From a virus (taxonomy: Duplodnaviria > Heunggongvirae > Uroviricota > Caudoviricetes): a stretch of 64,000 bases of DNA. Numbering within the stretch: the stretch's first letter is position 1; the number at the start of each line of letters is the position of its first letter. Both the position numbers and the translations under genes were made by a program. The DNA lies in the IMG/VR virus record IMGVR_UViG_3300035698_015309. One strand, written 5' to 3'. Below the pieces are notes generated by a model. The model was not told the origin of the DNA. It made no database searches and saw only the letters and a program-made list of their open reading frames with translations. Shown piece after piece: positions 1-64,000 of the stretch.

Positions 1-256
1 AGGTTCTGGTGTGCCCAGATGTTCTGGGGGTGAACACATTGGTACTAACGATCACCCACGAGGCGTAAAACGAGTGCTGAGAGAGCGATTCCGTCTTCGA
101 CGGACCAGTTCCTTGGGATTCGGACGGAAGGAGCAACCGTCATCCGAGCCCTTACCGTTGGGCCGGAAGTTTACTACCGAGGTACTTGGGTCACCAAGAT
201 TCGGCACAGCTTCAAACTTGATGCCTGTTACATTCTAGCAGGTTTTAAGGAACGGT
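1..256 (+). mobile_element. Copy A of the tnpB 3'-end / omega-RNA scaffold + right-end (RE) module, truncated by the window edge. Ends ...AGGTTTTAAGGAACGGT at 256.
   Basis: Close nt similarity to tnpB 3' ends at 8940-9212 and 51530-51812 and to mini-elements at 18540-18802 and 35826-36100(-). ORF 11..238 is in the same frame as the TnpB C-terminus and stops at TAG inside the terminal hairpin CCTGTTACATTCTAGCAGG. Confidence 0.6.
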
Positions 257-343
257 AGGGTTTGTCCGTGAGGATTTCCACCCGATCTACCCCGTCAGCG
301 AAGTGCAACACCTGGATCCGGTCGATAGAAATGGTCTGACTCA

Positions 344-1360
344 TTACGCCTCCATCGCAGCCGTCAGGTATTCGATGAGCTTGTCCCGCCCCCAGGCGTG
401 GATCAGGGCATCGTCATTCCCGACCTCGTAGGTGACCTTGTCACGTTTCCCGAGCTTCCCGAAGACCGCCGTCTGCCGTTTCAGGGGGAAGCGGGTACCC
501 TTCCTCATGTGAATGGAATAGACCCGCTTACGGGGGCCGAGGAGATATCCGGTTTTGCCGTGGGTGAAGGTGAACCAAGGCTCCGTTTTGTTCGAATCCT
601 TCCAGTAGCAGTTCTGCGTTTCTTCCGGCTCGCTGAAGGCGTAGCCTTTACCCCGCAACTCATCGAAGACGCCCTTCCAGAACTCCAGGTTCTTGCGCCG
701 CCGAGGGTCTTCGGGGATGGGGATGTCCTTGGTCTCAGTGTGGCTGACGAGAGGACTCCAGGCGACGTTCTCACCGAGGCCGCTGACATAGAACCCGACC
801 CGCACGCTGAGACACTCGGGCACATGAGGCGGCAGGCGGGTGCCTGGGGAGAAGGGGCACGCCCTCTCCAGGTCACGCCAGCGGTCCCGGAACTTGTCCA
901 CCAGCTCTTGGTCCGTGGTCTCGGGGATCTTCGTCTCGGACACATCCTGCAGGAAGTTGACCCCGTTATGGCCCGCCGTCCGCTCCTCCTCGGGGAGGGC
1001 CTCCCACCCCACAGTAGTCCCGTGCGGGAAGCCCTGCTCGTCGCAGACGGCGTCCCAGGCGAAGGTCTTCGCCCAGTGCTTCGCAGCCGTGCTGTAACGG
1101 TCGTTCCGGTCAGCGATGTGGACGTTGAGGATCGTGTTCGCCCAGTCAAGCCCCTCCTGAGGGAACTCGGACAGGGGGAGCTTCGGGGTAAGGGACGCTG
1201 TGAGCAAATGGACAACCCCCGCATCTGCGATGGTCAGCACCGGACGCCCGCACTCCTCGCAGAAAAACCACTGGGAGGATCGATCTGGGCCGATGTGGGC
1301 ACCCCCGGATCGGTAGTTGAAGTGCCCGCAGGGACACAGGGGGAGGCTTGATTCCAGCAT
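344..1360 (-). CDS. hypothetical protein with N-terminal CxC...CxxC zinc-ribbon (338 aa)
   Basis: Long ORF, last gene of a minus-strand operon running 3221->344. No recognisable catalytic motif. Confidence 0.5.
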   Translation of the reverse strand: MLESSLPLCPCGHFNYRSGGAHIGPDRSSQWFFCEECGRPVLTIADAGVVHLLTASLTPKLPLSEFPQEGLDWANTILNVHIADRNDRYSTAAKHWAKTFAWDAVCDEQGFPHGTTVGWEALPEEERTAGHNGVNFLQDVSETKIPETTDQELVDKFRDRWRDLERACPFSPGTRLPPHVPECLSVRVGFYVSGLGENVAWSPLVSHTETKDIPIPEDPRRRKNLEFWKGVFDELRGKGYAFSEPEETQNCYWKDSNKTEPWFTFTHGKTGYLLGPRKRVYSIHMRKGTRFPLKRQTAVFGKLGKRDKVTYEVGNDDALIHAWGRDKLIEYLTAAMEA

Positions 1361-1363
1361 GGG

Positions 1364-1588
1364 TTATCCTCCAAAGTGGTGGGCGACCGAGAGCACAACG
1401 CCGATGGCGGCGAGGATGAACCCGCTTACCACGATCAGCATTGCGGTGAGGTGCTTGCCGAAGCCCTTCAGCACGTCGGCGCTGCTCATGTCCCGGTCGA
1501 TGCGGAAGTTCTTCTTGAAGTTCAGGACAGCGAAAACGAAACCGATAAACACGATGCTGAGGCCAGCAATGATCAGCGCAGTTCCCAT
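1364..1588 (-). CDS. small membrane protein (two TM helices)
   Basis: Internal Met start MGTALIIAGLSIVFIGF... hydrophobic segments. Tightly packed after the upstream gene. Confidence 0.4.
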   Translation of the reverse strand: MGTALIIAGLSIVFIGFVFAVLNFKKNFRIDRDMSSADVLKGFGKHLTAMLIVVSGFILAAIGVVLSVAHHFGG

Positions 1589-1598
1589 GACGTTCCTC

Positions 1599-1883
1599 CT
1601 AGAAGCGGACGGTGCAGCCCTTGGCCACCGCTCCGCAGCAAACGGTGAAATTGACCTTCTCGCCCGCAACGTTCATACCCGCCATCTTAAAGGCGGCGTC
1701 GTCCGACCCGGAGCAGCCTCCGAACCAGTGCGGGGAGAGCTGGTGTGTGCTGAGTACAGTCACGTCAGACATCCCCGAGGAGGTCGCCGCCTTGACGGCG
1801 TCATCCTCGCCCACCATGTAGCCGCAGCCACCCACAGCCAGCCCGAACGCCAGCAGACACAGGATCACCAAGATCTTCCTCAT
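1599..1883 (-). CDS. putative lipoprotein
   Basis: MRKILVILCLLAFGLAVGGCGY: signal peptide plus lipobox-like LAVGGC. Confidence 0.45.
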   Translation of the reverse strand: MRKILVILCLLAFGLAVGGCGYMVGEDDAVKAATSSGMSDVTVLSTHQLSPHWFGGCSGSDDAAFKMAGMNVAGEKVNFTVCCGAVAKGCTVRF

Positions 1884-1894
1884 CTCGTCCTCCT

Positions 1895-2206
1895 CTATGA
1901 GTGGAGACCAGCATCGCAGGGCTTTCCTGGTGCTGCTCCACAAATGTGACAGTAACAGCCCTCTTCCGAGGGCGGCTTCGTGTGATCGACCTCGCTATTG
2001 CAAGGCTGCTTGAACCGATTGACTCCGCAGTAGAGGCAGTACGTGTTCGTTTCCGGGTGGCTGATGGCCTCTAGCCTATACTCCAGGTGCTTCACCATCC
2101 GATGCAGGATGGCCTCGTTCCGGTAGCTCCTAATGTAAAGGAACAGGAACACGAAGAAACCCACCTCGAAAGCTATCATCACGATGCGGTGTACGGTGTC
2201 GTTCAT
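1895..2206 (-). CDS. membrane / Cys-rich (zinc-ribbon) small protein
   Basis: Start MNDTVHRIVMIAFEVGFFVF preceded by GGGGACGGG RBS. C-terminal CLYCG...CYCHICG. Confidence 0.4.
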   Translation of the reverse strand: MNDTVHRIVMIAFEVGFFVFLFLYIRSYRNEAILHRMVKHLEYRLEAISHPETNTYCLYCGVNRFKQPCNSEVDHTKPPSEEGCYCHICGAAPGKPCDAGLHS

Positions 2207-2901
2207 CCCGTCCCCTTCATTTCCAGTGTGTCCCACTCCGGGGGCATTTCCGGGTCGTCCACACACCAGACAGTGTCAAAATCCACACTTTCAGGGGTGC
2301 CAGGACCGTGGTCAGTCGGGATTTGCCATCCCAACAGCAAACCGTACCCTGTCCGTTCTGGGTAACCCTCAGGCCAAGGACTGAAGAAGTGGGGGCCTGT
2401 GGTCTCTGTCATTTGCCAAATGGAACCATCGGACAGGCGCACCTTGCAGACAACCCCGACGTTGACGTGCCTCAGCACATCCAAGCTGGCACAGGGATAT
2501 TCCTGGCACAGCGTTTCATAGTCCACAGGGGTGATCTGACACTCTATGAGAGTCCCATCGGCACACTCAGACTCAGGCCAGCCTATCTCCCCCTCAGCGT
2601 AAGCGTCTTGATCGACCTCCCCCCCGTACCACGGAGGGGTGATGTCTGCGGGGTCGATCTCCATGTTGTGATTCCTACTCACACAACAGGGCTTACCCTT
2701 GAGCTGCTGGAAGAGATTGTTCCACCTTTCGATGTTTTCCTGCCGCTGGGTGGCCCAAACAGGGGCTTTGTCGGCGTCAGCCTTAGCGTCAGCCTTGGCC
2801 TTAGCGTCAGCTTCGGCCTGTTCCCTTTGCAGCAGCGCAATCTGCTCTTCACAGGTCTTGATCAGGGACTGACACTCTCCGATGGTCTGGGGAGCCCTCA
2901 C
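2203..2901 (-). CDS. hypothetical protein with AKADAKADA low-complexity/coiled-coil N-terminus (232 aa)
   Basis: ORF with GTGA start/stop overlap with the upstream bL12-like gene. Confidence 0.45.
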   Translation of the reverse strand: MRAPQTIGECQSLIKTCEEQIALLQREQAEADAKAKADAKADADKAPVWATQRQENIERWNNLFQQLKGKPCCVSRNHNMEIDPADITPPWYGGEVDQDAYAEGEIGWPESECADGTLIECQITPVDYETLCQEYPCASLDVLRHVNVGVVCKVRLSDGSIWQMTETTGPHFFSPWPEGYPERTGYGLLLGWQIPTDHGPGTPESVDFDTVWCVDDPEMPPEWDTLEMKGTG

Positions 2902-3221
2902 TTGACGCTTCCCAGGGCGGCGTCAATACACTCCAACCCGAGGGCGAGGGTGTTGACCAGCCGGGTACCGAGGCGTGCGCTGACAGTCTCCAGGCGCATT
3001 AGGGCGTGCCTCATTTCCAGAGGCGGGTCGTAGGACACAAACGTGCTCCAAGCCTGCAACGCCCGAGCCACCTCGGTGGCCTTGTCCGGGTCCACGTCGA
3101 CCCAACCCCGCTCGGAGGCTTCCTTGGTCTCCTTGAGACCCATCTGTGTGGCCCCCCTGAGCGCCTTGATGAAGGGGAGCTTGGCATCGAACTTGAAATG
3201 GATACGGGTCTGGGTATTCAT
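2898..3221 (-). CDS. ribosomal protein bL12 (L7/L12) C-terminal-domain-like protein
   Basis: FDAKLPFIKALRGATQMGLKETKEASE...ALQ resembles the bL12 CTD (KAVRGATGLGLKEAKDLVE). GGAGG RBS. Minus-orientation GATCATC/GAGTAGAC motif upstream at 3262-3300. Confidence 0.55.
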   Translation of the reverse strand: MNTQTRIHFKFDAKLPFIKALRGATQMGLKETKEASERGWVDVDPDKATEVARALQAWSTFVSYDPPLEMRHALMRLETVSARLGTRLVNTLALGLECIDAALGSVK

Positions 3222-3263
3222 CGGGTACTCCTTCCCTTCGGGTCATTTGTCCCGTTACAAGGT

Positions 3264-3740
3264 CTACTCCGTGGCCGAGTCAGATGATCCCGTTTCGACT
3301 TTGACCATATAGCCATCCCGGATCTCCCACTGTGGATCCACGCAGAGACCCGCCACATGATCCTCTAAACAAAAATGACACAGGGGGGTTCGTCCGCAAA
3401 GATCACAGGACTCAAGAACACAACTGGGAGCCAGCAATTGGGAGCATTGGCAACACCGCTGCGGGGCACCTCTGTCAATGACGTCAGCAAGCTCTCGGAT
3501 CGAACAACCGCCCCAATGGCGACGTACCCACTTCCCCCAACCTGTCCGTTTGCTGGCTTTCTTATACAACTGACAGACATAAAAGCTGATCACCTGAGGC
3601 TGTTCTAGAGTGTCCCTGTACAAGGTAGCGAGAACATCGAACGCTTCCTCGCTGTCTGCTGCCCAGACGTAGCCAAGTACCCGAGGGTGTGCCTCTGCTG
3701 TTTGGTAAAAACCAGTCCAGAAGTTTGGTTTTTCAGGCAT
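3264..3740 (-). CDS. Cys-rich hypothetical protein
   Basis: Start MPEKPNFW. Minus-orientation motif at 3775-3810. Divergent from the HNH gene. Confidence 0.45.
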   Translation of the reverse strand: MPEKPNFWTGFYQTAEAHPRVLGYVWAADSEEAFDVLATLYRDTLEQPQVISFYVCQLYKKASKRTGWGKWVRRHWGGCSIRELADVIDRGAPQRCCQCSQLLAPSCVLESCDLCGRTPLCHFCLEDHVAGLCVDPQWEIRDGYMVKVETGSSDSATE

Positions 3741-3865
3741 GCTCGTGCTCCCACCCTGCAAAACGGTAACTCTCCACTCTGTCTACTCTGAAGCGTCCCC
3801 AGATGATCCCGGTGAAAGGCCTATAAAGGACGGAAGCTGTAAACCAGTCCGGGGAGGCTTAACAA

Positions 3866-5097
3866 TGGCCAAAAACAAACCACAAAGACACTCGTTAGTG
3901 GGGCAACGTTTTGGTAAACTCTTGGCCCTGGAGAGGATTCCCGAAGGGCAAACCAAATATCGCTGTCTATGTGACTGCGGGAAAGAAGTTACCGTTGCCA
4001 GAGGCAGCCTTCAGCAAGGCGTAACACGTAGTTGCGGCTGTCTTCGTTCCCCCGATCTCATAGGACAAAAATTCCATCGGTTAACAGTCCTGGCCCTAAC
4101 CCGAAAAATGAAACAGGGTCGGAAGTTGCCCCACTACATCTGTCGATGCGACTGCGGAAACGAGCACATCGTAGACAGAACCGACCTCACCAAAGGGCGA
4201 GTAAAAAGCTGTGGCTGCCTACGGGGGTCTCATTATGGTACTGCCCGACCCATATGCAAGGGAGATCATTTCGGACGGTTGACAGTAGTTGCACAGGCTG
4301 GGAAGGGGGAGCATCTTTGCAACTGCTCTTGCGGAGGAACAAAAATCGTCCCCTATGTCCGTTTGAGAGCAGGTTCCGTGCAAAGCTGTGGGTGCCTACG
4401 AGGTTCGCCCCTGCCTTGGGGACAGGCGGCGCAGAATGCTGTTTTTCTGAGGAATCGAAAAAACGCACAGCTAAGAGGGTTGTCCTTTACCTTGATCCGA
4501 AACGACACACTGCCTCTTTTCAAACAAAACTGCTACTACTGTGGTGCGCCCCCGACAATGATTTACAAACACCCCAGAGGAAACTGCATCTACAATGGAT
4601 TGGATCGGGTGGACAACACCGAGGGTTACACACCCTCAAACGTGGTGCCCTGCTGCTGGAAGTGCAATAGAGCCAAGAGAGAGGCAACTAGAGAAGACTT
4701 TCTGAACTGGGTGATGTTACTACATGACCCAATACCACCCATCTCTGCCTCAGGTCTGGCCCGTGTAGTGGTCACCCCCAAAGACAAACAAATTTACCGG
4801 AAATATCAAGGAGACGCTACTCGACGAGGCATCTCCTTTAGTCTTGATCTCACTCCTTTTGCAGCCCTGATTCAGTCCAACTGTGGGTACTGTGGAACAC
4901 CCCCTGCATCTCGGTACAGAAAACATGTTTACACAGGGATAGACCGAGTCGACAATGTTTTGGGCTATGCCGCAGATAACTGTGTGCCTGCCTGCATCAG
5001 GTGCAATCGGGCAAAGAACACCGATGAATTAGCTGACTTCCTGGCTTGGGCAAAACGGATCCAGACCTTTCAAACCACCGCAATTTCCACCAAATAG
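3866..5097 (+). CDS. HNH endonuclease-like protein: four N-terminal ~45-aa Cys-rich repeats (GxxFGxL..Y.C.CDCG...SCGCL) plus two C-terminal HNH motifs (DRVDN..GY...N..P.C..CNRAK)
   Basis: Start MAKNKPQRH after a GGGGAGG RBS. Tandem internal repeats visible in the translation. HNH signature occurs twice. Confidence 0.6.
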
Positions 5098-6617
5098 CGG
5101 AACACCTGAGCATCCTGGTTGAAGGTAACCAACTCGTCATGCACAAAGCCCCCCTGACTTTGTTTCCCGCAGGCAAAGATGAAGTCCTTAGTCGGCCACC
5201 CTGCCGGGCGATGCCTGTCCCAGCAAGCCGAGCCCCGTATGTCCGCTAACCCGAGGGCAACTTCCTGAAGGTACATGAAAGCATTGCGAGAGGCGTTGCC
5301 TGACCCGTAGTAGGCTCCTCTAGCGCTGGTGTAGTTCATCGACTTAAGTGCCCCATTCGTACCATCCGTAGGCGAACCCCCGACGAGCTTGTGTCCTGTG
5401 GCGTTCCAAGCGGGGGCGTGGTAAATGCCTCGTCCGAAGGCTGCTCCCGCCTTGTGGACACCCCGAGGAAGATTCTCAGGCATCAGGAGTCCCTGCTTGC
5501 TGATACCCAACAAGTTTTCGGTGCGTGTGCCATGCCACGCCATGATCCGTCCTGTTGCCCCCGGCTTTTTGGCGGTTTGAGTGGCATAGGTACTAAAGCG
5601 GCTGTCTGTACCGTTGCGTGTGAACTTGAACACCCTGGCAACCCGCAACACCGAACGGCCTCCTCGCCACCAGTTTTGATTCCGCTGTGACTGTGCCGTG
5701 TTGAAGATCTCCACGACTTTGCGGAAGTCCTGGGTGCTTGGTTCACAAATTTCAATGGAGCAGCCGAGGCCATCGTACCATATCTGTTCTTTGCCCGCTG
5801 TGCTGGACGTGTGTGCTGCAGCTTGAAACACCTCCTTGGTCAGGTGGGCATCCCGAAGAAGCTGGAGGAATTTGCGCTGTTCCTGCAACCGAGCATAGCT
5901 GGAGAGCACCACTAGATGCAGGTTGTCCTGCCCCCGCTGATCACGTCTGATCTCTCTCGGAACATTGGACATGAAACGGTTGGTCAGGTCAATGACCCCA
6001 TCTCGGGGCACACCCTTTACGAGGGGCAGCGTCTGTTCCCGGTTTCGGGAACTCTCCCGCCCGAACTCCTGTTCTAAGGTGGTCTCGATCTCATCGAGGA
6101 TGGAGCCTCCGATGTCTAATTGCCTATCTGATAAATTACCGATGGGGTTGTCCGCCGTTGCCCCGGCCTGAGCGGAAAGACCAGCCCGAACTACCCGACT
6201 CGTCTCGTTGTAGATGACGCTCAGAAGTTGCCCGACTTCGGGGTTAAGGGAAGAAGTTACGGGGGCGGGTGTTAAAGCGACGGGCACAGCCGTCCCATTG
6301 GCAGCGGCTTTATTCATCTCCTCTTGATCAGAACGAGTTTCCAGCCGGGTGTACCCTTTACGTTCCTTCCCCTGCACCTTTTTGGAAAGCAGCGACTGTG
6401 CCTGCCCCAAGCTGATGCCCCGTTTGCTGCCCTTGTCAGATCCGGCTTTGCCAGTCGGACCCCATCGACACTCGAAGTTCGCCATCCCCCCTCCGAGATC
6501 CTCCACCCACCCCTTCCAGAATTTGTTACTGCCGAGGGTCACACAGCCGGTCTTAGCCCCCGTCAAATCTGTGAAATTCAGGGTCACACTCTCAACAATT
6601 GTCCCGGCCATCGTCAA
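5070..6617 (-). CDS. WGR-domain + PARP-like ADP-ribosyltransferase catalytic domain protein (515 aa)
   Basis: N-terminal KFWKGWVE...FECRWGPTG (WGR). C-terminal AWHGTRTENLLGISKQGLLMP / GRGIYHA / YLQEVALG / HDELVTF align with the PARP1 H-G-S, GKGIYFA and YNEY catalytic blocks (H-Y-E). Minus-orientation motif plus hairpin upstream at 6645-6690. Confidence 0.8.
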   Translation of the reverse strand: MTMAGTIVESVTLNFTDLTGAKTGCVTLGSNKFWKGWVEDLGGGMANFECRWGPTGKAGSDKGSKRGISLGQAQSLLSKKVQGKERKGYTRLETRSDQEEMNKAAANGTAVPVALTPAPVTSSLNPEVGQLLSVIYNETSRVVRAGLSAQAGATADNPIGNLSDRQLDIGGSILDEIETTLEQEFGRESSRNREQTLPLVKGVPRDGVIDLTNRFMSNVPREIRRDQRGQDNLHLVVLSSYARLQEQRKFLQLLRDAHLTKEVFQAAAHTSSTAGKEQIWYDGLGCSIEICEPSTQDFRKVVEIFNTAQSQRNQNWWRGGRSVLRVARVFKFTRNGTDSRFSTYATQTAKKPGATGRIMAWHGTRTENLLGISKQGLLMPENLPRGVHKAGAAFGRGIYHAPAWNATGHKLVGGSPTDGTNGALKSMNYTSARGAYYGSGNASRNAFMYLQEVALGLADIRGSACWDRHRPAGWPTKDFIFACGKQSQGGFVHDELVTFNQDAQVFRYLVEIAVV

Positions 6618-6683
6618 TCCTCCTGGTGGGCGTCAGTGCCCCTCACCTTAACTACTCTGCAGGTTGCCCAGATGATCCCTGGA

Positions 6684-6938
6684 TTAATCCAGGAGCAGAT
6701 CCGCCAGGGTGCGGAGCCAACCGTGAACTGTGTCGAACCCAAAGGCGTGCCCCTCACCCCAGGCGACGTCAAACGCTCTGTCTGCCTTGGGGTGTCCCGT
6801 CAGTCCGACATCCCTCAGGGCGTCCTGCTTGAACAAGGTCTTGAGCCGAAAAGACTCATCCTGGTAAGCACGGAAGATGCTGGGGCTGCGTCGGAGTGTC
6901 AGAAAAGGCTTGTGGTTGATGTACTTGTCGAAATCCAT
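6684..6938 (-). CDS. hypothetical small protein
   Basis: Start MDFDKYINH after an AAAAAGGAG RBS. Full minus-orientation motif plus leader hairpin at 6950-7010. Confidence 0.35.
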   Translation of the reverse strand: MDFDKYINHKPFLTLRRSPSIFRAYQDESFRLKTLFKQDALRDVGLTGHPKADRAFDVAWGEGHAFGFDTVHGWLRTLADLLLD

Positions 6939-7180
6939 TGGGTGCTCCTTTTTCGGGGTCATTTGCCCCTCACCCTTGTCTACTCTGTGGGTCGGGGAGA
7001 TGATCCCTGAAAGTCAGAAGGCACAACCCCTCTTTCAAGGAGGTGCCGTTCAAGAGTGGCATAGTCCACATGAGGAAGGGGACGGCGGAACGCATCACGA
7101 ATACGCCTTCCCTCAGGTGTCCTGATAGGGATGTTTTGAAGGTTTGGCCCCTTTTTCCGGTCCCCTGTTTTTCCCATCAC

Positions 7181-7717
7181 CTAGTCCTTTTCGTTTTCCG
7201 GAAGAGCGTGAGCCGTGGCCCTACAAATGTCCCGCAGGATCCCTCGGAGCACTTTGGCTTTGTTGTCTGCTTGTAAGGCCCTGTTCAGGGCCTTTTCCTG
7301 TCGATCCTTTTCCTGTACCCTGTCTGCTGTGGCCTTTGCCCGAATTGCCCGCTTTTCCGCTGACCTTATAGCTTCCACCACTATTGTTAGCGCCACATCG
7401 AGTGGTTCAGAGGGAAAGGGAACAGCGCACTGGACATGCTCATAGTCCCAACCCTCGTACTCGTAACTTCCACGAGTAGTGAGCAACTCCAGAGCAGCCT
7501 CAGCGTCCCCTTCTGACGCCTTCTGCGCCAGTTCAAAATGTTTCCTTCTGGTCTCCCAAATCTTGAGGGACTGCCTGTCATTTTGCAGTGCTCTTAGGTA
7601 GGGGTTGTGCTGGGCGTCCACAGCGAATTCCAGAGAACGTGTTTGGAGGTCGGAACGGGTCTCCTCGGAAAGGCTCGAAGGCTCTGGCCCTGGGTCGGGG
7701 TCCTTGACAGTACCCAA
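7181..7717 (-). CDS. hypothetical protein. TTG start overlaps the LE palindrome of the adjacent tnpB element.
   Basis: 178-aa ORF. The 5' end coincides with GGGTCCTTGACAGTACCC, so the true start is uncertain. Confidence 0.35.
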   Translation of the reverse strand: MGTVKDPDPGPEPSSLSEETRSDLQTRSLEFAVDAQHNPYLRALQNDRQSLKIWETRRKHFELAQKASEGDAEAALELLTTRGSYEYEGWDYEHVQCAVPFPSEPLDVALTIVVEAIRSAEKRAIRAKATADRVQEKDRQEKALNRALQADNKAKVLRGILRDICRATAHALPENEKD

Positions 7718-9212
7718 TTTAGTTGCTAAAATCTAACTATTCCTGCTTGAAACAAGAAGCAGAGGTCAGTAAATGAAGTGTCGCATCTTCCGACTTCACA
7801 AGGACACCAACCGATCTAAGATCGATAAGTTGGAAGCCCTGCACAAAGCATATGTCAAGTACGTCCGTATCTGCGTACAGACGATGCTCAACCAGCAAAC
7901 CCTCAACCTCCCGAAAGCCGCCAAACAAACGTTCTTCCCACGGGCTACTGATCTTACGTCTCAAATCGAAAAGATCGCACGAGACCATGCAATTCAAATC
8001 GTAAGTGCTTGGGCCAAAGCTACTTACGCTCGTAAATTAAAGCCGACTATCACCAATCTCAAGCATGACGGTACCCTCACCGATCAGGACGCCAAAGCAC
8101 TCTGTGTCATCGGGTTGAAGTCCATCAGCAAGCCATGGGAGTTCATCACCCAAGACCATCTCGATGCTTATCACACCCTGTTGGACACCTACGGAGGCAA
8201 CAAGCCTATCGTAAGGGACAACCTACCCATGAGGTTGTCAGAAATGACGGCTCGATTGGAAGACACAACTAAAGCTCCTTTGGGGGGTTTTTGGCTGAGG
8301 GTGTCCTCGTTGGAAGCTCGGAAATCCGTCTGGTTGCCTCTTGTTGGGAATCCTTACATCCAGCAGGCTGATCAGGTTAACAAGGGGATATCAGCCCGTA
8401 AAACCAAGAAGGGGTTCTGGCGCTTTGAGGCAGTTAGCAAGGCTGAGTGGACCATTCCTGAAGCACAGGAAGATTGGCCTAAGTTGGGTGTGGATGTGGG
8501 CTTGAACGTGCTTGCAGCTACTTCAGATGGCGTGACCTATGGTGAACACGTCAAACCTAAGTTCGACAAGCTCTACGCTCGTGTCAGAAATCTCCGAGCA
8601 AACCGCCAACGACAGGACCTGAAGGACAACAGCCCAAAGTTGGATCACCTTGAAAGCAAGCTGAGTGGGTTGATCAAGACAGAAACGGGTCGTGTAGTAA
8701 ACACCCTTATCGTCCGCCATCCTGAGACAGTGTTCGTGGTCGAGGATCTCGACCTTCGAGGTTGCCGAGGCCAAAAGCGGTTTGCTTACAGGGCGTTACA
8801 GACCAACTTGGAGAGAAAAGCCCCAACAGAGAAGGTGAACCCGGCTTATACGTCGCAGGAGTGCCCCTCCTGCGGTTACATTCATCGAGGCAACCGAAGT
8901 TCAATAAGGTTCCATTGCCGCTCGTGCGGTAGGAAGGCTCACGCTGATTGGGTGGGAAGTTCTGGTGTGCTCAGACGTTCTGAAGACGAACACATCAAAG
9001 CTGGCGATCATCCAAGAGGTGTAAAACGAGTGCTAAGAGAGCGATTCCGTGTTAAACGGACCAGTTCCTTGGGATTCGGGCGGAAGGAGCAACCGTCATT
9101 CGAGCCCTTACCGTTGGGCCAGAGGCTTACTACCGTTGGATCAGAGTCATTTGGCAGCGGCACAGCTTCAAACTTGATGCCTGTTACATTCCAGCAGGTT
9201 TTAAGGAACGGT
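7697..9212 (+). mobile_element. tnpA-less tnpB element (IS607-derived): LE palindrome GGGTCCTTGACAGTACCC with TTGACA-17-TAAAAT, tnpB, RE ending GGAACGGT
   Basis: LE shared with mini-elements at 18449 and 36179(-). The sequence just upstream of the tnpB ATG matches the tnpA 3' end / tnpB junction of the IS607 copy at 50340-50376. RE identical to the other copies. Confidence 0.7.
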
Positions 9213-9281
9213 ACCAGTGTCCATCAGCGAACCGCCTGTTCACCACCTGGATCATTGCAGCCTGAGCCATCTCGTCCGTAG
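7773..9281 (+). CDS. tnpB: TnpB (RuvC-like RNA-guided nuclease). Stop codon lost (TAG->CAG in the RE hairpin) giving a ~23-aa read-through into the flank.
   Basis: RuvC-I LGVDVGLNV, RuvC-II VFVVEDLDL, YTSQECPSCG...CRSCG zinc finger, HAD RuvC-III. ~90% identical to the tnpB at 50373. Confidence 0.85.
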   Translation: MKCRIFRLHKDTNRSKIDKLEALHKAYVKYVRICVQTMLNQQTLNLPKAAKQTFFPRATDLTSQIEKIARDHAIQIVSAWAKATYARKLKPTITNLKHDGTLTDQDAKALCVIGLKSISKPWEFITQDHLDAYHTLLDTYGGNKPIVRDNLPMRLSEMTARLEDTTKAPLGGFWLRVSSLEARKSVWLPLVGNPYIQQADQVNKGISARKTKKGFWRFEAVSKAEWTIPEAQEDWPKLGVDVGLNVLAATSDGVTYGEHVKPKFDKLYARVRNLRANRQRQDLKDNSPKLDHLESKLSGLIKTETGRVVNTLIVRHPETVFVVEDLDLRGCRGQKRFAYRALQTNLERKAPTEKVNPAYTSQECPSCGYIHRGNRSSIRFHCRSCGRKAHADWVGSSGVLRRSEDEHIKAGDHPRGVKRVLRERFRVKRTSSLGFGRKEQPSFEPLPLGQRLTTVGSESFGSGTASNLMPVTFQQVLRNGTSVHQRTACSPPGSLQPEPSRP

Positions 9282-9371
9282 TGGCATCATAGTACAGGTC
9301 CCCGTGCTTTTCCCTGAAAACCAGTAGACGTCCGGTTACGGTCGATTTGTCGGTCATTGAGAACCTCCGTC

Positions 9372-9534
9372 GTGTGTACCGACCAGCTTATTAAACTACC
9401 ACTCAGTCGGTGGAATTGAACCACACCTTGGCTTTATCAGAGCCACGCTCGAACACGAGCTACGACCTTGTAGTAGGACTGGCTACCTACATCTTCGGTT
9501 TATCAGACCGCTGTTCTAGCCGGTCGGTACACAC
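9372..9534 (-). other. structured element bounded by a perfect 13-bp inverted repeat (GTGTGTACCGACC / GGTCGGTACACAC), immediately downstream of a minus-orientation promoter motif (9535-9565)
   Basis: Internal hairpins GCTCG-TGTT-CGAGC and GGCT-CTGATAA-AGCC, a T-loop-like GTGG-TTCAATT-CCAC, and a duplicated CTGATAA. Confidence 0.3.
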
Positions 9535-9603
9535 TGTCTACTCAGAGAGGTTCCGAGATGATCCCTTTTGCTCGGTACGGTAGAGAAACACAGGAGGAAG
9601 ACC

Positions 9604-9921
9604 ATGCCGGATATTCACATTCTCACAGCAACAGACCACACGCCGGAACAGGTTCAGGCGTTCCGGGACGAGGTCGCCAAAGCCTCGCAGGATCCTGACT
9701 ACATCGTGGTCACCAACTTCGACGTCACCCTACAGACTGTAGAACAGCAGGAGGGGATGGTCCCCCTGGTTACTGCGGAGGGAGCCGACGCTGACGAGTT
9801 GGAGGCCCTGATGAAGGATTTGGACAGGGCGAGGAAGGATCCCTCCTACATCGTCGTGACCCATCTGGACGTCTATGTTGTCCACCTTCCGGTCCTGCCG
9901 CCAGTACCCACCACGGACTAA
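9604..9921 (+). CDS. small protein with an internal duplication (DPDYIVVTNFDV / DPSYIVVTHLDV), immediately upstream of cas3
   Basis: Start MPDIHIL after an AGGAGGAAG RBS. 106 aa. Confidence 0.45.
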   Translation: MPDIHILTATDHTPEQVQAFRDEVAKASQDPDYIVVTNFDVTLQTVEQQEGMVPLVTAEGADADELEALMKDLDRARKDPSYIVVTHLDVYVVHLPVLPPVPTTD

Positions 9922-9956
9922 CTCGACACATCTGACGAGATCCCAGTCCCCCAATT

Positions 9957-9982
9957 GATCATCGCCGGTCTTCCCCGAGTAG
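9957..9982 (+). promoter_or_regulatory. GATCATC-N13-GAGTAG promoter-like motif in front of the cas operon
   Basis: tGATCATCgccggtcttccccGAGTAGctgtgtgtataggggggacagATG; same two-box motif as upstream of >25 other genes. Confidence 0.4.
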
Positions 9983-10004
9983 CTGTGTGTATAGGGGGGG
10001 ACAG

Positions 10005-12365
10005 ATGCCCAACTGGAACCGAATAGCCCACAGCGCCAGCAAAGTAACCGGCAAGGTCCAAACGATGGTGGAACATCTGTTGGGGGTTGAAGCGCTGACT
10101 CTCCGTTTCCTGGGCACCCACTTCCCACCCCAGCACGTCAGAGAGGTTTCTTTCGCCAGCCGGGGGCATGACATCGGCAAATACAGTCCCCTGTTCCCTG
10201 ATGTACTGAACGGGGTAGCCCGAGGGGTGCTGGATCATTCCTCACCTGGAGCCTGGGTTGCTTACGACCGAGGATCCCTCCTCGCTTCCCTGTTGATCGC
10301 CGGACACCATAGGGGTCTGCCGGATTTCTCACGCGTCTATTTGGGGTGTGTCCTACGCCCCTCTGCACAGCCGATGGGTAGCGGGACTCATCCTAACCCC
10401 GGTGTCTTCCATGTCTATCCGGGGCCAGCGAAAGACTTGTTGGTTCCCCTACGTGAGGATGGCATCGAGCTTCCTGAAATCAATATAAATGATGATGAGA
10501 CCTTCTTTTCTTTTTCTGAACTGGTGAAAGGCTGGCAGTTGTCCATTGCCAAGGGCTTGGATGTCCGAATGGCCTTTTCTGCGCTCGTTGACGCCGACTT
10601 CCTGGACACCGCCGAGCACTTCAAACCAGGGCGCACCTGTCCCAACCCCCCGTTGGACGCCGGTCTCGCCCTTGACGTTTTGAACAAATACATCGACGGC
10701 CTCAGTGCCAAGAGCAAACGCAGCGATGGTGCTTCCCCTGTGGTGCAACAGGAACGGGACCGTCTACGACAGGACTGCCTCAGAGCCGCCCAGGGGCCTC
10801 CAGGACGCATTTTGACCTGTACAGCCCCCACCGGTGTAGGCAAAACTCTAGCGCTGGTCTCGTTCGCCCTGGCGCACTGTCAGGCCCACCAACTTAAACG
10901 GGTGATCATCGCTGTACCCTACAAAAGCATCATTCAACAGACGGCGAAAACCCTGAAGGAGCTTTTCAAGGACCGGGCCTTCGGTCCCCACTTTGTGTTG
11001 GAGCATCACACGGACGCCACGCAGTGGGTCGAAGAGGAGGATCTCCAACAGGATGGTAGATCAAATGAGATTGACCGACGAGGGCTCACTGAAAACTGGG
11101 ATGCACCAATCATCCTCACCACGAACGTTCAACTATTGGAGTCCTTGTTTTCCAATCGGCCAGGGAGATGCCGGAAACTCCACAACATCCAGGACTGCGT
11201 GATCATTTTTGATGAGGGCCAGTCTTTGCCCAGCCACCTTATGCTCCCCACAATAGCAATGCTCGACCGACTCAGCCGTCAGTATCAGGTCACGGTGGTG
11301 TCTGCCACGGCCACCCAGCCTGCCTTCCAGAGCATCCTGCCTCAGGTAGAAACACTCGTGGGGGAACCGCTCCAGCCCTACGAGGAGATTGCCTCCGCCC
11401 CCGTAGCCTCGGCCAAGGCGATGGTCCGCAACAAGTTTCACTGGCCGCACAACGACGACGAGAGGTGGACCTGGGCGCAGTTGGCTGACCGGGTGTGTTC
11501 GGAAAGGATGTCAAACCTCGTGCTTCTCAACAGGAAGGACCATGCGGAAGCGGCCTGGAGGGAAATACAGACACGGTGGGGGGCGGATCGAGCTATCTAT
11601 TTGACTTCCAACCTGTGTCCAGCCCACCGGAAGGGGCTACTCAAAGAGGTGGTTCGTCGGTTGAAGACCGTTGGGGACTACTTCGTTCTGGCAGCTACTC
11701 CTTGTGTGAACTCAGGGACGGACTTCGACTTCAACAGGGGCTTCCCGGCCATGGGACCGTTGGATGGGACGGCACAAACCGCTGGGCGGGTAAACCGGGA
11801 GGGCTTGCGGGTACTAGGGGACATCTTCGTTTTCCGCCCGGACGTTGAATACAAGGACATGTTCCCGCATGACGAGTGGTTCCAGGCTGCTGCCCGGATC
11901 ACGGAGCGGTTCCTCCGGCGCTACGGACAACGTCTCGACCCGACGAACCCGGAAATCTTGACCCAGTACTATGAGGCCCTCTATCGGGAAGCAGGGCTAG
12001 ATCACCCGGCCACCAAAAAGATCATCGAGGCGTACCAGGAGGGTTCCTTCGAGAAGGTCAGTCGACGCTACCGGGTCATTCCCGACAAAGGGGTCCAGGT
12101 CGTCGTTCCCTACCTGGAAGGAGGGTGTGGGGAGCAGTACAGGAAACTCAACAAGGAGCGGCCCACCCGGAAAAGCTTCCGGATGTGGATGAACCGAGCG
12201 GCCCTGCTATCGGTCTCTGTTCTGTCACTGAAGAAGGATCACCCCCTCTGGCTCAGCCTTGACCCCGTCACGCTGAAAAGGAAGGACGGCTCCATCACCG
12301 AAACGGGCTGGTACATCTGCACTGACCCAAGAGCCTACCACCCGGAACTTGGGCTGGTGCAATGA
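10005..12365 (+). CDS. cas3: Cas3 (HD nuclease + SF2 helicase)
   Basis: HD motifs (HDIGKYSPLF, IAGHHRG). Walker A CTAPTGVGKT. DEAD-like IFDEGQS. Start ATG 10005 after a GGGGGGG RBS; the listed GTG at 9987 lies inside the promoter motif. Confidence 0.9.
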   Translation: MPNWNRIAHSASKVTGKVQTMVEHLLGVEALTLRFLGTHFPPQHVREVSFASRGHDIGKYSPLFPDVLNGVARGVLDHSSPGAWVAYDRGSLLASLLIAGHHRGLPDFSRVYLGCVLRPSAQPMGSGTHPNPGVFHVYPGPAKDLLVPLREDGIELPEININDDETFFSFSELVKGWQLSIAKGLDVRMAFSALVDADFLDTAEHFKPGRTCPNPPLDAGLALDVLNKYIDGLSAKSKRSDGASPVVQQERDRLRQDCLRAAQGPPGRILTCTAPTGVGKTLALVSFALAHCQAHQLKRVIIAVPYKSIIQQTAKTLKELFKDRAFGPHFVLEHHTDATQWVEEEDLQQDGRSNEIDRRGLTENWDAPIILTTNVQLLESLFSNRPGRCRKLHNIQDCVIIFDEGQSLPSHLMLPTIAMLDRLSRQYQVTVVSATATQPAFQSILPQVETLVGEPLQPYEEIASAPVASAKAMVRNKFHWPHNDDERWTWAQLADRVCSERMSNLVLLNRKDHAEAAWREIQTRWGADRAIYLTSNLCPAHRKGLLKEVVRRLKTVGDYFVLAATPCVNSGTDFDFNRGFPAMGPLDGTAQTAGRVNREGLRVLGDIFVFRPDVEYKDMFPHDEWFQAAARITERFLRRYGQRLDPTNPEILTQYYEALYREAGLDHPATKKIIEAYQEGSFEKVSRRYRVIPDKGVQVVVPYLEGGCGEQYRKLNKERPTRKSFRMWMNRAALLSVSVLSLKKDHPLWLSLDPVTLKRKDGSITETGWYICTDPRAYHPELGLVQ

Positions 12366-12459
12366 AAAAGTCTGCGGACAGGGGTTCCTTTTGCGACTTC
12401 ATTGAGTAGTAAGAAGTGCCGCCGAAGAAACTCGGCTGGATAAACAGACGGAGGGACAG

Positions 12460-13131
12460 ATGAAAAAAGGTATGCTGCACGGGTTGGAAGTGTGGGGGGA
12501 CAATGCCTGCTTCTCCCGCCCAGAGGTGACGGAGCGGACCACCTACCCCATCCCAACCCACTCAGCCTGTCGGGGGATCTTCGACGCTATCTACTGGAAA
12601 AGGTCCGCCAACTTCTACTGGCAGATCGTCGGGGTAGAGGTTGTGAACCCGATCCGGTACATGGGGATCATGCGGAACGAGATGAAAGACAAGGTCACCC
12701 GCCGCACTCTTCAGGTTGATCTTACAACCCAGAAGCACCGGACCCAAAAGCACACCAGGACTCTCCTGGACCCCCGGTACCGCATCTTCGCACGGGCGGT
12801 CTGCCGGAATCCTGATGGGAACACCAACGCCATCGACGCCCAATTCCGTCGTCGGGCGGAGAGGGGCCAATGTTTCCACCAGCCCTTCTTAGGTTGCAAG
12901 GAGTTTATGGCCAACTTCCAGCTTGTCCCGGTGGATGAGCATGATCCATCACAGGGACTCGCAGACCTTCAGGTGGACGTGGGGGTGATGGTCTACGACA
13001 CCTTCAATCTGCTGGTGCCCGATGGAGATCCTTCGGTCAGCGTGTTCCACGCACAGATCAAGGATGGGGCCGTGGCCTACCCGGAGTTCACTGATAGTGC
13101 CGCCGTGTTCCGGCCAGGGGGTGCAGCATGA
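12460..13131 (+). CDS. cas5: Cas5c (Cas5d) type I-C pre-crRNA endoribonuclease subunit
   Basis: 223 aa directly after cas3. GLEVWGDNACFSRPE...YWKR resembles Cas5d N-terminal blocks. ATGA overlap with cas8c. Confidence 0.8.
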   Translation: MKKGMLHGLEVWGDNACFSRPEVTERTTYPIPTHSACRGIFDAIYWKRSANFYWQIVGVEVVNPIRYMGIMRNEMKDKVTRRTLQVDLTTQKHRTQKHTRTLLDPRYRIFARAVCRNPDGNTNAIDAQFRRRAERGQCFHQPFLGCKEFMANFQLVPVDEHDPSQGLADLQVDVGVMVYDTFNLLVPDGDPSVSVFHAQIKDGAVAYPEFTDSAAVFRPGGAA

Positions 13132-14960
13132 GTGGTATCGGACAGAGCCTCCTCAACTATGCCGCACACTATATGCCCCAGCAGGCTCCGGTGGGGTACG
13201 AGTACCTGACCGTCGTGGAAACCGTAGTGTGCCTGACCCCGGACGGGAAGTACCAGGACTGTCACCTCAGGGACACCAAGACGGCCTCCCCGATCCTGAC
13301 ACCTCGGGTGCCCTCCAATTTGCTCAGGGCCACGCCCCCCAAGACTCACTTCTTCATCGGGTATGTCCCCCAGGTGTTCCCTCTCCTCGTGGCCGAACCG
13401 CACGACAACACCAAGAACGAGGTGAAGAGGGGCCTCTTCCTGGAGCAGATCAGAACGGTCATCAAGGAGGTTCCCTGCACTCGGAAGTACCTGACCCCCA
13501 TCCAGACCTTCCTGGAGGACGACGAGCAGGTCGCCCTTGTGGTTCAGGCTCTGACGAAGATGGAGGCAGACCTCAAGCGGGCTGTGATCTTCCAGACCGA
13601 GGGGAAGAAACTCGGCATCCCGTTCCAGGACAAGAAGGAATGGCGGGAGTGGTGGGCGACCTACCTTTCAGGAGCGGACAAAAAGAAGAAGACCAGCGAT
13701 AAGACGTTCCGCTGCGTCGTCACCGGGGACGAGATCACGAACCCCTGCCGCATCCATCCTGACGGCATTGCCTTCGGCACAACGAAGACGAAGCTGGTTG
13801 CCGCCAAGCAGACCTCCAGTCACCACTATGGCCAGGAGTCTGGCCTCGTTGCTCCGATGTCAGACCAGACGGCGAGCACAATGACCCAGGCTCTGGTTCA
13901 TGCCGCCCAAAACGCCGGGACGGCCTTTGGGGATCTTCGAATCCTTGTGTGGGCTTGTTCCAGGGGAGAAACCCTTACGGGGAAGGCTGGACTGCTGGCG
14001 GGCCAAGGGCCGGTTCTTGAAGGGGGCGAGTGGACCCAGATCCTGTCCGACGTTATGTCCGACCTCTTGAACTCGGGATTGACGGATGGGGAACTCCGGG
14101 GTGCCACCCGGAAGGTGAAGGAATACCTGGACACGGGCACCGGACCGGGAGGTGTCCTAGACATGGACTGCACCTTGGGCATCGTTTCTAGCAACGGTCC
14201 CCGGTTGGCTGTCCGGCACTGGGAGACTGGACCCCTGTCCGTCCTGTTCAAGAACATCTATCGATGGTATCAGGATATGACCATCAGCAACAACCGCAAT
14301 GACACGGGGATCGCCCGCCTTTCTGCACTCTGGCAGATCCTTTCCGCTGTCAACGGCCCAAGGGGCAAAGCTTCCGAACTGGAGCGTGAGATGCTCGTTC
14401 AGGTAGCCCTGCGGGGCCAGTCGGTCCCAATGAGCATTGTCAAAAAGGCCCTGGTGCAGTTCCGGTCACAGTTGCACCTGTCCATCAAACCGTCAACCAA
14501 CATGGGGATCGCTCCGGCATTGCCGGGAATCCTCAAAACCTTCATCAACAGGAGAGGGAACACCATGTGTGAAGCAGGATTGAACAAGGACCACCCGAGT
14601 GTGGCGTACCAGTGTGGGCGGTTGTTGTCCGTCCTGTCCGAACTCCAGAGCCTCGCCATCGGTGGGAGGAACCCCCCGATGGCCCTGGCTGCTCAGTTCT
14701 CGTCCGCAACGATGCAGAACCCGGCCCGTGCGCTGGCCCGGTTACTGCTCCGTTCCGAGAAGCACGTCAACAAGCTCGTCCGACAGGGAAAGGGATGGGC
14801 GGATCACAAACGGCAGGAGATCGTCGACCGCCTGCCCACAGACCTTCCGACCCGCCTCGGCATCGAGGATCAAGCTTTGTTTGCCATGGGGTTGCTCCAC
14901 CAGCGCTCGTCCTGGAAGAAGCAGGACAAGCCCGCAGGGACACCCCCGATTAAGGCATAG
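13128..14960 (+). CDS. cas8c: Cas8c (Csd1) large subunit
   Basis: 610 aa between cas5 and cas7 in canonical I-C order. Size typical. No closer motif recognised by eye. Confidence 0.75.
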   Translation: MSGIGQSLLNYAAHYMPQQAPVGYEYLTVVETVVCLTPDGKYQDCHLRDTKTASPILTPRVPSNLLRATPPKTHFFIGYVPQVFPLLVAEPHDNTKNEVKRGLFLEQIRTVIKEVPCTRKYLTPIQTFLEDDEQVALVVQALTKMEADLKRAVIFQTEGKKLGIPFQDKKEWREWWATYLSGADKKKKTSDKTFRCVVTGDEITNPCRIHPDGIAFGTTKTKLVAAKQTSSHHYGQESGLVAPMSDQTASTMTQALVHAAQNAGTAFGDLRILVWACSRGETLTGKAGLLAGQGPVLEGGEWTQILSDVMSDLLNSGLTDGELRGATRKVKEYLDTGTGPGGVLDMDCTLGIVSSNGPRLAVRHWETGPLSVLFKNIYRWYQDMTISNNRNDTGIARLSALWQILSAVNGPRGKASELEREMLVQVALRGQSVPMSIVKKALVQFRSQLHLSIKPSTNMGIAPALPGILKTFINRRGNTMCEAGLNKDHPSVAYQCGRLLSVLSELQSLAIGGRNPPMALAAQFSSATMQNPARALARLLLRSEKHVNKLVRQGKGWADHKRQEIVDRLPTDLPTRLGIEDQALFAMGLLHQRSSWKKQDKPAGTPPIKA

Positions 14961-15020
14961 TCTCTAATGGCCTAAGGTGGGCCTTAGAGTTGGATTAGGC
15001 ATAAAGTGAGGAGAAGTATC

Positions 15021-16031
15021 ATGAAGGATCTTTTGATGTGGCTGAAGAGTGGGACGGCGGCAATCGGATACAGGTTCGAGATCTTGTTCCTGTTCGATTG
15101 TCTGATGGGGAATCCCAACGGTGACCCCGACTTCGGCAACCTGCCCCGGACCATCCCGGACACGGGACACGGGTTCGTCACCGACGTCGCCATCAAGCGG
15201 CGTCTCCGCAACTACGTGAGTCTCCGCAAGGCAGGCAAGACCCCGTACCAGATTTTGCTGATGATGAACACCTGTACCAACAGGCTCATCGCCAAGGCCC
15301 ACGAGGACTCCCACGGGACCGTCCCGGCGAAGGCTACCAAGCAGGAGGAGCGGGCGGCGGGTGACCGGATGTGCCAGGACTATTGGGATGTCCGCACCTT
15401 CGGCGGTGTTCTCAACACAGGTGCCAAGGCGGGCCAGATTCGTGGACCCGTCCAGGTGGTGAGTGCCCGGTCCCTCGATCCGGTATCCATCCAGGAGATC
15501 ACCATCACCCGCATGACCGACACCAAGGGCTCCCCTGATCCCAAGAAGGTCAAGACCCCCAAGGATCAGGGTTTCTCCTCCGCCCAGTGGCAGGAGTATG
15601 AGGACGGGGCCGAGGCGGCGGCTCTCCGCACGATGGGAACCAAGGCGATCATCCCCTACGGTCTCTTCGCTGCCAACATCACGGTGAGCGCTTTCGTGGC
15701 GGAACAGACGGGCTTCTCGGCGGAGGATCTGGCCCTGATGATCGAGGGTCTGGAAAACATGTACGACCATGATCGGACCTCCAGCAAGGGTTTGATGACC
15801 TGTCGGGGCATCTACATCTTCAAGCACGTCGGGACGGCGGACGACCCCGAAGAGCGGGCACAGCAGGCCAAGCTCGGGTGCGCCCCGGCCCATAAGCTGC
15901 TGGACAACGGACGCATCGTGACTGTGGTCAAAAAGGACGGGGTAGAGGCCCCGATGTCCTTCGACGACTACACTGTCACCGTGGACGAGTCCAAGCTCCC
16001 GGAAGGTGTCGAGTTCCGGGCCATCCAGTAA
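15021..16031 (+). CDS. cas7: Cas7c (Csd2) backbone subunit
   Basis: MGNPNGDPDFGNLPR signature near the N-terminus. AGGAG RBS before ATG 15021. Last cas gene before the leader and array. Confidence 0.85.
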   Translation: MKDLLMWLKSGTAAIGYRFEILFLFDCLMGNPNGDPDFGNLPRTIPDTGHGFVTDVAIKRRLRNYVSLRKAGKTPYQILLMMNTCTNRLIAKAHEDSHGTVPAKATKQEERAAGDRMCQDYWDVRTFGGVLNTGAKAGQIRGPVQVVSARSLDPVSIQEITITRMTDTKGSPDPKKVKTPKDQGFSSAQWQEYEDGAEAAALRTMGTKAIIPYGLFAANITVSAFVAEQTGFSAEDLALMIEGLENMYDHDRTSSKGLMTCRGIYIFKHVGTADDPEERAQQAKLGCAPAHKLLDNGRIVTVVKKDGVEAPMSFDDYTVTVDESKLPEGVEFRAIQ

Positions 16032-16227
16032 GGCCCTTTGCGAGCGGTTCCGTGGCGACGAAAACCCCGGAGTCGCTCGCAACCCAGAAAACCCCGTGAT
16101 CTGGGGTCGTTATACCGCAGCCGTTCTTTGATAACCGAACCAAACGGCTTGAAAAGTGACGGTTGGGAAGGACCGCTCGCAAAGGGGGCGGGAAAGCTGC
16201 GTCCCACAACGGTTTGCGAGGGGCACT

Positions 16228-17418
16228 GTCGCATCCTCTAACAAAGGATGCGTGGATTGAAACAGAGAGTACGTGCAGGCGTCCAGCGGGCTCAAGCCAA
16301 CGGAAAGTCGCATCCTCTAACAAAGGATGCGTGGATTGAAACGTTACTGCCCGCATGACACCCCGGATGAGATCACCAGTCGCATCCTCTAACAAAGGAT
16401 GCGTGGATTGAAACACTGTGGACCTGGCGGGGAAGAAGCCGACCTATGGTGGTGTCGCATCCTCTAACAAAGGATGCGTGGATTGAAACTTTCAAACAGC
16501 GACCCAGTCGAGTGCGACTTGGTGGGTGTCGCATCCTCTAACAAAGGATGCGTGGATTGAAACAAGTGCCTCGCCGTCAAGGATCCAGAGGGGAAGCTGA
16601 AGTCGCATCCTCTAACAAAGGATGCGTGGATTGAAACAGGCCCACAGAACGGCTCCCACGGCCTGGGGACGCCGTGTCGCATCCTCTAACAAAGGATGCG
16701 TGGATTGAAACGCTCAGAGGACTGCTCGACGGGACAAGACGGTCTTCCTCGTCGCATCCTCTAACAAAGGATGCGTGGATTGAAACTCGAAGTTGGGCGA
16801 AATCCAGGAATGACGGTCACAAGTCGCATCCTCTAACAAAGGATGCGTGGATTGAAACAATCCGATGACACTTCCCTTTCCTGTCCGCCCTTGGAGCGTC
16901 GCATCCTCTAACAAAGGGTGCGTGGATTGAAACGAGATCCCCCTTGCGACTCCCGCCCTGAAGGCGCTGGCGAAGTCGCATCCTCTAACAAAGGGTGCGT
17001 GGATTGAAACGTAAGCGAACTCCACCCCTGGTCCGTGGGTGACCGGTCGCATCCTCTAACAAAGGGTGCGTGGATTGAAACGCAGTGAGCCAGCGCCCCA
17101 CGAGCCATGCCTGCCTTACTGTCGCATCCTCTGAAAAAAGGATGCGTGGATTGAAACTAAATCCGATTTACGGGGAACTGGCTGGTCGGCTCACGTCGCA
17201 TCCTCTAACAAGGGGTGCGTGGATTGAAACGCTGATTCGGACTGATCCCTGAGAAGGCGCAACCCTGCCGTCGTACCATCTAACAAGGGGATGCGTGGAT
17301 TGAAACGAAACCGCAGCGAGGCAGAAGGGGTCACTCCCTCACGGGTGTGTGGATTGAAACATTAGGGTAGTAAGTGTAGACAACCTCGTCGTTCCCATGA
17401 GGGGGCGTGGATTGAAAC
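16228..17418 (+). CRISPR. Type I-C CRISPR array: 15 well-conserved 36-37-nt repeats (GTCGCATCCTCTAACAAAGGATGCGTGGATTGAAAC) plus 2 degenerate terminal repeats. Spacers 35-43 nt. Leader at 16035-16227.
   Basis: Repeat starts 16228, 16307, 16379, 16454, 16528, 16602, 16676, 16751, 16823, 16898, 16975, 17046, 17121, 17195, 17270; degenerate ends at 17360 and 17418. Distal repeats carry GGATGC->GGGTGC/GGGGTGC variants. Repeat ends in the I-C-typical GTGGATTGAAAC. Confidence 0.95.
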
Positions 17419-17501
17419 ATCGGTGATCCAGTTATACTCCCGATCCAGGCACGCCCCTTCCCCTAGAACGGAGTAGACAAGGGGCCTGAAAGGAGGTTCA
17501 A

Positions 17502-18401
17502 ATGATGACGCTTTGGATGAAACTGGCGGTCTTAGCCGTCCTGGGGACAACGACCCCGGAGCAGACCACCCACCCTGCATATACCCCGTACTCTTACGAC
17601 CAGACCCTCACTGCAGTGGCGGAGACCATCACAGCGGAAGAGGCTGAGTTGATCCTCACCGTTGACGTGGAGGAGGAGATCAACTACTGGATGATCAAGG
17701 AGCACTTCGGGTTCGATGACACCGTAATAGAGGACATCCTACATGTGGCCTTGCACACGGCAGAGGAGCCGATGCTCATCGCCCACATTGTTTCCACGGA
17801 AAGCGGTGGGGACCGTGACGTCATCAACTACTGTAAGGTGTGGGGTGAGCCCTTCTACAACGAGAGCAAAGAACGCTGGGAGAAGAAGTGCGTCAAGCTC
17901 GGCTCCTGCTACACGAACTGCCGGAAAAAGCGGCATGTTTGGAGGAACCACCTCGACGTCGGTCTGTATCAGCTTCGGGACGTGGTCGAGCGGGTCGGTG
18001 GCCCTGAGGACTCCAAGCGGTTCTGCGGGTGGTCCTGGTTGCGAGACTTTGAACGGGACACGGGTCGGGATGTGTCCTCTGAGTGCGCCCTGGAGCGTTT
18101 CTGTGCCCGTGACGCAATGATCCACGCCGTACACACCCTCCGGGAGGAACAGCTTGCAGCGGCCCACAGGGGCGTTGGTAAGGCCAACTGCCGGGGTCTC
18201 CCTGACGAATGGAAGTGGATGGGCCTGTGGAACGGTTGCAAGAGCGCCAGGAACCATGCAGACCACACTGCTCCCCTGGTTGAGATGCGGGACTTCCACG
18301 TCCGTCTGACGATGTTGCGGTACCGTATTGATGAGATTGCCGAGAAATGGCCGCTCTTGGGCTACCTCATTGTGCCCCTGAAAGGACAAAAGGTAGTTTG
18401 A
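17502..18401 (+). CDS. secreted protein with lytic-transglycosylase (SLT)-like motifs
   Basis: Signal-like N-terminus MMTLWMKLAVLAVLG. IVSTESGG...DVGLYQL resembles the SLT ES...GLMQ. GAGTAGAC plus AGGAGG upstream. Confidence 0.45.
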   Translation: MMTLWMKLAVLAVLGTTTPEQTTHPAYTPYSYDQTLTAVAETITAEEAELILTVDVEEEINYWMIKEHFGFDDTVIEDILHVALHTAEEPMLIAHIVSTESGGDRDVINYCKVWGEPFYNESKERWEKKCVKLGSCYTNCRKKRHVWRNHLDVGLYQLRDVVERVGGPEDSKRFCGWSWLRDFERDTGRDVSSECALERFCARDAMIHAVHTLREEQLAAAHRGVGKANCRGLPDEWKWMGLWNGCKSARNHADHTAPLVEMRDFHVRLTMLRYRIDEIAEKWPLLGYLIVPLKGQKVV

Positions 18402-18430
18402 AGCAGGGCAGACGCAATATAAAGAGTCGA

Positions 18431-18816
18431 GTCGTATCCTTTGACAAAGGGTACTTGACAGTGCCCTTCATACCTGCTAAAGTCTAACTGTTCCTGCTTG
18501 AAACAGGGAGCTGTTGCGGCAGGAAAGCTCATGCTGATTGGGTAGGAGGTTCTGGTGTGCCCAGATGTTCTGGGGACGAACGCATCAAAACTAACGATCA
18601 TCCGAGAGGCATAAAACGAGTGCTAAGAGAGCGATTCCGTGTTAAACGGACCAGTTCCTTGGGATTCGGACGGAAGGAGCAACCGTCATTCGAGCCCTTA
18701 CCGTTGGGCCGGAAGTTTACTACCGAGGTACTTGGGACACCAAGATTCGGCACAGCTTCAAACTTGATGCCTGTTACATTTTAGCAGGTTTTAAGGAACG
18801 GTATGTGGATTGAAAC
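18431..18816 (+). repeat. Solitary CRISPR repeat split by a mini-element: 5' hairpin part GTCGTATCCTTTGACAAAGGGTAC (18431-18454) and 3' handle TGTGGATTGAAAC (18804-18816)
   Basis: The two halves reconstruct a repeat variant with the same hairpin. Insertion is at the stem-loop/handle junction. Confidence 0.65.
18449..18802 (+). mobile_element. Miniature omega-RNA-only element, copy B: LE palindrome GGGTACTTGACAGTGCCC (TTGACA-17-TAAAGT) fused by internal deletion to the tnpB 3' end/RE
   Basis: LE matches 7697 and 36179(-). Junction CTTGAAACAGGG|AGCTGTTGCGGCAGG identical to copy C. RE identical to the tnpB copies. ORF 18557..18784 is the in-frame remnant. Confidence 0.7.
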
Positions 18817-18934
18817 ACGATGTTGATGTTCCACCTTGATGACCTGACTCAGGAGTGGCCGCTCAGGGGGCTGGATCAACGCTCCTAAAAGTCGGGGCCT
18901 TGTGGTTGTGCGTTTTTGACGGTTAGGAGAACGG

Positions 18935-19201
18935 CTACGCAGCCACTTTCTTTTTAGCGACCTCTTCCTTACCGAACGTCAGGGAATGGGCCTCGATGAT
19001 CTCCACGATCCGGGTACCCTCAGCGATGCGGAGCACTTCCAGCTTCTCGGGGGTGGCTTCCTTCCGGGTCACGTTGAGGACACGCTTGGTGCCACCGTAA
19101 CCGGGGACCGAGATGGTCACCTCCTGATAATCCTCCGACCAGCGGTACGGACCCTTGGTGTAGGAATGACCCTTGGTGATTACGGGTGTAGACTTCGTCA
19201 T
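18935..19201 (-). CDS. hypothetical protein (88 aa)
   Basis: AGGAG RBS before the ATG. Confidence 0.45.
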   Translation of the reverse strand: MTKSTPVITKGHSYTKGPYRWSEDYQEVTISVPGYGGTKRVLNVTRKEATPEKLEVLRIAEGTRIVEIIEAHSLTFGKEEVAKKKVAA

Positions 19202-19445
19202 GATATCGCTCCTGTTCGGTTTTCAGTTCGTTCAGTACTCTTCTTCAAACTCGACGCTGAGGACTTCCTAGCGTGGCACTCGCATATTGGCCACAAGTTT
19301 AAGTCCAAGTTTCTTGAGGGCCAATATGCGCCTTTTCGTATTCCGCAAGGAAGCGGCGTGAACTATAGCCCCCCCAGTGAGGGGTCTTTACTCATCCTAG
19401 CTCTAAGTCCACTAGAAATACAATCGGCCATATTCTTCTCCTCAA

Positions 19446-19679
19446 CTACAGTGCCCTGGACGGAACGGGAAGCGTCTCTGCGCTGCCGTTTTCCTGCACA
19501 GGCACGCAATTGACACAGAGGATTACCCCGATGGAGTCCCCTTCCCGAATCTCACATTCAGCTTCGCCACACTCCTCATCATCAAACTCGTCGCTATTCC
19601 ACTCATGATGTCCGAAGTGGGGACAAGTGTTGGGGTAAGGACACCGAGGATCTGTAGCATGACTACAAATATATTTCAT
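19446..19679 (-). CDS. Cys/His-rich zinc-binding small protein
   Basis: Start MKYICSHATD after a GGAGG RBS. Multiple CxxC/HxxH. Confidence 0.4.
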   Translation of the reverse strand: MKYICSHATDPRCPYPNTCPHFGHHEWNSDEFDDEECGEAECEIREGDSIGVILCVNCVPVQENGSAETLPVPSRAL

Positions 19680-19730
19680 GTGGCCTCCGTGGGGTCTTCG
19701 GGAAGAGGTGTCCAGTGGGTCCACCCCTCA

Positions 19731-20315
19731 TCATTTGTTTTCTTCCGCCAGGAGCAACTCCTGGACCCGCTGGATTTCCTCGGTGGTGTGTATGGTGCCA
19801 CCGCTGTTCAGCCGCAGGTAGAACCGCAGCCGCTCTTTACGGGAAAGGTCCACAAACGAAACATGGACATTGGGTAACCGACGCACATCCCGCAGTGACA
19901 GGTCACGGAACCAGAACGCCTTCCCGTCGTCCATCTCCGCTGGGATCACCCCTTCTAGCCAACGGAGCGTCGCCCGGATCCTCTGTTGTCCGTCGATCAC
20001 CTCAGCCGCTGCGTCCAGCCAGGACACCCCCTCTGGAAGATTCTCGTCCGTCTCGTACCTCTGGATGTATATCGGCGGAACCGGACCACCTGTGATCAGG
20101 TGCCCTATGAAGCGGGACGCCTGCGAGTCCGTCCAGACCAGCCCCCTCTGATAGTCTGGGTTCAGGTCCCAAGGGACCTTGTTTTTCCGCCCAATCGCCC
20201 GAACCTCCTCCAGCAGGAAGTCTAGGGGAAAGTCTAACTGACCAGTTGGCAAGGGCCAGTCCTGGTAGCTACGCAGGGTCGAGTCCACTTCCGGCCTGTT
20301 TTTGACATTGCTTCC
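19731..20315 (-). CDS. DUF262 (ParB-like nuclease, GmrSD N-terminal-type) domain protein
   Basis: VIDGQQR motif. Start MGSNVKN. Full minus-orientation motif plus leader hairpin at 20350-20393. Confidence 0.55.
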   Translation of the reverse strand, partial: GSNVKNRPEVDSTLRSYQDWPLPTGQLDFPLDFLLEEVRAIGRKNKVPWDLNPDYQRGLVWTDSQASRFIGHLITGGPVPPIYIQRYETDENLPEGVSWLDAAAEVIDGQQRIRATLRWLEGVIPAEMDDGKAFWFRDLSLRDVRRLPNVHVSFVDLSRKERLRFYLRLNSGGTIHTTEEIQRVQELLLAEENK

Positions 20316-20542
20316 CATCGTTTCATTCTCCTCAGGGGTCATTTGCCCCTCACTTACTCTACTCAGCGGGGTCAGCAGATGATCCCATTGCACGTAAGGA
20401 TCTAAGGAAGGTGTGTCCGAAACGGCCCTTGAGCAAAGACCCCCAGAACTTTTGTTGATCATCTCAGATTCCGTTGGAGTAGTGTGGGTAGCCTGAGGAA
20501 GGCTCACTAACATCGGGGTGGACCCCCGAGAAGGAGAATGGG

Positions 20543-22456
20543 ATGGGGTTTCTTATCTGGATCCTGATGCTTACGGGCATCGGAGCGGTCGGTCTCGGCG
20601 TCTGGCTCATCGCAAGACGCAAAATCTGGATGCTGAAGACGTGGCGAAAGGTCACCCGCAAGGTCACGGACAAGGTCCAGATGATGGACCAACGGGTGAC
20701 ACAGACAGACTTCGACGCTCAGGTGCAGGTCGAGATGGACGCTGCGGAGGCGAACGTACCGAAGGGCTTGGGCTTGTTGAGCATCCCGCTCTTCCTGTAC
20801 GCCCTGTTGGCCATTTTCTTCAGTTCCATGATGGTGGACGTGCCGCAATCCGGGTTCATGGAACTGGAGCGGAACTTCGGTGGGGCTTCGATGCCCGCAG
20901 GCCAGATCATCGCTACACAAGGCGAGAACGGCCCCCAGGCAGCGCTGCTGTCCCCCGGTCTCAAGTGGGTCATGCCCTTCATGTACTCCACGAATGAACG
21001 GGAGCCTGTGGTTATCCCGGACGGGATGATCGGCGTGATCACCACCAAGGCGGGCAAGTCCATGCCGGAGGGAATGATCTACGGCCCCAAGTTCACGGAC
21101 TTCGACGGTTTCCTCGACGCCCAGGTCTTCCTGGATCATGAGGACGGGTACAAGGGCCAACAGGTGACAGTGGCCCTGCCGGGAACGTGGAAGTTCCACT
21201 CAGGGGTGTACTCGATGACAGAGGCACCTATGACCAACGTGGAGATGGGCCATGTGATGGTCGTGAAGGCCAACTACGGCGATGTGCCCGAGGAGCGGGC
21301 AACCATCGAGATCACGGATCTCGTGGAGAAGGAGATTGCCCTGTCCAAGGATGAACTGGAAGCGGCATATCTGGAGGCGGAAGACGCCGAGCAGCGACGG
21401 CTGCTGGCTGCGGGGGTGGCGGAGAAGGACATCAGGATCGACCGCAAGAGCTTGAAGGTGCGAAAGACCAAGATCGTGCTGGTGGAGGTCAAACGGAAGA
21501 TCCCCGACCCGCTGGTCGATGTGGGTGAGGCGGGCATCTGGCGTGATGCGCTGGTCCCCAACAAGTATCCAATGCATCCGTTCGCCCACGAGATGACGGA
21601 TATCAATACGATGCGCCTGCGAATCTCCTACACTCCGCCTGGTGAGGAAGGGGAAGACGACGGGCGGGTCATCGTCCGTAGCAAGGATGGGTACGAGTTC
21701 CCGATGGACATACGCATTGTGTACCATGTGGAACCAATGAACGCCCCTTGGGTCCGTGCAATGGTAGGTGACGACGAGAAGATCGGGGATGTCGTGATGA
21801 CCCCTACGGTCCTCTCAATCTCCCGTGTGCTGGCAGGTCGGTCCAACGTGCTGGACTTCTTCGCAGACCTGGAGGTCCGGCAGAAGGACGCTAAGGATCT
21901 CATCGCCAAGAAGTGCGCCGTGTACGGTGTGACGGTCGATGAGGTACTCATCGGGCGTGTGGGCGACGAGGCTTCCCTGGGTGAACTGATGAAAACCCAG
22001 CGGGACCGTGAGATCGCCGTGCAGCAGCAGGTCACCTTCGCCGTACAGCAGAAGGCAGCGGAACAGCAGAAGCGGCTGAACAAGACGATGCAGGAGGCGG
22101 AGGAGGAGAAGAAGCTCGCCGCCGCTGCGTATCAGGCCCAGGTCGCCGTACAAAACAAGAAGAAGACCATCACCGACGCTGAGGCCGCTGCCGAGAAGGT
22201 GACGATTGCAGCCACGGCTGAAGCCGAGCGGATCTTCAAGATCAAGAAGGCGGAAGCGGACGGCTACACCCTGAAGGTTGCCGCCCTTGGTCCCCAGGGG
22301 GTGGCAATGCTGGAAGCCTTCCTGATCATCTCCGAGGGCAAGATCAAGATCACCCCGAACGTCGCAGTCAGCGGCGGAGGTGCCAACGGGGGCAACAACG
22401 CCTTCGAGGCACTGATGGCCATGATGCTCCAAGAGAAGGCCGGACCCGCCAATTAG
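20543..22456 (+). CDS. SPFH/band-7 flotillin-like membrane protein (637 aa)
   Basis: N-terminal TM segment. Long Ala/Glu/Gln/Lys coiled-coil tail typical of flotillins. GATCATC-N13-GAGTAG at 20457-20482. Confidence 0.7.
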   Translation: MGFLIWILMLTGIGAVGLGVWLIARRKIWMLKTWRKVTRKVTDKVQMMDQRVTQTDFDAQVQVEMDAAEANVPKGLGLLSIPLFLYALLAIFFSSMMVDVPQSGFMELERNFGGASMPAGQIIATQGENGPQAALLSPGLKWVMPFMYSTNEREPVVIPDGMIGVITTKAGKSMPEGMIYGPKFTDFDGFLDAQVFLDHEDGYKGQQVTVALPGTWKFHSGVYSMTEAPMTNVEMGHVMVVKANYGDVPEERATIEITDLVEKEIALSKDELEAAYLEAEDAEQRRLLAAGVAEKDIRIDRKSLKVRKTKIVLVEVKRKIPDPLVDVGEAGIWRDALVPNKYPMHPFAHEMTDINTMRLRISYTPPGEEGEDDGRVIVRSKDGYEFPMDIRIVYHVEPMNAPWVRAMVGDDEKIGDVVMTPTVLSISRVLAGRSNVLDFFADLEVRQKDAKDLIAKKCAVYGVTVDEVLIGRVGDEASLGELMKTQRDREIAVQQQVTFAVQQKAAEQQKRLNKTMQEAEEEKKLAAAAYQAQVAVQNKKKTITDAEAAAEKVTIAATAEAERIFKIKKAEADGYTLKVAALGPQGVAMLEAFLIISEGKIKITPNVAVSGGGANGGNNAFEALMAMMLQEKAGPAN

Positions 22457-22514
22457 TCCCCTGCTGCCCCCTTCCCTACGGGGAGGGGGCGGTCCCTGGT
22501 CAAGGAGACCCCTC

Positions 22515-23078
22515 ATGAGCCTCACACTAGAAGACCTCCAAGATCACAAGAAGGTCAGTTGGGATACCTTCCGTTCGGTGCCGCTCGGGTTGCACGAAGG
22601 GGAGGAACTGGAGATCCGGTTCCTGCTGAACAAGGCTGGGGAGCACAAAATCGGCCTGTTTGACCCACGGCGCCACTGGTGGTCGGTGTGCTCATCCACT
22701 ACGGAGGAAGCGGACGCAGTTGTCAGCTTCAACGCCATCCTTGGTGCCGTCCCTACCCCGCTGCAAAGGAAAACCATCACCTTCCAGTCTGAGGGGGACA
22801 GCAAACCGGATTTCGAAAAGGGTGAGGATGAGGTCGTCAACTACCACCTCACCCTGTACGGCATGTTCGTTGGCAATCTCCGAGTCGGCAAATTCCAGGG
22901 TCAGGTAGAGCACTACGACACGATACTCTTCCCCGAATCAGCGCAGGACGATGCCGCCTATCAGATGCAGTACGGACAGCTTGTGCTCGCCTGTTACGAG
23001 TTCGTGCGGGGCCTCTACGACGCCCACGCTGCCGCTGCCCTTAGCCCCGTGGGATCATCTCCGGCACCCACAGAGTAG
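22515..23078 (+). CDS. hypothetical protein. C-terminal ...GSSPAPTE* is encoded by the intergenic motif.
   Basis: AAGGAG RBS. Stop codon is the TAG of GAGTAG. Confidence 0.45.
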   Translation: MSLTLEDLQDHKKVSWDTFRSVPLGLHEGEELEIRFLLNKAGEHKIGLFDPRRHWWSVCSSTTEEADAVVSFNAILGAVPTPLQRKTITFQSEGDSKPDFEKGEDEVVNYHLTLYGMFVGNLRVGKFQGQVEHYDTILFPESAQDDAAYQMQYGQLVLACYEFVRGLYDAHAAAALSPVGSSPAPTE

Positions 23079-23100
23079 ACAGGGTGTATGGAGGTGGCAA

Positions 23101-23301
23101 ATGACCACAGAACAGAGTCAGGCACTTCAAGGCGTACAGGGAAAAGTCATCAAAGACATAAAAGTCGGGGAGATGACCTCTTGGTGTGACAGCGGCGAGG
23201 TCCAGATCCGGTGCAGCGACGGAACGATCATTCGGATCAGTACCATTGCCGATGCCGAGGACAACAGAGCCTTCCTCGCACTGTCCGTCACCGTGCGGTA
23301 G
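23101..23301 (+). CDS. hypothetical small protein
   Basis: Full motif plus GGAGG upstream. Confidence 0.35.
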   Translation: MTTEQSQALQGVQGKVIKDIKVGEMTSWCDSGEVQIRCSDGTIIRISTIADAEDNRAFLALSVTVR

Positions 23302-23751
23302 TTGGGACTCCGACAACCACCGGGGGTTATCATCGAAGCCCCACGTCCGTCCCTGTGCCTGCACCCGGACGATCATCCTTTATGGGAAACAATGGAACGG
23401 CTGGCTTGGGTTCTTGCGAACAGTCACGGTCTACCCCTCCATTTTGTAGAACCCAAACGTAGACCCCTGTCCGATGGAGCAGCGGGAGTATGCTATTGCC
23501 ACGAGAGGCGTATTGCAATCCGGCTCCGGTGTAAGGATCGTGTAGAAGACGGCGGGGGGTGGTGGTCGAAGCCAGACCCCTGGGATCAGATCGTATTGAC
23601 GGTTGCCCATGAGGTTGCCCACCTCCGACATCCCAATCACGGAGCAGACTTCAAGGACCTGGAACAACGCCTGTACCGAGAAGCTCAGGAACTGCTAGGG
23701 TGTTGGGATCATCCCCGGCACCCACAGAGTAGACAGGGTGAGGGGGAATGA
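23302..23751 (+). CDS. SprT/Wss1-like putative zinc metallopeptidase (HEVAHLRHPNHGADF)
   Basis: HExxH...H motif. Start uncertain (TTG 23302 or ATG ~23389). Confidence 0.4.
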   Translation: MGLRQPPGVIIEAPRPSLCLHPDDHPLWETMERLAWVLANSHGLPLHFVEPKRRPLSDGAAGVCYCHERRIAIRLRCKDRVEDGGGWWSKPDPWDQIVLTVAHEVAHLRHPNHGADFKDLEQRLYREAQELLGCWDHPRHPQSRQGEGE

Positions 23752-23770
23752 CCCCCGAGGAGGATCTTAA

Positions 23771-24346
23771 ATGAGTGGCTACCCCACACGATATACTGCA
23801 GAAGGTTGTGACAGCCAATGTGTGTACCGTTCCTGTATGTGGCCGGGTGAGGACAAGGGGATCCTTGCCCAGGGCCGGGGCTACACTCGTTATCACAAGA
23901 AACCGCTCCCCGTCTGTATGCAGAGACATCTTCATGGGTGCCCCTATCTGAAACCCAAACCAGACGTTGAGAACGCCCGATGTTGTTACGCACCCAATTA
24001 CAAACGTAAGGGCAAGGCTCCCTCAGGATGGCGTACCTGTGAGACCTGCGGAACAATGGTCCCCCTTCAGGTGGCCAAAGCACTTAACAACCTCCCAAAA
24101 CGGGATGGCGTTCCTTGCCTACATGAACAGGTAGAACCGTCCATCATAACTGGTTGGTTTGAGTGCCCCTCTTGTCGTTACAAGCATAAGGGTGTTTTCG
24201 ATCATCGGCCTCTCCCCTTTGAGAAACCGAACAAAACACTGCAAGAACTGTATGACACCCTGGAGGTGCGACTTAACCAAACCGCAGAGAGTGAAATGAC
24301 TCTTGAAGGCGGATCGGCGGGATCATCTCCCCGACCCACAGAGTAG
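23771..24346 (+). CDS. Cys-rich hypothetical protein ending ...GSSPRPTE*
   Basis: Full motif plus leader hairpin plus GGAGG upstream. Confidence 0.45.
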   Translation: MSGYPTRYTAEGCDSQCVYRSCMWPGEDKGILAQGRGYTRYHKKPLPVCMQRHLHGCPYLKPKPDVENARCCYAPNYKRKGKAPSGWRTCETCGTMVPLQVAKALNNLPKRDGVPCLHEQVEPSIITGWFECPSCRYKHKGVFDHRPLPFEKPNKTLQELYDTLEVRLNQTAESEMTLEGGSAGSSPRPTE

Positions 24347-24382
24347 TTAAGGTGAGGGGCAAATGACCCCTGGGAGGATGCG

Positions 24383-24637
24383 ATGACCCTGGAGCAACTG
24401 TTTGACAAGCATGGGAACTGCCCGACCATGGGCGACCCCTACCGGAACAGCAACCCAACCACGGATCTGCTGTTCGATGAGTACGGGGATGTGCTGCCCA
24501 CGGCCCTGGCCTTCCTGAGGCGGCTTGTTCAGGAACGGAAGGTGAAGCCGATGTGCGACGCCATCACGATCCTGATGGCTGACCGCTTCGCCTGCAACAC
24601 GAAGTGCAACTATAACGCCATCACAATGTGGCGCTAG
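24383..24637 (+). CDS. hypothetical small protein
   Basis: Motif, leader hairpin (with MTPGRMR mini-uORF), GGAGG. Confidence 0.4.
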   Translation: MTLEQLFDKHGNCPTMGDPYRNSNPTTDLLFDEYGDVLPTALAFLRRLVQERKVKPMCDAITILMADRFACNTKCNYNAITMWR

Positions 24638-24646
24638 GAGACCCAA

Positions 24647-24745
24647 TGACGTTCCACAGTGGCATGACCCTGTTGTGCGCTGGGATGGCGGTTGCGGGCT
24701 TCGCCACCCTGATCATCGGCAACTACCTGGAGAAGGGAGGCTGAT
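24647..24745 (+). CDS. 32-aa hydrophobic peptide
   Basis: AGGAG RBS. Single TM-like segment. Unlisted ORF found by reading the sequence. Confidence 0.3.
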
Positions 24746-24970
24746 ATGACCTGTGTCTTTTGTGGACGGCTGCGTGAGATGGTTCGTCAGCGTAAACTCA
24801 AGGAACTGGAGCAGCGGGGGCGGACCCCGGACAGGGACTTCGAGGACTACGTCGACAACGAGATGAAGGAGTTGGCCGAGAAGCTCACCTCCATCCTGGA
24901 CCCGGACGGGCCGTGGGTCCGCATGGCGGATCTGCCCAACGGGAGCGCCGACGACGGCGGTGACTACTAG
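24746..24970 (+). CDS. hypothetical small protein
   Basis: GGGAGG RBS. Confidence 0.4.
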   Translation: MTCVFCGRLREMVRQRKLKELEQRGRTPDRDFEDYVDNEMKELAEKLTSILDPDGPWVRMADLPNGSADDGGDY

Positions 24971-25006
24971 GGACATGTGGTCAACTTCTCAAAACCAGGA
25001 GTCCTG

Positions 25007-25774
25007 ATGAACAAGACAGGAATCGGCTACCTGGACTACTCGTGGAACCCCCTCACGGGATGTTCCCCGGTGTCTGCCGGGTGCCAGAACTGCTGGGCCA
25101 AGAAGAGGGCCACCGAGAACGCTGCAACGGGGTCGAAGTGGTACGACCCGAAGGACCCCTTCAAGCCTACGCTGCACCGGGACAGGCTGGACGAGCCCTC
25201 CCACCGCAAGACGCCGTCAGTAATCGGTGTGGGCTTCATGGGGGACATCTGCCACCCGGATCTCCCGGAGGACGCCCTGGCGTGTGTGCTCCAGTCCTGC
25301 AGGATCGCAAACCAGCACACCTACCTGTGGCTGACGAAACGAGCAGACAGGCTGGGAGAGGCCCTCCTCGGGGTGGACCCGGTCCCGAACGTATGGCTCG
25401 GTGTGTCCGTGGAAAATATGGCGGGCGCTATTGAGCGCCTGCCTATCCTTGCACAACTGGCGGAACGTGGATGGCACACCTGGGTCTCGATGGAGCCGCT
25501 GATCGGGTCGGTGACCCTCGCCCCGTCCCCACACCACAACTGGGATCTTGTCGAGTGGGTGATCGTGGGTTGCGAGTCTGGGGACGACCGGAGGCCGATG
25601 GACCCCGCTTGGGTGACCCAGCTTCATGGCGAATGCGACCACTTTGGCATCCCCTTCTTCCTCAAGCAGATGGAGGTGGGGGGCAAAGTCCAGGCGCACC
25701 CGACACCCTACCTCAACGGTGTACAGCACACCGAGATCCCCGACGCAATCCAGAAGCACCTGGGAACGTCCTAA
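25007..25774 (+). CDS. Phage Gp37/Gp68-family (DUF5131) protein
   Basis: MNKTGIGYLDYSWNPLTGCSPVSAGCQNCWA matches the family N-terminal Cys signature. AGGAG RBS. Confidence 0.7.
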   Translation: MNKTGIGYLDYSWNPLTGCSPVSAGCQNCWAKKRATENAATGSKWYDPKDPFKPTLHRDRLDEPSHRKTPSVIGVGFMGDICHPDLPEDALACVLQSCRIANQHTYLWLTKRADRLGEALLGVDPVPNVWLGVSVENMAGAIERLPILAQLAERGWHTWVSMEPLIGSVTLAPSPHHNWDLVEWVIVGCESGDDRRPMDPAWVTQLHGECDHFGIPFFLKQMEVGGKVQAHPTPYLNGVQHTEIPDAIQKHLGTS

Positions 25775-26274
25775 TGAGCGCCCCGGTCTATCTCTCAGCG
25801 TATTGCGACGCTAGTTATTACTATGTGACTGGGCAGGCCGGGTGGGGCGCATGGCTACGGGACAGCAAGACACGGGTCTTGGTGGCAGCACCGATCCCGT
25901 CATCGGTGGATTGGCTCAAGGGCAACACACAGGTGGAGTTGTTCGCTGTCTACCAGACTGTCCTCTGCGCCTTAAAACATCTGGACAGCGAGACCGGGAC
26001 GCATCTCGTTGTGAAGACGGACAACAAAGGGGTCGTTGGGTGGTTTAAAAAGGGGATGGGGTGCGGGGATCGGGAGACGCAGGTAGTAACCGAGACCCTC
26101 GCCGCCGTTGAGGCTGCGGGCGTGACTCTGATTGTGAAGTGGGTGGAAAGCCACCAGCCGAGGAATCGCAACGTGCAGGCATACCTGAACACACGGGTTG
26201 ATGAGTTGGCCCGCCGAGCAATGATCCAGGGTGAGCGAGTGTTCTGGAAGAAGCCTATCCGGGAAGCGGTCTGA
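25775..26274 (+). CDS. RNase H-like protein
   Basis: YCDASYYYVTGQAGWGAWL...ELFAVYQ resembles RNase HI DGS/E blocks. ATG overlaps the upstream stop. Confidence 0.5.
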
Positions 26275-26379
26275 TGAAGGACGATCATCAACGGATACCT
26301 GAGAAGGAAGAGATCATCCTGGTGTCCGGTTGAGTAGTACAGGTGAGGGGCAAAGGACCCCTGACAAAGGAGCCCAACG

Positions 26380-26649
26380 ATGACGACATCACTGAACCCC
26401 GTTGACTGGGACGACGACCATGTGGTCGTTATTTCCTTCCTCCACAACCATGGAAGCAACTCCCGGTACCTGACTGCCAACGAACAATGGTATGTGTTTT
26501 GCCGTGGTAACGGATTCGGAAACTGTACTTCCGAACAACTGGAACACAGCGGTTGGAACTGGTCACACGTCAGGGATTCAGACGATACAGGATATGCAAG
26601 GATGGCCAACTGTGTGCGAGAACTGGTGCCCGAGGCGGAACAGAAATAA
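26380..26649 (+). CDS. hypothetical small protein
   Basis: Motif plus hairpin plus AAAGGAG upstream. Confidence 0.4.
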   Translation: MTTSLNPVDWDDDHVVVISFLHNHGSNSRYLTANEQWYVFCRGNGFGNCTSEQLEHSGWNWSHVRDSDDTGYARMANCVRELVPEAEQK

Positions 26650-26666
26650 ACGAAAAGGAGAGAGAG

Positions 26667-27323
26667 ATGTCCAAAGACAAAGTGAACTGGAAGCTCCGGT
26701 ACAAGGAAACGGCTCAGGCACTTGCTGCCCTGAAACGGGCGGCGTTGATCCAGGGGACGCAGGACCATCTGATCGAGTTGGAACGGACCAAAATCCGGGA
26801 GGCTGCTGTATCCCTTTCCCAGGAGGCTGACAAGGCAAGGGCAATGGGGAAGACCCTCCAGACGACAGTCCTGGATGCTCTCAAGGGCATGGCGACACAG
26901 AGCGACACGTTGGGGACCTTAGCCAACTCTCTTGCCACCGACCAGTTCGGCAACAAAGGGTCGGCAGATGCCGTTAAGGAAGCCCTGATGACTATCGGGG
27001 TCCTTACAGAGGAACGAGACCAGGCGACCGCTCAGGTTGAGGATCTGACCGAGGCTCTCCGGGAGGAGACCAGGGCACGGGTAACCCTGTCCGTGGAACT
27101 GAAGGATCTCTACCGTAAGGGCGTGCTCGGTACGGACACGGCGAAGATCCTGAACAGACACTTCGGTTCAGCCCTGCGGGCGAGTAATCGTCATCTTCAG
27201 GCGCTCTGGCCTTCCACCGAAACACAGGAAGGACTCCGTCACCTGTTCAATTGGGCCAAGGGTGCCTTGGCCCGTCAGGCAGACCACGAAAAGGGTTTGT
27301 CTGAAGAGGAGACTACCACATGA
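26667..27323 (+). CDS. coiled-coil protein
   Basis: Start MSKDKVNW after AAAAGGAGAGAGAG. Confidence 0.45.
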   Translation: MSKDKVNWKLRYKETAQALAALKRAALIQGTQDHLIELERTKIREAAVSLSQEADKARAMGKTLQTTVLDALKGMATQSDTLGTLANSLATDQFGNKGSADAVKEALMTIGVLTEERDQATAQVEDLTEALREETRARVTLSVELKDLYRKGVLGTDTAKILNRHFGSALRASNRHLQALWPSTETQEGLRHLFNWAKGALARQADHEKGLSEEETTT

Positions 27324-27631
27324 AAGTCTTGGCCGTGTTCCAGCATGTCACCTATGCACACCTTCAAGCGGCTAACTTCCTCGGTGTTGCCGCAACACCC
27401 GAAGCGGCCAAAGCCATCATGCAGAAAGACATCGACGCATTGGTGGCTGACGGTGCCACTCTGCACAAGGTAACTGCTGAGGCCACTCCCAACAAGGCCA
27501 TATGGGCGGAGCGGCATGAGCAGCAACTTGGTCTGGACCCCAGCGATTTACTCGTCCTGAACGCCGATGACCACAACGTGTGTCACGTTGCCCAAGAGTT
27601 TGAGTTAGAAGGTTGGGTACCTGACGCTTAA
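27320..27631 (+). CDS. hypothetical small protein
   Basis: ATGA-coupled to the upstream gene. Confidence 0.4.
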   Translation: MKVLAVFQHVTYAHLQAANFLGVAATPEAAKAIMQKDIDALVADGATLHKVTAEATPNKAIWAERHEQQLGLDPSDLLVLNADDHNVCHVAQEFELEGWVPDA

Positions 27632-27704
27632 GAAGGAAGGGATCATCTCACCACCCTGTTGAGTAGTCCAAGTGAGGGGCAAACGTCCCCTGGGAGGCTC
27701 ACCG

Positions 27705-28094
27705 ATGGACATGCAAAAGTTTGTAGGGAAACCCTGCACCGTGTACGAGTGGGTGGGAGAGATGGAGTGGCAGCAGGAGGGATGGAGCCAGGGGGGGCCT
27801 CTCCCCGTCCCGTGGACTGTCACCACGGCGGAAGAAGGCGGTCAGCAAGCCCCAGAAGTGCGGAAGGCTGTCGGGGTCATCCGGGAGTGTTCCCTCATGG
27901 GGGACAACCCCCGACTGCTGTGCATGGTGGAGTTGTCCGATGGCACCCTCTGGCGAGGGGACTCTCAGGATCACAACTTTGACATTGAGTTAGAGAAGGG
28001 AGCGGACGGGAGTCTGACGCTGACGTGGGGAAGCCCCGATGGAAGCGACACGCTGTGGAAGGACCTGTGGGTACACATCCCCGCTGCCTACTAG
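27705..28094 (+). CDS. hypothetical protein
   Basis: Motif plus hairpin plus GGGAGG upstream. Confidence 0.4.
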   Translation: MDMQKFVGKPCTVYEWVGEMEWQQEGWSQGGPLPVPWTVTTAEEGGQQAPEVRKAVGVIRECSLMGDNPRLLCMVELSDGTLWRGDSQDHNFDIELEKGADGSLTLTWGSPDGSDTLWKDLWVHIPAAY

Positions 28095-28180
28095 GAGCAC
28101 GACAAAAAGGGATCATCTCACCGACCTGCTGAGTAGTTAAAGTGAGGGGGCAAATGACCCCTGACAAGGAGACCAACGCA

Positions 28181-28813
28181 ATGAGCAACCCTCAGATAGA
28201 TACCCTGGTCAAACGGATCGCCGCCGCTCGGGACGCTTATTACAACGGCTCCCCCATCATGACGGATGTGGTTTACGACGCCCTGGAAGATCAGCTTCGA
28301 GCGCTCGACCCCAAGCACCCGGAACTCCTCAAGGTCGGTGCAGCCCCCGCCCCGGTCAAGGGTGCATGGCCGAAGGTCCGGCACAGCATCCCAATGTCCA
28401 GCCTGAACAAGGCCCAGGTCGAAACGGATCTGGCTGCGTGGTTCGCCTCGGTGAGCAACGCCGATGTCGCTGTGATGGACAAACTTGATGGTATCTCGTG
28501 TTTTGATGGGGCTACCCCACTGCATCTGGCTAATGGGGAAACTGTCCCCCTTCAAGAGGTCGTAGAAAAGGGACTGATGCCCCAAGTTTTAACCTGGGAT
28601 CCTGAAAGGGGGGTCACCACTGAACAAGTCGTGGCCGTCAAAGACAACGGCATCAAGGATAACTGGGTTCGGGTTACCTTTGAAACGGATCCCCTGCATC
28701 TGGGATCCTCTGTTGTGGTGACTGAAGACCATCTCTTCTATGTCAAGGATAAAGGGTGGGTTGAAGCTAAAGATCTCACGGGTGAAGACGTGCTTGACTG
28801 TACCGAACAACCC
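28181..28813 (+). CDS. ligA: NAD-dependent DNA ligase N-terminal fragment (adenylation-domain start through the KxDG lysine) fused to an N-terminal split-intein half (IntN, 28499-28813)
   Basis: MSNPQIDTLVKRIAAARDAYY...VMDKLDGIS then CFDGATPLHLANGE... (Hint block A). Stops after ~105 aa of intein. An alternative start at 28154 is in frame. Confidence 0.75.
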
Positions 28814-29837
28814 TGATAGTTTAGACCCCAGGATACCCCATCTAGCGGGTGTCCTGGGGGGCCTTATGTTATTAGGGGACGCTTGGTTTGTTGAACATTT
28901 CAGGAAAACCAGAAAACGGGGTAACACGATAGCTGGTCGTCAATGGACCTTGCGAGTAAAGCAAGAAAAACCTGTCCTGACAAAAATTTGTGACCGCTGT
29001 GGACATAAAGAGATCACCTTATCGAGTCCATTATCTCGGGTTCGGCACGTGGTTAAACAAGCTGTAGAACAGGAACAGAAGTGGGGTCTGCATCTTTGCC
29101 CCAAATGTGCTCGTAAGGAGGCACGCAAAAAGGCAGCTATTACGAGAGCAACGCCCGGATGGAGTGAGAACTTTGGTCGTCAAGTAGCTTTGGGTCTGGC
29201 TTTAATACCGTCAGACAAAAATGCAGAACGATATGAAAGAGCACGTCAAACCCGTATTGCCACCTATTCCCGCATGACACCGAAGGAACGACGCAGAGGT
29301 GTCGTCAAGCAATGGCAAACAATGACGGAGGAGGCTAAACAACGGAGAGCAAAAAAAATAGGCGAGGGTGCCAAAAAAGTTTGGGCCTCATTAACGCCAG
29401 AACAAAGAAACCAACGGGTTGCTCGGATGATCAAGGGGCTCCCTCGATCAAAGATATCGGATGATTTTCGACAACATCTGATAGATGCGAGATTGTATGC
29501 AGGCTTTGTAAGTGAACAAGTCATTTCAGGTTTCACCGTTGATGAGGCTAATGAGACCTTGAAAGTGATCCTTGAGTTCTTTGGGGACTACTATCATTGT
29601 AACCCGAGTAACCCCAAATTCTCAGACCCTGAGTTCTACAACACAACAATCCGAATGACATCGGCCCAAAAATGGCAGTATGATCGCCGTCGTTTAGCGG
29701 GACTCAGAAAAGTAGGGTACCGTATTCTAGTGGTATGGGAAAGTGACTGGCGTAAAAACCCTGAAGATGTGTTGAGCAGAGTGCGGACATTTCTGAATCA
29801 GTTTAAAACGGGATCATCTGCGGACCCCACAGAGTAG
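28740..29837 (+). CDS. free-standing endonuclease between the ligA halves; C-terminal Vsr/DUF559-like nuclease domain. Start uncertain (overlaps the IntN end).
   Basis: FFGDYYHCNP...QKWQYDRRRLAGLRKVGYRILVVWESDW. Frame differs from both ligA halves. Ends in the ...GSSADPTE* motif. Confidence 0.55.
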   Translation: MSRIKGGLKLKISRVKTCLTVPNNPDSLDPRIPHLAGVLGGLMLLGDAWFVEHFRKTRKRGNTIAGRQWTLRVKQEKPVLTKICDRCGHKEITLSSPLSRVRHVVKQAVEQEQKWGLHLCPKCARKEARKKAAITRATPGWSENFGRQVALGLALIPSDKNAERYERARQTRIATYSRMTPKERRRGVVKQWQTMTEEAKQRRAKKIGEGAKKVWASLTPEQRNQRVARMIKGLPRSKISDDFRQHLIDARLYAGFVSEQVISGFTVDEANETLKVILEFFGDYYHCNPSNPKFSDPEFYNTTIRMTSAQKWQYDRRRLAGLRKVGYRILVVWESDWRKNPEDVLSRVRTFLNQFKTGSSADPTE

Positions 29838-29868
29838 ACCTAGTGACGGTCATCAAACGAGGTCTACA

Positions 29869-31734
29869 ATGCGAGTTGCATCCGTTGAGAAAGTACCGGG
29901 ACCCAGAAGAGCCTTTGATCTGACAATCCGCAATACGTCCTGTTACTTTGTGGGGCCTGGAATTTTAGCACACAACTGTGGGATGAGATACGAAAACAGG
30001 AAGCTAGTGCAGGCGCTGACACGGGGCGACGGGACGATAGGCGAGGATATCACCCGGAACGTCCTGCTGATGAAGGGTGCAGTCAAGGTACTGCCCCCGA
30101 CGTTACCGGATGGCACCCCCACCCCAGACGATGTGTGGGTGCGGGCCGAGGTTGTGGTGACCCACGATGACTTCGTCACCCACTTCAAGGGCGAATCCAA
30201 CCCCCGTAACACGGCGAGCGGCACTGCGAAACGTCAAACTGACAACAGCAAATGTGCCTTCCTGACGGTTATCTGCTATCAACTCCTGCCCGGTGGTCGC
30301 CCGATGGCGTCCAAGAGCGCCGAGTTGAAGGCCCTGGCCACGATGGGCTTCCAGGTACCCCGCTGGGGTGAGTACAAGGGACTGGCAGCAGTGGAGGCCC
30401 TCTACCAGGACTACATCGCCACCGTCAGGAAGAGCCTGGGTTACGATATCGACGGGCTGGTGATCGAGGTGGCTGACGCCAACGCCCGTGCGATGCTTGG
30501 GGAACTGAACAACCGCCCCAAGGGTGCCTGCGCTTATAAGTTTCCTCATGAGTCCAAGCCGACCACGCTGCGGAGCATCCGTTGGCAGGTAGGCAACAGC
30601 GGGCGCATCACCCCGGTGGCCGAATTTGACGTTGTGAACCTCGCAGGGGCGAACGTCAAACAGGCGAGCCTTCACAACATCAGCAACATCGAAGGGCTGT
30701 GGGGCAAAGCCACTGTTCCGGTACCCGGCGACGCAATTCTCGTTTCTCGCAGAAATGATGTTATCCCCTATGTAGAGGAAGTCCTGAACAAGTTCGGTAC
30801 AGGCACGGGACTCCGCACCCCGACCCAGTGCCCCTCCTGCCAGGGAGCCTTGGTGCGGGACGGCGAGTACCTTGTGTGCCGCAGCGAGGAGTGCCCCGCC
30901 CAGGCAACCGGGGCCATCAGACGCTGGGTCAAGAAGCTCGGTGTCCTACACGTTGGCGAGACCCTGATCGACGCAATGGTGGATGCGTTCCCTTTCACCC
31001 TCACCGAGGAAGTGTTTGAAGTCACCTTCGGCGTAAAGAAGGATGACGTGAAGACCCTCCCGGCAGCGGATCAGGAACGGATACGCAACGCCCCAATGGA
31101 CATCGCTGACCTCTACAACCTGGACCTGGACGAGGTCGCCTCCCTGGAGTTGAGCGGACGGCGTGTCGGCGGCTCGGCGGACAAAGCCCTCAGGAACCTT
31201 AACGCCAAGAAGACGCTGCCCCTGCACGTCCTGATAGGGAGCCTGGGTATCCCCCTGATCGGGCGCAGCATGGCCAAGGTGGTTGTGGACGCTGGATACA
31301 CCACCCTGAACCTGCTCTTCAAGGCCAAGGTGCATGTTCCCATCGTCACCAGGGGCAAGACCCTCCCGGCAGTTGCCAGCATCCCTGGAATGGGGGACAC
31401 GAAAGCGCTGGCCTTCGTGACGGGATTTGCTGCCAAGGCCGGGCTGATCGTCAAGTTGCGGGCCACGCAAGACCTTGGCGGAGCCGACATCACCATCCAG
31501 GACATCTCCGGGCCGTTGCTCGGGATGACCTTTTGCCTGACTGGCACCCGTGAACCCGCCCTGCTCGATGCTATCGAAAAGGCGGGTGGCACAATGAAGG
31601 GCAGCGTGTCCAAGAAACTATCCTACCTGATCGCCCTGGACCCGGACAGTACCTCGGGCAAAGCGAAAAAGGCCAAGCAGTACGGCGTGAAGGTGATCGG
31701 CTTGGACGAGGCGTACAAGCTGGCGGGGGTGTGA
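29869..31734 (+). CDS. ligA: C-terminal split-intein half (IntC, 36 aa, ...FVGPGILAHN) fused to the remainder of NAD-dependent DNA ligase
   Basis: Own motif plus RBS plus ATG. HN|CGMRYENRKLVQALTRGDGTIGEDIT continues LigA. C4 zinc finger CPSCQ...CRSEECPAQ and a C-terminal BRCT region present. Confidence 0.8.
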   Translation: MRVASVEKVPGPRRAFDLTIRNTSCYFVGPGILAHNCGMRYENRKLVQALTRGDGTIGEDITRNVLLMKGAVKVLPPTLPDGTPTPDDVWVRAEVVVTHDDFVTHFKGESNPRNTASGTAKRQTDNSKCAFLTVICYQLLPGGRPMASKSAELKALATMGFQVPRWGEYKGLAAVEALYQDYIATVRKSLGYDIDGLVIEVADANARAMLGELNNRPKGACAYKFPHESKPTTLRSIRWQVGNSGRITPVAEFDVVNLAGANVKQASLHNISNIEGLWGKATVPVPGDAILVSRRNDVIPYVEEVLNKFGTGTGLRTPTQCPSCQGALVRDGEYLVCRSEECPAQATGAIRRWVKKLGVLHVGETLIDAMVDAFPFTLTEEVFEVTFGVKKDDVKTLPAADQERIRNAPMDIADLYNLDLDEVASLELSGRRVGGSADKALRNLNAKKTLPLHVLIGSLGIPLIGRSMAKVVVDAGYTTLNLLFKAKVHVPIVTRGKTLPAVASIPGMGDTKALAFVTGFAAKAGLIVKLRATQDLGGADITIQDISGPLLGMTFCLTGTREPALLDAIEKAGGTMKGSVSKKLSYLIALDPDSTSGKAKKAKQYGVKVIGLDEAYKLAGV

Positions 31735-32357
31735 CGATGGGTGAGGTCGTACCAGGACCAGGGACGCTTCAGTTTGCGCTGGACAGCATAAATGATCCGG
31801 TGTTGCAAAAGGTTAAGGACCAGCAGCCCCTCACCCCTGAAGACCAAAATCATCTGAGGGAAAAGATGGGGCTTCCTGGTCCTGAGCATGTGCCTTGGGG
31901 TCATGGCCCCTGGAAACGGGACGACCCGGATATGCTCGCCCTTGATTATTTGAAGGACACTACGGTTTTTGGCTCCTGTGATAAGGAGACAGATGAATAC
32001 CTGGAGAACACAATCTGGGAGTGGTACCGAGGTGTGAGACTCGCATTCCAAGAGTGTGGGTGCCAAAACTGCATGCAGATTGGAGAGGCAAAAACGATGA
32101 CAGCGCCCGCTGCAATTGCCCGTGGTGAAAGGCACTACGCAGCCGTAATGAACAAACGCCTGCCACGGGGGTGGAGAAAACAGCCTAAAGTGCTGGCCCT
32201 CATTGCCAAGTTTGACCAGGAACTGAAGGCAGCAGGCAACGATCTCATGCGGACGGCACGGGGGGACAACTACGCTGGGGATACAGCACCTGAGGCAACC
32301 GGGCCAATCGGAAAGGAATGGACCCTTCGGGAATGGCCTCGGGAGTACAGTTGGTGA
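31731..32357 (+). CDS. hypothetical protein; paralogue of the gene at 33031 (VPGPGTLQFA..., CGCQNC)
   Basis: ATGA-coupled to ligA. Confidence 0.45.
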   Translation: MTMGEVVPGPGTLQFALDSINDPVLQKVKDQQPLTPEDQNHLREKMGLPGPEHVPWGHGPWKRDDPDMLALDYLKDTTVFGSCDKETDEYLENTIWEWYRGVRLAFQECGCQNCMQIGEAKTMTAPAAIARGERHYAAVMNKRLPRGWRKQPKVLALIAKFDQELKAAGNDLMRTARGDNYAGDTAPEATGPIGKEWTLREWPREYSW

Positions 32358-32968
32358 TGAACACTGAGGCTACAAACGTCACCAGCCAGTGGTTGGGACA
32401 GAACTGGCAGACCTTTCAGGAAGCGGGACATTACGGTCTCCGTACCTGGGCGGTGCCCATCCCTTCAAGTGATGTGGAGGACGTGATCCAGGACACGGCC
32501 ATACAATTCATTCATGTCGATGCTCTTCGCTTCTTCATTCACCGGGAAGGGGAGGAACTGAAAAGCTCTCTGACCTTAGACCGACTAGGTCTGTTTATAG
32601 CCCGTAAGGCCATCAAGTGGCTCCAACGAGCCGGTCAAGACGTAGTTCCCCGTAGCAGCCTGGGGGCACAGACAAAATGGGAGTGGCAAGGCAAAACCAC
32701 AGCACCACAGCCGCCCACATCGTATGAAGTGGACCCGTCGAACAGCCAATGGACAGCGGGTTGTCAAATGGAGCTTGTGGAGTCCGTTTGCACTCAGATC
32801 TTTCCGGACAACGCTGAACGGTACGTGGCTATCATCAAACGAAGGGTTGAAGGTTACAGCCAGACTGAGATAGCCGCAGAGTTCGGTTCTACTAAGGGTC
32901 GGATCGGTCGTGTTCTCCAGCGTGTTCGTCGGGAGTTTCAGCCCTTCCGGGAGGCCCTTTGCAGTTGA
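32357..32968 (+). CDS. sigma-70-family-like protein (region-4 HTH: YSQTEIAAEFGSTKGRIGRVLQRVRREF)
   Basis: C-terminal r4.2-type HTH. ATGA overlap with the upstream gene. Confidence 0.45.
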   Translation: MNTEATNVTSQWLGQNWQTFQEAGHYGLRTWAVPIPSSDVEDVIQDTAIQFIHVDALRFFIHREGEELKSSLTLDRLGLFIARKAIKWLQRAGQDVVPRSSLGAQTKWEWQGKTTAPQPPTSYEVDPSNSQWTAGCQMELVESVCTQIFPDNAERYVAIIKRRVEGYSQTEIAAEFGSTKGRIGRVLQRVRREFQPFREALCS

Positions 32969-33030
32969 CGGGATCATCTGTGGCGGCGGCAGAGTAGTGT
33001 GGATGAGGCACTAGACTTAGAGGATGACTG

Positions 33031-33654
33031 ATGGACAATGTCATACCAGGGCCGGGCACGCTTCAGTTTGCCTTTAACCAGATGAAGGATCCGCTGGATC
33101 GGAAGTTCATTGACCACCCGGAACTCGTCACGGACGAGGAAATAAAGGAGATGGCCGCTCGGTTGCCTGGAGGTAAAGGCCATCACACTTGGCCCGAAGG
33201 TCCCTGGCAGCGGGAAGGGCTTGACCTGTTTGATATGATCATCGCAAACTTCAGTGATGACATCCTCAAAAACCCCATCAACCCAGACAACCTCGATGAT
33301 GAGGATGCCTTGGAATACACGATCAGTCAGTGGTACTTGGATGTTCGCTTTGTCTTTCGTCCTTGTGGTTGTGGGAACTGCGGGGATGCCGGGGATGCCG
33401 TAACGTGTATTGTCCCCGAGGCTATTACTCGGGGAGAACGAAGATTTGCTCCCATCATGAACAAATACCACACAAAGGGATGGCGCAAACACCCCAGAGT
33501 ACTTGCCTTCATTCGACAATTTGACGGCGAATTGGAGGCAGCGGACTGGGACCTGATGAAAACCAAACGATGGCATGAATACGCCTGCTCATCGGCACCA
33601 CTTTTGACGCACCGTTGGGCCAATTGGTCTCTCCAAGAATGGCCCCGGCAATGA
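33031..33654 (+). CDS. hypothetical protein; paralogue of 31731 (IPGPGTLQFA..., CGCGNC)
   Basis: Motif at 32964-32990. ~40% aa identity to 31731 by eye. Confidence 0.45.
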   Translation: MDNVIPGPGTLQFAFNQMKDPLDRKFIDHPELVTDEEIKEMAARLPGGKGHHTWPEGPWQREGLDLFDMIIANFSDDILKNPINPDNLDDEDALEYTISQWYLDVRFVFRPCGCGNCGDAGDAVTCIVPEAITRGERRFAPIMNKYHTKGWRKHPRVLAFIRQFDGELEAADWDLMKTKRWHEYACSSAPLLTHRWANWSLQEWPRQ

Positions 33655-33682
33655 CACAGTTACAGGACAAGGAGACAAGCCA

Positions 33683-33925
33683 ATGATGATCACAGGACAG
33701 CATAAGGTTCTCATGGCCGACATGACCTGGAAGGCAGCTCAGGATGTGACGGTGGGAGACCTGTTGAGTGTTCCTTGGCTGATTGGTGCTATCGGTGCTG
33801 ATGGGTCTACGGAGGCACCGGCCCGGTTCCCTCTGGACCAGGGTCATCTCAAGGTGTCCCCTGGGGGGACGGTGGTCCGAATCCTGCAGATCAGTAGGAC
33901 ACTGGACAAGAAACGGGGAGACTGA
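33683..33925 (+). CDS. small protein with Hint-block-A-like N-terminus (ITGQHKVLMADMTWKAAQDVTVGDLL)
   Basis: ORF plus AAGGAGA RBS. Confidence 0.3.
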   Translation: MMITGQHKVLMADMTWKAAQDVTVGDLLSVPWLIGAIGADGSTEAPARFPLDQGHLKVSPGGTVVRILQISRTLDKKRGD

Positions 33926-33927
33926 TC

Positions 33928-34209
33928 GTGCGTAAAACGAACAAGACCCAGGACGGGCGGGTGACCTACTGGGTCGAGCACACGGACCCTGAGGAGCGTG
34001 GCAACTCCTGGTCGGTGGCTGGCCGTGGTGTTTTCCAGTTTTCCCATGAGGACGGCACAACCTTCTCTGCCTCAACGGTCAGCAAACTGGCATATGGGAA
34101 AACGGAAGCCCACGCTATCAAGGGCCTGGAGCGACGGTTCCTGAAGTCCCTGACTCGGGTCGCCGCCCTCATCAACGGAGCACAGGAACAAACGGGAGAG
34201 ACGACATGA
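33928..34209 (+). CDS. hypothetical small protein
   Basis: Coupled ORF. Confidence 0.3.
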   Translation: MRKTNKTQDGRVTYWVEHTDPEERGNSWSVAGRGVFQFSHEDGTTFSASTVSKLAYGKTEAHAIKGLERRFLKSLTRVAALINGAQEQTGETT

Positions 34210-34700
34210 GCCAGGAAAAGTGGACGCCGGAAACAGTCAAAACCTTCCGAGAGAAACGTGGCCTCAATCAACATGCCCTCGGTGTCCTCATGGGGTACGT
34301 GGGTCAGCGTTCTACCACGATGGCACACAGTGAGCAGAGGCTCCCGGACGGGACACCCCGCCGCTCCCTGACGATTGCGGACAGGGTTCGCCTGGACTAC
34401 CTCCAGCAGTTGCCCCTCCCTGAGTTGTATGCACTACTGAGGGACAACGATGCTGATCCCAAGGACAATGCCAAGTGGGTCCAGATCAGCATCTGGGAGT
34501 ATGAGTTCCGTGAGCGGGGCGAAGTCAAAGCGGAGTGTTGCCCCATTATGCAGGACGACGGGTCGCTGATGTGGGGTGTGCGGGTACTGCCCATGACATT
34601 CCCCTTCGAGGAAATACGCCTGTATCGCATACTACGGAGCGCCAAGTGCTCCGTTCAGGGGACGGCAGAGGAAACCTCGGATCATCCTGTGTGCCTGTAG
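34206..34700 (+). CDS. XRE-type HTH domain protein
   Basis: TFREKRGLNQHALGVLMGYVGQRSTTMAHSEQ is a typical HTH_XRE. Confidence 0.5.
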   Translation: MSQEKWTPETVKTFREKRGLNQHALGVLMGYVGQRSTTMAHSEQRLPDGTPRRSLTIADRVRLDYLQQLPLPELYALLRDNDADPKDNAKWVQISIWEYEFRERGEVKAECCPIMQDDGSLMWGVRVLPMTFPFEEIRLYRILRSAKCSVQGTAEETSDHPVCL

Positions 34701-34754
34701 GAGTAGATCAAGTAACTGGGGGATGTGAGGCCCCGCTGAAACAAGGAGACGACC

Positions 34755-35021
34755 ATGTGGATGGAACTGGCAATAGCGGGAGTGTGGGTGCTTTTTGGTT
34801 TCATCGTTTTCGCTTTCAACAGGATGATCCTGCCCCCTGTGACACAGTTTCTCGACAGTCTGTGTCGCAACCCGGTTTATCACAAGTATTCCGTTGAACG
34901 AATCCTCCTGGTATGGCCAATGTACATAATCAACATGTGCCTGACCTTCCTGATGCTGGTGACACCGCTCTACGGCTTTTGGTTGACAACCCAAACACTA
35001 TGGCCCCTGCTAGGGACCTGA
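34755..35021 (+). CDS. small membrane protein
   Basis: Two hydrophobic helices. Motif plus AAGGAG upstream. Confidence 0.4.
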   Translation: MWMELAIAGVWVLFGFIVFAFNRMILPPVTQFLDSLCRNPVYHKYSVERILLVWPMYIINMCLTFLMLVTPLYGFWLTTQTLWPLLGT

Positions 35022-35033
35022 GGAGAATAAAGG

Positions 35034-35501
35034 ATGACGGACCAGACCGAAAGGGACCAGGTTTTCTACGCTAAACTACAACGGAACCGGCGGGAACGGC
35101 TCGACCTCTACAAGAAGGGTGAGTACCTAAAAGGGCTGGCCTTTTGGCTGAGCCTCAGCGCATCCGCTCTGCTAATCATCACTGCCTTCGTAGTGGTGTG
35201 GGGCCTCGGCAAGGCAGTGGACACCCTCGAAGCGATGGACCCCCTGGTCGTCACCAAGGTCGAGACCGTGGTGGAGGAGAAGGTGATCAAGGTGCCCTGC
35301 CCGCCGCCCCCCGTAAGCAACACCGGAGGCGCTGTGGACGGGAAACTCCAGGTCGTTGGGGTTGGGAGCGCCACCCGGTGTGAGATGCACACGGACACGG
35401 GGTGGGTCGTGGTTCCAGCCTCAGCCTGTCCGGCACTCCTCCAGGGAATGCTACCCCCACAGCCGTCCACTCAGGGTGGTGGCACCGCAGCGGGGGGTTA
35501 G
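35034..35501 (+). CDS. membrane-anchored protein
   Basis: TM segment LAFWLSLSASALLIITAFVVVWGL. Confidence 0.4.
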   Translation: MTDQTERDQVFYAKLQRNRRERLDLYKKGEYLKGLAFWLSLSASALLIITAFVVVWGLGKAVDTLEAMDPLVVTKVETVVEEKVIKVPCPPPPVSNTGGAVDGKLQVVGVGSATRCEMHTDTGWVVVPASACPALLQGMLPPQPSTQGGGTAAGG

Positions 35502-35505
35502 TCCG

Positions 35506-35769
35506 ATGGCTTCAAAGCGAGATCCCCTCTGGTACGAGTTCATTGTACGGACACTCCCAAAATGGTTCGACCCGAAGGTCCACAGTGCCAACATGACGGT
35601 CCCCATCTGTGGCCTCTGTGGGTGCAGCGGACGCCTTGATCAGCCGGTACCGGGGTGGGATGCCCGTCTCAAGGGCTTCTGCATCTGTCCCAACGGACGA
35701 GCGTTGAAGCGTCAGGTTCGGAAGGCGGAACTGAAACGCCTGAAAGCGGAAGAGGAAGCAGATGACTGA
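35506..35769 (+). CDS. Cys-rich small protein
   Basis: MASKRDPLWYEF...CGLCGCSG...CICPNG. Confidence 0.35.
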   Translation: MASKRDPLWYEFIVRTLPKWFDPKVHSANMTVPICGLCGCSGRLDQPVPGWDARLKGFCICPNGRALKRQVRKAELKRLKAEEEADD

Positions 35770-35825
35770 ATCAATGACACGAACCGATGCTGCTGCTATC
35801 CTTGACTGCCCCGAGGAGGTACTCA

Positions 35826-36179
35826 ACCGTTCCTTAAAACCTGCTAAAATGTAACAGGCATCAAGTTTGAAGCTGTGCCGAATCTTGGTGACCCAAGTAC
35901 CTCGGTAGTAAACCTCCGGCCCAACGGTAAGGGCTCGATTGACGACCGCTCTAATCGCCCGAATCCTAAGGAACTGGTCCGTCGAAGACGGAATCGCTCT
36001 CTCAGCACTCGTTTTACGCCTCGTGGATGATCGCCAGCTTTGGTGTGTTCATTCCCAGAACATCTGGGCACACCAGAACCTCCTACCCAATCAGCATAAG
36101 CCTTCCTGCCACAACAGCTCCCTGTTTCAAGCAGGAATAGTTAGACTTTAGTAAGTTTGAGGGGTACTGTCAAGTACCC
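35826..36179 (-). mobile_element. Miniature omega-RNA-only element, copy C (minus strand): LE palindrome GGGTACTTGACAGTACCC at 36162-36179, RE at 35826
   Basis: Reverse complement is near-identical to copy B including the deletion junction. ORF 35844..36071(-) is the remnant frame. Confidence 0.7.
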
Positions 36180-36196
36180 TCCACCATGGGGATTGT

Positions 36197-36523
36197 GTGG
36201 GGGCAGATTCTGAGGCTGACTCTGTTGCTGAGGAGCTTGGTTTGTACCGTGTCACACACCCGCCTGAAAACCCGAAAAACCGAGCCTACTGTGTAGCTGA
36301 TGAAACCCATCCCCTCAAACCCTATACCGTCCGTGACCATGACATTGTAGACGCCTCTCAAATTCTAGTGGCGTGCTCGAAAGCAATGCATGAGATACAG
36401 CGCTCAGGTACATGGGCAACCGTCAGGTATGCTCAAAAACGGAAACGCCCCGTCCTGGTCGTTTGGCCGGATGGCACTGTCGGCACCTTGTGGTATGGTG
36501 CTGTTGGGACTAAGCTACATTAG
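36197..36523 (+). CDS. hypothetical protein (start uncertain)
   Basis: ORF abutting the LE of copy C. Confidence 0.3.
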   Translation: MGADSEADSVAEELGLYRVTHPPENPKNRAYCVADETHPLKPYTVRDHDIVDASQILVACSKAMHEIQRSGTWATVRYAQKRKRPVLVVWPDGTVGTLWYGAVGTKLH

Positions 36524-36543
36524 GGAAATCCGAGGAGCGCAAC

Positions 36544-36897
36544 ATGTCCGTTTACATATACCAACCTGATGCCTTTGAAAAACTCATTGAGGTAGAAGGC
36601 GAGGATTACCGACGTCTTGGCACCCAGGAGCGGATGGGGCACTGTTCCTTTGACGCCTTCAAGGACGTTTGGGAGGCCGGATACACCTCTTTGAAGGGTA
36701 CTGACAAGCTCAGACCTTGCCTCCATGTAAAGGGTGGCAGTGCCATCTACGGCTGGTGGGGATGGAACCGTTATGCAGTGGCTGCAAAGGGTGAAATAAT
36801 TTTTCTGACGGGCCTGGCTCGTACAGGCGAGGACATTACGAAGGCTACCGCCGTTGGATTCAGACTGGACAAGGAAGCCTTCAAAAACCAAACGTAG
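36544..36897 (+). CDS. hypothetical protein
   Basis: GAGGAG RBS. Confidence 0.4.
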   Translation: MSVYIYQPDAFEKLIEVEGEDYRRLGTQERMGHCSFDAFKDVWEAGYTSLKGTDKLRPCLHVKGGSAIYGWWGWNRYAVAAKGEIIFLTGLARTGEDITKATAVGFRLDKEAFKNQT

Positions 36898-36998
36898 TCC
36901 TGAAGCGTAAATCCAGGGGCACCTCCCATCTGGAAAAGTTCGAAGCCTAGACAACCCCACCATCGCCGGTATCATACGAATAACAGAGGAGGCATTGA

Positions 36999-37091
36999 CA
37001 TGCCCCTGTTCCTTTATTTCGCTGGTTCCTTCCTTGTGGCCTTCGGGGCCGAAATGATCCACACGGCCCAGACCATTATTGACGAGGAGTA
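36999..37091 (+). CDS. 30-aa hydrophobic peptide (MPLFLYFAGSFLVAFGAEMIHTAQTIIDEE)
   Basis: GAGGAGG RBS. Not in the ORF track (<60 aa). Confidence 0.25.
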
Positions 37092-37099
37092 GGCCCTAA

Positions 37100-37297
37100 A
37101 TGCTAGAGAAGACGGGCTTCTGCACATGCTGCGGGGCCACTCAAAAAATGAGCGCTCTCCGGCAAACCCGTGTCCGGGGCGTCCCGGTGATAGAGTGCCT
37201 AGATCGAGATGCCTGTGAACGACGCTGCAAGGACGGGCGGTTAAAACGTCTCATCGGGTTGTCCGTAAGGTCTCACACGGGGTCGCTTTTCGGCTGA
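37100..37297 (+). CDS. zinc-ribbon small protein
   Basis: CTCCG...C..C. Confidence 0.35.
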   Translation: MLEKTGFCTCCGATQKMSALRQTRVRGVPVIECLDRDACERRCKDGRLKRLIGLSVRSHTGSLFG

Positions 37298-37326
37298 ATG
37301 GAGTAGACCAAGTCAGGAGGTGTTCC

Positions 37327-37932
37327 ATGTCCGTCAAATTCACCAAGAAAGGCATTGCCATCGAAAAGGGTACCACTCCCCCCTCGTGGGAGGACACCGA
37401 CCAGCAGTATCAGGAGTACGTGGGCCACCAGCTTCTCAAAGCTCGACTGGAGCACCTGAAAATCTTGGAGGAAATCGCAGGGGTGCTGCCCGTGTTCGAG
37501 GAACGGCACCTCCTCAATATGGAGGCGCATCAGGCAGCGATGATTTACCTGAACCTCCCGGATCCAGGCCCCCTTTTCCCGAGCTACCAACGAAACTTTA
37601 TCACCATGAACACCACGGTAATGGACCCTGCAATTTCCTGTGCCGGGGTGATGCCCCATGTCAGGGTACTTCTTGGGTGGCTCGCTTTTCCTGAGACAAT
37701 CCGAGAAGGCGTCTGCTACCACCTCTTGACGGCGGGACGTGCTCTTTACCCTTTTGGATACGACTCAGGCCGTTCGGGTTTCACCCTCCTCCAGGAGCGT
37801 GTGGGACACTGCGTCGCTGCCGGTCTCGCTGCCTGTGAAAAACTCGGTTTTGATGGTACAAGGACGCCCCGGAAATCGGTGGTTGAACAACTCGTCCAGA
37901 CTGCGGCCCTTCTCACGGAGGACACCGAATGA
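37327..37932 (+). CDS. hypothetical protein
   Basis: GAGTAGAC plus AGGAGG upstream. Confidence 0.4.
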   Translation: MSVKFTKKGIAIEKGTTPPSWEDTDQQYQEYVGHQLLKARLEHLKILEEIAGVLPVFEERHLLNMEAHQAAMIYLNLPDPGPLFPSYQRNFITMNTTVMDPAISCAGVMPHVRVLLGWLAFPETIREGVCYHLLTAGRALYPFGYDSGRSGFTLLQERVGHCVAAGLAACEKLGFDGTRTPRKSVVEQLVQTAALLTEDTE

Positions 37933-38696
37933 GCACCGCAATCATCGTACTCGGTCATGGTGGTGGGATCCCCGTCCCTGGGATGGGCAACACGAACTTC
38001 GCCATCGTCCCGAATGCCCCCAGAGGGATCCCCGGACCAGAGTTGCTCCAAAGCCATCCCTTCTGGTTGGTCGACTGCGGACCAGAGACCCTCGCCACCC
38101 TGGTCGGGTTGCGTGCCCTGAAGAACCTGAAGGGGATCTTCATCACGCACGTACACTACGATCACACTGGGGGCCTACTCGGGCTGGCCTACACCTTCAA
38201 ATACATGTTGAAGCGCAAGATCCCTCTCGTGATCCCCAGCAAGCTCCAAGTGCTGCTGGAACAAACGATGGTGGAGTTGACACGGACATCAGGTGGCCCA
38301 GCTAACGTGTGGTTGGACTACTGGCAGGGCTGCTTCCTGGGGAATGGTGCTGACCTGGAGGTGGAGGGTTTCACGGCGGAGTTCTTCCCCGAGGATCACA
38401 ACATCGAAGATTTCCCTGTCTATGGGGTCAAGATCCGGGTGCCCTCCTTGCGTAAGGTTTACTTCACAGGCGACACCGTTAACCCCTCGGACAAGGACGC
38501 AGACATCATCTTCCAGGACTGTCAGGTCTACGGGGACGATTCCAAGTACGACGTCCACTGTTCCTACCAAAAAATCCTCCAGGCGTTCCCCGAAGGATGC
38601 CGGGAACACGTCATCCTCTGTCACTGCCCCCCGCAACCGCAGTTCGAGGAGGACGGTTTCAAGCACGCCACGCAGTGGAGAGTGTTTTACGTCTGA
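37929..38696 (+). CDS. metallo-beta-lactamase-fold hydrolase (RNase Z-like)
   Basis: FITHVHYDHTGG (HxHxDH). Stop is 8 nt before the solitary CRISPR repeat. Confidence 0.6.
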   Translation: MSTAIIVLGHGGGIPVPGMGNTNFAIVPNAPRGIPGPELLQSHPFWLVDCGPETLATLVGLRALKNLKGIFITHVHYDHTGGLLGLAYTFKYMLKRKIPLVIPSKLQVLLEQTMVELTRTSGGPANVWLDYWQGCFLGNGADLEVEGFTAEFFPEDHNIEDFPVYGVKIRVPSLRKVYFTGDTVNPSDKDADIIFQDCQVYGDDSKYDVHCSYQKILQAFPEGCREHVILCHCPPQPQFEEDGFKHATQWRVFYV

Positions 38697-38704
38697 GTGC
38701 CTAA

Positions 38705-38740
38705 GTCGCATCTTTTGGCAAAAGGTGCGTGGATTGAAAC
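38705..38740 (+). repeat. Solitary CRISPR repeat GTCGCATCTTTTGGCAAAAGGTGCGTGGATTGAAAC
   Basis: Identical 5' GTCGCATC and 3' GCGTGGATTGAAAC. Stem-loop sequence differs from the array repeat but stays self-complementary. No second repeat within 200 nt. Confidence 0.8.
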
Positions 38741-38743
38741 GGC

Positions 38744-39336
38744 GTGACCCCTGACAGATAGATGATCGCCTGACCGCTCACGGGGTCATAGGAACCCTTA
38801 ACGGTCAGGGACGCCTCCGCCGGGCGGGACACCACGGGGATCTTGGGCCAGTCCCGGATGAGGATCCCAACCAGCCGCTCGGACTCCTGGACGATTCTGT
38901 GGGGCGGGATGAGCAGCGTGAGGGTGTCCCCATCGAAAGCAACGGGATGGAACCCCCGCTTCCACAACCACTCTAACAGGACGATCAACTCGGGGTGCTC
39001 CTCGGCCAGGATCTGGATGCCCTTCACCAAGGGGCGGAAGGCGTTGTCCGGTAAACCGAACGCCGAGTCAGGGATCGAGACCTCGGTGAGGCCCTCTGTC
39101 CAAGCACCCCACTGGGGATTCACGGGAACGGTACGGGGAGCGCCACGCTTGCCCCACAGCGCCCCCAGAGCCTCCTGTTCCTGTGCCTGCTCCTCTTCGG
39201 TCAACTGGACCCACAGGAGGCGCTCACGGGACACGAAGCCCTGGTCCTCATCCGGGGTCCAGGGCAGTCCTTCGGGAAGTGCCCTGCCTACGAGGATCAT
39301 GAGGGCCAGGTCACGGTGCTGTTCTAAAAGTGTCAT
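38744..39336 (-). CDS. hypothetical protein. The listed ORF runs on to 38701 because the CRISPR repeat is open in this frame.
   Basis: 198-aa ORF (211 aa as listed). The last ~12 aa (...PFQSTHLLPKDAT) are encoded by the repeat. Confidence 0.35.
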
Positions 39337-39485
39337 GCAGCTACTTTACCCGGATCATGTTGCTCGGAGGTAGAAGTTTGAACTGTTCCCGAAAAGCTAG
39401 GCAAACGTGCTCCATAAGCCGCCACTGAAAACCGCTTGACACACCATGGGTGTCTATGTACCATTAGGGAGAGCAAGGGAGAACT

Positions 39486-39671
39486 ATGGAGCCCATCCTT
39501 CTGACTATCAACGAGGTTGCCCGTTTGTTCGGGATGCACCCAAATTCGATCCGTAAACTCATGGGCGATGGCAGACTACCCTTTCTTAAGATCGATAAGT
39601 CGCTGCGGTTCGAAACTGATGCCGTGATGCTATTTATTGAGAAACTCAGGAAACAGAGAGCGAAGGATTGA
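39486..39671 (+). CDS. MerR/excisionase-type HTH protein (IS607 TnpA N-terminal-domain-like)
   Basis: INEVARLFGMHPNSIRKLMGDGRLPFLKIDKSLRF. GGGAGAA RBS. Confidence 0.55.
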   Translation: MEPILLTINEVARLFGMHPNSIRKLMGDGRLPFLKIDKSLRFETDAVMLFIEKLRKQRAKD

Positions 39672-41067
39672 CGTCTTGAAAGTCACTCGCATTCTTCAGG
39701 CAGATGTTCCGCCTGCTTTGTTGCAGGTGTGTCGAGCTACCAGATTTCTTCGTGCAGATGTCTGGCGTCGGTACGGTGCCCTGAAGAACGTGGGTAAAAG
39801 TGCCTTGGCTATCCGTAAAGAAATTGTAGCAGGTGGCATCTACGTCACTCTCGCCATAGACGGGACCATACGTAACGAAACAACCAAAGATGTCGTGAAC
39901 GACATCCTGTTCTACAAAGCAGCAGCGAAAGGAAAGGTTCGCAAAGCCATTTGGCAGCGCACCGACAATGAAATGGAACGCAAACGACTCTACACGCTTC
40001 TGCGATCAGACGCATGGATGGAGGATCCCTTCCTTCACCGCCAAATGCGTAAACACTTCAAGCACGGCGTCTCACACACGAAAAATCAGTTTATCGTGAG
40101 GTCCGACAAATTCAAAATAGAGCACGTTAATGGGTATCTGACGATCGTCATCCAAATTGCCCGTAAATACGGTGACGACATAGTTCTAACGACAACGTCA
40201 AACGGCACGAGTGTGGATCTGAGTAGCTGTAACCTACGCATCATTGTGAAGGGTGGTACAACTGAGATCCACTACAGCGTGGATAAAAGCAGTGGGCGTC
40301 CGCATGGTAGCCGGACGCTGGGCGTTGATAAAGGCTACACCGAAGCATTTGTTGATTCGGATGGTGAGCATCAGGGTGAGCAGTTCGGTGCTGTGATGAC
40401 TGAGTACAGCGACAAGGTCAGCAAGACGGGTTCCGCTAGAAACAAGTTGTACGCCCTAGAAAAAAAGCATCGTCAAAGCGGAAACTCCAGAAAAGCTGAC
40501 AACATCAGGGCACACAACCTTGGGTGTAAAAAGATTGATGCTCGTAAACGATTGGCTCAAACACGACTACGGGGTGTAGCCTTTAAGGCTGCTCATGCCA
40601 TCGTGGATAAGGCAGCGGTGGTCGTGTCAGAAGACTTAACCTCTCCGATCGCAAAAAAGCGACCTTGGAAAAGGTTTAATAGAAGAATGAGTGGCTGGGC
40701 AAAGGGAGCACTTGCTGAGGCCCTCGATTCAGTTTGTACGCAGCGTGAAGCCAGCCATGAGTTGGTAAACTGTGCTTACACATCGCAAATGGACTCTGTA
40801 ACGGGTTTGCTGCAAGGCAAGCGTGTTGGAGACAAATTTTACCGTATTAACGGGGATGTTATTCAGGCCGATCACAATGCTGCGCTGAACGTGTTAGCCC
40901 GGTTGTCTGACAAGGACATCGGGTGTTTCACCCCTTATCAAGAGGTAAAACGCATCTTGTTGGCACGTTCTCCGGCGGAACTGACCGTCAAAAGGCACGA
41001 GTTGCAGTCGAGAGGCTCTCAACCGTGTGCGGATAAACCCTCACGATCAGGAGTGATCAATGCTTGA
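39637..41067 (+). CDS. TnpB-like RuvC nuclease lacking the zinc finger (start uncertain)
   Basis: RuvC-I LGVDKGYTE, RuvC-II VVVSEDLTS, YTSQ then no CxxC, RuvC-III IQADHNAALNV. Confidence 0.6.
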   Translation: MRNSGNRERRIDVLKVTRILQADVPPALLQVCRATRFLRADVWRRYGALKNVGKSALAIRKEIVAGGIYVTLAIDGTIRNETTKDVVNDILFYKAAAKGKVRKAIWQRTDNEMERKRLYTLLRSDAWMEDPFLHRQMRKHFKHGVSHTKNQFIVRSDKFKIEHVNGYLTIVIQIARKYGDDIVLTTTSNGTSVDLSSCNLRIIVKGGTTEIHYSVDKSSGRPHGSRTLGVDKGYTEAFVDSDGEHQGEQFGAVMTEYSDKVSKTGSARNKLYALEKKHRQSGNSRKADNIRAHNLGCKKIDARKRLAQTRLRGVAFKAAHAIVDKAAVVVSEDLTSPIAKKRPWKRFNRRMSGWAKGALAEALDSVCTQREASHELVNCAYTSQMDSVTGLLQGKRVGDKFYRINGDVIQADHNAALNVLARLSDKDIGCFTPYQEVKRILLARSPAELTVKRHELQSRGSQPCADKPSRSGVINA

Positions 41068-41371
41068 GGAACAGCAGATGGTTGCCGTTCTCGTCGCTGC
41101 TGGTACGTCCGCCTACGGGGACGACAGCAAACTGACTGATACCGCTCGTGACTGGCTCTCCGCAAGGTTTTCCCCCGAGGACACACAGTTCTGGTTGGAA
41201 GCTGGCTGCTGGGATGTCAAGGTCGCCAGGGCCTTCAAGGACGCTGACCTGGACTCCGAGGACGTAGAGTTCGAAACTGCCAAGCCCACCAAGAGCACGA
41301 TTGCCCATAAGGTCTGCGCCGGGGAGATATCCCTGAACGCCGCCATCCGCATCGCCAAGAGCCGCCAGTAG
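41060..41371 (+). CDS. hypothetical protein
   Basis: ATGA-coupled to the tnpB-like gene. AGGAG RBS. Confidence 0.4.
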   Translation: MLEEQQMVAVLVAAGTSAYGDDSKLTDTARDWLSARFSPEDTQFWLEAGCWDVKVARAFKDADLDSEDVEFETAKPTKSTIAHKVCAGEISLNAAIRIAKSRQ

Positions 41372-41417
41372 ATCATCGACCTAGCTGTGCGAGTAGATCC
41401 CTGTAGGAGGTTCCGCT

Positions 41418-42026
41418 TTGTCTGTTATGCCCGCCACCATCGGGAAAGCCGTCCCTATTGGAGCGCATCCCTATGCAACTGTCGTAGCGGAATACATCCT
41501 CCAGGTGTTTCCTGTGGCCCTCCAAAACCATTGCTGGTGGTGGGGCCAGTCGGAGGGAAAGGAAACGATTCTTATTGTGACCCTGTGTCAAACACCACAT
41601 ATCAGCCTTGGGTTCCAGTTTCGCAAAGACAGTTTGCGTGTTCGATTGGTCCTACAACAAAAGCCCCTTCACACCTTTGAACTGCAGCACTATCTGGATG
41701 AGTCCCTCATTGGTTGGTTGTCCTTAGCGGCGGACACCCTGGACGAGCACCTCATGTTGATGCAGACCAAAAAAACGGCTCATCCTGTTTTTCAAAACAT
41801 GTCAAGAATTTCTTTGTGGTGTGTGGACCTAATGGAGACCGTGCGAGTCAATCCCGGTACCTACTTCACCTGGAACTCAGATTATCGGATCATTAATCCG
41901 ATCCTGGCGGAGGACCCAACGGCTCGCCTTGATGACATCGATGAGCAGTGTCTTAGCCTAACCACGTCTGAGGAGTTTTACGCACTGGTTCGCAAAGGGC
42001 AGTTCCGAGGACCTATGCTTTATTAA
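41418..42026 (+). CDS. hypothetical protein
   Basis: Motif plus AGGAGG upstream. Confidence 0.4.
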   Translation: MSVMPATIGKAVPIGAHPYATVVAEYILQVFPVALQNHCWWWGQSEGKETILIVTLCQTPHISLGFQFRKDSLRVRLVLQQKPLHTFELQHYLDESLIGWLSLAADTLDEHLMLMQTKKTAHPVFQNMSRISLWCVDLMETVRVNPGTYFTWNSDYRIINPILAEDPTARLDDIDEQCLSLTTSEEFYALVRKGQFRGPMLY

Positions 42027-42095
42027 TTCCTGGGCTGTTCCTTTCAGGAGCCCGTTGAGTAGAGCAGTTGTGGCCTTTTAGCAGGAGAAAAAGAG

Positions 42096-44366
42096 ATGAG
42101 CTATCCGACCCGTTCCGATGTGTCCCAGTGCTGTGCCGATTTTAAAGCGTGGCTTCGCAGGCAGGGGCTTGGGGGAAAACCCGCCAGGGACTACGCCCGA
42201 TGTGTCCGGGCAGTAGAGAAACACACCTCTGGTTATTATTTCACCGCCGAAAATGTCGAGAAAGTGCTCAAGGTCAACACCCGTGTCTATCGGACAGCGT
42301 GGGCGGGCAAAAACGGTTTCATGGCCTACTGGGCGCAGCGGGAGAAAGAGGTGACCCAGGCCTGTGGTGTCCTGGACGTTCTGGCAGCAATGTCGGGTGG
42401 TGGGGCACCAAAGCCGACCAAGGGGTCACCTATGAAGGTAGAACCCATCTCCCAGAAGGAGTTCGAGAAGATTTGTGGGGCACCGAAGCCGTCGCGTCAG
42501 CTTCCTGACTTCTCCCAGTTGGCAGAAGGCCACGTGGATGCCGTCAAAACGGATGACCAGGGTCACCTCCACGTCACTATGTGCATCGCTCGTAACAGTA
42601 ACCTCGCCAAAATGGTGCTGGAGGGCCTCCCCCTGAGGTTGGTCCCGGCGGACCCGACCAAGCAGCCCCGATACACGGATGAGGATCTCCAGCAGGCACT
42701 GGAAGAGGACCGGGGGAAGGAGGGTCGTGCGGGTCGTGACTCCGCCCGGAACATCCTGAAAGAGATCATCGGCAGGTTGTTGGGGAAGACCAAGACGGAA
42801 GTCAACGACATCGCTCGGTACTCCCACGCTAAGGACAACGAACTCAAGGACTTCATCCTGGAGTTGGTGCAGGCGCAGGCGTCCTACAGGAACGGACTGA
42901 ACCTCGTCTACGAGACCCTGCTCGGGGCTGTCCCGGAGGATCTGGGGGACGGGGCGGGACGGAAGGCCCAGGCGATCCTGAAAGCGCTCCCTCAGAAGGA
43001 TCTCATCGAGGAGATCCTCGGGGATAAGCCTTCGGACGAATCGGGTCTGCTCACCTTCACCAACAGCCTCCTCATGGGGCTGGCCAGGGTGTTCGACACG
43101 TCGGACGTGGACACGGGGATCGCTTGGAAGCCCGAGATGACGTCGGAACGGATCATCGAAAGCATCCACAGGATACGGACAAAACAGGAGAACGGCCTCG
43201 TTGTAGCGGCCCTGCGGCGGGTGGCCGAGAAGACCCTGGGCCTCAAACTCCCCCCCGGTTTGAGCCCTGAAATGTTGGAGCAGCACATCCAGCACAAGGT
43301 GTCTGACTTGCAGGGGCTGTCCACCGGGGGTCGCCGGTGGGAACAGACCCTCTGGACTGTGTACCGGATGGTGGTAGAGTCTGCCCCTCCCGGTACGGCT
43401 TCCCCCGAGGGGATCATTGGAGCAGTCCAGGACAAGGTCAAAGCCATCCAGTCCGAGGCAGTCCAGTGGCGGGCCGCTCTTCTGAACATCATCCCGATGT
43501 TGGGAGGGGAACCCAACGGGGATGCGACCCCGCAGAGGGCGTTGGAGATCATCGGTGCCCTGCTCAAGGAACGGGATCTCAAAACGTTGCAAGCCGGGAC
43601 GGGGACACCCACAGGAGCACCTGTCATGTGGGAACAGGCGCTTCGTTCCATTGCCGGTTTGATCGGGGGGGACGACTGGACTAACGCTGAAACCCCTGAG
43701 GAGATCCGGGACGAGACCGTAGCTCTGGTGCGATCCCTGGAGCAGCGGGAACGGTTGTGTGTCCTGTCCAAACTGGCAGGGATGATGGGCGACTCCTATA
43801 TGGAGGTCGTGGACGATGCCGTTGGACCTGAGGGTGTGGGAGGTTCCCACCAGGATGTGGAACATGATGTCCTGGTGGCCCTTGTGAAGGCTGTCTCGCA
43901 GGACCGCACGGCACCCGAGGAGAAACCCTCGGGCCTCCCCTACAACCTGTTCAAGCTGGTCACCCTGCTTGGCAGTCCGCTGGTGGGGGACATCGCTTCG
44001 GCACCCAAGGAGGCGGGAACCACCGACGAGGCCAAGACCGAGTACATCGTCAACCTCATCGTTGAGCAGTGGAAGGAGATGGCTGGATGGCGACAGGCCA
44101 TGCTCGACCTGCGCCTCACGGACCTCAAGTACTATTGCCCCACTTTGTCGGAACAGGAGGTGGCAGTTGTCAGCCTCGTTGATGCCAAGAGGACCTTGAG
44201 CGAGGGCATCCGTAAACTCTTCCTGAGGAAGACCGCATCGCCAGTTTCCGCCGATCATGTCATTCTCGCAATGGCTGCTCGGTATGGTGAGAGGACGCAC
44301 CTGGAGGTGCCCAAGTCTGCGGTGGACGATCTGTTGGGCACCCTCCAGGTACTGCTCAAAACTTGA
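42096..44366 (+). CDS. large hypothetical protein (756 aa) with an N-terminal ~90-aa ...GFMAYW domain shared with the gene at 61552
   Basis: GAGTAGA plus AGGAGAAAAAGAG upstream. Confidence 0.5.
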   Translation: MSYPTRSDVSQCCADFKAWLRRQGLGGKPARDYARCVRAVEKHTSGYYFTAENVEKVLKVNTRVYRTAWAGKNGFMAYWAQREKEVTQACGVLDVLAAMSGGGAPKPTKGSPMKVEPISQKEFEKICGAPKPSRQLPDFSQLAEGHVDAVKTDDQGHLHVTMCIARNSNLAKMVLEGLPLRLVPADPTKQPRYTDEDLQQALEEDRGKEGRAGRDSARNILKEIIGRLLGKTKTEVNDIARYSHAKDNELKDFILELVQAQASYRNGLNLVYETLLGAVPEDLGDGAGRKAQAILKALPQKDLIEEILGDKPSDESGLLTFTNSLLMGLARVFDTSDVDTGIAWKPEMTSERIIESIHRIRTKQENGLVVAALRRVAEKTLGLKLPPGLSPEMLEQHIQHKVSDLQGLSTGGRRWEQTLWTVYRMVVESAPPGTASPEGIIGAVQDKVKAIQSEAVQWRAALLNIIPMLGGEPNGDATPQRALEIIGALLKERDLKTLQAGTGTPTGAPVMWEQALRSIAGLIGGDDWTNAETPEEIRDETVALVRSLEQRERLCVLSKLAGMMGDSYMEVVDDAVGPEGVGGSHQDVEHDVLVALVKAVSQDRTAPEEKPSGLPYNLFKLVTLLGSPLVGDIASAPKEAGTTDEAKTEYIVNLIVEQWKEMAGWRQAMLDLRLTDLKYYCPTLSEQEVAVVSLVDAKRTLSEGIRKLFLRKTASPVSADHVILAMAARYGERTHLEVPKSAVDDLLGTLQVLLKT

Positions 44367-44384
44367 ACCAATGGGAGCAACACC

Positions 44385-44597
44385 ATGAGCGACAACAAGC
44401 CTTTCGAGAGTAAGTTCAACAACTGCATGGTCCTCTGCCGGAAGATCATCGACAACACCGGGGACGCCGTCGTGGTGTCCCTGGACGGCTACCTCCTCGC
44501 TCCCTTGGAGGACGTCCCCATGGAGGTTCTGCAGAGCCTCTTCCCCAACTGTAACACCCCCCGGATCCCCGGACAGAACAACAAGACGACGGTTTGA
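44385..44597 (+). CDS. hypothetical small protein
   Basis: RBS-like GGGAGCAA. Confidence 0.35.
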   Translation: MSDNKPFESKFNNCMVLCRKIIDNTGDAVVVSLDGYLLAPLEDVPMEVLQSLFPNCNTPRIPGQNNKTTV

Positions 44598-44968
44598 GCC
44601 TCCTCGAAACACTCCAGAACGTAGACTGCGCCACGCCGTGCCTGAAGTGTGGTCGCCACCTTGAATGGAACAGGCACGCCCACCATGTGGAGGGCAATGA
44701 CTTGGTCCTGGGTTGCCCCGACTGTAGTAAAGGGACGGAAGGCCTCCCCTGCCATCACCGTACTGTTCTGGGGGCAACTCCGCCGAGAGATCCTCGGAAG
44801 ATCATCCTCGGACATTCGGGAGTAGACCCTGTGAGGAGGAAGGATGGGCAGGTTGCTTCAGTTCGAAGATGGTGTACTCCGCAGGAAACTCCAAGAGTTG
44901 CTCATCAGCGTCGACCGGCTCGACTTCAAATTCCTCCGTTTCTTCACCATTTGTGTCGGGTGTGGTAA
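44594..44968 (+). CDS. zinc-ribbon protein (TTG start). 3' extent doubtful (overlaps the next gene and its motif).
   Basis: CLKCGRH...CPDCSKG. Confidence 0.3.
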   Translation: MSLLETLQNVDCATPCLKCGRHLEWNRHAHHVEGNDLVLGCPDCSKGTEGLPCHHRTVLGATPPRDPRKIILGHSGVDPVRRKDGQVASVRRWCTPQETPRVAHQRRPARLQIPPFLHHLCRVW

Positions 44969-45059
44969 ACCCATCAGACCTCGCAGGGGTCCACGGGGCA
45001 GCGAGTCGTTGCTGTGCCCGGACTGTGCCGAGAAGGAGCCACCCGATGCCCTTAAATGA
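44844..45059 (+). CDS. zinc-ribbon small protein
   Basis: Motif at 44801-44830 plus GAGGAGGAAGG. CVGCGK...CPDCAEK. Confidence 0.4.
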   Translation: MGRLLQFEDGVLRRKLQELLISVDRLDFKFLRFFTICVGCGKPIRPRRGPRGSESLLCPDCAEKEPPDALK

Positions 45060-45237
45060 AACCCGTCAGGTCATGGTGGCCACCTATTCTTGTGGTCATT
45101 CAGCACAGTTTACGGGGGCTTATCCGTTGGTGGGTGACCCCACCACCTGTATGCACTGCCTGAAAGAGGTCGTTGTGACTGAACTCCACAAGGAGTTCGT
45201 TCCTCGGCCACCCAAGGTGTTCTGGAGGAACACATGA
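45046..45237 (+). CDS. hypothetical small protein
   Basis: Overlapping start. CGH...CMHC. Confidence 0.35.
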   Translation: MPLNETRQVMVATYSCGHSAQFTGAYPLVGDPTTCMHCLKEVVVTELHKEFVPRPPKVFWRNT

Positions 45238-45545
45238 AAACCGCAGACGGCGTCGAGATCGTGTTGGGGGAAACCACAGGCTACATAATAAGCGAGGACG
45301 AGAAGACCCTCTTGTCGTTCGTTCTCCGGCCCTCCACAGGTGGGGAAAAGGTTGCCCGTGTTGCGACCCCCGATGGGAAGGGCAGCATCGGGACCATTTC
45401 AGTGTACTCTGACCCCAAGCCCCTGCTCCTGGCCCACATCGCCAAGATGGACGGGTGCATCACTGAAACGTCCACAAAGCTGACCGGCTTCCAAAAACGA
45501 AAGAGCGTCTTCGCCCGGCTGTTGGCGGAAACGACGCAGTCATGA
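45234..45545 (+). CDS. hypothetical protein
   Basis: ATGA coupling. Confidence 0.4.
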   Translation: MKTADGVEIVLGETTGYIISEDEKTLLSFVLRPSTGGEKVARVATPDGKGSIGTISVYSDPKPLLLAHIAKMDGCITETSTKLTGFQKRKSVFARLLAETTQS

Positions 45546-45790
45546 GCCTTTCGAACCCAATGAGCGTCATGCTCATCCTTACGGCCAATTACGGCGGCAA
45601 ATGGACGTACAATCGCAAGCAGACTCAATGGGACTGCGATGACGGACGATACGTCCAACAACGTCCGGGTGAGGACAATGATCACCCGGACGTGTGGCAC
45701 CTCCACAGGGACGGGGACGACCCAGTACTGCTAGTAGCACCTACGATAGAGGGGCTGAGACGGGCTGTTCATCGGCTTGACGGAGGTTGA
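45542..45790 (+). CDS. hypothetical small protein
   Basis: ATGA coupling. Confidence 0.35.
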   Translation: MSLSNPMSVMLILTANYGGKWTYNRKQTQWDCDDGRYVQQRPGEDNDHPDVWHLHRDGDDPVLLVAPTIEGLRRAVHRLDGG

Positions 45791-46151
45791 AATGGACGAG
45801 TTCCTGGCACTGTGTGTGGAGTACCTGGAGGAGAACAAGGCTGCTGGGATCAACCCCCAGAAGCCCGTGATGTTCGTGGACCGGGGTGATGCCGTTGGGA
45901 TGTACCATAAAGGCACCCTGAGGCAGATCCTGGAGCAGGCGCTGGCCAAGGAAATGCACACCGCAGTCAGGGCAGCGACCTTCACCAAGCGGGAGGACGA
46001 TGCCTGGGTGGTGGCGCTTCTCCCCCATTTCCCCCTTACGGGTTGGGAACACAGGATCTACCCCACGAACTCCAACGGAGTCCCTGATCTGAACGACGTC
46101 TTCATCCCCAATGACTTGATCCAGGAGGCCGTAGATGCGTTGGAAAAGTAA
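45777..46151 (+). CDS. hypothetical protein
   Basis: Coupled ORF. Confidence 0.4.
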   Translation: MTEVEMDEFLALCVEYLEENKAAGINPQKPVMFVDRGDAVGMYHKGTLRQILEQALAKEMHTAVRAATFTKREDDAWVVALLPHFPLTGWEHRIYPTNSNGVPDLNDVFIPNDLIQEAVDALEK

Positions 46152-46356
46152 AGCGTCACAGAACCCCCACGAACCGTTCAAGCTGGTCTTCGTCTGGAGT
46201 GCTAGGGAGTGTCTCGCCTGCGGTGGGAACTTCTTGTTGGAACGGATGTACATCCACACCCAGGTGAACGAGGGCGGTGGCATCTCTGAGACATGCTACT
46301 GCAAAGGGTGCGGGAACATCCCTGATCGTCTCGTCCTGGCCAAAGGGGACGACTAA
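46135..46356 (+). CDS. zinc-ribbon small protein
   Basis: CLACGGNF...CYCKGCGN. Confidence 0.35.
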   Translation: MRWKSKASQNPHEPFKLVFVWSARECLACGGNFLLERMYIHTQVNEGGGISETCYCKGCGNIPDRLVLAKGDD

Positions 46357-46778
46357 TGGCCTTCTGGATCACGGACATGCTCAATGGTTCGGCAACAAAG
46401 GACGAGATGCTCTCTCGTGGGGTGATCATCCTCCAAAAAGGGCAGTTGACACACCCCTATGATGGTGGCAGTCACCACTATCAGGTAGGGAACACCCGGA
46501 TCAACAAACATGGGAATCTTCAGTTTTGGGTGACACCCTACAGGAGTTCCTTCCAAACACCCCTCATCGTCACCTTAGGTTTATGTGCGGGCCTGAGTAT
46601 GGGATGGCTCAATGGCAAAGCACCTGACTGGTGGACCCTTGGCCTTTGTATTGGGCTGGTGCTGGCGACCAGCGGTCTGGAAAAAGGCATCTACTGGGGG
46701 ATCATTGGGCGGCACAAGAAGGAATGGTTGGACAAGTTCCTTCGGGATAATGGGTTCCCACCCCCTTCGGAGGAGTAA
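46356..46778 (+). CDS. membrane protein
   Basis: TM helices in the C-terminal half. Confidence 0.4.
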   Translation: MAFWITDMLNGSATKDEMLSRGVIILQKGQLTHPYDGGSHHYQVGNTRINKHGNLQFWVTPYRSSFQTPLIVTLGLCAGLSMGWLNGKAPDWWTLGLCIGLVLATSGLEKGIYWGIIGRHKKEWLDKFLRDNGFPPPSEE

Positions 46779-47036
46779 ATGAGAAAACTCACCAAGCAAA
46801 TGGTGGAGACCACGGTTATCACCGAAATCAAATGTGACCTGTGCGGTAAAGACATCGGACCCACAGCGGAAGATGAGTTGGATGCTCAGGAAGCCATCAC
46901 CATCTGTTTTACCGGGGGCTATAGCTCGGTCTTCGGGGACATGGAGACCTTCAGGGCCGATCTGTGTCAGCATTGCCTGCATAAAAGACTCGGGGACGTG
47001 CTACGTCCCGTAGAGCAGGAGGAGGAAGAGGACTGA
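46779..47036 (+). CDS. zinc-ribbon small protein
   Basis: CDLCGKD...CQHC. Confidence 0.4.
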   Translation: MRKLTKQMVETTVITEIKCDLCGKDIGPTAEDELDAQEAITICFTGGYSSVFGDMETFRADLCQHCLHKRLGDVLRPVEQEEEED

Positions 47037-47464
47037 TGGCTACCTGGATTGGGGTGTCACCCTGGATGGTGGAGGAACGGGGGCTAACCCCTTTGAACCT
47101 GGGGCTGCAGTCCCTCAACAGGGGGCACGCCACCCTCGACGGGACCAAGTTCACGGTGTACGACGCTGAGATGAAGGAGGGAGCGTTAAGACTCCTGGTC
47201 ATCCCCTGGACCTCTCCCTTCCGTGGCATAATCTTCATTACGGTAGGGGTCCTCATCGGGACGGTCCTGGGGGCCATTGCCAAACTGAACATAAACTGGT
47301 GGTGGCCCGTGCTGACCTGGGTGATGTGTTCCCTTCTTTCCCTCGGGTCTGAGTTCGGGGCTGACTGGTGGTTCCGAGGCCGACACGTCAAGGAACGGAG
47401 AGCCAAGCTGTTGTTCCAGAACGACGGGATGGCCCTGATTGATCAGGAGGAAACCGATGGGTGA
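47036..47464 (+). CDS. membrane protein
   Basis: TM helices. Confidence 0.4.
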   Translation: MATWIGVSPWMVEERGLTPLNLGLQSLNRGHATLDGTKFTVYDAEMKEGALRLLVIPWTSPFRGIIFITVGVLIGTVLGAIAKLNINWWWPVLTWVMCSLLSLGSEFGADWWFRGRHVKERRAKLLFQNDGMALIDQEETDG

Positions 47465-47666
47465 CCTGATTGAAGCGCTCCAGATCCTCAAAGAGTACGG
47501 GAACCCACAGTCTCCCACGTGTTGCGGACACGACATTCTCTACGTCGGTATCGATCCCGAAGATGTGTCCGAGGATGACACAGCAAAACTGAACAAACTG
47601 GGCTTCCATGCTGCTGAGATTGGTAGTGAGTGCTGCTTCAAATCTTTCCGGTTCGGGTCGTATTGA
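47457..47666 (+). CDS. hypothetical small protein
   Basis: Coupled ATG MGDLIEALQ. Confidence 0.35.
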   Translation: MGDLIEALQILKEYGNPQSPTCCGHDILYVGIDPEDVSEDDTAKLNKLGFHAAEIGSECCFKSFRFGSY

Positions 47667-47682
47667 CAGAAGGAGAACTAGA

Positions 47683-48093
47683 ATGGCACAGAGGAGCTTC
47701 TACAAGGTCGTTTCCGTAGCAGGCGAAGGCAAACTCTATTCCGCCGCCGTCCGATGTCGGGGCTGGCGGAAACGGTACATCCCGAACCGTTGGGCTGAGG
47801 CCGAGACTGGTCTCTTTGTGTTCAGAACTCTTTATGATGCCAAAGTCTTCTGTAGCAGTGAGAAATTCAAGGATGACACCGAGATCTGGCAGTGTCAGAC
47901 CGAGAAGTCCATCCGGGTAAAGACCCACATCCTGGGTTACGTCGTAAAGGGAAGACCCAAGGATTTCAAAGCCTTCTGGGATGTTATGCGAAAGCCCCTC
48001 AAATGGGGTTGGAACTGGTCCTTCCCTTTCCTGCGTACCACGCCCAAGGGGACGGCGATGTACAAGCGAGTCAAGCTCCTCGAACGGGTTTAG
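47683..48093 (+). CDS. hypothetical protein
   Basis: AGAAGGAGAA RBS. Confidence 0.4.
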   Translation: MAQRSFYKVVSVAGEGKLYSAAVRCRGWRKRYIPNRWAEAETGLFVFRTLYDAKVFCSSEKFKDDTEIWQCQTEKSIRVKTHILGYVVKGRPKDFKAFWDVMRKPLKWGWNWSFPFLRTTPKGTAMYKRVKLLERV

Positions 48094-48096
48094 AGC

Positions 48097-48610
48097 TATG
48101 TTGATGAGGGAGCGGCAGCACGAAGCAATCCTGTGGCCTAACGAACGCTATCCCGAGAGCCATGTTGTTCGTGAGGGTGGCGGCAGGTTCTGTGTCCCGA
48201 TGGAGCAAGGAGATCATGGGAGGCTTTTCGTTTCCGTCCGTCCCGTACAACCCAAAGGTGACCTGATGAGGACCATCGACGTGCACAACAAACACCCCGT
48301 CCGCATCACCCTCACGGATAAGGGGCGGGTGCGTCTCCGTCAGGGCAAAGCTGACATTATATACGCCCCGTCAACGGCACGGGCTTGGGCCTGTCAGTTG
48401 TTGCAACTGGCTGCACTTGAAGCCCCCAACCGGGATGGTGAGCGGGTGATCCGGCGGGGGACGTGGGACGGTTCAGTGAATGTCCACACCAAACGGTGGG
48501 AAATGGTAACCCGTAGTAATAGCCTCCGGTTCACGGGAGTCGGATACGACACGATCTGGATGGTACAGGAAGCGATCAAGACAGCCTGCACCCAGGCTGT
48601 AAGGAGATGA
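48097..48610 (+). CDS. hypothetical protein
   Basis: ORF. Confidence 0.4.
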
Positions 48611-48906
48611 CGATGAGTAGGGAACGACCGACCGATGCTGAAATTCAAGAGGCTTTCAACGTACTGGGCGCAGCCGCTCTCGTTACGATGCCCACACCTT
48701 GCACGGTCAACCCCCTGACGGAGACAGGTCGAACACTGATGACAGCAATCCAGGGGATGCAGGAAGAACTGGAAGCTCGCCGTTTCGTAATGGCTGAACT
48801 TAGTGGTTGGGACAGGTGCCTCAGTGACTCAAAGCTGGCTACCAGGTTCGTGGTTGCCCAGAACAGGCTCAGGAAAGTCCACAACGAGCACCTCCCACCG
48901 GACTAG
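48607..48906 (+). CDS. hypothetical protein
   Basis: ATGA coupling. Confidence 0.35.
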   Translation: MTMSRERPTDAEIQEAFNVLGAAALVTMPTPCTVNPLTETGRTLMTAIQGMQEELEARRFVMAELSGWDRCLSDSKLATRFVVAQNRLRKVHNEHLPPD

Positions 48907-48952
48907 AGAGATTATCGGTGCCTCTGTCTGAGTAGACAGGGTAGGAGGCTTC

Positions 48953-49291
48953 ATGGCTGCACAAGAAACAAGGTACATCACCGTTCGGTACTGTACAGGT
49001 CACTCCTGGGGCCACTCAGCCTGGGTCCTCGTCGTCCTGGAAATCACGCCGGGATCAACCCTCAAGAAGGAGATGGAACTACTCCGGGACAGAATTGGCC
49101 AGGAGTGCAACTGGTCAGATCAGTACCGGGGAACCACGGTCGAGGCTGTTCTCGATGCGTACCTCACGGAGGAGTGGCTCCAGCGTCAGATCGAGGCGGG
49201 GGACAAAACCATCAGGAAAGCCACCGCCCAGGTCACCCACTTCCGGGGTATCCTGGAGCAGCAATACCCACCCAAGGACTCTGACGAGTAG
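48953..49291 (+). CDS. hypothetical protein
   Basis: GATTATC...GAGTAGAC plus AGGAGG upstream. Confidence 0.4.
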   Translation: MAAQETRYITVRYCTGHSWGHSAWVLVVLEITPGSTLKKEMELLRDRIGQECNWSDQYRGTTVEAVLDAYLTEEWLQRQIEAGDKTIRKATAQVTHFRGILEQQYPPKDSDE

Positions 49292-49310
49292 ACGGGATAG
49301 GAGGAACACA

Positions 49311-49460
49311 ATGGCCCACGAGTATGAATCCAAGCGAGCGACGGTCAAGGTCCTGCGTGCCGACAACTTCCTGGTTATCGTGACCGAAGACGGCGACATC
49401 TACTATTGCAAGCGCACGGGTACGCTCAAACACGTCGTCGGGGGCACCAAGGGTGCATGA
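49311..49460 (+). CDS. hypothetical 49-aa protein
   Basis: GAGTAGAC plus AGGAGG upstream. Confidence 0.3.
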   Translation: MAHEYESKRATVKVLRADNFLVIVTEDGDIYYCKRTGTLKHVVGGTKGA

Positions 49461-49538
49461 GCAGCAACCAAAAACCTACCTGACTCTCCTTTTTTCTCGG
49501 TGATCCTTTTATAACCTCCACGTTGGTATAGTGGAGGC

Positions 49539-49745
49539 ATGAAACGAACCATGATCGTCCGAGTGACCACAACCGAATTTGAAACGTCTGATGGACGGGT
49601 GATCCCACACCCCATTCCGTTTGATCCCGATGAGGTGCCTACCGTCGAAGAGTTCCAACAACAGTACAACAGGTGGCGCAAGGTCTTTGAAGATCAAGGA
49701 CTGGTGTTTCCCATACCTGATGCGGGAGATGAGGATGCTGACTGA
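49539..49745 (+). CDS. hypothetical small protein. 3' end overlaps the tnpA start and may be truncated by, or part of, the IS607 element.
   Basis: Hairpin CCTCCAC-N9-GTGGAGG embeds the RBS. Confidence 0.3.
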   Translation: MKRTMIVRVTTTEFETSDGRVIPHPIPFDPDEVPTVEEFQQQYNRWRKVFEDQGLVFPIPDAGDEDAD

Positions 49746-50376
49746 TCGTCTCCTAGCTCTCACCAAAGCAGCCGAAGCTCTTGGTGTTCACCGGAATACG
49801 CTTCGGGACTGGGCTGATGAAGACAAGATCCCTCACGTTCGCACCGTGGGTGGGCATCGCCGTTTCAAGCAATCAGACATTGACAGGTTGCTGGGCAATC
49901 TCCCAATCGATAAACAGCAAACGGAACGAGTTGTTATCTACTGCCGTGTGTCCAGCCACGATCAGAAAAAGTCAGGCGATCTTGAACGTCAGGCTGGACG
50001 GGTCACGATACACAGCATCACGAAGCAGTACAAGTTGGTCGAAGTGCTTCAAGACGTTGGGTCGGGCATGTCAGACACACGCCCAAAACTCCGAAAGTTG
50101 TTCAAACTGGTCAATGCCCATGAAATAGATAGGGTGGTTGTTGAACACAAAGACCGCCTGACTCGCTTCGGGTTCAATCTGGTCAATGCTTACTTCAACA
50201 GTCATGGTGTCACCATCGAGTGGACACAAGAAGTCCTTGGCAAAGGCTATCAGGAAGAGTTGGTCGAAGACATTTTGACGCTCATGTCGTCGTTCTCCGC
50301 TAAGATTTATGGCAAACGTTCGGCAGAACGACGTAAGGCCAAGAAAGCAGCAGAAGCGGCAGAGACAGTCAAATGA
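49720..50376 (+). CDS. tnpA: IS607 TnpA: MerR-like HTH fused to a serine-recombinase catalytic domain (start ATG 49720-49735)
   Basis: LTKAAEALGVHRNTLRDWADEDKIPHVRTVGGHRRF then VVIYCRVSSHDQ (catalytic Ser) ...RQ. Confidence 0.8.
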   Translation: MREMRMLTDRLLALTKAAEALGVHRNTLRDWADEDKIPHVRTVGGHRRFKQSDIDRLLGNLPIDKQQTERVVIYCRVSSHDQKKSGDLERQAGRVTIHSITKQYKLVEVLQDVGSGMSDTRPKLRKLFKLVNAHEIDRVVVEHKDRLTRFGFNLVNAYFNSHGVTIEWTQEVLGKGYQEELVEDILTLMSSFSAKIYGKRSAERRKAKKAAEAAETVK

Positions 50377-51797
50377 AATGTCGCATCTTCCGACTTCATA
50401 AAGATACCAATCAGTCCAAAATCGACAAGTTGGAAGTCCTACACAATGCCTACGTCAAGTACGTCCGTATCTGCGTACAAACGATGCTTGACCAGCGGGT
50501 CTATAATCTCCCGAAAGCCGCCAAACAAACGTTCTTCCCACGGGCCACCAACCTTACGTCTCAGATCGAAAAGAACGCACGAGACCATGCAATACAAATC
50601 GTGAGCGCTTGGGCGAAAGCTACTTATGCTCGTAAGTTGAAGCCAACCATTACCAACCTTAAGCATGACGGTACCCTTACCGATCAGGATGCCAAAGCAC
50701 TCTATGTCATCGGATTGAAGTCCATCAGTAAACCGTGGAAAGTTATTACTCAAGACCATCTCGACGCCTACCACACCCTGTTGGACACCTACGGAGGTAA
50801 TAAGCCTATCGTAAGAAACAACCTACCCATGAGGTTGTCGGAGATGACGGCTCGATTGGAAGATACATCGAAGGCCCCTCTCGGGGATTTCTGGCTGAGA
50901 GTATCCTCGTTAGAAGCTCGTAAGTCCGTCTGGTTACCCCTCGTTGGGAATCCTTACATCCAACAGGCTGATCAGGTCAGTAAAGGCATTTCGGTCCGCA
51001 AGACCAAGCGAGGCTTCTGGCGCTTTGAAGCTGTCAGCAAGGCCGAGTGGGCCGTTCCTGAAGCACAGGAGGGTTGGCCTAAGTTGGGCGTTGACGTTGG
51101 TCTGAACGTCCTTGCAGCTACCTCAGATGGAGTGACCTATGGTGAGCACGTCAAGCCCAAATTCGATAAGCTCTATGCTCGTGTCAGAAATCTCCGAGCA
51201 AATCGCCAACGACAGGATTTGAAAGACAACAGTCCAAGGTTAGATCACCTTGAGAGCAAGTTGAGTGGGTTGATCAAGACAGAAACGGGTCGTGTGGTGA
51301 ATACCCTCATCGCCCGTCATCCCGAGACGGTGTTCGTAGTCGAAGATCTTGATCTTCGAGGTTGCCGGGGTCAAAAGCGGTTCGCTTACAGGGCGTTACA
51401 GATCAACTTGGAAAGGAAGGCTCCAACAAAGAAAGTGAACCCTGCTTACACGTCGCAGGAGTGTCCTTCTTGTGGTTATGTTCATCGAGGAAACCGAAGT
51501 TCAATAAGGTTCCGTTGCCGCTGTTGTGGCAGGAAGGCTCACGCTGATTGGGTAGGAAGTGCTGGTGTGCTCAGACGTTCTGGGAACGAACACATTGGAA
51601 CTGGTGATCACCCACGAGGCGTAAAACGAGTGCTGAGAGAGCGATTCCGTCTTCGACGGACCAGTTCCTTGGGATTCGGGCGAAAAGAGCAACCGTCATT
51701 CGAGCCCTTACCGTTGGGCCGGAGGCTTACTACCGTTGGATCAGATTCGTCTGGCAGCGGCACAGCTTCAAACTTGATGCCTAGTAGATTCAAGTAG
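50373..51797 (+). CDS. tnpB: TnpB (RuvC + zinc finger), intact stop
   Basis: ~90% identical to 7773..9281. CPSCGYVHRGN...CRCCGRKAHADW. Confidence 0.85.
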   Translation: MKCRIFRLHKDTNQSKIDKLEVLHNAYVKYVRICVQTMLDQRVYNLPKAAKQTFFPRATNLTSQIEKNARDHAIQIVSAWAKATYARKLKPTITNLKHDGTLTDQDAKALYVIGLKSISKPWKVITQDHLDAYHTLLDTYGGNKPIVRNNLPMRLSEMTARLEDTSKAPLGDFWLRVSSLEARKSVWLPLVGNPYIQQADQVSKGISVRKTKRGFWRFEAVSKAEWAVPEAQEGWPKLGVDVGLNVLAATSDGVTYGEHVKPKFDKLYARVRNLRANRQRQDLKDNSPRLDHLESKLSGLIKTETGRVVNTLIARHPETVFVVEDLDLRGCRGQKRFAYRALQINLERKAPTKKVNPAYTSQECPSCGYVHRGNRSSIRFRCRCCGRKAHADWVGSAGVLRRSGNEHIGTGDHPRGVKRVLRERFRLRRTSSLGFGRKEQPSFEPLPLGRRLTTVGSDSSGSGTASNLMPSRFK

Positions 51798-52008
51798 GTT
51801 TTGAGGAACGGTTTACGCCACCCTCTCCATCTGTGTAAGAGACTTGGTGCAAACCCTGGACCCGAATGCTTTCATCCTGCATCACGACATCAAACACCCG
51901 CTGATCAGGGCTCTCCTGGCCAGCGGACTTTTCGAGGACACGGGTAAGGTCGCAAGCTACGGGTTCGTCTTTGATCGGCCCGTGTGGAAACTACTTAAGG
52001 AGGACTGA

Positions 52009-52261
52009 AATGCCACTTCTCGTCGCCATCGTTATCATCCTCGTCGCAGTCGGGGCATACTTCTTCGTCCGTTGGATCCTGGGCCTACGTGCGGACGCAA
52101 AGGGCGCACGCCAAGCCACGGACCTGATCATGCGGGACGCCGTCGCTGATGTCCACAAGGCCCTGGAGGACATGCGGTCCACTGCCGGGGACGTGAAGGT
52201 CGACAAAGCCGTCCGGGTGCTCAACATCTTGGTCCAGGAATACAACCGCCGCCAGAGGTAG
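52009..52261 (+). CDS. small membrane protein
   Basis: MPLLVAIVIILVAVGAYFFV. Confidence 0.35.
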
Positions 52262-52332
52262 CTGCCGGGATCATCCTGGCCAGTGGCTGAGTAGAGTGTG
52301 TGAGGGACAAAGACCCGGACAAGGAGCATCCA

Positions 52333-52755
52333 ATGAGCCACATGCTACGACACCCCAAGGAACTGCTACGACAGTACAAGGAACTCGGATGGCTCATTCC
52401 CCGACGTGTCCTAGCGGTCTTCACGGACAAGAAGAACGGGACGGGCAAGTACCGCACGGTGATGCTCCTTGATGGACACACCCATATCATCCCCATCCCT
52501 GCAATGGGGGATGCGAACTTCAGGCGGGAACTGAGGGACGCCCTTGAGTTCAGGCACCTGACCTTCATCGTGGACTTTGGGTGGATACATATGCCATCCG
52601 TCGAAGCGGTCTATCATGATCCCAAGATAAGATCCGACGTCATTTTACTCCGGGGCCAGACTCATCCCGTCAAGGTGCCCACGATCGCCGTGGACAGACT
52701 GGAAACAGCCCTGGCCAAGCACGCCTCCCGCAAAGAGCCCGGCCCATGCCCCTAA
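52333..52755 (+). CDS. hypothetical protein
   Basis: Motif plus hairpin plus AAGGAG upstream. Confidence 0.4.
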   Translation: MSHMLRHPKELLRQYKELGWLIPRRVLAVFTDKKNGTGKYRTVMLLDGHTHIIPIPAMGDANFRRELRDALEFRHLTFIVDFGWIHMPSVEAVYHDPKIRSDVILLRGQTHPVKVPTIAVDRLETALAKHASRKEPGPCP

Positions 52756-53189
52756 GCATCTCGATAACGCCTTACAGCACGGCTCAGGCCGTCTGGGACG
52801 CCTACATCAAGAGCATCTCGGAGGACGCCGGGGTTGACCTAACGGAGTGCTCCATGGAGGCGGTCAGCGCCGAGGGCGACGACGTCAGTGTCCCCGTTCA
52901 GGACATGCTCGGCTTCATCGAAAGGATGGGGGCCTGGGGCTGGGTAGAAGAAGCCACCAACGAGATCCACATCTGGTTCGAGGAAGGATGCTCCCCCAGG
53001 CGGAAGCTCCAGGTGCTCGGACACGAGCTTGGGCACGTGCTCACGGACAACCCCTTCGAGCCCGGAGGCCAGACCGAGGATCAGCGTGTTGTGGAGGACG
53101 AACAGCGGGCCGACTTGGTCAGCGACCTGATCCTCCAGATCGTGGAAACTGCTGGTCTACTGGAACCGGAGGTTACTGATGAGGGCTGA
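52746..53189 (+). CDS. putative zinc metallopeptidase (HELGHVL, ImmA/IrrE/DUF955-like)
   Basis: HExxH motif VLGHELGHVLTDNPF. Confidence 0.45.
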   Translation: MPLSISITPYSTAQAVWDAYIKSISEDAGVDLTECSMEAVSAEGDDVSVPVQDMLGFIERMGAWGWVEEATNEIHIWFEEGCSPRRKLQVLGHELGHVLTDNPFEPGGQTEDQRVVEDEQRADLVSDLILQIVETAGLLEPEVTDEG

Positions 53190-53373
53190 CGAGCTTCCCA
53201 ACCCCATTCGGCACCACTATTCGGTGGAACAGCTTACTCGTTGTGTGCGGATCGTGCGTAGTCCTACCAAGGACCGAAGAATCACCATCCACTTCCCGGA
53301 CGAAACCCACCTGTGGCTTTGCTCGAACTTGACGGGATGGGTGTGCAAAGCCAGGCACAAAGGAGAGGTCACA

Positions 53374-53960
53374 TGTTAGACTCAGGTGCTGCTTCCTCAT
53401 CAGGTTCGGGTTTGGCCTTACTTTTGGCGGTCCTTAGTACAGCCGGAATCCTGGCTATCGTGCTTGGGGTCCGAGCAGCCCGCAATCGCATCAAGGCCCG
53501 TCGAGTCCCTGAGTGGGTCGGACGCTTCAGGGACATTTTCAACCAACAGGACCTGTTCAAGCAGTCTGTCATGCCTGCCCACTTCGTCTTCCTCCGTGAC
53601 GACATGTTGCAGGTCCGGCTCACCTACTATCGGAATGGTGTACTTGTGTTCTGGGCGCACTCGGGCCTTTGTGTTAGCATCGCTGACACACCCGAGCATT
53701 CACCCCCGAAAACGATCTCGGATCTGAACAGGTCCCACTGGATGCTCGTAGCCGACAGTGTAGCTCAGACGTGGGAGAATGGACCTTGGAACCCCGCTGT
53801 AGAACAAGCCTTGGTCGCTGTGGAGTGTGCCATTGTGGAGGTCTTAAACCGACGACGGCTGGATGCCGAGGAACGCCGGACCACCAAGAAGGACTCCCTT
53901 CAGACTCGACATGAAGCCTGGACAGTTCCCGACGACGGTTCGCACCCACTTTCCCGCTAG
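53374..53960 (+). CDS. membrane-anchored hypothetical protein
   Basis: N-terminal TM LALLLAVLSTAGILAIVLGV. Confidence 0.4.
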
Positions 53961-53966
53961 GGCAAC

Positions 53967-54176
53967 ATGCCCGGACACGACTGCCACTTCCTGACCTATA
54001 GGGTAGAACTCAACTACGACACGAAACGCTGGGAGGTGAAGCACGCTTCAGGTTACGTTGTAGCCGACACCCGGACCCGCAACGAGGCCCTCCTGATCCG
54101 GCGACGGTTGCGGGCCATCCAGGTTGACATCACAGACACCTTGCAAAGAGGGTCATCCGAGGCATCCTTAGAGTAG
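53967..54176 (+). CDS. hypothetical small protein
   Basis: ORF. Confidence 0.35.
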   Translation: MPGHDCHFLTYRVELNYDTKRWEVKHASGYVVADTRTRNEALLIRRRLRAIQVDITDTLQRGSSEASLE

Positions 54177-54224
54177 ATGTAGTAGGGGTACCCGGAAAAA
54201 CAGGCCCGAACCCAAGGAGTGATT

Positions 54225-54440
54225 ATGACAGACGCAACAAAGAAGACCCGCATCGTGATCAGTACAGGCGGTCTGCACTGCGGAAAGTACGAACCATCTG
54301 AGGAGACACTCAGGAAACTTAAGGGAGTCATCGTGGATGCAGTGGGGAAACAACTGAGGGGTGAGGCTGGTCCCAGCGAACCCTGGCCCTTTGACCCGGT
54401 CCTTCCCATCAAGGGATCATCTGAGGACTCCGCAGAGTAG
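54225..54440 (+). CDS. hypothetical small protein
   Basis: GAGTAGA plus AAGGAG upstream. Confidence 0.35.
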   Translation: MTDATKKTRIVISTGGLHCGKYEPSEETLRKLKGVIVDAVGKQLRGEAGPSEPWPFDPVLPIKGSSEDSAE

Positions 54441-54479
54441 CTCAAGTGACCGTAGAGAAAAAAACGGAGGACGACTTAG

Positions 54480-54671
54480 GTGGGAACTGCCAACCAAGCG
54501 ATACCGAAGATTGAGGATCTCGCCACGGAGTTGTGGGTCTTAGCACAACTTCTACCCGGTGAGGGTATCGAGGATGGTATAGGACGTCTGACTGAGCACC
54601 TCCTTAAAACGGGGTTGGTCGGATTGCAAGACGACTGTGGGGATCCAAAAAAGGAAGGGCTGATCCGATGA
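54480..54671 (+). CDS. hypothetical small protein (GTG start)
   Basis: Motif at 54415-54442 plus ACGGAGG. Confidence 0.3.
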   Translation: MGTANQAIPKIEDLATELWVLAQLLPGEGIEDGIGRLTEHLLKTGLVGLQDDCGDPKKEGLIR

Positions 54672-55012
54672 TCACCTGTTGCGAGCAATGGGCCAAACTC
54701 CGCAGGGACTTCCATGTGACCCTGAGGGTGCTCCATACCCTGGGAGCCAACACCCCCAGGCACACGACGCAGTTGTACCAGATCCTCCAGCGGACACGGG
54801 GACAGGGGTACATCGACCTCGTGACCAGTGAGCGGTGTCCGTGCAACGAGTGCCCCGACCCAGCGCTTGTCAGGGAGTTCGTTTCCCGTATGCTGACCCG
54901 GCACCCAGAGGGTGTAAAGAACCACGCCGCTGTGGATGCACTGGCCACTGAGATCCTGGGGGACATCGACAAGGAGCGGCTTGCGGCTCTGCATCGTGCG
55001 GAGGGGGGCTGA
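54668..55012 (+). CDS. hypothetical protein
   Basis: ATGA coupling. Confidence 0.4.
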   Translation: MITCCEQWAKLRRDFHVTLRVLHTLGANTPRHTTQLYQILQRTRGQGYIDLVTSERCPCNECPDPALVREFVSRMLTRHPEGVKNHAAVDALATEILGDIDKERLAALHRAEGG

Positions 55013-55014
55013 CA

Positions 55015-55313
55015 TGGGCTTCAAATGCGGCAACGACCCAATGGGGACACTGACAATCCACGCCGAGGGAGGAGACCTTTCATTCAAGGTGACCTTTGAC
55101 GGCGGAGGTGCTGGGGAAAATAAGAGTGTGATACTGGACGCAGCGCTTTCACAGTCCTGGATGAAAGTCCCGATCACGCTCGTCCTACGTGACGAGACCG
55201 TGGTGGACCGGGAACCCCGGCACATCTACTACGACGCTCTTTCAATGTTCGACTGCGCCTACTATATCGACCCCGCCCGTGACTGGTGGGGTGTCGTTGG
55301 AGTAGAGCGATGA
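55015..55313 (+). CDS. hypothetical protein
   Basis: ORF. Confidence 0.35.
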
Positions 55314-55358
55314 TGTCTAGTGTTGTGTTCAATGTGTAACTGACCGAAGGAGGTCCCA

Positions 55359-55994
55359 ATGTATCTTTTCGTACTGGCCGCTATTTCCACCGGGTGTGGG
55401 TTCCTCATAGAGCGAATCTGTGGGTGGACGGAACCTTGCGTAAGCACCGCCGCAAAAATGTGCGCTCCAGACGCTGTGTCGTGGTCCTCCGTCCCGCTTA
55501 CGTTGTCCATGATCTTTTTCTTCATTGCTCTCGTTCTGGTCATCATAGCCCTTATGACCAGCCTGATCGAACGGTCGGAACAAGTCTTTGGCAAAGAGTC
55601 CCTTCGTTGTATGCTGGCCAAGTTCGGTCACCGGCACTCCAGATGGTTGGTTCTGTCGGACATCCTCAAAAACTACGTGGGGGAGAAATACCCGACACTA
55701 GAGAAGGAGATCTTCGCCTCTCTGTCACAAAAGGATCTCACAGGGTTAGCTGCGGACTTCCCTGAACTTCAGTCTGCCACCACCCTTTTGGAGTTCTGCA
55801 AACGCCTCCAGGGACTCTACGACGAGATGTGGGCGCTGGCTGAGGAAATCGAGGATACGAAACAGGCCATGCGCTACCGCACCCAGGACCTGTGGGTACC
55901 CTTCTCCTCCTTCATCCCCAAACTGGATGAAGACGAGTTCGACTTCATCCTTCCGGCCAACCCTCTGGTCTCGGACAAGCCCGTCGAGGAGTAG
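55359..55994 (+). CDS. membrane protein
   Basis: Two N-terminal TM helices. AAGGAGG RBS. Confidence 0.4.
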   Translation: MYLFVLAAISTGCGFLIERICGWTEPCVSTAAKMCAPDAVSWSSVPLTLSMIFFFIALVLVIIALMTSLIERSEQVFGKESLRCMLAKFGHRHSRWLVLSDILKNYVGEKYPTLEKEIFASLSQKDLTGLAADFPELQSATTLLEFCKRLQGLYDEMWALAEEIEDTKQAMRYRTQDLWVPFSSFIPKLDEDEFDFILPANPLVSDKPVEE

Positions 55995-55999
55995 CCCCG

Positions 56000-56251
56000 A
56001 TGCCTAGCTGGGAACAGATGCAGCAGATGCCGGGGTTCGGGACGTGCAAAGCCTGCGGACAGAAGCGCCGGGGTCGGTGTCTTGACGGCAACAAGCCGGT
56101 GAGGGGTCGCTACAAGAATGGGGTGGCATATGTCCTCGGCGGCTGCACCGCAGGGTGGATCCCTCGGTACAAGAACCGGAAACGAGGGGTGTCCACCACG
56201 TCCGTGGGCGGCGGCTGGTCAATGAGCCGACCGCATGTCAGGGGAACATAA
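56000..56251 (+). CDS. Cys-rich small protein
   Basis: FGTCKACGQKRRGRC. Confidence 0.35.
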   Translation: MPSWEQMQQMPGFGTCKACGQKRRGRCLDGNKPVRGRYKNGVAYVLGGCTAGWIPRYKNRKRGVSTTSVGGGWSMSRPHVRGT

Positions 56252-56339
56252 AGAACTAACACTGTCGATCACCTTAAGTGGGTGTCCTATGGGATCATCT
56301 CGTCAGGCGGCAGAGTAGTCTGGGTAGGAGGACACCACA

Positions 56340-57053
56340 ATGCCCAGAAAGACGAAAGACGGCCTGAGCAAGCAAGCCAACCTGATCTCATCACACTGCC
56401 TGGTAGCCGTACTCAGCGGGAACCCCGAAGAGATCCACAACGTGGGGACCATCCAGGATCTCGAAGAACGACGGGTCGTCATTGCCCATCTAACGGAAAT
56501 ACTGGACATCATGGCCCCGAACTTCCTGGGGCGTACAAAGGTCACTTCCGCCATTCAGACGGCCCTTGGTCACCTCCGCAACATGATACCCAAGGGGCGA
56601 GACGAGTATGAGTACAGGGGGCTCAAGGTCTACAGGATGACCTTCGCTCAGCCCCGTCTCTGCGACGGTGAGTCCGTCACGGGCGGCTGGGGCGTGTCCA
56701 AGGACAGGATCAACCCGATCCCCGGTGCCGGGTGGTTCAGGACCGTAACGAGCGCCTACAGGGCCATCGACACCCTGCTCATAACCGGGGACTCGCCCGA
56801 GTTCCACAAGCTCTACAACCCGAAGCCGGTGTGCGTGAGCACCCTGGTGGAGGCCCTGGAGGCCCTGGTCGATTACGGCATCATGCCGTCCCCTGTCCTG
56901 GAGGATCTACAGGACGACGCCAAGTGTGCCCTGGACGAGTACCACGGGCGAGTCTGCCGCTGCGAAGCGTGCGGAAAGCTGCTCTATACCATCGAGGACC
57001 ACGCTCCCGACTGCCCCCAGAAGAACACGATGGTGACCAAGGGGTCTTGCTGA
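56340..57053 (+). CDS. hypothetical protein with a C-terminal CRCEACGK...C zinc-binding motif
   Basis: Motif at 56291-56318 plus GTAGGAGG. Confidence 0.45.
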   Translation: MPRKTKDGLSKQANLISSHCLVAVLSGNPEEIHNVGTIQDLEERRVVIAHLTEILDIMAPNFLGRTKVTSAIQTALGHLRNMIPKGRDEYEYRGLKVYRMTFAQPRLCDGESVTGGWGVSKDRINPIPGAGWFRTVTSAYRAIDTLLITGDSPEFHKLYNPKPVCVSTLVEALEALVDYGIMPSPVLEDLQDDAKCALDEYHGRVCRCEACGKLLYTIEDHAPDCPQKNTMVTKGSC

Positions 57054-57382
57054 TGAGCCGCTTCCCCCAGCAAGCCAAGGAGATACAGATGACTAACAAT
57101 GCTCTGGCCGATTCGCTAAAACGTCTAGCGCACGACCTCGCTCTAACGGGGTCTGTGTTTCTCCTGACGGTGGTTCATTTCATGCACGCTGAAATGACGG
57201 CTGCGTGGGAAGCGCACGTAGCTTTCAAGACCCTTTTCTCAGTCTTCTTCCTGGCCGGGGTCGTCCTGTACCTCATTGGGAAAAGAGAAGTCAACCCCCG
57301 GCCCTTCCTATCCCTCATCGGATCACTCGCCGTCATCGTCGCCTGTGTTATCGTTTTCAGTGCGCTCAAGATAGCTGGTTAG
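57053..57382 (+). CDS. membrane protein
   Basis: TGATG coupling. Three hydrophobic helices. Confidence 0.35.
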   Translation: MSRFPQQAKEIQMTNNALADSLKRLAHDLALTGSVFLLTVVHFMHAEMTAAWEAHVAFKTLFSVFFLAGVVLYLIGKREVNPRPFLSLIGSLAVIVACVIVFSALKIAG

Positions 57383-57415
57383 GAATGCACAAGAGGCAAA
57401 CAAGGGAGGAACCAG

Positions 57416-57727
57416 ATGAACGCCGCCGACTGTGACCACATTGGCTACTTGATAGTGGAGTACGCCAATGGACTGTCGGAAGACTTGAAGGAGGCCCTCT
57501 TTGCAATGGACCCCCGAATCGAAGAGAACTTCGAGGGCTACAACTACGTCCAAGCCCGAAGAGAGCAAGTCCGAGCCCTGTTCAAAACCAAAATAGTGGA
57601 GCGGTTTGGGGAGGCATGGTCGGTAATGAATGCCTGCACCAAGGAAATAAGGGTCAAAGTGTTGGCGGAAGCTGGCAGAGAAGTTTATGGAGAAGACTAC
57701 GACCCCAAATTACACGGGAACGGCTGA
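57416..57727 (+). CDS. hypothetical protein
   Basis: AAGGGAGGAACCAG RBS. Confidence 0.4.
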   Translation: MNAADCDHIGYLIVEYANGLSEDLKEALFAMDPRIEENFEGYNYVQARREQVRALFKTKIVERFGEAWSVMNACTKEIRVKVLAEAGREVYGEDYDPKLHGNG

Positions 57728-57743
57728 GGGAAGGAGCAACAGC

Positions 57744-57956
57744 ATGAGCCGCAAACGAAAGCCAAAGTGTGAGAGACTGCCCCCGAACCTGGATAAGCCG
57801 AAGGACGGGCGGGTGAAGCCCCCGGAATTGGAGCCGTGTCCGAAGTGCAAAGGCAGTGGCCGGGTGGTAGATCCATATGGTTGGACCTATAAGGAGCGCT
57901 TCACCACCTGTCCCCTGTGTGCAGGGGGTAAGTATGTAATGGACCCAGGGGACTGA
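57744..57956 (+). CDS. zinc-ribbon small protein
   Basis: CPKCKGSG...CPLCAGG. AAGGAGCAA RBS. Confidence 0.35.
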   Translation: MSRKRKPKCERLPPNLDKPKDGRVKPPELEPCPKCKGSGRVVDPYGWTYKERFTTCPLCAGGKYVMDPGD

Positions 57957-57997
57957 CCCATGAGCGATCTCGCCAAGTCGCCCTTGAAGGATAAGTC

Positions 57998-58324
57998 ATG
58001 AGGTGGCCCTGGCAATGGTTCAGGCGAGAGCCCTGCGAAGTTCACAGCTACGGGCTTGAGAAACGACTCGCCCTGGCCCCCCGAACGTCACTAGCCCCAG
58101 CCTGGACCAGGAGGTACCCCCACACAAGGCACTTCCTGGTCTGGTTTGACCAGTCCATCTGTCAACGGTGCGGACACCGACCCTTTGCTGTGGTGCGGAA
58201 GGTGGCGGCAGCAAATGCCCTAGAATATGCTGGGTACATACATTCCCGCAGGTACCAGAGGGCTGGCTGGTTGGACCTGGGCAAACAGCCCAAAGATCAT
58301 CCGAGTCCCCGCCTGAGTAGATGA
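57998..58324 (+). CDS. hypothetical protein
   Basis: ORF. Confidence 0.3.
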   Translation: MRWPWQWFRREPCEVHSYGLEKRLALAPRTSLAPAWTRRYPHTRHFLVWFDQSICQRCGHRPFAVVRKVAAANALEYAGYIHSRRYQRAGWLDLGKQPKDHPSPRLSR

Positions 58325-58340
58325 ACCAGGAGGTTGGCGG

Positions 58341-58559
58341 ATGGATCCTCTGACGATCAAGATTGTAAACGCTGGGATGGGTGTCGATCATGACATGCCC
58401 TGTCCGGTCTGTAAGGAGAACGTGGCTGTTCTGAACATCAACTCGGGGGTGTTCCAGCCTTGCTGGCCTTGCCAGGAGAAGGGCTGGAATACGATTCAAG
58501 TCCCCAAGCGGCTCCGCAAACTGTTCCGTTTCCTCAATGACAAGGGGGTGCTGAAATGA
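58341..58559 (+). CDS. zinc-binding small protein
   Basis: Motif at 58300-58326 plus AGGAGG. CPVCKEN...CWPCQEKG. Confidence 0.35.
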   Translation: MDPLTIKIVNAGMGVDHDMPCPVCKENVAVLNINSGVFQPCWPCQEKGWNTIQVPKRLRKLFRFLNDKGVLK

Positions 58560-58870
58560 ACGTCGAAGCAACACAAGCAAGAGAACGTGCCGCCACCGCC
58601 AAGCGGGATCTCAAGGCGGCACAGCACGCCCTGGCTCACATCGTTCGGTCCTGCCAGCACGACTACACCGACCCGGTCTACAAGCCGATCGTCCAGGAAG
58701 CCTATACCATCCCTGGCGATGCGCCCGGCACGATGGGCGTCGACTTTCGAGGCCCCTGTCACGTCCCCCGGAAAGAGACCCCCCAGTGGATGCAGACCTG
58801 CCGAATCTGTGGCACCACCCGGACGACTATTCGGACCAAGGATGAAGTGAAGAAGATTCCACAGTTCTAG
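58556..58870 (+). CDS. hypothetical protein
   Basis: ATGA coupling. Confidence 0.4.
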   Translation: MNVEATQARERAATAKRDLKAAQHALAHIVRSCQHDYTDPVYKPIVQEAYTIPGDAPGTMGVDFRGPCHVPRKETPQWMQTCRICGTTRTTIRTKDEVKKIPQF

Positions 58871-58880
58871 GAGACGTTTC

Positions 58881-59420
58881 ATGCCACACAGCAAAGTCGA
58901 ACCCTTCAAGGATCTGGTGGGCACCGTATCTGACTCGGTAGTCGCCAAAAAAGCTGGGGTCACCAGAGCCGCTGTAGCCCTTTATCGGAGGACACGGGGA
59001 ATCCCCGCACACAAGCAACCCATCGACTGGAGCGTCATCCCTTTAGGAAAGGTGACGGACGTTCAGATTGCAGCAGAGTACGGGATATCCATTCAAGCAA
59101 TAGGTCTTCAACGGCAACAAAGGGGCATCCCAAGAGCATCTAAAAGTTCCTTTGCCAACCTTACGGACGAAGACCTTTTCGACCAACACTACCTAGAGGT
59201 AGCTCGAAAAACAGGAAGCCATTGGTCTGCAGTACATGCGGAACGCCGACGAAGGAGGGGTCCAGCATACCACAGGGTAAACTGGAGTCAGCAGGCTGTC
59301 TTTTTAGGAACGATGACTGACTCTACGTTGGCTCGAAAACTGGGGATCTCGACCGCAGCCGTCTGCTGGCAAAGGAAGCAAAGAGGCATCCTTGCCTACA
59401 CGAAACGAACTAAGTCTTGA
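58881..59420 (+). CDS. DNA-binding protein with three HTH-like repeats (GVTRAAVALYRRTRGIP / GISIQAIGLQRQQRGIP / GISTAAVCWQRKQRGIL)
   Basis: Internal triplication visible in the translation. Confidence 0.45.
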   Translation: MPHSKVEPFKDLVGTVSDSVVAKKAGVTRAAVALYRRTRGIPAHKQPIDWSVIPLGKVTDVQIAAEYGISIQAIGLQRQQRGIPRASKSSFANLTDEDLFDQHYLEVARKTGSHWSAVHAERRRRRGPAYHRVNWSQQAVFLGTMTDSTLARKLGISTAAVCWQRKQRGILAYTKRTKS

Positions 59421-59778
59421 GTTCCTTGCTGTCCGCAGGAAGCACATCAGTTACCGGACTAGGAACCGGGGTCTTCCACGTCAGCGTGTAGCCGTCCTCT
59501 GACTGTGCCAACCGGCTACGCAGTTCAACCCTGTTCTCTACAAGTCTACGGAAAAGACTGTCATCACTTTTGGCTGCGTCATTCAAGGTGCTGACGTCGT
59601 CCAGGAGATCCCAGCACTGTTCCGCCCGGTTCTTCCAGGCATCCAGTGCCCGAAATAATGTCCCCACGTGCTCAGGACCGAACCCGCAGTCCTCCCCGCT
59701 CGCTACGGCTGTGTCATACTCCTCCCGTACCCTCTCAACCGTCCAGGGCCTCTGAGTCCCGCTTTCACTTTCACACAT
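59410..59778 (-). CDS. hypothetical protein
   Basis: Start MCESESG after a GAGGAGG RBS. Confidence 0.4.
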   Translation of the reverse strand: MCESESGTQRPWTVERVREEYDTAVASGEDCGFGPEHVGTLFRALDAWKNRAEQCWDLLDDVSTLNDAAKSDDSLFRRLVENRVELRSRLAQSEDGYTLTWKTPVPSPVTDVLPADSKELKT

Positions 59779-59788
59779 CGGATCCTCC

Positions 59789-60313
59789 TCAGTCAGTTTG
59801 TGAGTCCGGTCGTTCCGGCAAGTCCCCAAACAGAAGGGACCGCACGGCCTGGACCCCAGATTCTGTACCATCCCAGGTGTCGGGCAGTTCCATCCACGAC
59901 TTCACCCCGACCTTGAGCGTGTCGCTGGAAGCGTCCCACAGAGGCCCTGGGACGGCCCGTATGACGCCGATGCCGCAGACCATAGACCACTCCACGGATC
60001 CGTCATCCAGGCGCACAGCGTCCGGCTGCTGGGACACGGCCACGATAACGAGGTTGGCTTCAGCAGCCTCATGGGCCACATCAGCCAGCGCCTGCACCCG
60101 TTCCTTGATTGTGACATTCCTAAAGAAAGCCCACGCCTTCCGGGGATTGGCGTCCCTCAACGAAGACGAAAACAGCGGGAAGATCACTCGGTCAGGCTTA
60201 ATAATCTGGAGGACATTCTCACCCTCACAGCCCAAGACCAATGCATCGGAATTCGGGGCCTTCCTAAAGATCGGCAGTTCGTTTTCCCTCATCTGGTACA
60301 CAAAGTAGCGCAT
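59789..60313 (-). CDS. hypothetical protein
   Basis: AAGGAGAGG RBS. ATGA overlap with the upstream gene. Confidence 0.45.
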   Translation of the reverse strand: MRYFVYQMRENELPIFRKAPNSDALVLGCEGENVLQIIKPDRVIFPLFSSSLRDANPRKAWAFFRNVTIKERVQALADVAHEAAEANLVIVAVSQQPDAVRLDDGSVEWSMVCGIGVIRAVPGPLWDASSDTLKVGVKSWMELPDTWDGTESGVQAVRSLLFGDLPERPDSQTD

Positions 60314-61380
60314 CAGTCCTCTCCTTGTTTTTCACAGGGCCACCACTTCGCTTTACCGTGCGGATCGACCAGGTGCGAAAACCCCATTGCCTTCCCCTTG
60401 AGGGGGGCAATGTTTAGGTGTTCGAAGTGCCCCAACTCAAGAGGACGCCCTTCGATCCGGGCATCCTCCTCTATCTCTCCCAGGAAGCACTCAAGGCAGA
60501 GGCTGTTCCGGGGGTACTGGTCGCTCACCAGCTTCCAGATTGTGGCGGGGAGGCTGTAGTCGACCCGCTTGATGCAGCCGCACTTCGGGCAGGATGGGTG
60601 ACCTTCCGGGTTATAATTGGAGATCGTCCACATGGCGTTCTTGGGCACATTAACAAAGGGCAACGTGTAGAACTCTCCCATCCCGGTAGATTCGAAAACG
60701 CTACCCTCCACGTTAAGGCCCAGCCGAGCGAACACCTCGAACGTCAGCAGACTCCGATAGAAACGCCGAAGCTGGTAGGAGGCATCCCGGCCAGGGTCAA
60801 TGACCGGCCCATCGTTGGCGTCAAAAACCTTGGTCTCCTCCACCTTGAGTCTGCCTCCCTGAAGTGCCGGGGCGTCCAGGGTAGCGTCCATGCCGGGCAA
60901 CAGAAGAGAAGGACTGTCCACGTAGTCGAACAGGAAACTGATGGCGTAACGGACCATCGGAAGCCAGGTGTCAATCAGCATCTCCCGGATCATCGTGTCG
61001 TACCCTGTCAACAGGCCGCTGGTGGCCAGCATGTGGGCCTGTCCGATAAGGAATTCGTAGGTGGCGAGCGCCTGTGAAGGAACGTAAAAATGGAGTCCCT
61101 CCGGGAGGTGCCTGACGATGTCCCACCCCTGAATAAGATCCAGGATCTGGGGGGTGTACTTAACCACGGTATGGGCGTCTGCCTCCGTGGCATAACCCTC
61201 CGGGACGTCCTCCACCTTCTCTGTACCAACCCCGGCCAGCCTGATCCTCATGGGTTCCAGTCGTGTCCCCTCCTGGGTGTACAGGGGACTCATCCCATCT
61301 ACAAGGTAAAGCTGGGGGAAGATGTCCCATTTGCCCTTGAGGTTACGGATCCGTTTGCGTGCTCGTTGTTTGGACATCAT
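60313..61380 (-). CDS. hypothetical protein (355 aa)
   Basis: Start MMSKQRARKR after a GGAGG RBS. Confidence 0.45.
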   Translation of the reverse strand: MMSKQRARKRIRNLKGKWDIFPQLYLVDGMSPLYTQEGTRLEPMRIRLAGVGTEKVEDVPEGYATEADAHTVVKYTPQILDLIQGWDIVRHLPEGLHFYVPSQALATYEFLIGQAHMLATSGLLTGYDTMIREMLIDTWLPMVRYAISFLFDYVDSPSLLLPGMDATLDAPALQGGRLKVEETKVFDANDGPVIDPGRDASYQLRRFYRSLLTFEVFARLGLNVEGSVFESTGMGEFYTLPFVNVPKNAMWTISNYNPEGHPSCPKCGCIKRVDYSLPATIWKLVSDQYPRNSLCLECFLGEIEEDARIEGRPLELGHFEHLNIAPLKGKAMGFSHLVDPHGKAKWWPCEKQGED

Positions 61381-61551
61381 CAGATTCCTCCGCAACAGAC
61401 TGTGCATCTGCCATCCAGGGTTGTGGTGCGAGCGGACTGTTCGTCCACCCGCCCGATTACCCTACCCACAGAATCTGTGTCTTTCCAGGCCTTTTTGCTC
61501 TCGTTGGAGTAGATCAGAGAGAATGACCAGAACACCAGGGGCGAAAACGGC

Positions 61552-62988
61552 ATGAGCTTCCCTACCAAAGCCGAGATCCAAAAGCACCTCCCGGAGTACG
61601 TCCGGTGGGTGGAAGCGACCCACAATCTCTCACAGAAAACGGTCCGGTACTATGTCCAGTGTATCCTAGACCTGATCCAAGACCTGTTAGACGTACCCGC
61701 ACACCAGTTCGAAGAAAGGGTGACAACCCGTCTGCAGACCATCCTGACCTTCCAGTCATCCTTTTGGAATGGGCCAGCCGGATTCATGGCCTATTGGCGG
61801 AGGACGGAGGCGTCTCCCTCTCTGAGTCAGAACAATGGAGGAGTTATGAGCTTCCCTACCAAAGCCGAAGTCAAAAAGCACCTTCCGGAATACATCCGGT
61901 GGACCGCTCATAACCGGGGATTGCAGGGGGAGACGATCAAGCACCATCTCCTGTACATCCAGCGATTGATCGATGTGTCCCCAGAACGGTTCACGGAAGA
62001 GTGGGTTGCCCTCAAACAATCGGGGCAGTCTAACTTTGACACAAGCCATTGGTTAGGACAGTCCGGGTTCATGGCCTACTGGAACGAAGCCAAGGGACCG
62101 ATAGGCCGGTTGACCACCGAAGACGTCATCAACCTCTTCCCTGAATACCGGACCTGGGTCGACAGACATCATGATCTGAGGGGCCTCAGTTTGGTCAATT
62201 TCTGTCGGTACATCCAAAACGTGATTGGGAAGAGGGGCGTCAGCCAGATGGTCATCGCTCTAGCTTTAAAAACCCAGCCAGAGTGGTACACCGACGCCTG
62301 GGAAGGCCCCAAAGGCTTCCTGACCTTCCTCAAGGAGTACAGCGCCTCAGAGACCCCAACGGAGGACACCTACAATCCGATAGTGACATCAGAAGACAAC
62401 TTCTCCCCAAATAAAAAGTTCTATGATGAACAGAACAATCCCTGGGAAACAGCGATGCATCGTGTGGCCCGTTCCTTAAGGATCTATGATAGTGAGAACA
62501 TGTCCGCAGAAGTCGTGGCGGACAAGATCCAGGATGTCGTCCAGATCGTGACGAACCGGCCCAACCCGTGGAAGGAAGCGCTCTTGTCCGTGACCAATGC
62601 CTTCGGCTACCCCCCAGAGGGTGACCCCGGACGACCGGCCCGGCAGTTCGCTGGCATGTTCATCCGTCACCTCAAGGGGTCACCGTCGCTGATGCGGGGG
62701 CGTACCTCCCGTGACTGGTTGGCGGCGTTCCGCAAACTGTCAGTCCTGCTGGATGGTGATGATCTGGTGAAGCCCGGAGCGGACCCTGACGACTGTTACA
62801 CCCTGATGGCGAAACTGATCCGGCTGCGGGATGCGGACACCCAGGCCAAGGTGTCGGGCTTCAAGGAAATGCTGACTCAGGCCCTCGCCGCTCGGTACAT
62901 TGAGAAAGAGAAAAACACCCTCCCGAGTACCCCCGTGGACGACCTACTCAGGAAATTGTCCCAGATCCCGACGACTCCCGAAGCCTGA
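61552..62988 (+). CDS. hypothetical protein with a tandemly duplicated N-terminal (S)FPTKAE..KHLPEY(V/I)RW...GFMAYW domain
   Basis: GAGTAGA upstream. The duplication is obvious in the translation. Confidence 0.5.
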   Translation: MSFPTKAEIQKHLPEYVRWVEATHNLSQKTVRYYVQCILDLIQDLLDVPAHQFEERVTTRLQTILTFQSSFWNGPAGFMAYWRRTEASPSLSQNNGGVMSFPTKAEVKKHLPEYIRWTAHNRGLQGETIKHHLLYIQRLIDVSPERFTEEWVALKQSGQSNFDTSHWLGQSGFMAYWNEAKGPIGRLTTEDVINLFPEYRTWVDRHHDLRGLSLVNFCRYIQNVIGKRGVSQMVIALALKTQPEWYTDAWEGPKGFLTFLKEYSASETPTEDTYNPIVTSEDNFSPNKKFYDEQNNPWETAMHRVARSLRIYDSENMSAEVVADKIQDVVQIVTNRPNPWKEALLSVTNAFGYPPEGDPGRPARQFAGMFIRHLKGSPSLMRGRTSRDWLAAFRKLSVLLDGDDLVKPGADPDDCYTLMAKLIRLRDADTQAKVSGFKEMLTQALAARYIEKEKNTLPSTPVDDLLRKLSQIPTTPEA

Positions 62989-63454
62989 TCGTCCGCCCGG
63001 ACCAGCGAGGTTCCTTTCTGTTCGGGTTTTTGCACTCAAAGTGATGGAGATCCTCAAGGAACATCCATCCTTCGGCAGTTGTGAGGTAGTCGAAGTTCAG
63101 CAGCCTCACAGCCTCAGTTTTTGCACACAGGTCTACTGCCAGGACGGAATGGGAACCGTACCGTTTGTGCCACACGTTGATCTCACAGGGGAGATCCTTG
63201 GTGCCCATGAACGAGGGCCACACAGGCTCCTCCACGAACTCCAGTCCGAAACGGTCCAGGGCAGCCTGGATGCCATTAGCGGTTCCGTAACGGCAGCCTG
63301 TGAGATCAACCAGTTCCTCGTACTCCTCGGGGGACACGACCTGCCCCGTCCAGTAGGTGTGGGCGTTGGTCACGGTGATTAGTTGGCAGTCTTGACCAAC
63401 AGCGTTCTCCTGCCGGAACTTTTTCCAGAGGGCCTTCGTGATCCGCTTAGACAT
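62948..63454 (-). CDS. hypothetical protein
   Basis: Start MSKRITK after an AGGAG RBS. Confidence 0.4.
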   Translation of the reverse strand: MSKRITKALWKKFRQENAVGQDCQLITVTNAHTYWTGQVVSPEEYEELVDLTGCRYGTANGIQAALDRFGLEFVEEPVWPSFMGTKDLPCEINVWHKRYGSHSVLAVDLCAKTEAVRLLNFDYLTTAEGWMFLEDLHHFECKNPNRKEPRWSGRTIRLRESSGSGTIS

Positions 63455-63520
63455 CAATTGCTCCTAAGAAAACATTTGACAAGGAGGGACAATTCGTGTG
63501 TTCTTTAGGTGCTTATCGCT

Positions 63521-63557
63521 GTCGCATCTTCTGAAAAGAATATGCGTGGATTGAAAC
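63521..63557 (+). repeat. Solitary CRISPR repeat GTCGCATCTTCTGAAAAGAATATGCGTGGATTGAAAC (37 nt, GAAA tetraloop variant)
   Basis: Conserved termini. Divergent but still self-complementary stem. Intergenic between two minus-strand genes. Confidence 0.8.
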
Positions 63558-63560
63558 GGC

Positions 63561-63790
63561 CTAGAGGACATAGGGTTCTCCCGCCGGGGGTAGGATCTCG
63601 TACAGGTAGTGAACGTCCGGTTTGCCGTCCGTTTTGGAAGCGCAGGATGCCAGGACTCGGAACTCCAAGGGGGTAGGCTTCCGCATGAGCACCACCCGCC
63701 AGGCAAACAGCGCTTCGGCCTCTTCTGTTTCATACACGATCTTCCACAGATCTTTACCAAGCTCCATCGCTGCTAGTGGTGTCTTCATCG
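63561..63790 (-). CDS. hypothetical small protein
   Basis: Start MKTPLAAMELGKD after a GGAGGGG RBS and a minus-orientation GGAGTAGAC. Confidence 0.4.
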
Positions 63791-63916
63791 GTCCCCTCCG
63801 TTCTGTAAGTCTACTCCGTAACACCGGGCAAGGGCACAATCGGAGACCCTCAGAGATCATCAAGGGTGCGATTGGAGTAGAGCTTGTGTGGATGGAACTT
63901 GAAGGAGAGTTGACTA

Positions 63917-64000
63917 ATGGCAACGCATATTTTCTACCACTCCGCAGACCTGGACGGGCATTGCGGCGGGGCCGTCTGTTCAAAGGCCCTTCCTGGCTCT
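63917..64000 (+). CDS. 5' end of a gene running off the window. DHH-phosphoesterase-like N-terminus (HIFYHSADLDGHCGGAV).
   Basis: Motif at 63873-63899 plus GGAGAG RBS. Confidence 0.3.
   Translation, partial: MATHIFYHSADLDGHCGGAVCSKALPGS

Follow-up and report, generated by a model that had tools for sequence, protein, structure and literature searches.

The window analysed here, a 64,000-nt stretch of the IMG/VR record IMGVR_UViG_3300035698_015309 (Caudoviricetes), contains on its minus strand a 354-bp unit in which a short left end is joined to the last part of a tnpB gene. What such a unit contributes, and how it arose, is the question raised by this locus. A preliminary description had placed it in a family of non-autonomous elements that carry only a guide RNA. 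Our analysis also indicates that the 354-bp units, hereafter called mini-elements, are likely to have arisen by deletion from an IS607-type tnpB insertion sequence, as non-autonomous, MITE-like elements that give guides to TnpB in trans.

The window is phage-like and overlaps an IMG/VR contig, and many of its proteins have no matches. It encodes HNH endonucleases, a NAD-dependent ligase and a PARP-like protein, including the following:

3739-5097, plus strand: multi-HNH endonuclease
5070-6617, minus strand: PARP-like protein with WGR, regulatory and catalytic domains
29869-31734, plus strand: NAD-dependent DNA ligase

The mini-elements of the window are:

35826..36179, minus strand: mini-element C, complete at 354 bp, with termini GGGT...CGGT; found in the same context in 3 other assemblies
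18449..18802, plus strand: mini-element B, 354 bp; found in 10 contigs of other samples
1..256, plus strand: mini-element A, truncated by the window start

A BLASTN comparison of B and its flanks with the window identified five places, namely B itself, C on the minus strand, A, and the 3' ends of the tnpB genes of two full-length elements, D and E. B is 90.1% identical to C over 355 nt (E 1e-138) and 93.0% identical to A over the 257 nt present. Its identity to the tnpB 3' ends is 87.2% for D (8925-9213) and 82.6% for E (51520-51812). The 63-nt left end of B is 81% identical to the left end of D (7698-7760), just upstream of the D tnpB. In multiple alignments, the similarity between B and C ends abruptly, on the left outside GGGTAC... 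and on the right outside ...GGAACGGT, and the flanks are unrelated. The family of ~355-bp elements is thus real, as had been proposed, and alignment of A, B, C and the tnpB 3' ends places the limit of similarity at the element ends.

A full 354-bp copy of A is located in IMG/VR contig L004 (L004:3264-3617), which was recovered in a scan of the viral collection and whose bases 3362-6459 are identical to window 1-3098. Its junction is the same as in B and C, in agreement with the earlier statement that A has the same scaffold. A metagenome scan revealed a fourth mini-element in a related phage contig (L011:1198-1551), with the same junction and new flanks. The search of metagenomes for further copies, which the preliminary description had recommended, thus gave this mini-element and also the full-length relatives L005, L007, L009 and L010. 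The scan also gave contig L006, which overlaps the right end of the window and bears a third full-length element, F. An nhmmer profile and two further scans of the viral collection for diverged copies yielded only L004 and a truncated copy in L022 (L022:13024-13198; IMGVR_UViG_3300022890_000067). The L022 copy lies at the L011 site in a related phage and breaks off after ~170 bp; it is an example of decay, and some copies do decay. A DNA search of the INPHARED phage collection with the mini-element gave no match, and the right-end 19-mer had three matches among species-representative genomes, equal to the chance expectation. The mini copies are 86-92% identical to each other. They have no functional gene, retain the parental ends and occupy four unrelated loci with a common internal deletion, and in these respects resemble MITEs.

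The related phage contigs share another sequence with the window. They have in common a ~55-bp motif, GGGATCATC...GAGTAG...GGGGCAAATGACCCC, copies of which immediately precede an AGGAG and a gene start. Its appearance is that of a phage-specific promoter or of a hairpin in the 5' UTR, and it is located as follows:

window 6620-6680, 6955-7008, 20327-20389, 23704-23762, 24319-24378, 27637-27690 and 28104-28178: ~55-bp motif
L010:419-481, L011:407-479 and L022:11829-11900: ~55-bp motif in related phage contigs

The parent type of the mini-elements is represented by D. The full-length elements of the window are:

7698..9212, plus strand: element D, full-length parent type, left end as in the mini-elements, tnpB only
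7773-9281, plus strand: tnpB of D, stop codon lost, ORF running through the right end
49451..51812, plus strand: element E, IS607-type, autonomous-looking, right end same as in the mini-elements; its left boundary (GGGT at 49451) is inferred solely by comparison with L009
49735-50376, plus strand: tnpA of E, serine recombinase, followed by an overlapping tnpB
50373-51797, plus strand: tnpB of E, with the same right end as the mini-elements

The TnpA of E matches the NCBIfam IS607 transposase model NF033518 with 196 bits against a cut-off of 110. A longer, 251-aa call of the gene (49621-50376) contains an HTH domain at residues 48-91 and a Resolvase domain at residues 104-245, so that E encodes a serine recombinase with the N-terminal HTH expected of IS607. 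The mini-elements, D and F lack tnpA and can therefore only be non-autonomous relatives. The left end shared by D and the mini-elements is unlike that of E, the sole element carrying tnpA. Motifs common to left and right ends were considered as TnpA sites and rejected; one 9-mer (in E) and one 10-mer (in B) were the sole finds, and neither recurred in the other copies.

D, E, F and four relatives each encode an intact TnpB of full length, with the motifs LGVDVG, VVEDLD, HAD and CPSC...CRSC. A TnpB with the RuvC D/E/D triad and a zinc finger, as in OMEGA systems, is thus encoded on the same genome. The protein is 474 aa long and divergent. It scores above the cut-off for Pfam Cas12f1-like_TNB and just under the cut-off of 100 for NCBIfam guided_TnpB (91.5 bits), and its best sequence match in the PDB is a local match to Cas-phi. 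The closest TnpB relative in the phage collection, with 44% amino acid identity (tblastn), belongs to the 485-kb huge phage LR745208.1, in which three elements are full-length and one further copy of the same 3' region lacks tnpB.

Several other features of the tnpB loci were observed. In D and F, the tnpB stop codon TAG is changed to CAG in the terminal RNA hairpin loop (window 9190-9281; L006:4170-4219), and read-through past the right end adds 28 residues to the TnpB of D and 14 to that of F. A tRNA-Ile(GAT) gene lies just downstream of D (window 9400-9471, minus strand). A 68-aa ORF between the putative left end of E and tnpA (window 49541-49745) is conserved in L009, in which an E-type left end leads directly into tnpB without tnpA. 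A third, distant TnpB-like ORF at window 39637-41067 has RuvC motifs, has lost the zinc-finger cysteines and is not accompanied by a copy of the mini-type scaffold.

The way in which the elements are inserted assigns them to a family. In IS607, crossover takes place between GG dinucleotides, one at each element end and one in the target, a fixed nucleotide follows the right end and the target is not duplicated; the TAM of the IS607 element ISXfa1 is GGG (PMC10711439). Nine independent insertions have both ends readable, and all nine are arranged as flank, GGGT...CGGT, flank, without duplication and with variable sequence just outside. The four right ends in LR745208.1 finish in ACGGT. The elements thus carry GG at their ends and in the target and a fixed nucleotide after the right end, and produce no duplication. 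These junctions fit the published description of IS607, and judged from these sequences the family is of IS607 type. The guide model consequently follows the IS607 rule, in which the fixed flanking T belongs to the scaffold and the TAM is of GGG type. The arrangement known from the palindrome-associated transposable elements (PATEs) of IS200/IS605, with subterminal hairpin ends for a Y1/HUH TnpA and insertion 3' of a TAM, is not present. Conservation starts at the first base of the left-end hairpin, and no conserved 4-5-nt motif was found upstream of the elements beyond GGG, which is itself common to the element. No Y1 transposase was detected among the ORFs scanned, including those inside and adjoining the elements.

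The element boundaries are supported by the sequences that are restored when an element is removed. B splits a solitary CRISPR repeat into two parts:

18430..18452, plus strand: left half of the split repeat, GTCGTATCCTTTGACAAAGGGT
18803-18816, plus strand: right half of the split repeat, 3' of mini-element B

Removal of B with one GGGT kept restores a 36-nt unit, GTCGTATCCTTTGACAAAGGGTATGTGGATTGAAAC, of the same length as the neighbouring type I-C repeats, and an array repeat variant, AAAGGGTGCG, present at 16898, 16975 and 17046, holds the same GGGT. Without A, an ORF of 106 aa becomes continuous, and without D one of at least 221 aa that is read from the opposite strand. Empty sites were sought in contigs sharing a neighbouring gene, and the element was present in all of them: 10 of 10 contigs with the gene upstream of B, 3 of 3 with the neighbour of C and 4 of 4 with the neighbour of A. 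Searches with the reconstructed target proteins of D and A returned their own interrupted fragments and no uninterrupted homologue. With neither an empty site nor an uninterrupted homologue found for A, B, C or D, mobility and the TAM rest on reconstruction.

The CRISPR locus next to B is of type I-C (window 9987-17418) and comprises cas3, cas5c, cas8c/Csd1 and cas7/Csd2. The array beyond these genes has ~17 repeats (GTCGCATCCTCTAACAAAGGATGCGTGGATTGAAAC), which become degenerate towards the 3' end; the adaptation genes cas1, cas2 and cas4 were not seen at this locus. Three solitary, slightly degenerate repeats are located far from the array, at 38705-38740, at 63521-63557 and at the site split by B (18430-18452 with 18803-18816). 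Each is followed by unique sequence, and the copy at 63521 has TTGACA ~40 nt upstream. The solitary repeats may be mini-arrays or repeat-derived regulatory RNAs. The array spacer at window 17231-17270 matches LR745208.1 near 402,224 at 23 of 24 nt, within a GIY-YIG-like homing-endonuclease ORF. Part of the spacer is left unmatched, and its actual target is therefore probably a related gene of some other phage.

Two contigs show B in altered surroundings. L015:1000-1480 joins the left flank of B, a B/D hybrid element and the right flank of D. Such a junction would arise if the segment 9213-18448, with its cas genes, array and tRNA, had formed a circle or been duplicated in tandem; an assembly chimera would give it as well. 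In L012:3240-3760, B has a different right flank, a methyltransferase gene. Element copies may serve as substrates for recombination.

The mini-elements differ from D by the absence of 7761-8921 (1,161 bp). They retain the 63-nt left end and 291 nt that comprise the 3' end of tnpB and the right end, an anatomy that confirms them as internal-deletion derivatives of a tnpB element. The junction connects the left end, running to ...GAAACAGGGAGC, with TGTTGCGG..., and shows a 2-nt GC microhomology. Its position does not vary among B, C, the complete A and the L011 copy. The preliminary description had reported an identical junction in B and C; its common position holds, but the junction lies 3 nt further right than given there and the sequences are not identical throughout, because a single substitution, 8 nt inside the part derived from tnpB, separates C (GTTGTGG) from B (GTTGCGG). 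A shared junction with independent flanks, found in four copies, implies that the elements spread after the deletion, as had been argued.

The retained left ends and their promoters are:

36117..36179, minus strand: left end of C, 63 nt, with the hairpin GGGTAC-TTGACA-GTACCC and a sigma-70-like promoter
36173-36168 (-35) and 36150-36145 (-10, TAAAGT), minus strand: predicted promoter of C, 17-nt spacer, 10/12 matches
18449-18511, plus strand: left end of B, with the -35 at 18455-18460 and the -10 at 18478-18483

In a promoter scan, TTGACA-17-TAAAGT matched the consensus at 10 of 12 positions in both B and C. The left end of D is 75 nt long and contains TTGACA-17-TAAAAT. None of the seven aligned left ends of the D/mini type, including those of the four mini-elements, has lost either hexamer or the 17-nt spacing. 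The promoter had been described as part of a palindromic left end; the promoter match stands, whereas the palindrome of B is imperfect, with one mismatch (GGGTACTTGACAGTGCCC).

At the other side of the junction, the retained tnpB segment begins within the second CxxC of the TnpB zinc finger, and the first conserved RNA helix starts shortly after the deletion endpoint. A single 1,161-bp deletion would have removed TnpB codons 1 to about 382 and fused the promoter-bearing 63-nt left end to a complete omegaRNA/reRNA scaffold and the right end. The deleted element would then have spread to at least four unrelated sites.

The scaffold is predicted in the following segments:

35826..36116, minus strand: omegaRNA scaffold of C, last ~291 nt of tnpB plus the right end, from the consensus fold
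18512-18802, plus strand: omegaRNA scaffold of B, part of mini-element B

Eleven distinct copies, four from mini-elements and seven from full-length elements, are 74-95% identical and were aligned and folded with RNAalifold. The consensus fold contains 87 pairs, with 98.6% of the cells paired and 11 compensatory pairs. None of 500 shuffles of this alignment matched the observed pairing or covariation score, and sliding the partner strands by 1-3 columns as a control reduced pairing to 33-48%. When the four LR745208.1 relatives were added, 28 of 65 pairs were compensatory. These include helices of the 5' third and a long-range helix whose 5' strand lies ~8 nt from the mini junction. The predicted transcript of B folds at -126.5 kcal/mol (z = -4.7). 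The covariation noted earlier for the terminal hairpin is thus confirmed and extends far beyond it. A structured RNA that overlaps the tnpB 3' end and ends at the right end is characteristic of OMEGA systems. It did not match the covariance models of described Rfam families, such as RAGATH-18 and the IS605-orfB motifs; no Rfam model matched at the gathering threshold in the window, and none of relevance matched B up to E = 10. With a helix strand close to the junction and covariation over the whole segment, the deletion left the entire scaffold and little else.

The folded scaffold bears on the possibility that the mini-elements are dead remnants, that is, recently amplified MITEs without function whose conservation reflects youth and gene conversion. 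Blocks of variants common to mini-elements and full-length copies form mosaics, from which gene conversion between the two seems evident, and such conversion could keep the RNA structure without selection on the mini-elements. The truncated L022 copy would also be in keeping with loss of function. On the other hand, at 86-92% identity the copies are not very young, and among the four mini-elements alone, 20 of 23 variable pairs are canonical in every copy, with variation in 15% of paired columns vs 24% of unpaired columns. All four mini-elements have preserved both promoter hexamers and their spacing, the deletion ends just 5' of the first conserved helix, and in another huge phage an independent scaffold copy without tnpB has the same starting point. 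We therefore regard the dead-remnant explanation as unlikely, though it is the strongest of the alternatives.

The promoter could alternatively be the functional part, with the mini-elements acting as mobile outward-reading promoters or antisense generators, transcribed through the right end into neighbouring DNA. At A, C and D such transcripts would be antisense to the 5' portions of the convergent ORFs, and at B they would read out into the CRISPR half-repeat and a spacer-like flank. The strong promoter match is indeed directed outward through the right end, which at A, C and D adjoins the initial 20-30 codons of an oppositely oriented ORF. This function would leave ~290 nt of retained, covarying RNA structure unexplained, however, and silencing would be redundant at A and D, where the flanking ORFs are already interrupted by the element. 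Outward transcription as the purpose of the mini-elements is accordingly very improbable.

A product might also be translated from the retained segment. The following ORFs were called:

18557-18784, plus strand: 75-aa ORF in B
35844-36071, minus strand: 75-aa ORF in C

The tnpB reading frame is open over the whole retained segment in all four mini-elements and could encode a C-terminal TnpB fragment of 75-98 aa, composed of half of the zinc finger, the RuvC-III motif and the tail, that might serve, for example, as a TnpB modulator. Yet neither an ATG at a conserved position nor a ribosome-binding site was found for the mini ORFs, and the upstream in-frame start is TTG in A and CTG in B. Residues invariant in all seven full-length TnpBs are replaced in the mini-elements: a zinc-ligand Cys by Tyr, a His adjoining the catalytic Asp by Tyr, a Leu by Pro and an Arg by Cys. 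The lack of indels is expected anyhow from a conserved structured RNA. A small protein is slightly less probable still than outward transcription. Constraint in the mini-elements is on the RNA and not on the protein, for which it is relaxed, and the earlier view that the 75-aa ORFs are conserved only because the DNA is conserved is supported.

Finally, such repeats can produce chimeric assemblies, as L015 and L012 might suggest, but the interpretation of the copies as segmental duplications or assembly artefacts is effectively refuted, because the flanks are independent and diverge exactly at the element ends in every copy, and because independent assemblies from several samples show each of A, B and C in unchanged surroundings.

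If the mini-elements are guide-bearing derivatives of an IS607-type element, their guides follow from the DNA flanking the right end. According to the TnpB/IS607 rule (PMC10711439), the predicted guides are:

35806..35825, minus strand: predicted guide of C, TGAGTACCTCCTCGGGGCAG, DNA flanking the right end
18803..18822, plus strand: predicted guide of B, ATGTGGATTGAAACACGATG, 3' half of the CRISPR repeat plus 6 nt
257-276, plus strand: predicted guide of A, AGGGTTTGTCCGTGAGGATT

The guides proposed earlier agree with these, except that the guide of B starts one base earlier (ATGTGG...). In the window and the overlapping contigs L004 and L006, the sole close match of the C guide is its own flank. 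The B guide matches the array repeats only from position 3 onward. A match of the A guide at 15 of 16 positions at 53055 (minus strand) was judged to be due to chance; it lacks GGGT and lies in the gene of an unrelated HExxH protein. The search for guide targets elsewhere, which the preliminary description had recommended, thus gave nothing convincing as a second target in the window, L004 and L006. The mini-elements had been said to retarget TnpB to the flanking sequence. A guide taken from the right-end flank would be what TnpB systems ordinarily use, and the target is not a new one, as the predicted guide matches the vacated site of the element itself.

By analogy with the established biology of TnpB and IS607 (Karvelis 2021; Altae-Tran 2021; Meers et al. 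2023; Yoon et al. 2023, PMC10711439), the left-end promoter would transcribe the scaffold and read about 16-20 nt into the right flank. Each mini-element is probably a guide source for the TnpB of full-length copies nearby, which would bind the mini RNA in trans. The complex would cut alleles in which GGG(T) adjoins the flank, as is the case where the element has left or never been inserted. An occupied site would escape cutting, since its right junction has CGGT instead. Recombinational repair from an occupied copy would then restore or spread the insertion. Movement to new GG sites would require an IS607 serine recombinase in trans, and the junction of an excised mini circle is expected to read ...AACGGTAC.... 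In the phage, the complex would naturally act on sister genomes from which the element has been excised and on co-infecting relatives without the insertion. Transcription, TnpB loading, cleavage and mobilisation of the mini-elements are all inferred in this way.

Guide-RNA-bearing non-autonomous elements have already been published for IS200/IS605. PATEs often encode omegaRNAs that TnpB must use in trans (Meers et al. 2023, bioRxiv 10.1101/2023.03.14.532601). Like the PATE-like elements of Geobacillus stearothermophilus described in that study, the mini-elements have no protein gene, retain parental ends and an omegaRNA scaffold, and would borrow TnpB and a transposase. PATE-like elements have subterminal hairpin ends, depend on a Y1 (HUH) transposase and insert as single strands next to the TAM. 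The mini-elements differ in their IS607-type GGGT...CGGT termini, in the serine recombinase encoded on the same genome, in their origin by simple deletion, with fusion of the parental promoter to the scaffold, and in the phage-like genome that carries them. ISXfa1 and other IS607 TnpB-reRNA systems (PMC10711439; RAGATH-18-derived reRNAs, PMC11061315) share with them the GG at the ends and in the target, the absence of duplication, the fixed nucleotide after the right end, the GGG-type motif upstream of the target and a reRNA overlapping the tnpB 3' end. Those known systems are full-length elements with reRNAs of ~150 nt, whereas here the scaffold is ~280 nt long, has no Rfam match and belongs with a divergent 474-aa TnpB. 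New in the present case are the IS607-type termini, the clean promoter-scaffold-end architecture from one deletion and the setting in a CRISPR-bearing phage. A literature search of incomplete coverage found no description of IS607-derived guide-only elements.

Two other known systems are comparable. Cutting and homing between phage alleles has been termed 'non-restorative homing' (review, PMC13565253). As with phage homing endonuclease genes and transposon homing (PMC13565253), the element-less allele is predicted to be cut and the element copied in by repair; unlike in homing endonucleases, the RNA guide would be on the mobile unit itself and the nuclease gene elsewhere. Phage CRISPR mini-arrays and solitary repeats are likewise short promoter-driven guide modules with an effector encoded elsewhere. 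The mini-elements, by contrast, have no repeats, spacers or adaptation, their guide is set by the insertion site, and their scaffold is derived from tnpB.

The tnpB-less copy in LR745208.1 is located as follows:

LR745208.1 374413-374718 (L034:24413-24718), minus strand: tnpB-less scaffold copy, homology starting at the same zinc-finger codons as in the mini-elements

Its upstream sequence does not align with the left end of the full-length elements of that phage and has no promoter match. Judged from its sequence, it is a tnpB-less scaffold copy and not a proven mini-element. The occurrence of such a scaffold in a second, unrelated huge phage hints that guide modules are recurrent.

A broader role is conceivable, though doubtful: TnpB in this phage lineage may be a multi-guide nuclease system, in which tnpB-less, promoter-driven modules serve as independent 'guide genes' and direct the cutting of co-infecting phages without the insertion. 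If so, the competitor would be excluded, or the element and linked phage markers would be driven into its genome, an RNA-guided analogue of the marker exclusion brought about by phage homing endonucleases. Scattered scaffold-plus-guide units served by one effector would then model, in living form, an early stage on the way from TnpB to a CRISPR-like system with many guides per effector.

As guide-bearing deletion derivatives, the mini-elements would provide a natural example in which the guide RNA of a TnpB transposon is separable from the nuclease gene, yet kept intact by selection, the deletion leaving exactly a promoter, the whole scaffold and the ends. They would extend the idea of guide-only elements from IS200/IS605 to the IS607 type and to a CRISPR-bearing phage. 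In practical terms, the deletion endpoint and the covariation map bound a ~280-nt scaffold for the divergent, long TnpB clade of huge phages, and the logic of the GGGT/CGGT junctions predicts the TAM. Conceptually, the mini-elements may offer a testable system for RNA-guided homing between co-infecting phages.

Follow-up and report, generated by a model that had tools for sequence, protein, structure and literature searches.

The stretch of DNA analysed here (64,000 nucleotides in length, hereafter the window) belongs to a contig of ~528 kb (528,260 bp) that is probably a huge-phage genome. Most of its ORFs have no Pfam or PHROG family, and neither capsid nor terminase genes were seen in the 64-kb window. 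Its left part contains a type I-C effector operon, cas3-cas5c-cas8c-cas7, placed directly upstream of a CRISPR array, and no cas1, cas2 or cas4 was seen by Pfam in the window. The phage Cas5c matches solved I-C pre-crRNA endonucleases (E=8e-31). For Cas8c, a shared-word search of limited sensitivity through a collection of 5.8 billion proteins returned only the protein itself at E<=1e-20. Spacers of the array are 35-43 nt long, plus a final one of 27 nt ahead of the last truncated repeat, and their comparison with the window and all fetched loci gave only chance-level matches of 12-13 nt. The coordinates of these and of the other features discussed below are collected in Table 1.

Table 1. Positions of the CRISPR-Cas locus, the solitary repeats and the genes next to SRU1 (window coordinates unless stated)
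Feature	Positions	Strand	Basis or remark
Type I-C effector operon cas3-cas5c-cas8c-cas7	9987-16031	+	Pfam
cas3	9987-12365	+	Pfam
cas5c	12460-13131	+	Pfam
cas8c	13128-14960	+	Pfam
cas7	15006-16031	+	Pfam
CRISPR array	16228-17418	+	15 good repeats and two truncated degenerate repeats
Truncated degenerate array repeats	17343-17360 and 17388-17418		Array end
SRU3, split solitary repeat	18431-18816	+	Halves 18431-18452 (5') and 18804-18816 (3')
Promoter-like site upstream of the 65-aa, 201-aa and MBL genes	36948-36975	+	Consensus match only
201-aa gene	37327-37932	+	Gene calls; stop overlaps MBL gene start
MBL-fold hydrolase gene, Apyc1-like candidate	37929-38696	+	Pfam Lactamase_B_2, weak Apyc1 match
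Conserved 211-aa gene, convergent with MBL gene	38701-39336	-	14 homologues
SRU1, solitary type I-C CRISPR repeat	38705-38740	+	36 nt; nhmmer E=2e-11
SRU1 hairpin, stem CGCAUCUUUU/AAAAGGUGCG, GGC loop	38707-38729	+	Fold
11-nt segment UGGAUUGAAAC, predicted crRNA 5' handle	38730-38740	+	Identical to array repeats
SRU2, intact solitary repeat	63521-63557	+	37 nt; profile and pattern searches
SRU0, fourth solitary I-C repeat, GTCGTGTCCTTTAGAAATGGATGCGTGGATTGAAAT	L028 12745-12779	Locus minus strand	~1.4 kb left of window position 1

A solitary repeat and its neighbouring genes

The pattern GTCG-N18-26-GATTGAAAC occurs 18 times in the window, against 0.02 occurrences expected by chance. Sixteen of these matches fall in the array or in its degenerate end, and the remaining two are isolated, at 38705 (SRU1) and 63521 (SRU2). 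SRU1 (GTCGCATCTTTTGGCAAAAGGTGCGTGGATTGAAAC) was also recovered by a profile built from the repeats (nhmmer), and the MBL-fold ORF stops 8 nt ahead of it. As expected of a type I-C repeat, it has GTCGC on its 5' side, then a stem-loop, and on its 3' side 11 nt that end in ATTGAAAC; Rfam gave on it only a sub-threshold match to CRISPR-DR9. These observations bear out the first-pass annotation, which had described a single repeat copy next to an MBL-fold gene, with invariant ends and with the nearest array 21 kb away: sequence, pattern and profile search agree on the copy, its ends GTCGCATC and GCGTGGATTGAAAC match those of the array repeat exactly, and the array lies at a distance of 21.3 kb.

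A second repeat near SRU1 was found neither by a repeat finder nor by the profile or pattern searches. Additional copies at spacer distance, which had been named as the observation that would speak against a solitary repeat, were looked for with nhmmer --max (filters off) up to E=100. The sole nearby match was SRU1's own palindromic antisense and no further copy, full or partial, was present within ~20 kb, so that we regard SRU1 as solitary. We also considered a CRISPR mini-array at this site, but two or more repeats flanking a spacer were not present in the profile search.

On the + strand, the MBL gene closes a unit that leads into SRU1, and the 201-aa gene upstream of it is presumed to belong to the same transcription unit. 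The MBL protein looks like a counter-defence enzyme, an Apyc1-like candidate: its HxHxDH motif is intact, its closest solved homologues are the Apyc1 entries 7t28 and 7u2s (anti-Pycsar), and its score against the Pfam Apyc1 family is 30 bits, below the cut-off of 50. We found no terminator-like site on the + strand between this gene and SRU1, and no promoter or terminator of their own was predicted for SRU1 and SRU2. The suggestion that SRU1 is positioned to be co-transcribed with the upstream operon is therefore plausible, given the promoter-like site ahead of the 65-aa gene and the lack of a terminator-like site before the repeat.

On the opposite strand, SRU1 is covered by the end of the 211-aa gene, whose last 12 codons (FQSTHLLPKDAT) are the reverse complement of the repeat and whose stop codon (38701-38703) lies just past it. 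This is a real, conserved gene with 14 homologues at 39-73% identity. In the homologues the conserved core stops near residue 199 and the tails are variable; in the phage protein, residues 201-211 are predicted to be disordered. The structure model of this protein (pLDDT 83) has no match in the PDB, and the genes of 201, 211, 65, 117, 75, 168 and 299 aa had no match in Pfam or PHROGs. The position of SRU1 is consequently neither intergenic nor free of cas genes, as a called ORF covers it and the phage carries a cas operon and an array 21 kb away.

Hairpin, handle and substitutions

Folding of SRU1 and of the array repeat, as recommended by the first-pass annotation, gave a stem of 10 bp with a 3-nt loop for the former (-10.4 kcal/mol), against 8 bp and a 7-nt loop for the latter (-11.7 kcal/mol). 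The SRU1 hairpin is closed by the pair C3-G25, which leaves exactly 11 nt on its 3' side. This handle segment is invariant across all the copies, save for the last base of SRU0. Because I-C solitary-repeat RNAs are cleaved 3' of the hairpin and retain the 11-nt handle (bioRxiv 10.1101/2024.12.27.630466), Cas5c would be expected to cut SRU1 between 38729 and 38730. The larger fold around SRU1 was no better than that of shuffled sequence (z=+0.57).

SRU1 differs from the array consensus by six substitutions, all of them located in positions 9-21. One pair shows a true double change (C9-G19 to U-A), another was changed to a wobble (U7-A21 to U.G) that is also present in array variants, the substitution C11U closes the C11.A17 mismatch of the array repeat, and the remaining two are loop changes. 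The earlier claim that base pairing was kept by compensatory substitutions holds for one pair and is narrower than first proposed, the other stem changes being of the wobble or mismatch-closing kind. In a simulation, six random substitutions fell all within positions 9-21 with P ~0.001, and kept the hairpin as well with P ~5e-5. When eight repeat variants were compared (a small sample of related sequences), 92.5% of the stem cells were paired, three pairs had changed on both sides, and the observed covariation score was reached in 2 of 500 shuffles.

A similar picture emerged from the four solitary copies taken together. According to a count from the aligned copies, they carry ~23 substitutions, only one of which falls in the 15 positions made up by the 5' GTCG and the 11-nt handle. 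These substitutions avoid the handle and keep or lengthen the stem, and the 11:17 mismatch of the array repeat is closed in every solitary copy, by C11U in three of them and by A18G in SRU2. Moreover, single stem changes are mostly G.U wobbles, which pair in the + strand RNA only and are mismatched in the antisense RNA. The pattern of substitutions, wobbles and conservation favours selection for recognition of a + strand RNA by Cas5c and Cas7, and its non-random nature speaks against neutral decay of SRU1. The view that SRU1 is not the remnant of a decayed array is in this respect well founded, the more so as a strain of 93% identity keeps it (see below).

Dispersed copies, relatives and the possibility of a relic

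At least four solitary repeats (SRU0-SRU3) are dispersed over ~83 kb, all on the strand of the array, and ~10 kb of extra sequence on each side contained no more copies beyond SRU0. SRU0 is flanked by two stop codons, that of a co-directional gene of 60 aa, which it follows at 5 nt, and that of a convergent DUF3228 gene at a distance of 1 nt; its stem contains two wobble pairs and a mismatch, and its last base is altered. SRU2 is found in a gap between two minus-strand genes, both with strong ribosome-binding sites and both antisense to it, and the 75-aa gene has its stop codon 3 nt away. A TTGACA occurs 39 nt upstream of SRU2, with no acceptable -10 element. In the fold of the + RNA, a 14-bp stem with four G.U pairs brackets SRU2 at 63497-63573, but its stability is marginal (z=-1.75). 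SRU3 stands 29 nt past a + strand gene, with the 299-aa gene between it and the array, and is split by a TnpB-derived mini-element of ~355 bp (insert 18448-18803). The 36 nt that follow its 3' half (18817-18852) are identical in 24 of 36 positions to 18309-18344 in the upstream 299-aa gene, which is far above chance.

The mini-element was found at two other places of the window, 35826-36180 (-) and 1-257 (+), the copy within SRU3 being on the + strand, and full copies of a TnpB insertion sequence are present at ~7698-9213 and ~50300-51812. The left end of the mini-element carries a TTGACA-17-TAAAGT promoter; its right end corresponds to the 3' region of the tnpB gene and looks like an omega-RNA. 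As one mini-element sits inside SRU3, the guide part of such an omega-RNA would there begin with the CRISPR handle TGTGGATTGAAAC. More TnpB genes occur at 39486-41067 and beyond the right end of the window, some of them with a serine-recombinase partner (IS607-like).

Other genes of the region include a tRNA-Ile (GAT) gene at 9400-9471 (-), with cas3 on one side and a TnpB element on the other. The CRISPR locus is closely followed by the gene of a protein whose N-terminal domain is of the GmrSD type (19731-20513, -) and, adjoining it, that of a 637-aa SPFH/Band-7 protein (20543-22456, +), and these two are possible defence or conflict genes. A 513-aa protein encoded at 5070-6617 (-) combines WGR, PARP regulatory and PARP catalytic domains (precomputed Pfam), an unusual cargo for a phage.

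The closest relatives (73% protein identity) have no repeat here, and their convergent genes share 8 nt; aligned to them, the window has ~36 extra nucleotides. SRU1 is therefore an insertion in this lineage: it arrived as ~36 nt between the convergent genes and replaced the variable tail of the 211-aa protein. A second strain, 93% identical in DNA over 2.2 kb (151 differences), keeps SRU1 unchanged within an identical run of 124 nt, the divergence between the two strains being mosaic. Genes for the MBL protein and its neighbour occur on the 528,260-bp JGI contig and also on ENA contigs of 521 kb. With the 211-aa and MBL proteins as queries, scans at the protein level revealed no relatives in the viral contig collection or in the phage database, and megablast of 15 kb against the phage database gave nothing. 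Scans for the repeat in reference genomes, metagenomes and viral contigs returned SRU1, SRU2, unrelated solitary copies and one variant repeat that sits in an unrelated I-C array, and no array of the phage's own repeat was found among GTDB representative genomes and JGI metagenome contigs.

A further question is whether the solitary copies are relics devoid of function: single repeats scattered by illegitimate or microhomology recombination with DNA of the array and persisting where they do no harm, such as gene ends and gaps. The absence of the ~36 nt from related genomes, the overlap of SRU1 with a dispensable and disordered protein tail, the disruption of SRU3 by a mobile element and the partial degradation of SRU0 are all in line with this explanation. 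Additionally, the 124-nt identical run could reflect mosaic recombination, as other identical runs of 197-473 nt exist. Nevertheless, we consider relics unlikely, for the substitutions are strongly non-random, avoid the handle and preserve pairing, every solitary copy has lost the stem mismatch of the array, by one or the other of two routes, and the G.U wobbles are specific to the + strand RNA. Some ascertainment bias is to be expected in this comparison because the copies were found through their conserved ends, but the profile search could still detect half-repeats.

A role at the level of DNA was considered as well. The minimal substrate for spacer integration is a single repeat, and the solitary copies could serve as landing pads where host Cas1-Cas2 start new arrays, or as recombination sites for the exchange of spacers with host arrays. 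The lack of adaptation genes from the window would fit, as published for the Ace Lake phage (PMC7416419). However, the sequence upstream of SRU1 is not similar to the array leader, no spacer has been added to any of the four in the strains seen, and the wobble pattern indicates selection on RNA rather than on DNA. We regard this role as very improbable.

Possible roles: decoy, processing site or guide RNA

The published roles of solitary repeats are those of Racr decoys, of host crRNA-like regulators and of viral mimics of such regulators. Racrs are RNAs that bind Cas proteins into aberrant complexes unable to target and thereby inhibit interference; they are frequently neighbours of anti-defence genes, with which they can be co-transcribed. 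Among the readings of SRU1 we tentatively prefer, with a probability of roughly 0.4, that it is a Racr-like decoy or a titrator of Cas proteins co-transcribed with the Apyc1-like operon, because the layout of RacrIC1 fits best. SRU1 would be transcribed as the 3' tail of the operon. The Cas5c of the phage, or that of a host with a compatible I-C system, would then bind the hairpin and cut at its 3' base. The downstream fragment would carry the 11-nt handle with neither a second repeat nor a designed guide, and for this reason could load Cas5c and Cas7 into non-targeting complexes. Of this account, the anatomy, the insertion, the conservation pattern and the context were observed in the sequences, and transcription, cleavage and the effect on Cascade are inferred.

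Several features are in favour of the decoy: a cognate Cas5c is encoded in the same genome, the hairpin and handle are kept, and the neighbouring gene looks like one for counter-defence. On the other hand, relatives at 73% protein identity manage without SRU1, their two genes overlapping, and SRU1 has neither a terminator nor a promoter to itself, whereas the solitary repeat of a 70-kb viral contig (L020/L027) is closely preceded by a -10-like TAAGAT, and a terminator stands past its spacer-like segment. The disruption of SRU3, together with the stem mismatch and changed last base of SRU0, implies that individual copies are dispensable. The main difficulty is that, as the phage encodes matching Cas proteins, a pure decoy would drain its own Cascade too.

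This last point leads to uses directed at the phage itself. The RNA of SRU1 may act on the phage's own system, either as a processing site or as a brake on Cascade. In the first case Cas5c would punctuate transcripts, trimming those that read through at repeats placed after genes; the upstream mRNA would be left with a 3' end protected by a hairpin, and the antisense tail running into the convergent gene would be removed. The positions of the copies are suggestive in this regard. Three of the four lie 5-29 nt past a co-directional stop (5 nt for SRU0, 8 nt for SRU1 and 29 nt for SRU3), SRU0 and SRU1 are exactly at convergent junctions, and a convergent gene stops 3 nt away from SRU2. No intrinsic terminator was predicted at these junctions, the stems are longer than that of the array repeat in all solitary copies, and the cognate Cas5c is provided by the same genome.

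Some of our data do not agree well with such mRNA processing, which we regard as rather improbable. SRU2 is antisense within a minus-strand operon and no + strand gene precedes it, related genomes do without SRU1, and four copies are too few for their frequency at convergent junctions to be significant (estimated P ~0.09). Gene-dense genomes tolerate insertions mainly at junctions, and therefore position alone is no proof of function. To our knowledge, there is no natural precedent for Cas5c as an mRNA-processing enzyme. The wider proposal that the phage seeded the ends of its genes and its convergent junctions with cognate repeats, for RNA processing and operon punctuation or for a self-directed brake through its own Cas5c and Cascade, appears doubtful to a similar degree. 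If it were true, the expression of the counter-defence operon would be tied to the CRISPR machinery of the phage instead of providing a decoy against the host.

A further role put forward by the first-pass annotation was that of a regulatory crRNA-like RNA with the downstream sequence as a pseudo-spacer. In such an RNA, comparable to CreR, CreA or Cracr, the repeat and the ~35 nt that follow would guide Cascade to a promoter of the phage or the host that they match in part, and repress it without cleavage. Single-repeat I-C RNAs of this kind exist. Solitary I-C repeats whose ends are those of the phage repeat occur in Megasphaera sp. MJR8396C (L015 515-600) and in a Sporosarcina MAG (L014 3400-3500), followed in both by ~30-35 nt of spacer-like sequence and an intrinsic terminator, and the same-ended repeat of the 70-kb viral contig shows this layout as well. 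The Megasphaera repeat stands ~300 nt upstream of a gene whose product is, judged by eye, Cas3-like, and by this position it resembles a CreR-type regulator.

SRU1 departs from this layout. The 35 nt downstream of it are the antisense of conserved coding sequence that is also present in the relatives free of the repeat, this segment, from 3 nt past the repeat onwards, is predicted to fold on itself, and no terminator, 3' hairpin or second repeat follows. As a threshold for a regulator we took at least nine PAM-proximal matches to a PAM-adjacent promoter, and nothing in the 64-kb window reached it; in fact, no TTC-flanked seed of even 7 nt that matches the sequence downstream of SRU1 is present there. 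The search for matches to the sequence after the repeat, which had been advised, was extended to the pseudo-spacers of the other solitary copies and to the fetched loci, and yielded only chance-level matches of 12-13 nt, none with a TTC-flanked seed. The guide role was not upheld by these results and seems very improbable for SRU1.

Comparison with known solitary repeats

Viral solitary repeats as catalogued by Faure et al. (2019; SRUFinder) are, like SRU1, single repeats of recognizable subtype with no partner, and they sit on mobile elements, as SRU1 probably does. They were described as unassociated with cas genes and as often lying directly downstream of a promoter, whereas the genome of SRU1 has a cas operon 21 kb away and SRU1 has no promoter of its own. 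As SRUFinder masks confident ORFs, it may overlook a repeat that an ORF tail covers, and SRU1 does not appear in the consulted portion of their list. More generally, pipelines that mask coding regions can miss repeats under the tails of ORFs.

CreR, CRISIS-type SRUs and viral Cracrs (bioRxiv 10.1101/2024.12.27.630466, 10.1101/2024.10.29.618823) share with SRU1 the single repeat-like unit and the 11-nt handle, and are processed by Cas5c. All of these carry in addition a dedicated spacer-like segment with a match to a PAM-adjacent promoter, and then a 3' hairpin or terminator, neither of which accompanies SRU1.

Huge-phage CRISPR-Cas systems without adaptation genes were reportedly described by Al-Shayeb et al. 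(2020). The genome of SRU1 resembles in this the complete circular ~528-kb huge phage of Ace Lake (PMC7416419), which has I-C effectors and an array and lacks cas1, cas2 and cas4. The consulted passages on it describe arrays and make no mention of dispersed solitary repeats.

The closest parallel is RacrIC1, from a prophage of Bifidobacterium pseudocatenulatum (Camara-Wilpert et al. 2023, PMC10651486), which is bicistronic with acrIC5, begins 11 nt past it and is active against type I-C. Both RacrIC1 and SRU1 are solitary I-C repeats of phage genomes in which hairpin and handle are kept, and SRU1 resembles its cognate repeat in sequence and in secondary structure, as expected of Racr mimicry. 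Both follow at a short distance the stop of a gene of counter-defence type, a candidate one in the case of SRU1, and the layout of SRU1 permits the co-transcription found for RacrIC1. The neighbour of RacrIC1 is an Acr gene, whereas that of SRU1 is by similarity an Apyc1-like hydrolase. SRU1 also differs in overlapping the end of a convergent ORF and in belonging to a phage that encodes cognate Cas5c, Cas7, Cas8c and Cas3 along with an array.

Viral contigs commonly carry I-C solitary repeats, as far as the excerpted SRU list goes, and one of them has been validated; SRU1 therefore adds to a known class and does not define a new one. What is unusual compared with that class is the presence of a cognate cas operon in the same huge-phage genome, with dispersed copies of longer stem around it, one of which overlaps an ORF tail. 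Should the target of these copies be the Cas5c or Cascade of the phage itself, a CRISPR-carrying virus would be seen to regulate or repurpose its system by mimicry of its repeat, and nature would provide an example of Cas5c in mRNA processing.

Follow-up and report, generated by a model that had tools for sequence, protein, structure and literature searches.

The tnpB gene examined here, which lies together with a small HTH gene in a 64,000-nucleotide stretch of viral DNA (the window), belongs, in our judgment quite probably, to a tnpA-less derivative of an IS607-family insertion sequence that is fixed in a ~528-kb huge phage from Ace Lake. The copy in the window has kept an intact open reading frame (ORF), the RuvC triad, all 39 base pairs of an omega-RNA (reRNA) scaffold and the right end (RE) of the element; tnpA and the left end (LE) are absent, and a 61-aa HTH_17 gene is found in their place. 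Transposition by this copy is no longer possible because TnpA and the LE are missing, and the locus is most likely a TnpB/omega-RNA retention module, immobilised but intact. An earlier reading of the sequence (the original prediction) had correctly described a TnpB-family nuclease that shares what looks like an operon with a small HTH protein of the MerR/excisionase type, and had named a degraded IS as one alternative, which turned out to be essentially right. The locus is an ordinary, degraded selfish element rather than a new RNA-less nuclease, and the apparent anomaly of an 'RNA-less, zinc-finger-less TnpB' resolves into a normal member of a large and widespread IS607-associated TnpB clade. 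Of the marks by which simply another IS copy was to be recognized, the RE and an omega-RNA-like conserved 3' region are present and the LE is absent.

Table 1. Features of the locus, in window coordinates.
Feature	Position	Strand	Description
Phage intergenic region upstream of the insertion	39337..39485	+	In its first part, alignable to the intergenic DNA of related phages (GGAGTAGAG-like motif)
ATG GAG	39486..39491	+	Putative codons 1 and 2 of the phage gene before its interruption; the HTH ORF now starts here
HTH_17/excisionase-type DNA-binding protein	39486..39671	+	61 aa; orphan at the sequence level
Inserted block	39492..41074	+	1583 bp: HTH coding sequence, tnpB, omega-RNA scaffold and RE; without tnpA or a recognisable LE
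tnpB	39676..41067	+	463 aa, TTG start; RuvC D218/E319/D399 intact; zinc ribbon degenerate, cysteine-less
omega-RNA (reRNA) scaffold	40783..41074	+	Predicted; embedded in the 3' end of tnpB; seven helices
Right end proper	41040..41074	+	Terminal hairpin GATCA-GGAG-TGATC, then AATGCTTGAGGAACAG; holds AGGAG and ATG (41060)
Displaced 103-aa phage gene	41060..41371	+	Homologues beside the empty site in related phages; start codon inside the RE
Predicted omega-RNA guide segment	41075..41094	+	CAGATGGTTGCCGTTCTCGT; from the 5' part of the interrupted gene's coding sequence

A cysteine-less TnpB of an IS607-type family

The ORF at 39637-41067 encodes 476 aa from a TTG codon, as originally described, but homologues and the JGI gene call move the start to the TTG at 39676, which leaves 463 aa. 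The catalytic residues occur in the canonical order of a split RuvC domain, namely, the aspartate of RuvC-I in GVDKGY (codon 40327-40329), the glutamate of RuvC-II in VVSEDL (40630-40632) and the aspartate of RuvC-III in QADHNAALN (40870-40872). Their presence, like that of the YTSQ motif, agrees with the original prediction, and all are invariant across an 18-sequence alignment; the protein is full length, with no TldR-like catalytic loss or C-terminal truncation. The reported lack of CxxC pairs holds as well, with 7 cysteines in the protein, none of them in such a pair, and no C4 zinc finger between RuvC-II and RuvC-III. CxxC is absent throughout the family alignment, and more distant relatives retain CxxC...CxxC at the same spacing. 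Judging from this alignment, the loss of the zinc-finger cysteines is a trait of the clade that is not peculiar to the window copy; some large TnpB branches have been published as having lost the zinc finger (PMC10691335).

The HMM comparison that the original prediction had called for produced a significant match of the window TnpB to NF040570 (guided_TnpB), at 62 bits (E 5.8e-17), which is nevertheless under the cut-off of 100, and one to Pfam Cas12f1-like_TNB at 24.6 bits, under the cut-off of 26.3; such sub-threshold matches point to a divergent clade. A PDB profile search with the family alignment matched no TnpB or Cas12 by sequence. The AF2 model of the protein has low confidence (pLDDT 62.7; <50 in the RuvC half); in Foldseek, this weak model (TM 0.2-0.3) yielded 12 matches with E <=1e-3, every one of them Cas12 or TnpB, including ISDra2 TnpB and the IS607-type ISFba1 TnpB (8h1j, 3.9e-5; 8iaz, 1.3e-4). 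This poorly modelled, cysteine-less clade, missed by curated HMMs and by Rfam, is of interest for genome-editing searches as a source of a cysteine-free TnpB of compact size (463 aa), for which the RNA is defined and a GGAG target motif predicted.

More than 1000 relatives share 65-70% identity with the window TnpB, and the source annotation of relatives in this range is transposase or 'ORFB of ISCARN12' (IS200/IS605 family, IS1341 group). In ~30 of 35 bacterial genome loci, a tnpA gene of the MerR-HTH/serine-recombinase kind is located directly upstream of tnpB, which is the IS607 arrangement; the Acidithiobacillus loci and L026, an intact relative whose TnpB is 88% identical, have tnpA with MerR and Resolvase domains in this position. 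The family is of the IS607 type, and the window copy is not a complete member of it. On Acidithiobacillus-type contigs, copies of identical sequence are flanked in three different ways on the left and in three on the right, and the Acidithiobacillus element L001 (2320-4400), the ends of which were set from different flanks, terminates 5 nt past the tnpB stop. The ISCARN12-like elements of Acidithiobacillus, Thiocystis and Burkholderiales, which belong to the same protein family at 65-70% identity, resemble the window copy in the RNA inside the gene, in the layout of the RE and in the GGA(A/G)CAG end. However, they have a tnpA gene and an LE of 55 nt that contains a sigma-70-like promoter, and they are found in several flanking contexts, whereas the window copy has an orphan HTH gene and a single site.

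The embedded RNA scaffold and the right end

The original prediction found no room for an RE or omega-RNA. By contrast, the search for a structured RNA that it proposed revealed a covarying RNA of 39 pairs over the interval given in Table 1, and conservation with relatives reaches 41074, 7 nt beyond the tnpB stop. In a 32-sequence alignment, RNAalifold and pair counts gave 96.7% paired cells for the 39 pairs, with compensatory changes in 18 of them (153 cells); the covariation score is 0.351, compared with 0.134 after shuffling (0 of 500 shuffles reach 0.351) and <=0.078 after sliding. Every one of the 39 pairs is intact in the window copy, and invariant G-U pairs assign the RNA to the + strand. 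The helices include a long stem (40995-41009 with 41014-41028), a long-range closing helix (40783-40786 with 41029-41032) and a terminal hairpin (41045-41048 with 41055-41058). Conservation at synonymous sites rises to 0.6-0.9, against a baseline of 0.42-0.48, with peaks at 40753-40860 and 40948-41067, and the RNA pairing dictates correlated amino acid changes in the protein, for example, His...Cys (CACG/CGTG), Leu...Ser (CTTG/CAAG) and Val...Thr (GTCG/CGAC). The alignments indicate that, throughout the family and also in the copies with different flanks, the RE and the scaffold are contained within the last ~290 nt of tnpB, so that a guide-RNA scaffold of ~290 nt is documented wholly inside coding sequence.

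With Rfam, neither a scan of the locus (E up to 10) nor one of the whole window at gathering thresholds detected an omega-RNA, RAGATH or IS605-orfB family. The scaffold is present in a single copy within the window. The mini-elements, the omega-RNAs of which the original prediction had considered as possible partners of the nuclease, derive from another, unrelated IS607-type element in the window and are rejected as the source of the RNA.

The boundary of the RE is sharp, with family conservation ending after GGA(A/G)CAG in the 32 sequences, the window included. The ORF downstream, which starts at the ATG at 41060, overlaps tnpB by 8 nt (ATGCTTGA) and not by ATGA, as had been stated. The guide is predicted to occupy the segment directly 3' of the RE boundary, a placement based on this position and on published IS607 reRNAs, which overlap tnpB and run ~17 nt beyond the element boundary (bioRxiv 10.1101/2023.08.09.552727). 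In the window, the guide sequence is unique, with no second match to it.

The known IS607 TnpBs with an ORF-overlapping reRNA (ISXfa1, CboIStron TnpB and the ISFba1 TnpB-reRNA, PDB 8iaz) have a MerR-HTH/serine-recombinase TnpA upstream, as do the relatives of the window TnpB. In both cases, the scaffold and the 3' end of tnpB overlap, the scaffold stops at the RE, the guide comes from the flank, and the target motif on the LE side differs from the end of the RE, which allows self/non-self discrimination. The window TnpB is nonetheless very distant in sequence from these three, with no PDB profile match; its RNA is neither RAGATH-18 nor another Rfam family, and the scaffold is ~290 nt long, compared with ~150 nt in ISXfa1. 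Unlike the known systems, its clade has lost the zinc-finger cysteines and the window copy itself has neither tnpA nor LE, and the putative target motif of the family is GGAG/AG rather than the G-rich TGGG with a GG core.

Insertion into a phage gene and proposed RNA-guided retention

Sequence comparison suggests that the 1583-bp block was inserted directly after a GGAG, at codon 2 of a phage gene. At the empty sites of related phages, which were located via homologues of the 211-aa neighbour gene, a 204/211-aa gene directly adjoins a 103/104-aa gene, and the join 39491|41075 is colinear with the empty sites in L080, L078 and L075. The GC content of the block is 0.48-0.50, compared with 0.58-0.63 in the neighbours. 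Pattern scans for related phages with the 756-aa neighbour (IMG/VR) and with the 103-aa gene (metagenome_contigs) gave no confirmed loci, megablast of window positions 36000-45000 against annotated phages gave no matches, and no close variant of the window phage with an empty site and a match to the guide came to light; L080, where the neighbour gene is 73% identical at the protein level, has the nearest empty site, with many mismatches to the guide. In the synteny comparison, also advocated in the original prediction, the TnpB protein is identical and the context is the same in all 23 contigs read.

The GGAG at 39488-39491, the end of ATG GAG, is the putative target motif, or TAM; before the LE of the bacterial copies, GGAG is found in 22 of 27 cases and AG in all 27, which makes GGAG/AG the probable motif of the family. 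As the core dinucleotide, AG appears to fit better than GG, short of proof; an IS607-like GG core is not supported, with TGAACAG at the RE of several multicopy relatives. A profile of 27 LEs matches L026, L023 and L024 and, partially, L015, a solo tnpB paralogue (86% identity) elsewhere in the same phage genome, and has no match in window positions 39000-41300. An LE upstream of or inside the HTH gene was rejected, the GCTTGACA and ACTGA likenesses being promoter-like and without LE-profile score. That a block without LE is found exactly at the target motif counts against the explanation that we prefer.

Upstream of the insertion, a Shine-Dalgarno-like AAGGGAG (about 39474-39480) precedes the ATG of the HTH gene. 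The TTGACA promoter of the original prediction exists as the promoter-like TTGACA-17-TACCAT (39436-39464), but its 10/12 consensus match is not above chance (2 such sites in the region versus 1.8 expected from shuffles). The operator-like repeat reported as GACACC-ATG-GGTGTC was misread: 39436-39454 is TTGACACACCATGGGTGTC, and the short inverted repeat at 39438-39454 has arms of only 5 bp (GACAC...GTGTC, or ACACC-ATG-GGTGT), again not above chance.

In the retention scheme that we propose, the HTH protein would be translated from the ribosome-binding site and ATG of the interrupted gene, and the RE would supply AGGAG and ATG to restart the displaced gene, so that the whole block would be read as one phage operon; in this reading, the locus is a clean example of how an element of this kind can lie silent where a phage gene begins. 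TnpB would process the 3' part of its own transcript to the omega-RNA, with the ~16-20 nt after 41074 as the guide, and together with this RNA it would cleave the uninterrupted allele (GGAG followed by CAGATGGTT...) in a co-infecting genome. The predicted empty-allele junction is CTATGGAG|CAGATGGTT, and the predicted target of RNA-guided, TAM-dependent cleavage is GGAG followed by CAGATGGTTGCCGTTC. After the cut, recombination would copy the element in, resulting in retention or homing, and the resident locus would escape cutting because AACAG, not GGAG, stands before its guide match. This role is the one that has been shown experimentally for IS605 and IS607 TnpB, and TnpB-driven retention/homing of IS607 elements has been described (bioRxiv 10.1101/2023.11.20.567912). 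For phage biology, the scheme implies that RNA-guided homing may, with a modest chance, occur between the genomes of huge phages.

Conceivably, but in our view with little probability, huge phages have in the HTH-tnpB-omega-RNA block a self-sufficient homing cassette that does not depend on TnpA, with the HTH protein as a dedicated regulator. Such a cassette would spread and persist only via RNA-guided cleavage of uninterrupted alleles during co-infection, and its RE would have evolved the Shine-Dalgarno sequence and ATG that make an insertion at a gene's 5' end phenotypically silent; if real, it would be an RNA-guided analogue of the protein homing endonuclease genes of T4-like phages.

This cassette, controlled by the HTH protein, is also one of two forms, the other being an RNA-guided nuclease directed against rival phages or host DNA, that a domesticated module might take, in which the HTH protein and TnpB/omega-RNA were recruited for the benefit of the phage and selection acts at the phage level rather than on persistence of the element. 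Domestication, which we regard as improbable, would be compatible with the intact ORF and RNA despite the loss of tnpA and the LE, with the locus being fixed and identical in 23/23 contigs read, in a phage with complete circular assemblies reported for both 2008 and 2014 and hence persistent over that time (PMC7416419), with the embedding of the block in a phage operon with the start of the displaced gene restored, with the maintenance of the second solo copy, L015, and with the other nucleic-acid conflict systems of the phage, including type I-C CRISPR-Cas. However, all these features would also be predicted for a selfish element only recently immobilised and maintained by homing. Moreover, the guide is merely the flank, as for any IS copy, without a second target in the window, and the HTH-TnpB pairing is not conserved in any other genome. 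The known domesticated TnpBs, the TldRs, resemble the window TnpB in being TnpB derivatives with a guide RNA, no transposase and a fixed genomic position, but they are nuclease-dead RNA-guided repressors, whereas the window TnpB retains D/E/D, is guided by an ordinary flank and has no conserved association with a regulated gene. The retention module also resembles the IS1341-type solo tnpB elements and tnpA-deleted derivatives, which likewise keep tnpB, the omega-RNA and the RE without a transposase; L015, one of these, has the start codon of tnpA and the greater part of the LE left and so could be mobilised in trans, in contrast to the window copy, which has no LE and in which a foreign HTH ORF is fused to the start of the host gene.

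Even less plausible is a dead relic, with a non-functional gene and RNA that simply have not decayed yet. The impossibility of transposition and the many decayed or internally deleted copies in bacteria (L055, L059, L061, L062, L065, L067) are in line with such a relic, but the 463-codon ORF is uninterrupted, with the catalytic residues and the complete set of RNA pairs preserved, and the paralogue L015 is likewise intact. In addition, the dN/dS of tnpB is 0.08-0.11 against L015, L026 and L024, and dS to the nearest relatives, 0.5-0.9, implies ample time for decay, these values being measured between lineages and saying nothing on selection after the loss of tnpA.

The HTH gene

The 61-aa protein is real, as originally predicted, and has no serine-recombinase domain: it matches PF12728 (HTH_17) with 41.5 bits (cut-off 27; E 1.6e-10), the complete domain covering residues 5-54, and TIGR01764 ('excise') with 29.0 bits (cut-off 28.8). 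A complete HTH_17 domain is a likeness to phage excisionases and AlpA- or MerR-type proteins; unlike these, the protein has no partner integrase or recombinase and no detectable close homologue, and its start codon comes from the interrupted phage gene. A homologue search with a word-based index, which does not cover remote relatives, returned only the protein itself, and the gene is absent from the locus of every relative.

The original prediction likened this protein to the DNA-binding half of an IS607 TnpA; that it is what survives of the element's own TnpA after deletion of the recombinase domain is very unlikely and is rejected here, despite the shared broad HTH_17/MerR fold family, a faint resemblance (E 3e-4 over 31 aa) to the window's other TnpA, the tnpA position 4 nt from tnpB and the low GC shared with tnpB, given that homology with L026, 87% at the nucleotide level in tnpB, covers window positions 39669-41085 only, with no match in 39492-39668 to the tnpA or LE of L026, that the LE is absent altogether, that the cognate TnpA N-domain profile gives 7.1 bits (27.9 for the unrelated IS607 TnpA in the window), that the SGHRYFDESDV motif of the cognate N-domains is missing and that BLASTP against the cognate TnpAs gives E 0.5-12. 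By these comparisons, the HTH protein and the cognate TnpA are unrelated beyond the fold family. Most likely, the protein is a small transcriptional regulator of the operon.

The nuclease and its relatives

All of the RuvC residues of the nuclease, D218 (GVDKGY), E319 (VVSEDL) and D399 (QADHNAALN), together with the YTSQ motif, are present, and the protein contains no CxxC, as had been read from the sequence. The long ORF called mechanically comprises 476 aa, from TTG 39637 to 41067; the start adopted here, which leaves a gap of 4 nt from the HTH ORF, is given in the table. The match to NF040570 is significant yet below the curated cut-off (E 5.8e-17; 62 bits against 100), and that to Pfam TNB falls under its threshold as well (24.6 against 26.3); phrog_506 'transposase' matches at 3.7e-15. 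A sequence search found no solved structure, and the AF2 model is weak (pLDDT 62.7), its structure matches being Cas12/TnpB only, including ISDra2 TnpB and the IS607-type ISFba1 TnpB.

More than 1000 relatives are detectable, and the best 120 of these, from Acidithiobacillus, Thiocystis, Allochromatium, Rhodoferax and others, are 64-88% identical and annotated as 'transposase' or 'ORFB of ISCARN12', many on 1.7-2.5-kb contigs, typical of repeats. A TnpA of about 207 aa (MerR-HTH and Resolvase) lies directly 5' of tnpB, with overlapping stop and start, both in the Acidithiobacillus loci and in L026, the closest intact relative (88% aa); this arrangement is found in about 30 of 35 reference-genome loci, the remainder being solo or internally deleted copies. 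This identifies the nuclease as the TnpB of an IS607-family element. An exhaustive phmmer search of 1.84 billion representatives yielded only 965 matches at E up to 1e-3, so this TnpB clade is distinct and divergent. The more distant members of the clade keep CxxC...CxxC, and the nearer ones carry DSxT...NGxV with the spacing unchanged; thus, loss of the zinc finger is a clade trait, in agreement with the loss published for some large TnpB branches (PMC10691335).

The window comes from contig Ga0208769_1000001. Across the 23 contigs read, the nuclease is 100% identical and its surroundings are the same. The dN/dS of the window tnpB against L026, another relative (L024) and a same-genome paralogue (L015) is 0.08-0.11, with dS of 0.5-1.2. 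The paralogue (L015 3886-5399; at about 97-106 kb of the contig) is a solo tnpB, 86% identical in amino acids to the window copy, and is a tnpA-deletion derivative that keeps a near-complete left end (LE) and the tnpA start codon. Its dS is lower to L026 than to the window copy, pointing to separate acquisitions or to an old duplication.

Features of the window (positions in window coordinates)
Feature	Position	Strand	Remarks
HTH ORF	39486-39671	+	61 aa; complete HTH_17 domain (Pfam 41.5 bits; TIGR01764 'excise' 29.0 bits)
tnpB	39676 (TTG)-41067	+	463 aa, begins LKVTRILQADVP; start as in every homologue and in JGI's gene call
omega-RNA scaffold	40783-41074	+	Covarying fold; 39/39 pairs intact
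103-aa phage gene ORF	from 41060 (ATG)		8-nt overlap with tnpB (ATGCTTGA)
Second, unrelated IS607-type element	49621-51812		Complete; tnpA 49621-50376 (MerR + Resolvase), tnpB 50373-51797 with zinc finger
Solo copy of second element	7698-9213		Also given as 7759-9212; 86% nt identity
MITE-like mini-elements of second element (3)	1-257; 18448-18803; 35826-36180	third, -	
Type I-C cas genes	cas3 9987-12365; cas5 12460-13131; cas8c/Csd1 13128-14960; cas7 15006-16031		
CRISPR array	~16228-17310		Repeat GTCGCATCCTCTAACAAAGGATGCGTGGATTGAAAC
PARP-like protein	5070-6617	-	WGR and regulatory domains
NAD-dependent DNA ligase	29869-31734		BRCT
DUF559/MTES_1575-type endonuclease-like protein	28740-29837		
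452-aa protein	3739-5097		Weak HNH match
Dispersed ~55-65-nt repeats	6955-7007; 20332-20389; 23705-23765; 24319-24379; 26302-26379; 27631-27697; 28106-28178	both	Intergenic; 80-94% identical

The right end and the embedded RNA

Identical Acidithiobacillus copies differ in their flanks, of which there are three on the left and three on the right, and from these the element ends were set at L001 2320-4400. The right end (RE) stops there 5 nt past the tnpB stop, and therefore the missing 3' non-coding space is the norm of the family. When the window was aligned with five relatives, nucleotide conservation reached GAGGAACAG (41066-41074), with none beyond. Synonymous-site identity is 0.42-0.48 over most of tnpB, with two rises, one at 40753-40860 (0.60-0.68) and a higher one at 40948-41067 (0.7-0.9).

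The last 300 nt of tnpB plus flank, aligned for 32 sequences, fold into seven helices with 39 pairs, in which 96.7% of cells are paired, with compensatory changes in 18 pairs (153 cells). Covariation scores 0.351, whereas shuffles give 0.134 (0/500 reach 0.351) and sliding the partners by 1-3 columns yields no more than 0.078. The covariation includes CACG/CGTG, CTTG/CAAG and GTCG/CGAC in one helix, AGGC/GCCT, GCGA/TCGC and GTAC/GTAC in another, and TGTACA/TGTACA, GATCA/TGATC, TGAGCA/TGCTCA and TGACTA/TAGTCA in the terminal hairpin. Invariant plus-strand G-U pairs point to an RNA in the tnpB sense, not a DNA palindrome. There is no Rfam model for this RNA; the published reRNA of ISXfa1 (IS607) likewise overlaps tnpB, running about 17 nt past the boundary (bioRxiv 10.1101/2023.08.09.552727). 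The original prediction that no RE or omega-RNA exists is thereby refuted, and with this premise falls the possibility, raised with it, of a domesticated or RNA-borrowing nuclease. The mini-elements are rejected as an RNA source because they derive from the second, unrelated element, each comprising about 63 nt of its LE and about 290 nt of its RE (omega-RNA region); the embedded RNA has only one copy in the window. Immediately 3' of the solo copy of that element is a tRNA gene (9406-9466, minus strand; Rfam RF00005, 36.8 bits).

In the C-terminal tail of TnpB, amino-acid changes are correlated as dictated by the RNA pairing (40995-41032; columns 302-341 of alignment A4), namely His...Cys with CACG/CGTG, Leu...Ser with CTTG/CAAG and Val...Thr with GTCG/CGAC. 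Residues 432-463 are predicted to be disordered, so the tail may largely be translated RNA scaffold. The 5' helices (40783-40853) overlap the stretch that encodes the degenerate zinc ribbon YTSQMDSVTGLLQGKRVGDKFYRINGD. A wholly ORF-embedded RNA of about 290 nt that imposes correlated amino-acid changes is worth recording, as is the degenerate zinc ribbon itself.

Insertion site, left end and HTH gene

In related phages, homologues of the neighbouring 211-aa gene directly adjoin the homologue of the 103-aa gene (spacing 67-84 nt), and therefore the HTH gene and tnpB are an insertion in this lineage. One such phage locus, L080, has the same synteny as the window (MBL - 204 aa - 104 aa - 206 aa). 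The GC content of the two genes is 0.48-0.50 against 0.58-0.63 for the neighbours. The join 39491|41075, CTATGGAG|CAGATGGTT, is gapless and colinear with the empty sites of L080 (CACTGGAGCTAATGGTG), L078 (ATTTGGAAGTAATGGTT) and L075 (ATCTGGAATTGATGCAA), so that the inserted block would be 39492-41074 (1583 bp). The left flank ends in GGAG; in bacterial copies GGAG directly precedes the LE in 22/27 and AG in 27/27, and the RE terminates in CAG in most copies. Hence we infer GGAG as the target motif (TAM) and AG as the crossover dinucleotide. The HTH ORF would borrow the ribosome-binding site and first two codons of the interrupted gene, and the RE would supply AGGAG and ATG (41049-41062), restarting the displaced gene, which overlaps tnpB by 8 nt and not, as first thought, through ATGA, as MLEEQ|QMVAV. 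These junction-level readings come from alignments with rather remote relatives (60-73% aa). Also worth recording is the insertion at codon 2 of a phage gene, which is phenotypically silent and lies beside an orphan HTH.

A profile built from 27 bacterial left ends matches L026 and two other relatives (L023, L024) and finds a partial LE in L015; it finds none in 39000-41300. One possibility is that the LE-less block at the target motif arose by aberrant TnpA-mediated excision from a donor via a pseudo-LE site.

PHROGs labels the HTH excisionase-like. Derivation of this ORF from the element's own TnpA is rejected: BLASTP against cognate TnpAs gives E of 0.5-12 (no match), the cognate TnpA N-domain profile scores 7.1 bits against 27.9 for an unrelated IS607 TnpA, and nucleotide homology to L026 (87% identity across tnpB) begins only at 39669, 7 nt 5' of the tnpB start. 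Its proposed identity as the DNA-binding half of an IS607 TnpA holds for the broad fold family but not for the cognate-TnpA profile; the HTH shares that family with the HTHs of TnpA proteins, without recognisable origin in the element's TnpA. Only the protein itself was retrieved from an index of 5.8 billion proteins, and no homologue from the fetched loci.

Other virus-like relatives contain a conserved ORF of 49-63 aa between tnpA (or LE) and tnpB (L023 3750-3941, L024 3726-3875, L025 99-287), with the motif ...ITEAQMMLYAVK(D/E)NRDPD...C(K/R)R(E/Q)YR...; it has no Pfam match and is unrelated to the window HTH. Small cargo ORFs directly 5' of tnpB seem to be recurrent in the sub-clade.

Proposed activity and genomic setting

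The catalytic triad is intact, the covarying RNA is intact to the boundary, transposase and LE are absent, and the block is inserted relative to related phages. What this huge phage carries here is a TnpB/omega-RNA element of the IS607 family that lacks TnpA. Most of what was originally observed is borne out, the central interpretation excepted, and the alternative then offered, a degraded IS, is supported. By extension of published IS605/IS607 work (bioRxiv 10.1101/2023.11.20.567912), TnpB would process a transcript from the phage promoter, yielding an omega-RNA whose guide is CAGATGGTTGCCGTTC...; uninterrupted alleles flanked by GGAG would be cut by the complex, and repair would copy the element in. 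AACAG in place of GGAG would shield the resident copy, and its transposition would no longer be possible. The probable role of the HTH is to regulate transcription; neither the promoter-like site nor the short palindrome upstream of it is above chance.

The CRISPR-Cas system of type I-C has already been described for this phage (PMC7416419); no cas1, cas2 or cas4 was seen among the ORFs scanned. The PARP-like, ligase, DUF559 and HNH-match genes form a repair or conflict set unusual for a phage. A metallo-beta-lactamase-fold protein (37929-38696) matches the anti-Pycsar nuclease Apyc1 below threshold (30 bits; cut-off 50), and its gene is syntenic in the related phages L080 and L082.

Follow-up and report, generated by a model that had tools for sequence, protein, structure and literature searches.

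A solitary type I-C CRISPR repeat in a strain-specific insert of a probable huge phage

A solitary type I-C CRISPR repeat (SRU) is found on the plus strand between two minus-strand genes, here called A and B, in the DNA of a probable huge phage which carries a type I-C interference operon and a CRISPR array of its own. Comparison of the repeat sequences identifies this unit, hereafter the 63521 unit, as a close derivative of an R13-type repeat of that array, reached by four substitutions. Our favoured explanation, to which we give a probability of about 0.45, is that the unit yields a plus-strand small RNA which would be bound and cut by Cas5c and would serve as a Racr-like decoy for Cas proteins. 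All the steps of this explanation that go beyond an intact type I-C repeat are steps we infer.

The carrier element, its cas operon and its array

The window, i.e. the whole stretch of 64,000 nucleotides that was analysed (IMG/VR virus record IMGVR_UViG_3300035698_015309), was located by the exact protein of a neighbouring gene on the 528,260-bp JGI metagenome contig 3300025697 Ga0208769_1000001. The same protein is indexed in 46 blocks of the collection, 16 of which hold contigs of 0.2-1 Mb. Genes in and around the window comprise many orphans together with HNH endonucleases, an NAD-dependent ligase, ThyX, RtcB, a PARP-like protein, a tRNA-Ile and several IS607/TnpB elements, a set similar to that of the huge phages in Al-Shayeb et al. 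2020 (PMC7162821). Because no capsid, terminase or other structural gene was seen in the ~92 kb examined, it is from this gene content that the carrier is called a huge phage, which it probably is. In an annotated phage collection there was no DNA match for positions 40000-64000, for the array or for the spacers. Rfam, searched over the window at the gathering threshold, returned one tRNA and nothing else. A tRNA-Ile (GAT) gene is located at 9400-9471 on the minus strand, between a tnpB copy and cas3.

IS607-family elements or remnants are present at 7698-9216, 49621-51815, 39637-41067, 35826-36180 and 1-256. One element combines a MerR-HTH serine recombinase gene (49621-50376) with tnpB (50373-51797), and a second tnpB is found at 7773-9281. 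Other copies are TnpB-only or TnpB-less mini forms with about 86-90% mutual identity, and the TnpB-less mini copies finish in ...GGTTTTAAGGAACGGT. Candidate genes for counter-defence or host manipulation encode an Apyc1-like MBL phosphodiesterase (37929-38696) and a WGR-PARP-like protein (5070-6617, minus strand). A weak candidate for a DHH/DHHA1 phosphoesterase starts at 63917, runs to the window end and goes on as L003 8609-9538; it is divergent from the operon in which the 63521 unit is situated. Coordinates of the main features are collected in Table 1.

Table 1. Positions of the solitary units, their neighbouring genes and the CRISPR-Cas locus
Feature	Position	Strand	Remarks
Solitary type I-C CRISPR repeat (SRU)	63521-63557	+	37 nt, GTCGCATCTTCTGAAAAGAATATGCGTGGATTGAAAC
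Hairpin of the 63521 unit	63523-63546	+	5 + 4 bp flanking one C.U mismatch, GAAA loop; minus-sense -8.1 kcal/mol
TGGATTGAAAC, counterpart of the 11-nt crRNA 5' handle	63547-63557	+	Same in array repeats 1-17 and in the 38705 unit
Strain-specific insert	63455-63566		112 nt; carries the 63521 unit; flanked by 5-bp direct repeats ATGTC
Perfect -35-like TTGACA	63476-63481	+	39 nt upstream of the 63521 unit; -10 region poor (TGTTCT)
Gene A	63561-63788	-	75 aa, orphan, RBS GGAGG; stop codon 3 nt from the 3' end of the 63521 unit
Gene B	62948-63454	-	168 aa, orphan, RBS AGGAG; RBS within the insert
Second intact solitary unit	38705-38740	+	Begins 8 nt after the stop of the Apyc1-like MBL gene (37929-38696)
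Split solitary unit	18431-18816	+	TnpB-less mini-IS607 (~350 nt, about 18452-18801) inside; exact junction presumed
Further solitary unit	L112 12779-12744, 1.4 kb left of the window	+ (window frame)	GTCGTGTCCTTTAGAAATGGATGCGTGGATTGAAAT; two G.U pairs
Type I-C interference operon cas3-cas5c-cas8c-cas7	9987-16031	+	All typed as I-C
CRISPR array	16228-17418	+	17 repeats; 36-nt consensus GTCGCATCCTCTAACAAAGGATGCGTGGATTGAAAC

Concerning the CRISPR-Cas locus, which lies ~46 kb upstream of the 63521 unit, Cas3 has an HD domain (HDIGK motif) and a helicase, Cas8c is Cas8c/Csd1 and Cas7 is Cas7/Csd2. Cas5c (12460-13131) is homologous to solved subunits of I-C Cascades that are named 'pre-crRNA processing endonuclease'. 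cas1, cas2 and cas4 were not found in the window or in the flanks read. The array is made up of nine consensus copies (36 nt), the variants R10-R15 and the trailer-end repeats R16 and R17. These last two, GTCACTCCCTCACGGGTGTGTGGATTGAAAC and GTCGTTCCCATGAGGGGGCGTGGATTGAAAC (17270-17418), are 31 nt each with quite different stems, and the spacers of this region are unusually short (23 and 27 nt). R16 and R17 might represent a second array fused to the first, or else regulatory units of crRNA-like type; a search for a PAM-flanked target of theirs gave none. In the leader (16032-16227), an inverted repeat of 15 nt (16034-16048 / 16172-16186) is accompanied by the motif GCTCGCAA/TTGCGAG in four copies; these look like sites at which a regulator would bind.

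The array spacers have no target in any locus examined. For spacer 9 (16859-16897), the first 12 nt match the phage's own IS607 tnpB at 50705-50719 (minus strand), where the match ends. This seed match directly follows a TTC PAM, and ~0.01 chance matches are expected over all guides and the sequence searched. Such a seed-only self match could be regulatory or coincidental.

The 63521 unit and the junction in which it lies

The sequence, the length of 37 nt and the conserved termini given for positions 63521-63557 in the initial annotation were read back identically. Both termini are intact, the 5' one being GTCGCATC and the 3' one a stretch of 16 nt that includes the 11-nt handle; the hairpin is changed. 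With up to two mismatches allowed, the 14-mer GCGTGGATTGAAAC, which forms the last 14 nt of the unit, has 20 matches in the window where 0.51 are expected. The exact matches number 17: 15 are in the array, one is at 38727-38740 and one is in the 63521 unit. A covariance model of the repeat, built from the array variants, two solitary units and two unrelated viral units, scores the unit at 51.7 bits (E = 1.9e-12). When this model was run unfiltered, no second repeat was detected beside the unit, the nearest full match being the 38705 unit; the 63521 unit is therefore truly solitary. As is asked of an SRU, no full or partial repeat is present within about 100 bp. The unit also matches a repeat of defined subtype closely, at an identity of 89% which is marginally under the 90% cut-off of SRUFinder.

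The RNA of the unit is predicted to fold as ..(((((.((((....)))).)))))..........., i.e. a hairpin with a GAAA loop followed by 11 unpaired nt (-9.1 kcal/mol); only 5 of 200 shuffled controls fold equally well. The GAAA hairpin described initially is thereby retained, but not the full complementarity of its stem, in which 63528 stands opposite 63541 as an internal C.U mismatch. The unit is intergenic. Genes A and B are both called on the source contig, bearing out the initial description of a plus-oriented unit between two minus-strand genes, and the sole ORF that crosses the unit is spurious (35 codons). Near the unit, Rfam gave a chance-level match to CRISPR-DR7 alone (E = 0.85), and a scan found neither an intrinsic terminator nor a sigma-70 promoter at the unit.

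The unit is most closely related to array repeat R13 (17121-17157, GTCGCATCCTCTGAAAAAAGGATGCGTGGATTGAAAC), with which it agrees at 33 of 37 positions. R13 is itself 37 nt long and has a CTGAAAA loop, i.e. both length and loop were already present in the array. The differences, at positions 9, 18, 20 and 21 only, all fall within the hairpin: C9U and G20A are a compensatory pair, A18G makes a new C-G pair that closes the loop to GAAA, and G21U breaks one pair. What had been read as a compensatory stem hence comes down to one compensatory pair, beside one change that breaks a pair and one that adds a pair. A U9-A pair, a G13 and the GGC directly after the repeat are common to the 63521 and 38705 units, and by these likenesses the two are possibly paralogues. 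To regard the unit as a third independent sequence solution for the same hairpin was an overstatement, given R13 with its equal length and loop and the features common with the 38705 unit. Formal covariation over 11 repeat variants has the expected direction but is weak (values as high as those observed arise in 41-76 of 500 shuffles), so the hairpin withstands only weakly the objection, raised at the outset, that covariation might be absent. Homology to a gene fragment elsewhere, the other objection raised, was not found.

Three alleles of the A/B junction were seen: no insert, a 103-aa gene, and the 112-nt repeat insert. In L119, whose gene A has 86% protein identity, genes A and B overlap at ATGTCTAA and there is no insert. 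L004 and L005 (about 91% DNA identity) have the 103-aa gene at this place, and L107, L110 and L111 have the 112-nt insert unchanged. Both inserts are bounded by ATGTC and both finish in TTGATGTC, with no similarity between their interiors; around the 112-nt insert the direct repeats are at 63450-63454 and 63567-63571 (read on the minus strand). In plus-strand order this insert holds the reverse complement of the gene B RBS, TTGACA, 39 nt later the 63521 unit, and 9 more bases, which are the final Leu codon and the stop of gene A. TTGACA is not clearly enriched in the window. Neither the whole insert nor the 66 nt upstream of the unit has similarity elsewhere in the sequences compared. Because there are three junction alleles, the unit was gained or lost within a small cassette and is not the relic of an array that decayed in place. 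Insert-free alleles also mean that the unit is dispensable in close relatives. Genes A and B have no match in Pfam, PHROGs or PDB sequences, gene B has no relatives in IMG/VR, and AlphaFold models of A and B made without alignment (pLDDT 48 and 32) are unusable. No recognisable acr or aca gene adjoins the unit.

The same alleles bear on the idea that the unit is a single-repeat guide resembling crlRNA, CreR or Cracr. The handle and GGCCTAGAGGACATAGGG... would then load Cascade onto a partly matching TTC-flanked site so that a promoter is repressed or a rival allele attacked. A complete Cascade is available in the phage, as is Cas3, and viral crRNA-like regulators are known, type I-C included (bioRxiv 10.1101/2024.10.29.618823). 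However, the alleles of L004 and L119 mismatch the would-be spacer within the first 9 PAM-proximal nt. Moreover, in 138 kb of the phage and its relatives, which took in ~17% of the 528-kb genome, no TTC- or TTT-flanked seed of at least 8 nt was found for the sequence after any unit, and no second pseudo-repeat marks a 3' end. We consider a guide function very improbable.

Sister units and the possible roles of solitary repeats

At least four solitary units are present in ~92 kb of the element, all co-oriented with the array. A class of stand-alone, co-oriented repeats, as postulated at first, does exist: the 38705 and 63521 units were confirmed and a further unit was found. That the class is functional is a reasonable idea.

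The reverse complement of the 38705 unit forms the last 12 codons of the minus-strand gene 38701-39336, homologues of which stop 5-9 residues past the last conserved block and have unrelated tails. In a 93%-identical strain this unit and ~40 nt on each side are unchanged, the upstream gene has 8-16 mismatches per 100 nt, and the divergence is mosaic. The product of the upstream gene (37929-38696) has an MBL fold. Its top three PDB sequence matches are 7t28 (best), 7u2s and 7u2r, with a best E-value of 4e-10; its score for Pfam Apyc1 is under the cut-off. 7u2s and 7u2r are deposited as Apyc1, and 7t28 is deposited as 'putative metal-dependent hydrolase', which we take to be Apyc1 too.

The split repeat noted initially at 18431 turned out to be a solitary unit interrupted by a mini-IS607. 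When 18431-18451 is placed directly before 18802-18816, a repeat of 36 nt results, GTCGTATCCTTTGACAAAGGGTATGTGGATTGAAAC, whose stem has 10 bp (-9.0 kcal/mol). It is uncertain how many of the common G residues are owed to the target, and a reconstruction of 35 nt has a poor fold. At its left end the mini-IS607 has a promoter, TTGACA-17-TAAAGT; its 3' end resembles that of an omegaRNA and closes with ...GGAACGGT. Its would-be omegaRNA guide is the split repeat's own 3' part, ATGTGGATTGAAAC. The unit to the left of the window begins 5 nt past the stop codon of a 60-aa gene that is co-oriented with it and, on its other side, directly adjoins the stop codon of a DUF3228 gene that runs towards it.

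Three of the four units start 5-29 nt past the stop of a co-oriented gene, and three touch or run into the stop codon of a gene converging on them. Such positions would suit a self-directed role, in which the units are Cas5c sites for the phage's own I-C system and are not aimed at a foreign one. At gene ends they could serve to cleave or mark transcripts (3'-end formation, separation of convergent transcripts), or they could buffer free Cas5c and Cas7. The match of the units to the repeats of the element's own array, the cognate cas5c in the same genome and the co-orientation of every unit with the array agree with such a role. However, upstream of the 63521 unit no gene runs in its direction, and the unit would be antisense to the operon, so that the logic of a 3'-UTR is inapplicable to it. 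Furthermore, natural Cas5c- or Cas6-dependent mRNA processing of such kind is not established, and in a compact genome any intergenic element can be expected to lie close to a gene end. On balance we regard a self-directed role as unlikely.

The distribution of substitutions was assessed by measuring each unit against its nearest array variant. Over the four units the 11-nt handle takes 1 of 21 substitutions (binomial P about 0.004, computed with a total of 22; P = 0.02 when the reconstructed 18431 unit is left out). Owing to G.U pairs, the plus-sense hairpins are clearly stronger than their minus-sense counterparts in three of the four units (-8.1 vs -2.7, -9.0 vs -2.8 and -10.4 vs -6.7 kcal/mol). 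For the 63521 unit the values are -9.1 vs -8.1 kcal/mol, and with its four substitutions this unit alone adds little to the handle or strand statistics. Taken over the units, the sparing of the handle and the strand-specific folds suggest that a plus-strand RNA, its handle intact, is under constraint.

Since the 63521 hairpin is nearly as stable in the minus sense and lies inside a minus-strand operon, it might instead be a minus-strand element, a reverse-complement hairpin in the A-B mRNA which acts as an intercistronic stabiliser or attenuator and whose CRISPR likeness is historical. Yet there is no U-tract, the terminator scan is empty at the unit, and the sister units fold poorly in the minus sense. 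A role of the hairpin only would leave the conservation of the single-stranded handle unexplained, and we hold this explanation to be very unlikely.

The sister units also bear on whether the 63521 unit has a function at all. It might be a neutral by-product, a piece of the array or of a solitary unit that was recently copied into a variable junction by illegitimate or short-homology recombination, and which may mark or promote cassette exchange. With this agree the distance of just four substitutions from R13 and the presence/absence polymorphism, in which the different insert of another strain has the same ATGTC boundaries. The 18431 unit, broken up by an IS and showing no trace of repair, fits as well, as does the mosaic divergence round the 38705 unit, which is of the kind seen near recombination break points. 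Related huge phages reached via TnpB homologues (55 kb sampled) contain no solitary units. On the other side, the substitutions spare the handle and keep or extend pairing across the units, the G.U pairs are strand-specific, and ~92 kb of compact genome holds four or five co-oriented copies. The 38705 unit, moreover, is unchanged in the 93%-identical strain next to a gene that has diverged. A functionless copy appears unlikely to us.

We therefore come back to the decoy reading. It is established for type I-C that Cas5c binds the repeat hairpin and its 3' flank (Nam et al. 2012 and Garside et al. 2012, as cited in PMC10651486). Its cut at the 3' base of the stem leaves the 11-nt 5' handle on the downstream RNA. 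The 112-nt insert would be a tiny plus-strand transcription unit, consisting of the -35-like TTGACA box and, 39 nt on, the 63521 unit. The RNA would fold as a repeat hairpin and Cas5c, as the pre-crRNA endonuclease of type I-C, would cut it at the 3' base of the stem, at a site predicted between 63546 and 63547. The cleavage products would bear the repeat hairpin or the 11-nt 5' handle and would not include a proper repeat-spacer-repeat guide. Lacking the proper guide form, they would sequester Cas5c and Cas7 unproductively, which is the mode of action of the validated Racrs, RacrIC1 included. The likely victims would be I-C systems in the host or in competing phages, because almost all I-C repeats have the same handle.

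In favour of a decoy are the identity and solitariness of the 63521 unit, the typing of the cas genes as I-C and the likeness of Cas5c to solved processing enzymes. To these are added the substitutions of the four units, which spare the handle, and the stronger plus-sense folds. The 38705 unit follows an Apyc1-like gene of anti-defence type by 8 nt and is kept unchanged in the 93%-identical strain. Unrelated viral contigs bear solitary I-C repeats as well. Against a decoy it must be held that the phage's own I-C effector would be titrated too, because the handle is identical. Evidence for a promoter is weak, as only the -35 box is good and the scan calls no promoter, and a transcript from the putative promoter would have only ~10 nt before the hairpin, whereas RacrIF1 inhibits through its upstream fragment. 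Close relatives can do without the unit, and no acr or aca neighbour was recognised. A scan of a genome collection for a host array returned nothing but I-C arrays of the GTCGCATC type with 32-34 nt, all from unrelated taxa; none was of 36-37 nt.

Concerning the wider occurrence of such units, a repeat-pattern search of IMG/VR returned only two unrelated solitary I-C units, L001 5667-5704 and L002 1995-2026. The solitary repeat of L001 is just past a gene stop codon and is followed by a terminator-like hairpin. A pattern scan of metagenomes gave other copies of the phage's two units and unrelated single repeats, and no related arrays.

A broader view may be taken, although we think it doubtful. 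A CRISPR-bearing huge phage might seed its genome with its own I-C repeats, spread as ~110-nt cassettes, either as Cas5c processing or regulatory sites at gene boundaries or as decoys that poison the I-C systems of hosts or rivals. In its decoy variant, the units would have longer stems and small loops, and the phage's own large-loop array repeats would still be processed.

Comparison with known systems

The class to which the 63521 unit belongs is already known: SRUs have been described from viruses, and several are RNA anti-CRISPRs (PMC10651486). For viral SRUs, Camara-Wilpert et al. 2023 (PMC10651486) showed expression as well as binding and cleavage by the repeat-specific endonuclease. RacrIC1 is located 11 nt past acrIC5, is co-transcribed with it and inhibits I-C interference; RacrIF1 inhibits through the RNA fragment that lies upstream of the cut and is loaded with a Cas7 filament (PMC10651486). 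The 63521 unit shares with these elements that it is a single intergenic repeat mimic in a virus-like element with no second repeat nearby, and that a promoter-like box is found just upstream. With RacrIC1 in particular it shares the I-C architecture of GTCGC, hairpin and GCGTGGATTGAAAC, and the 38705 unit follows an anti-defence-type gene as RacrIC1 follows acrIC5. Unlike the published set, the element encodes its own cognate I-C effector genes and a 17-repeat array. The published SRUs are described as unassociated with cas genes, which is a descriptive property of that survey and not a mechanistic requirement (PMC10651486). Further differences are that the 63521 unit comes from the element's own array repeat and not demonstrably from a host repeat, and that several copies are present per genome.

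CreR, CreA and the viral Cracrs (bioRxiv 10.1101/2024.10.29.618823) are likewise repeat-derived RNAs outside an array which would load Cas effectors, and I-C examples are reported. They differ in having a pseudo-spacer that matches a cas or creT promoter at 9 or more PAM-proximal positions and, as a rule, a second pseudo-repeat. The 63521 unit was rejected as a Cracr, CreR or CreA, as there is no such target in the 138 kb and no second repeat.

The CRISPR systems without adaptation genes that Al-Shayeb et al. 2020 (PMC7162821) report from huge phages resemble the present one in a phage-like genome of ~0.5 Mb, an interference-only type I system, processing by Cas5 and a compact array. The portions of that paper considered here describe arrays and effectors, not dispersed solitary repeats. 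Compared with the variant highlighted there, the system in the window keeps an HD-helicase Cas3. Virus-borne mini-arrays (PMC11656645) are also viral CRISPR components at strain-variable loci. They have at least two repeats and a spacer that matches related viruses, whereas the 63521 unit is one repeat whose flank misses the alternative alleles.

What is new is thus the context: several units that stem from the element's own I-C array, in a CRISPR-armed probable huge phage, one of them in a polymorphic cassette and one split by a mini-IS607. SRUs are a recently validated anti-CRISPR strategy, known mainly from cas-less elements, in which they mimic host repeats. The units described here raise the question of how a CRISPR-armed phage uses or tolerates decoys that fit its own Cas5c and Cas7, and the three junction alleles offer a ready-made comparison for experiments and population data. 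Even if the 63521 unit is a neutral copy, the locus documents the escape of an array repeat into new sites.
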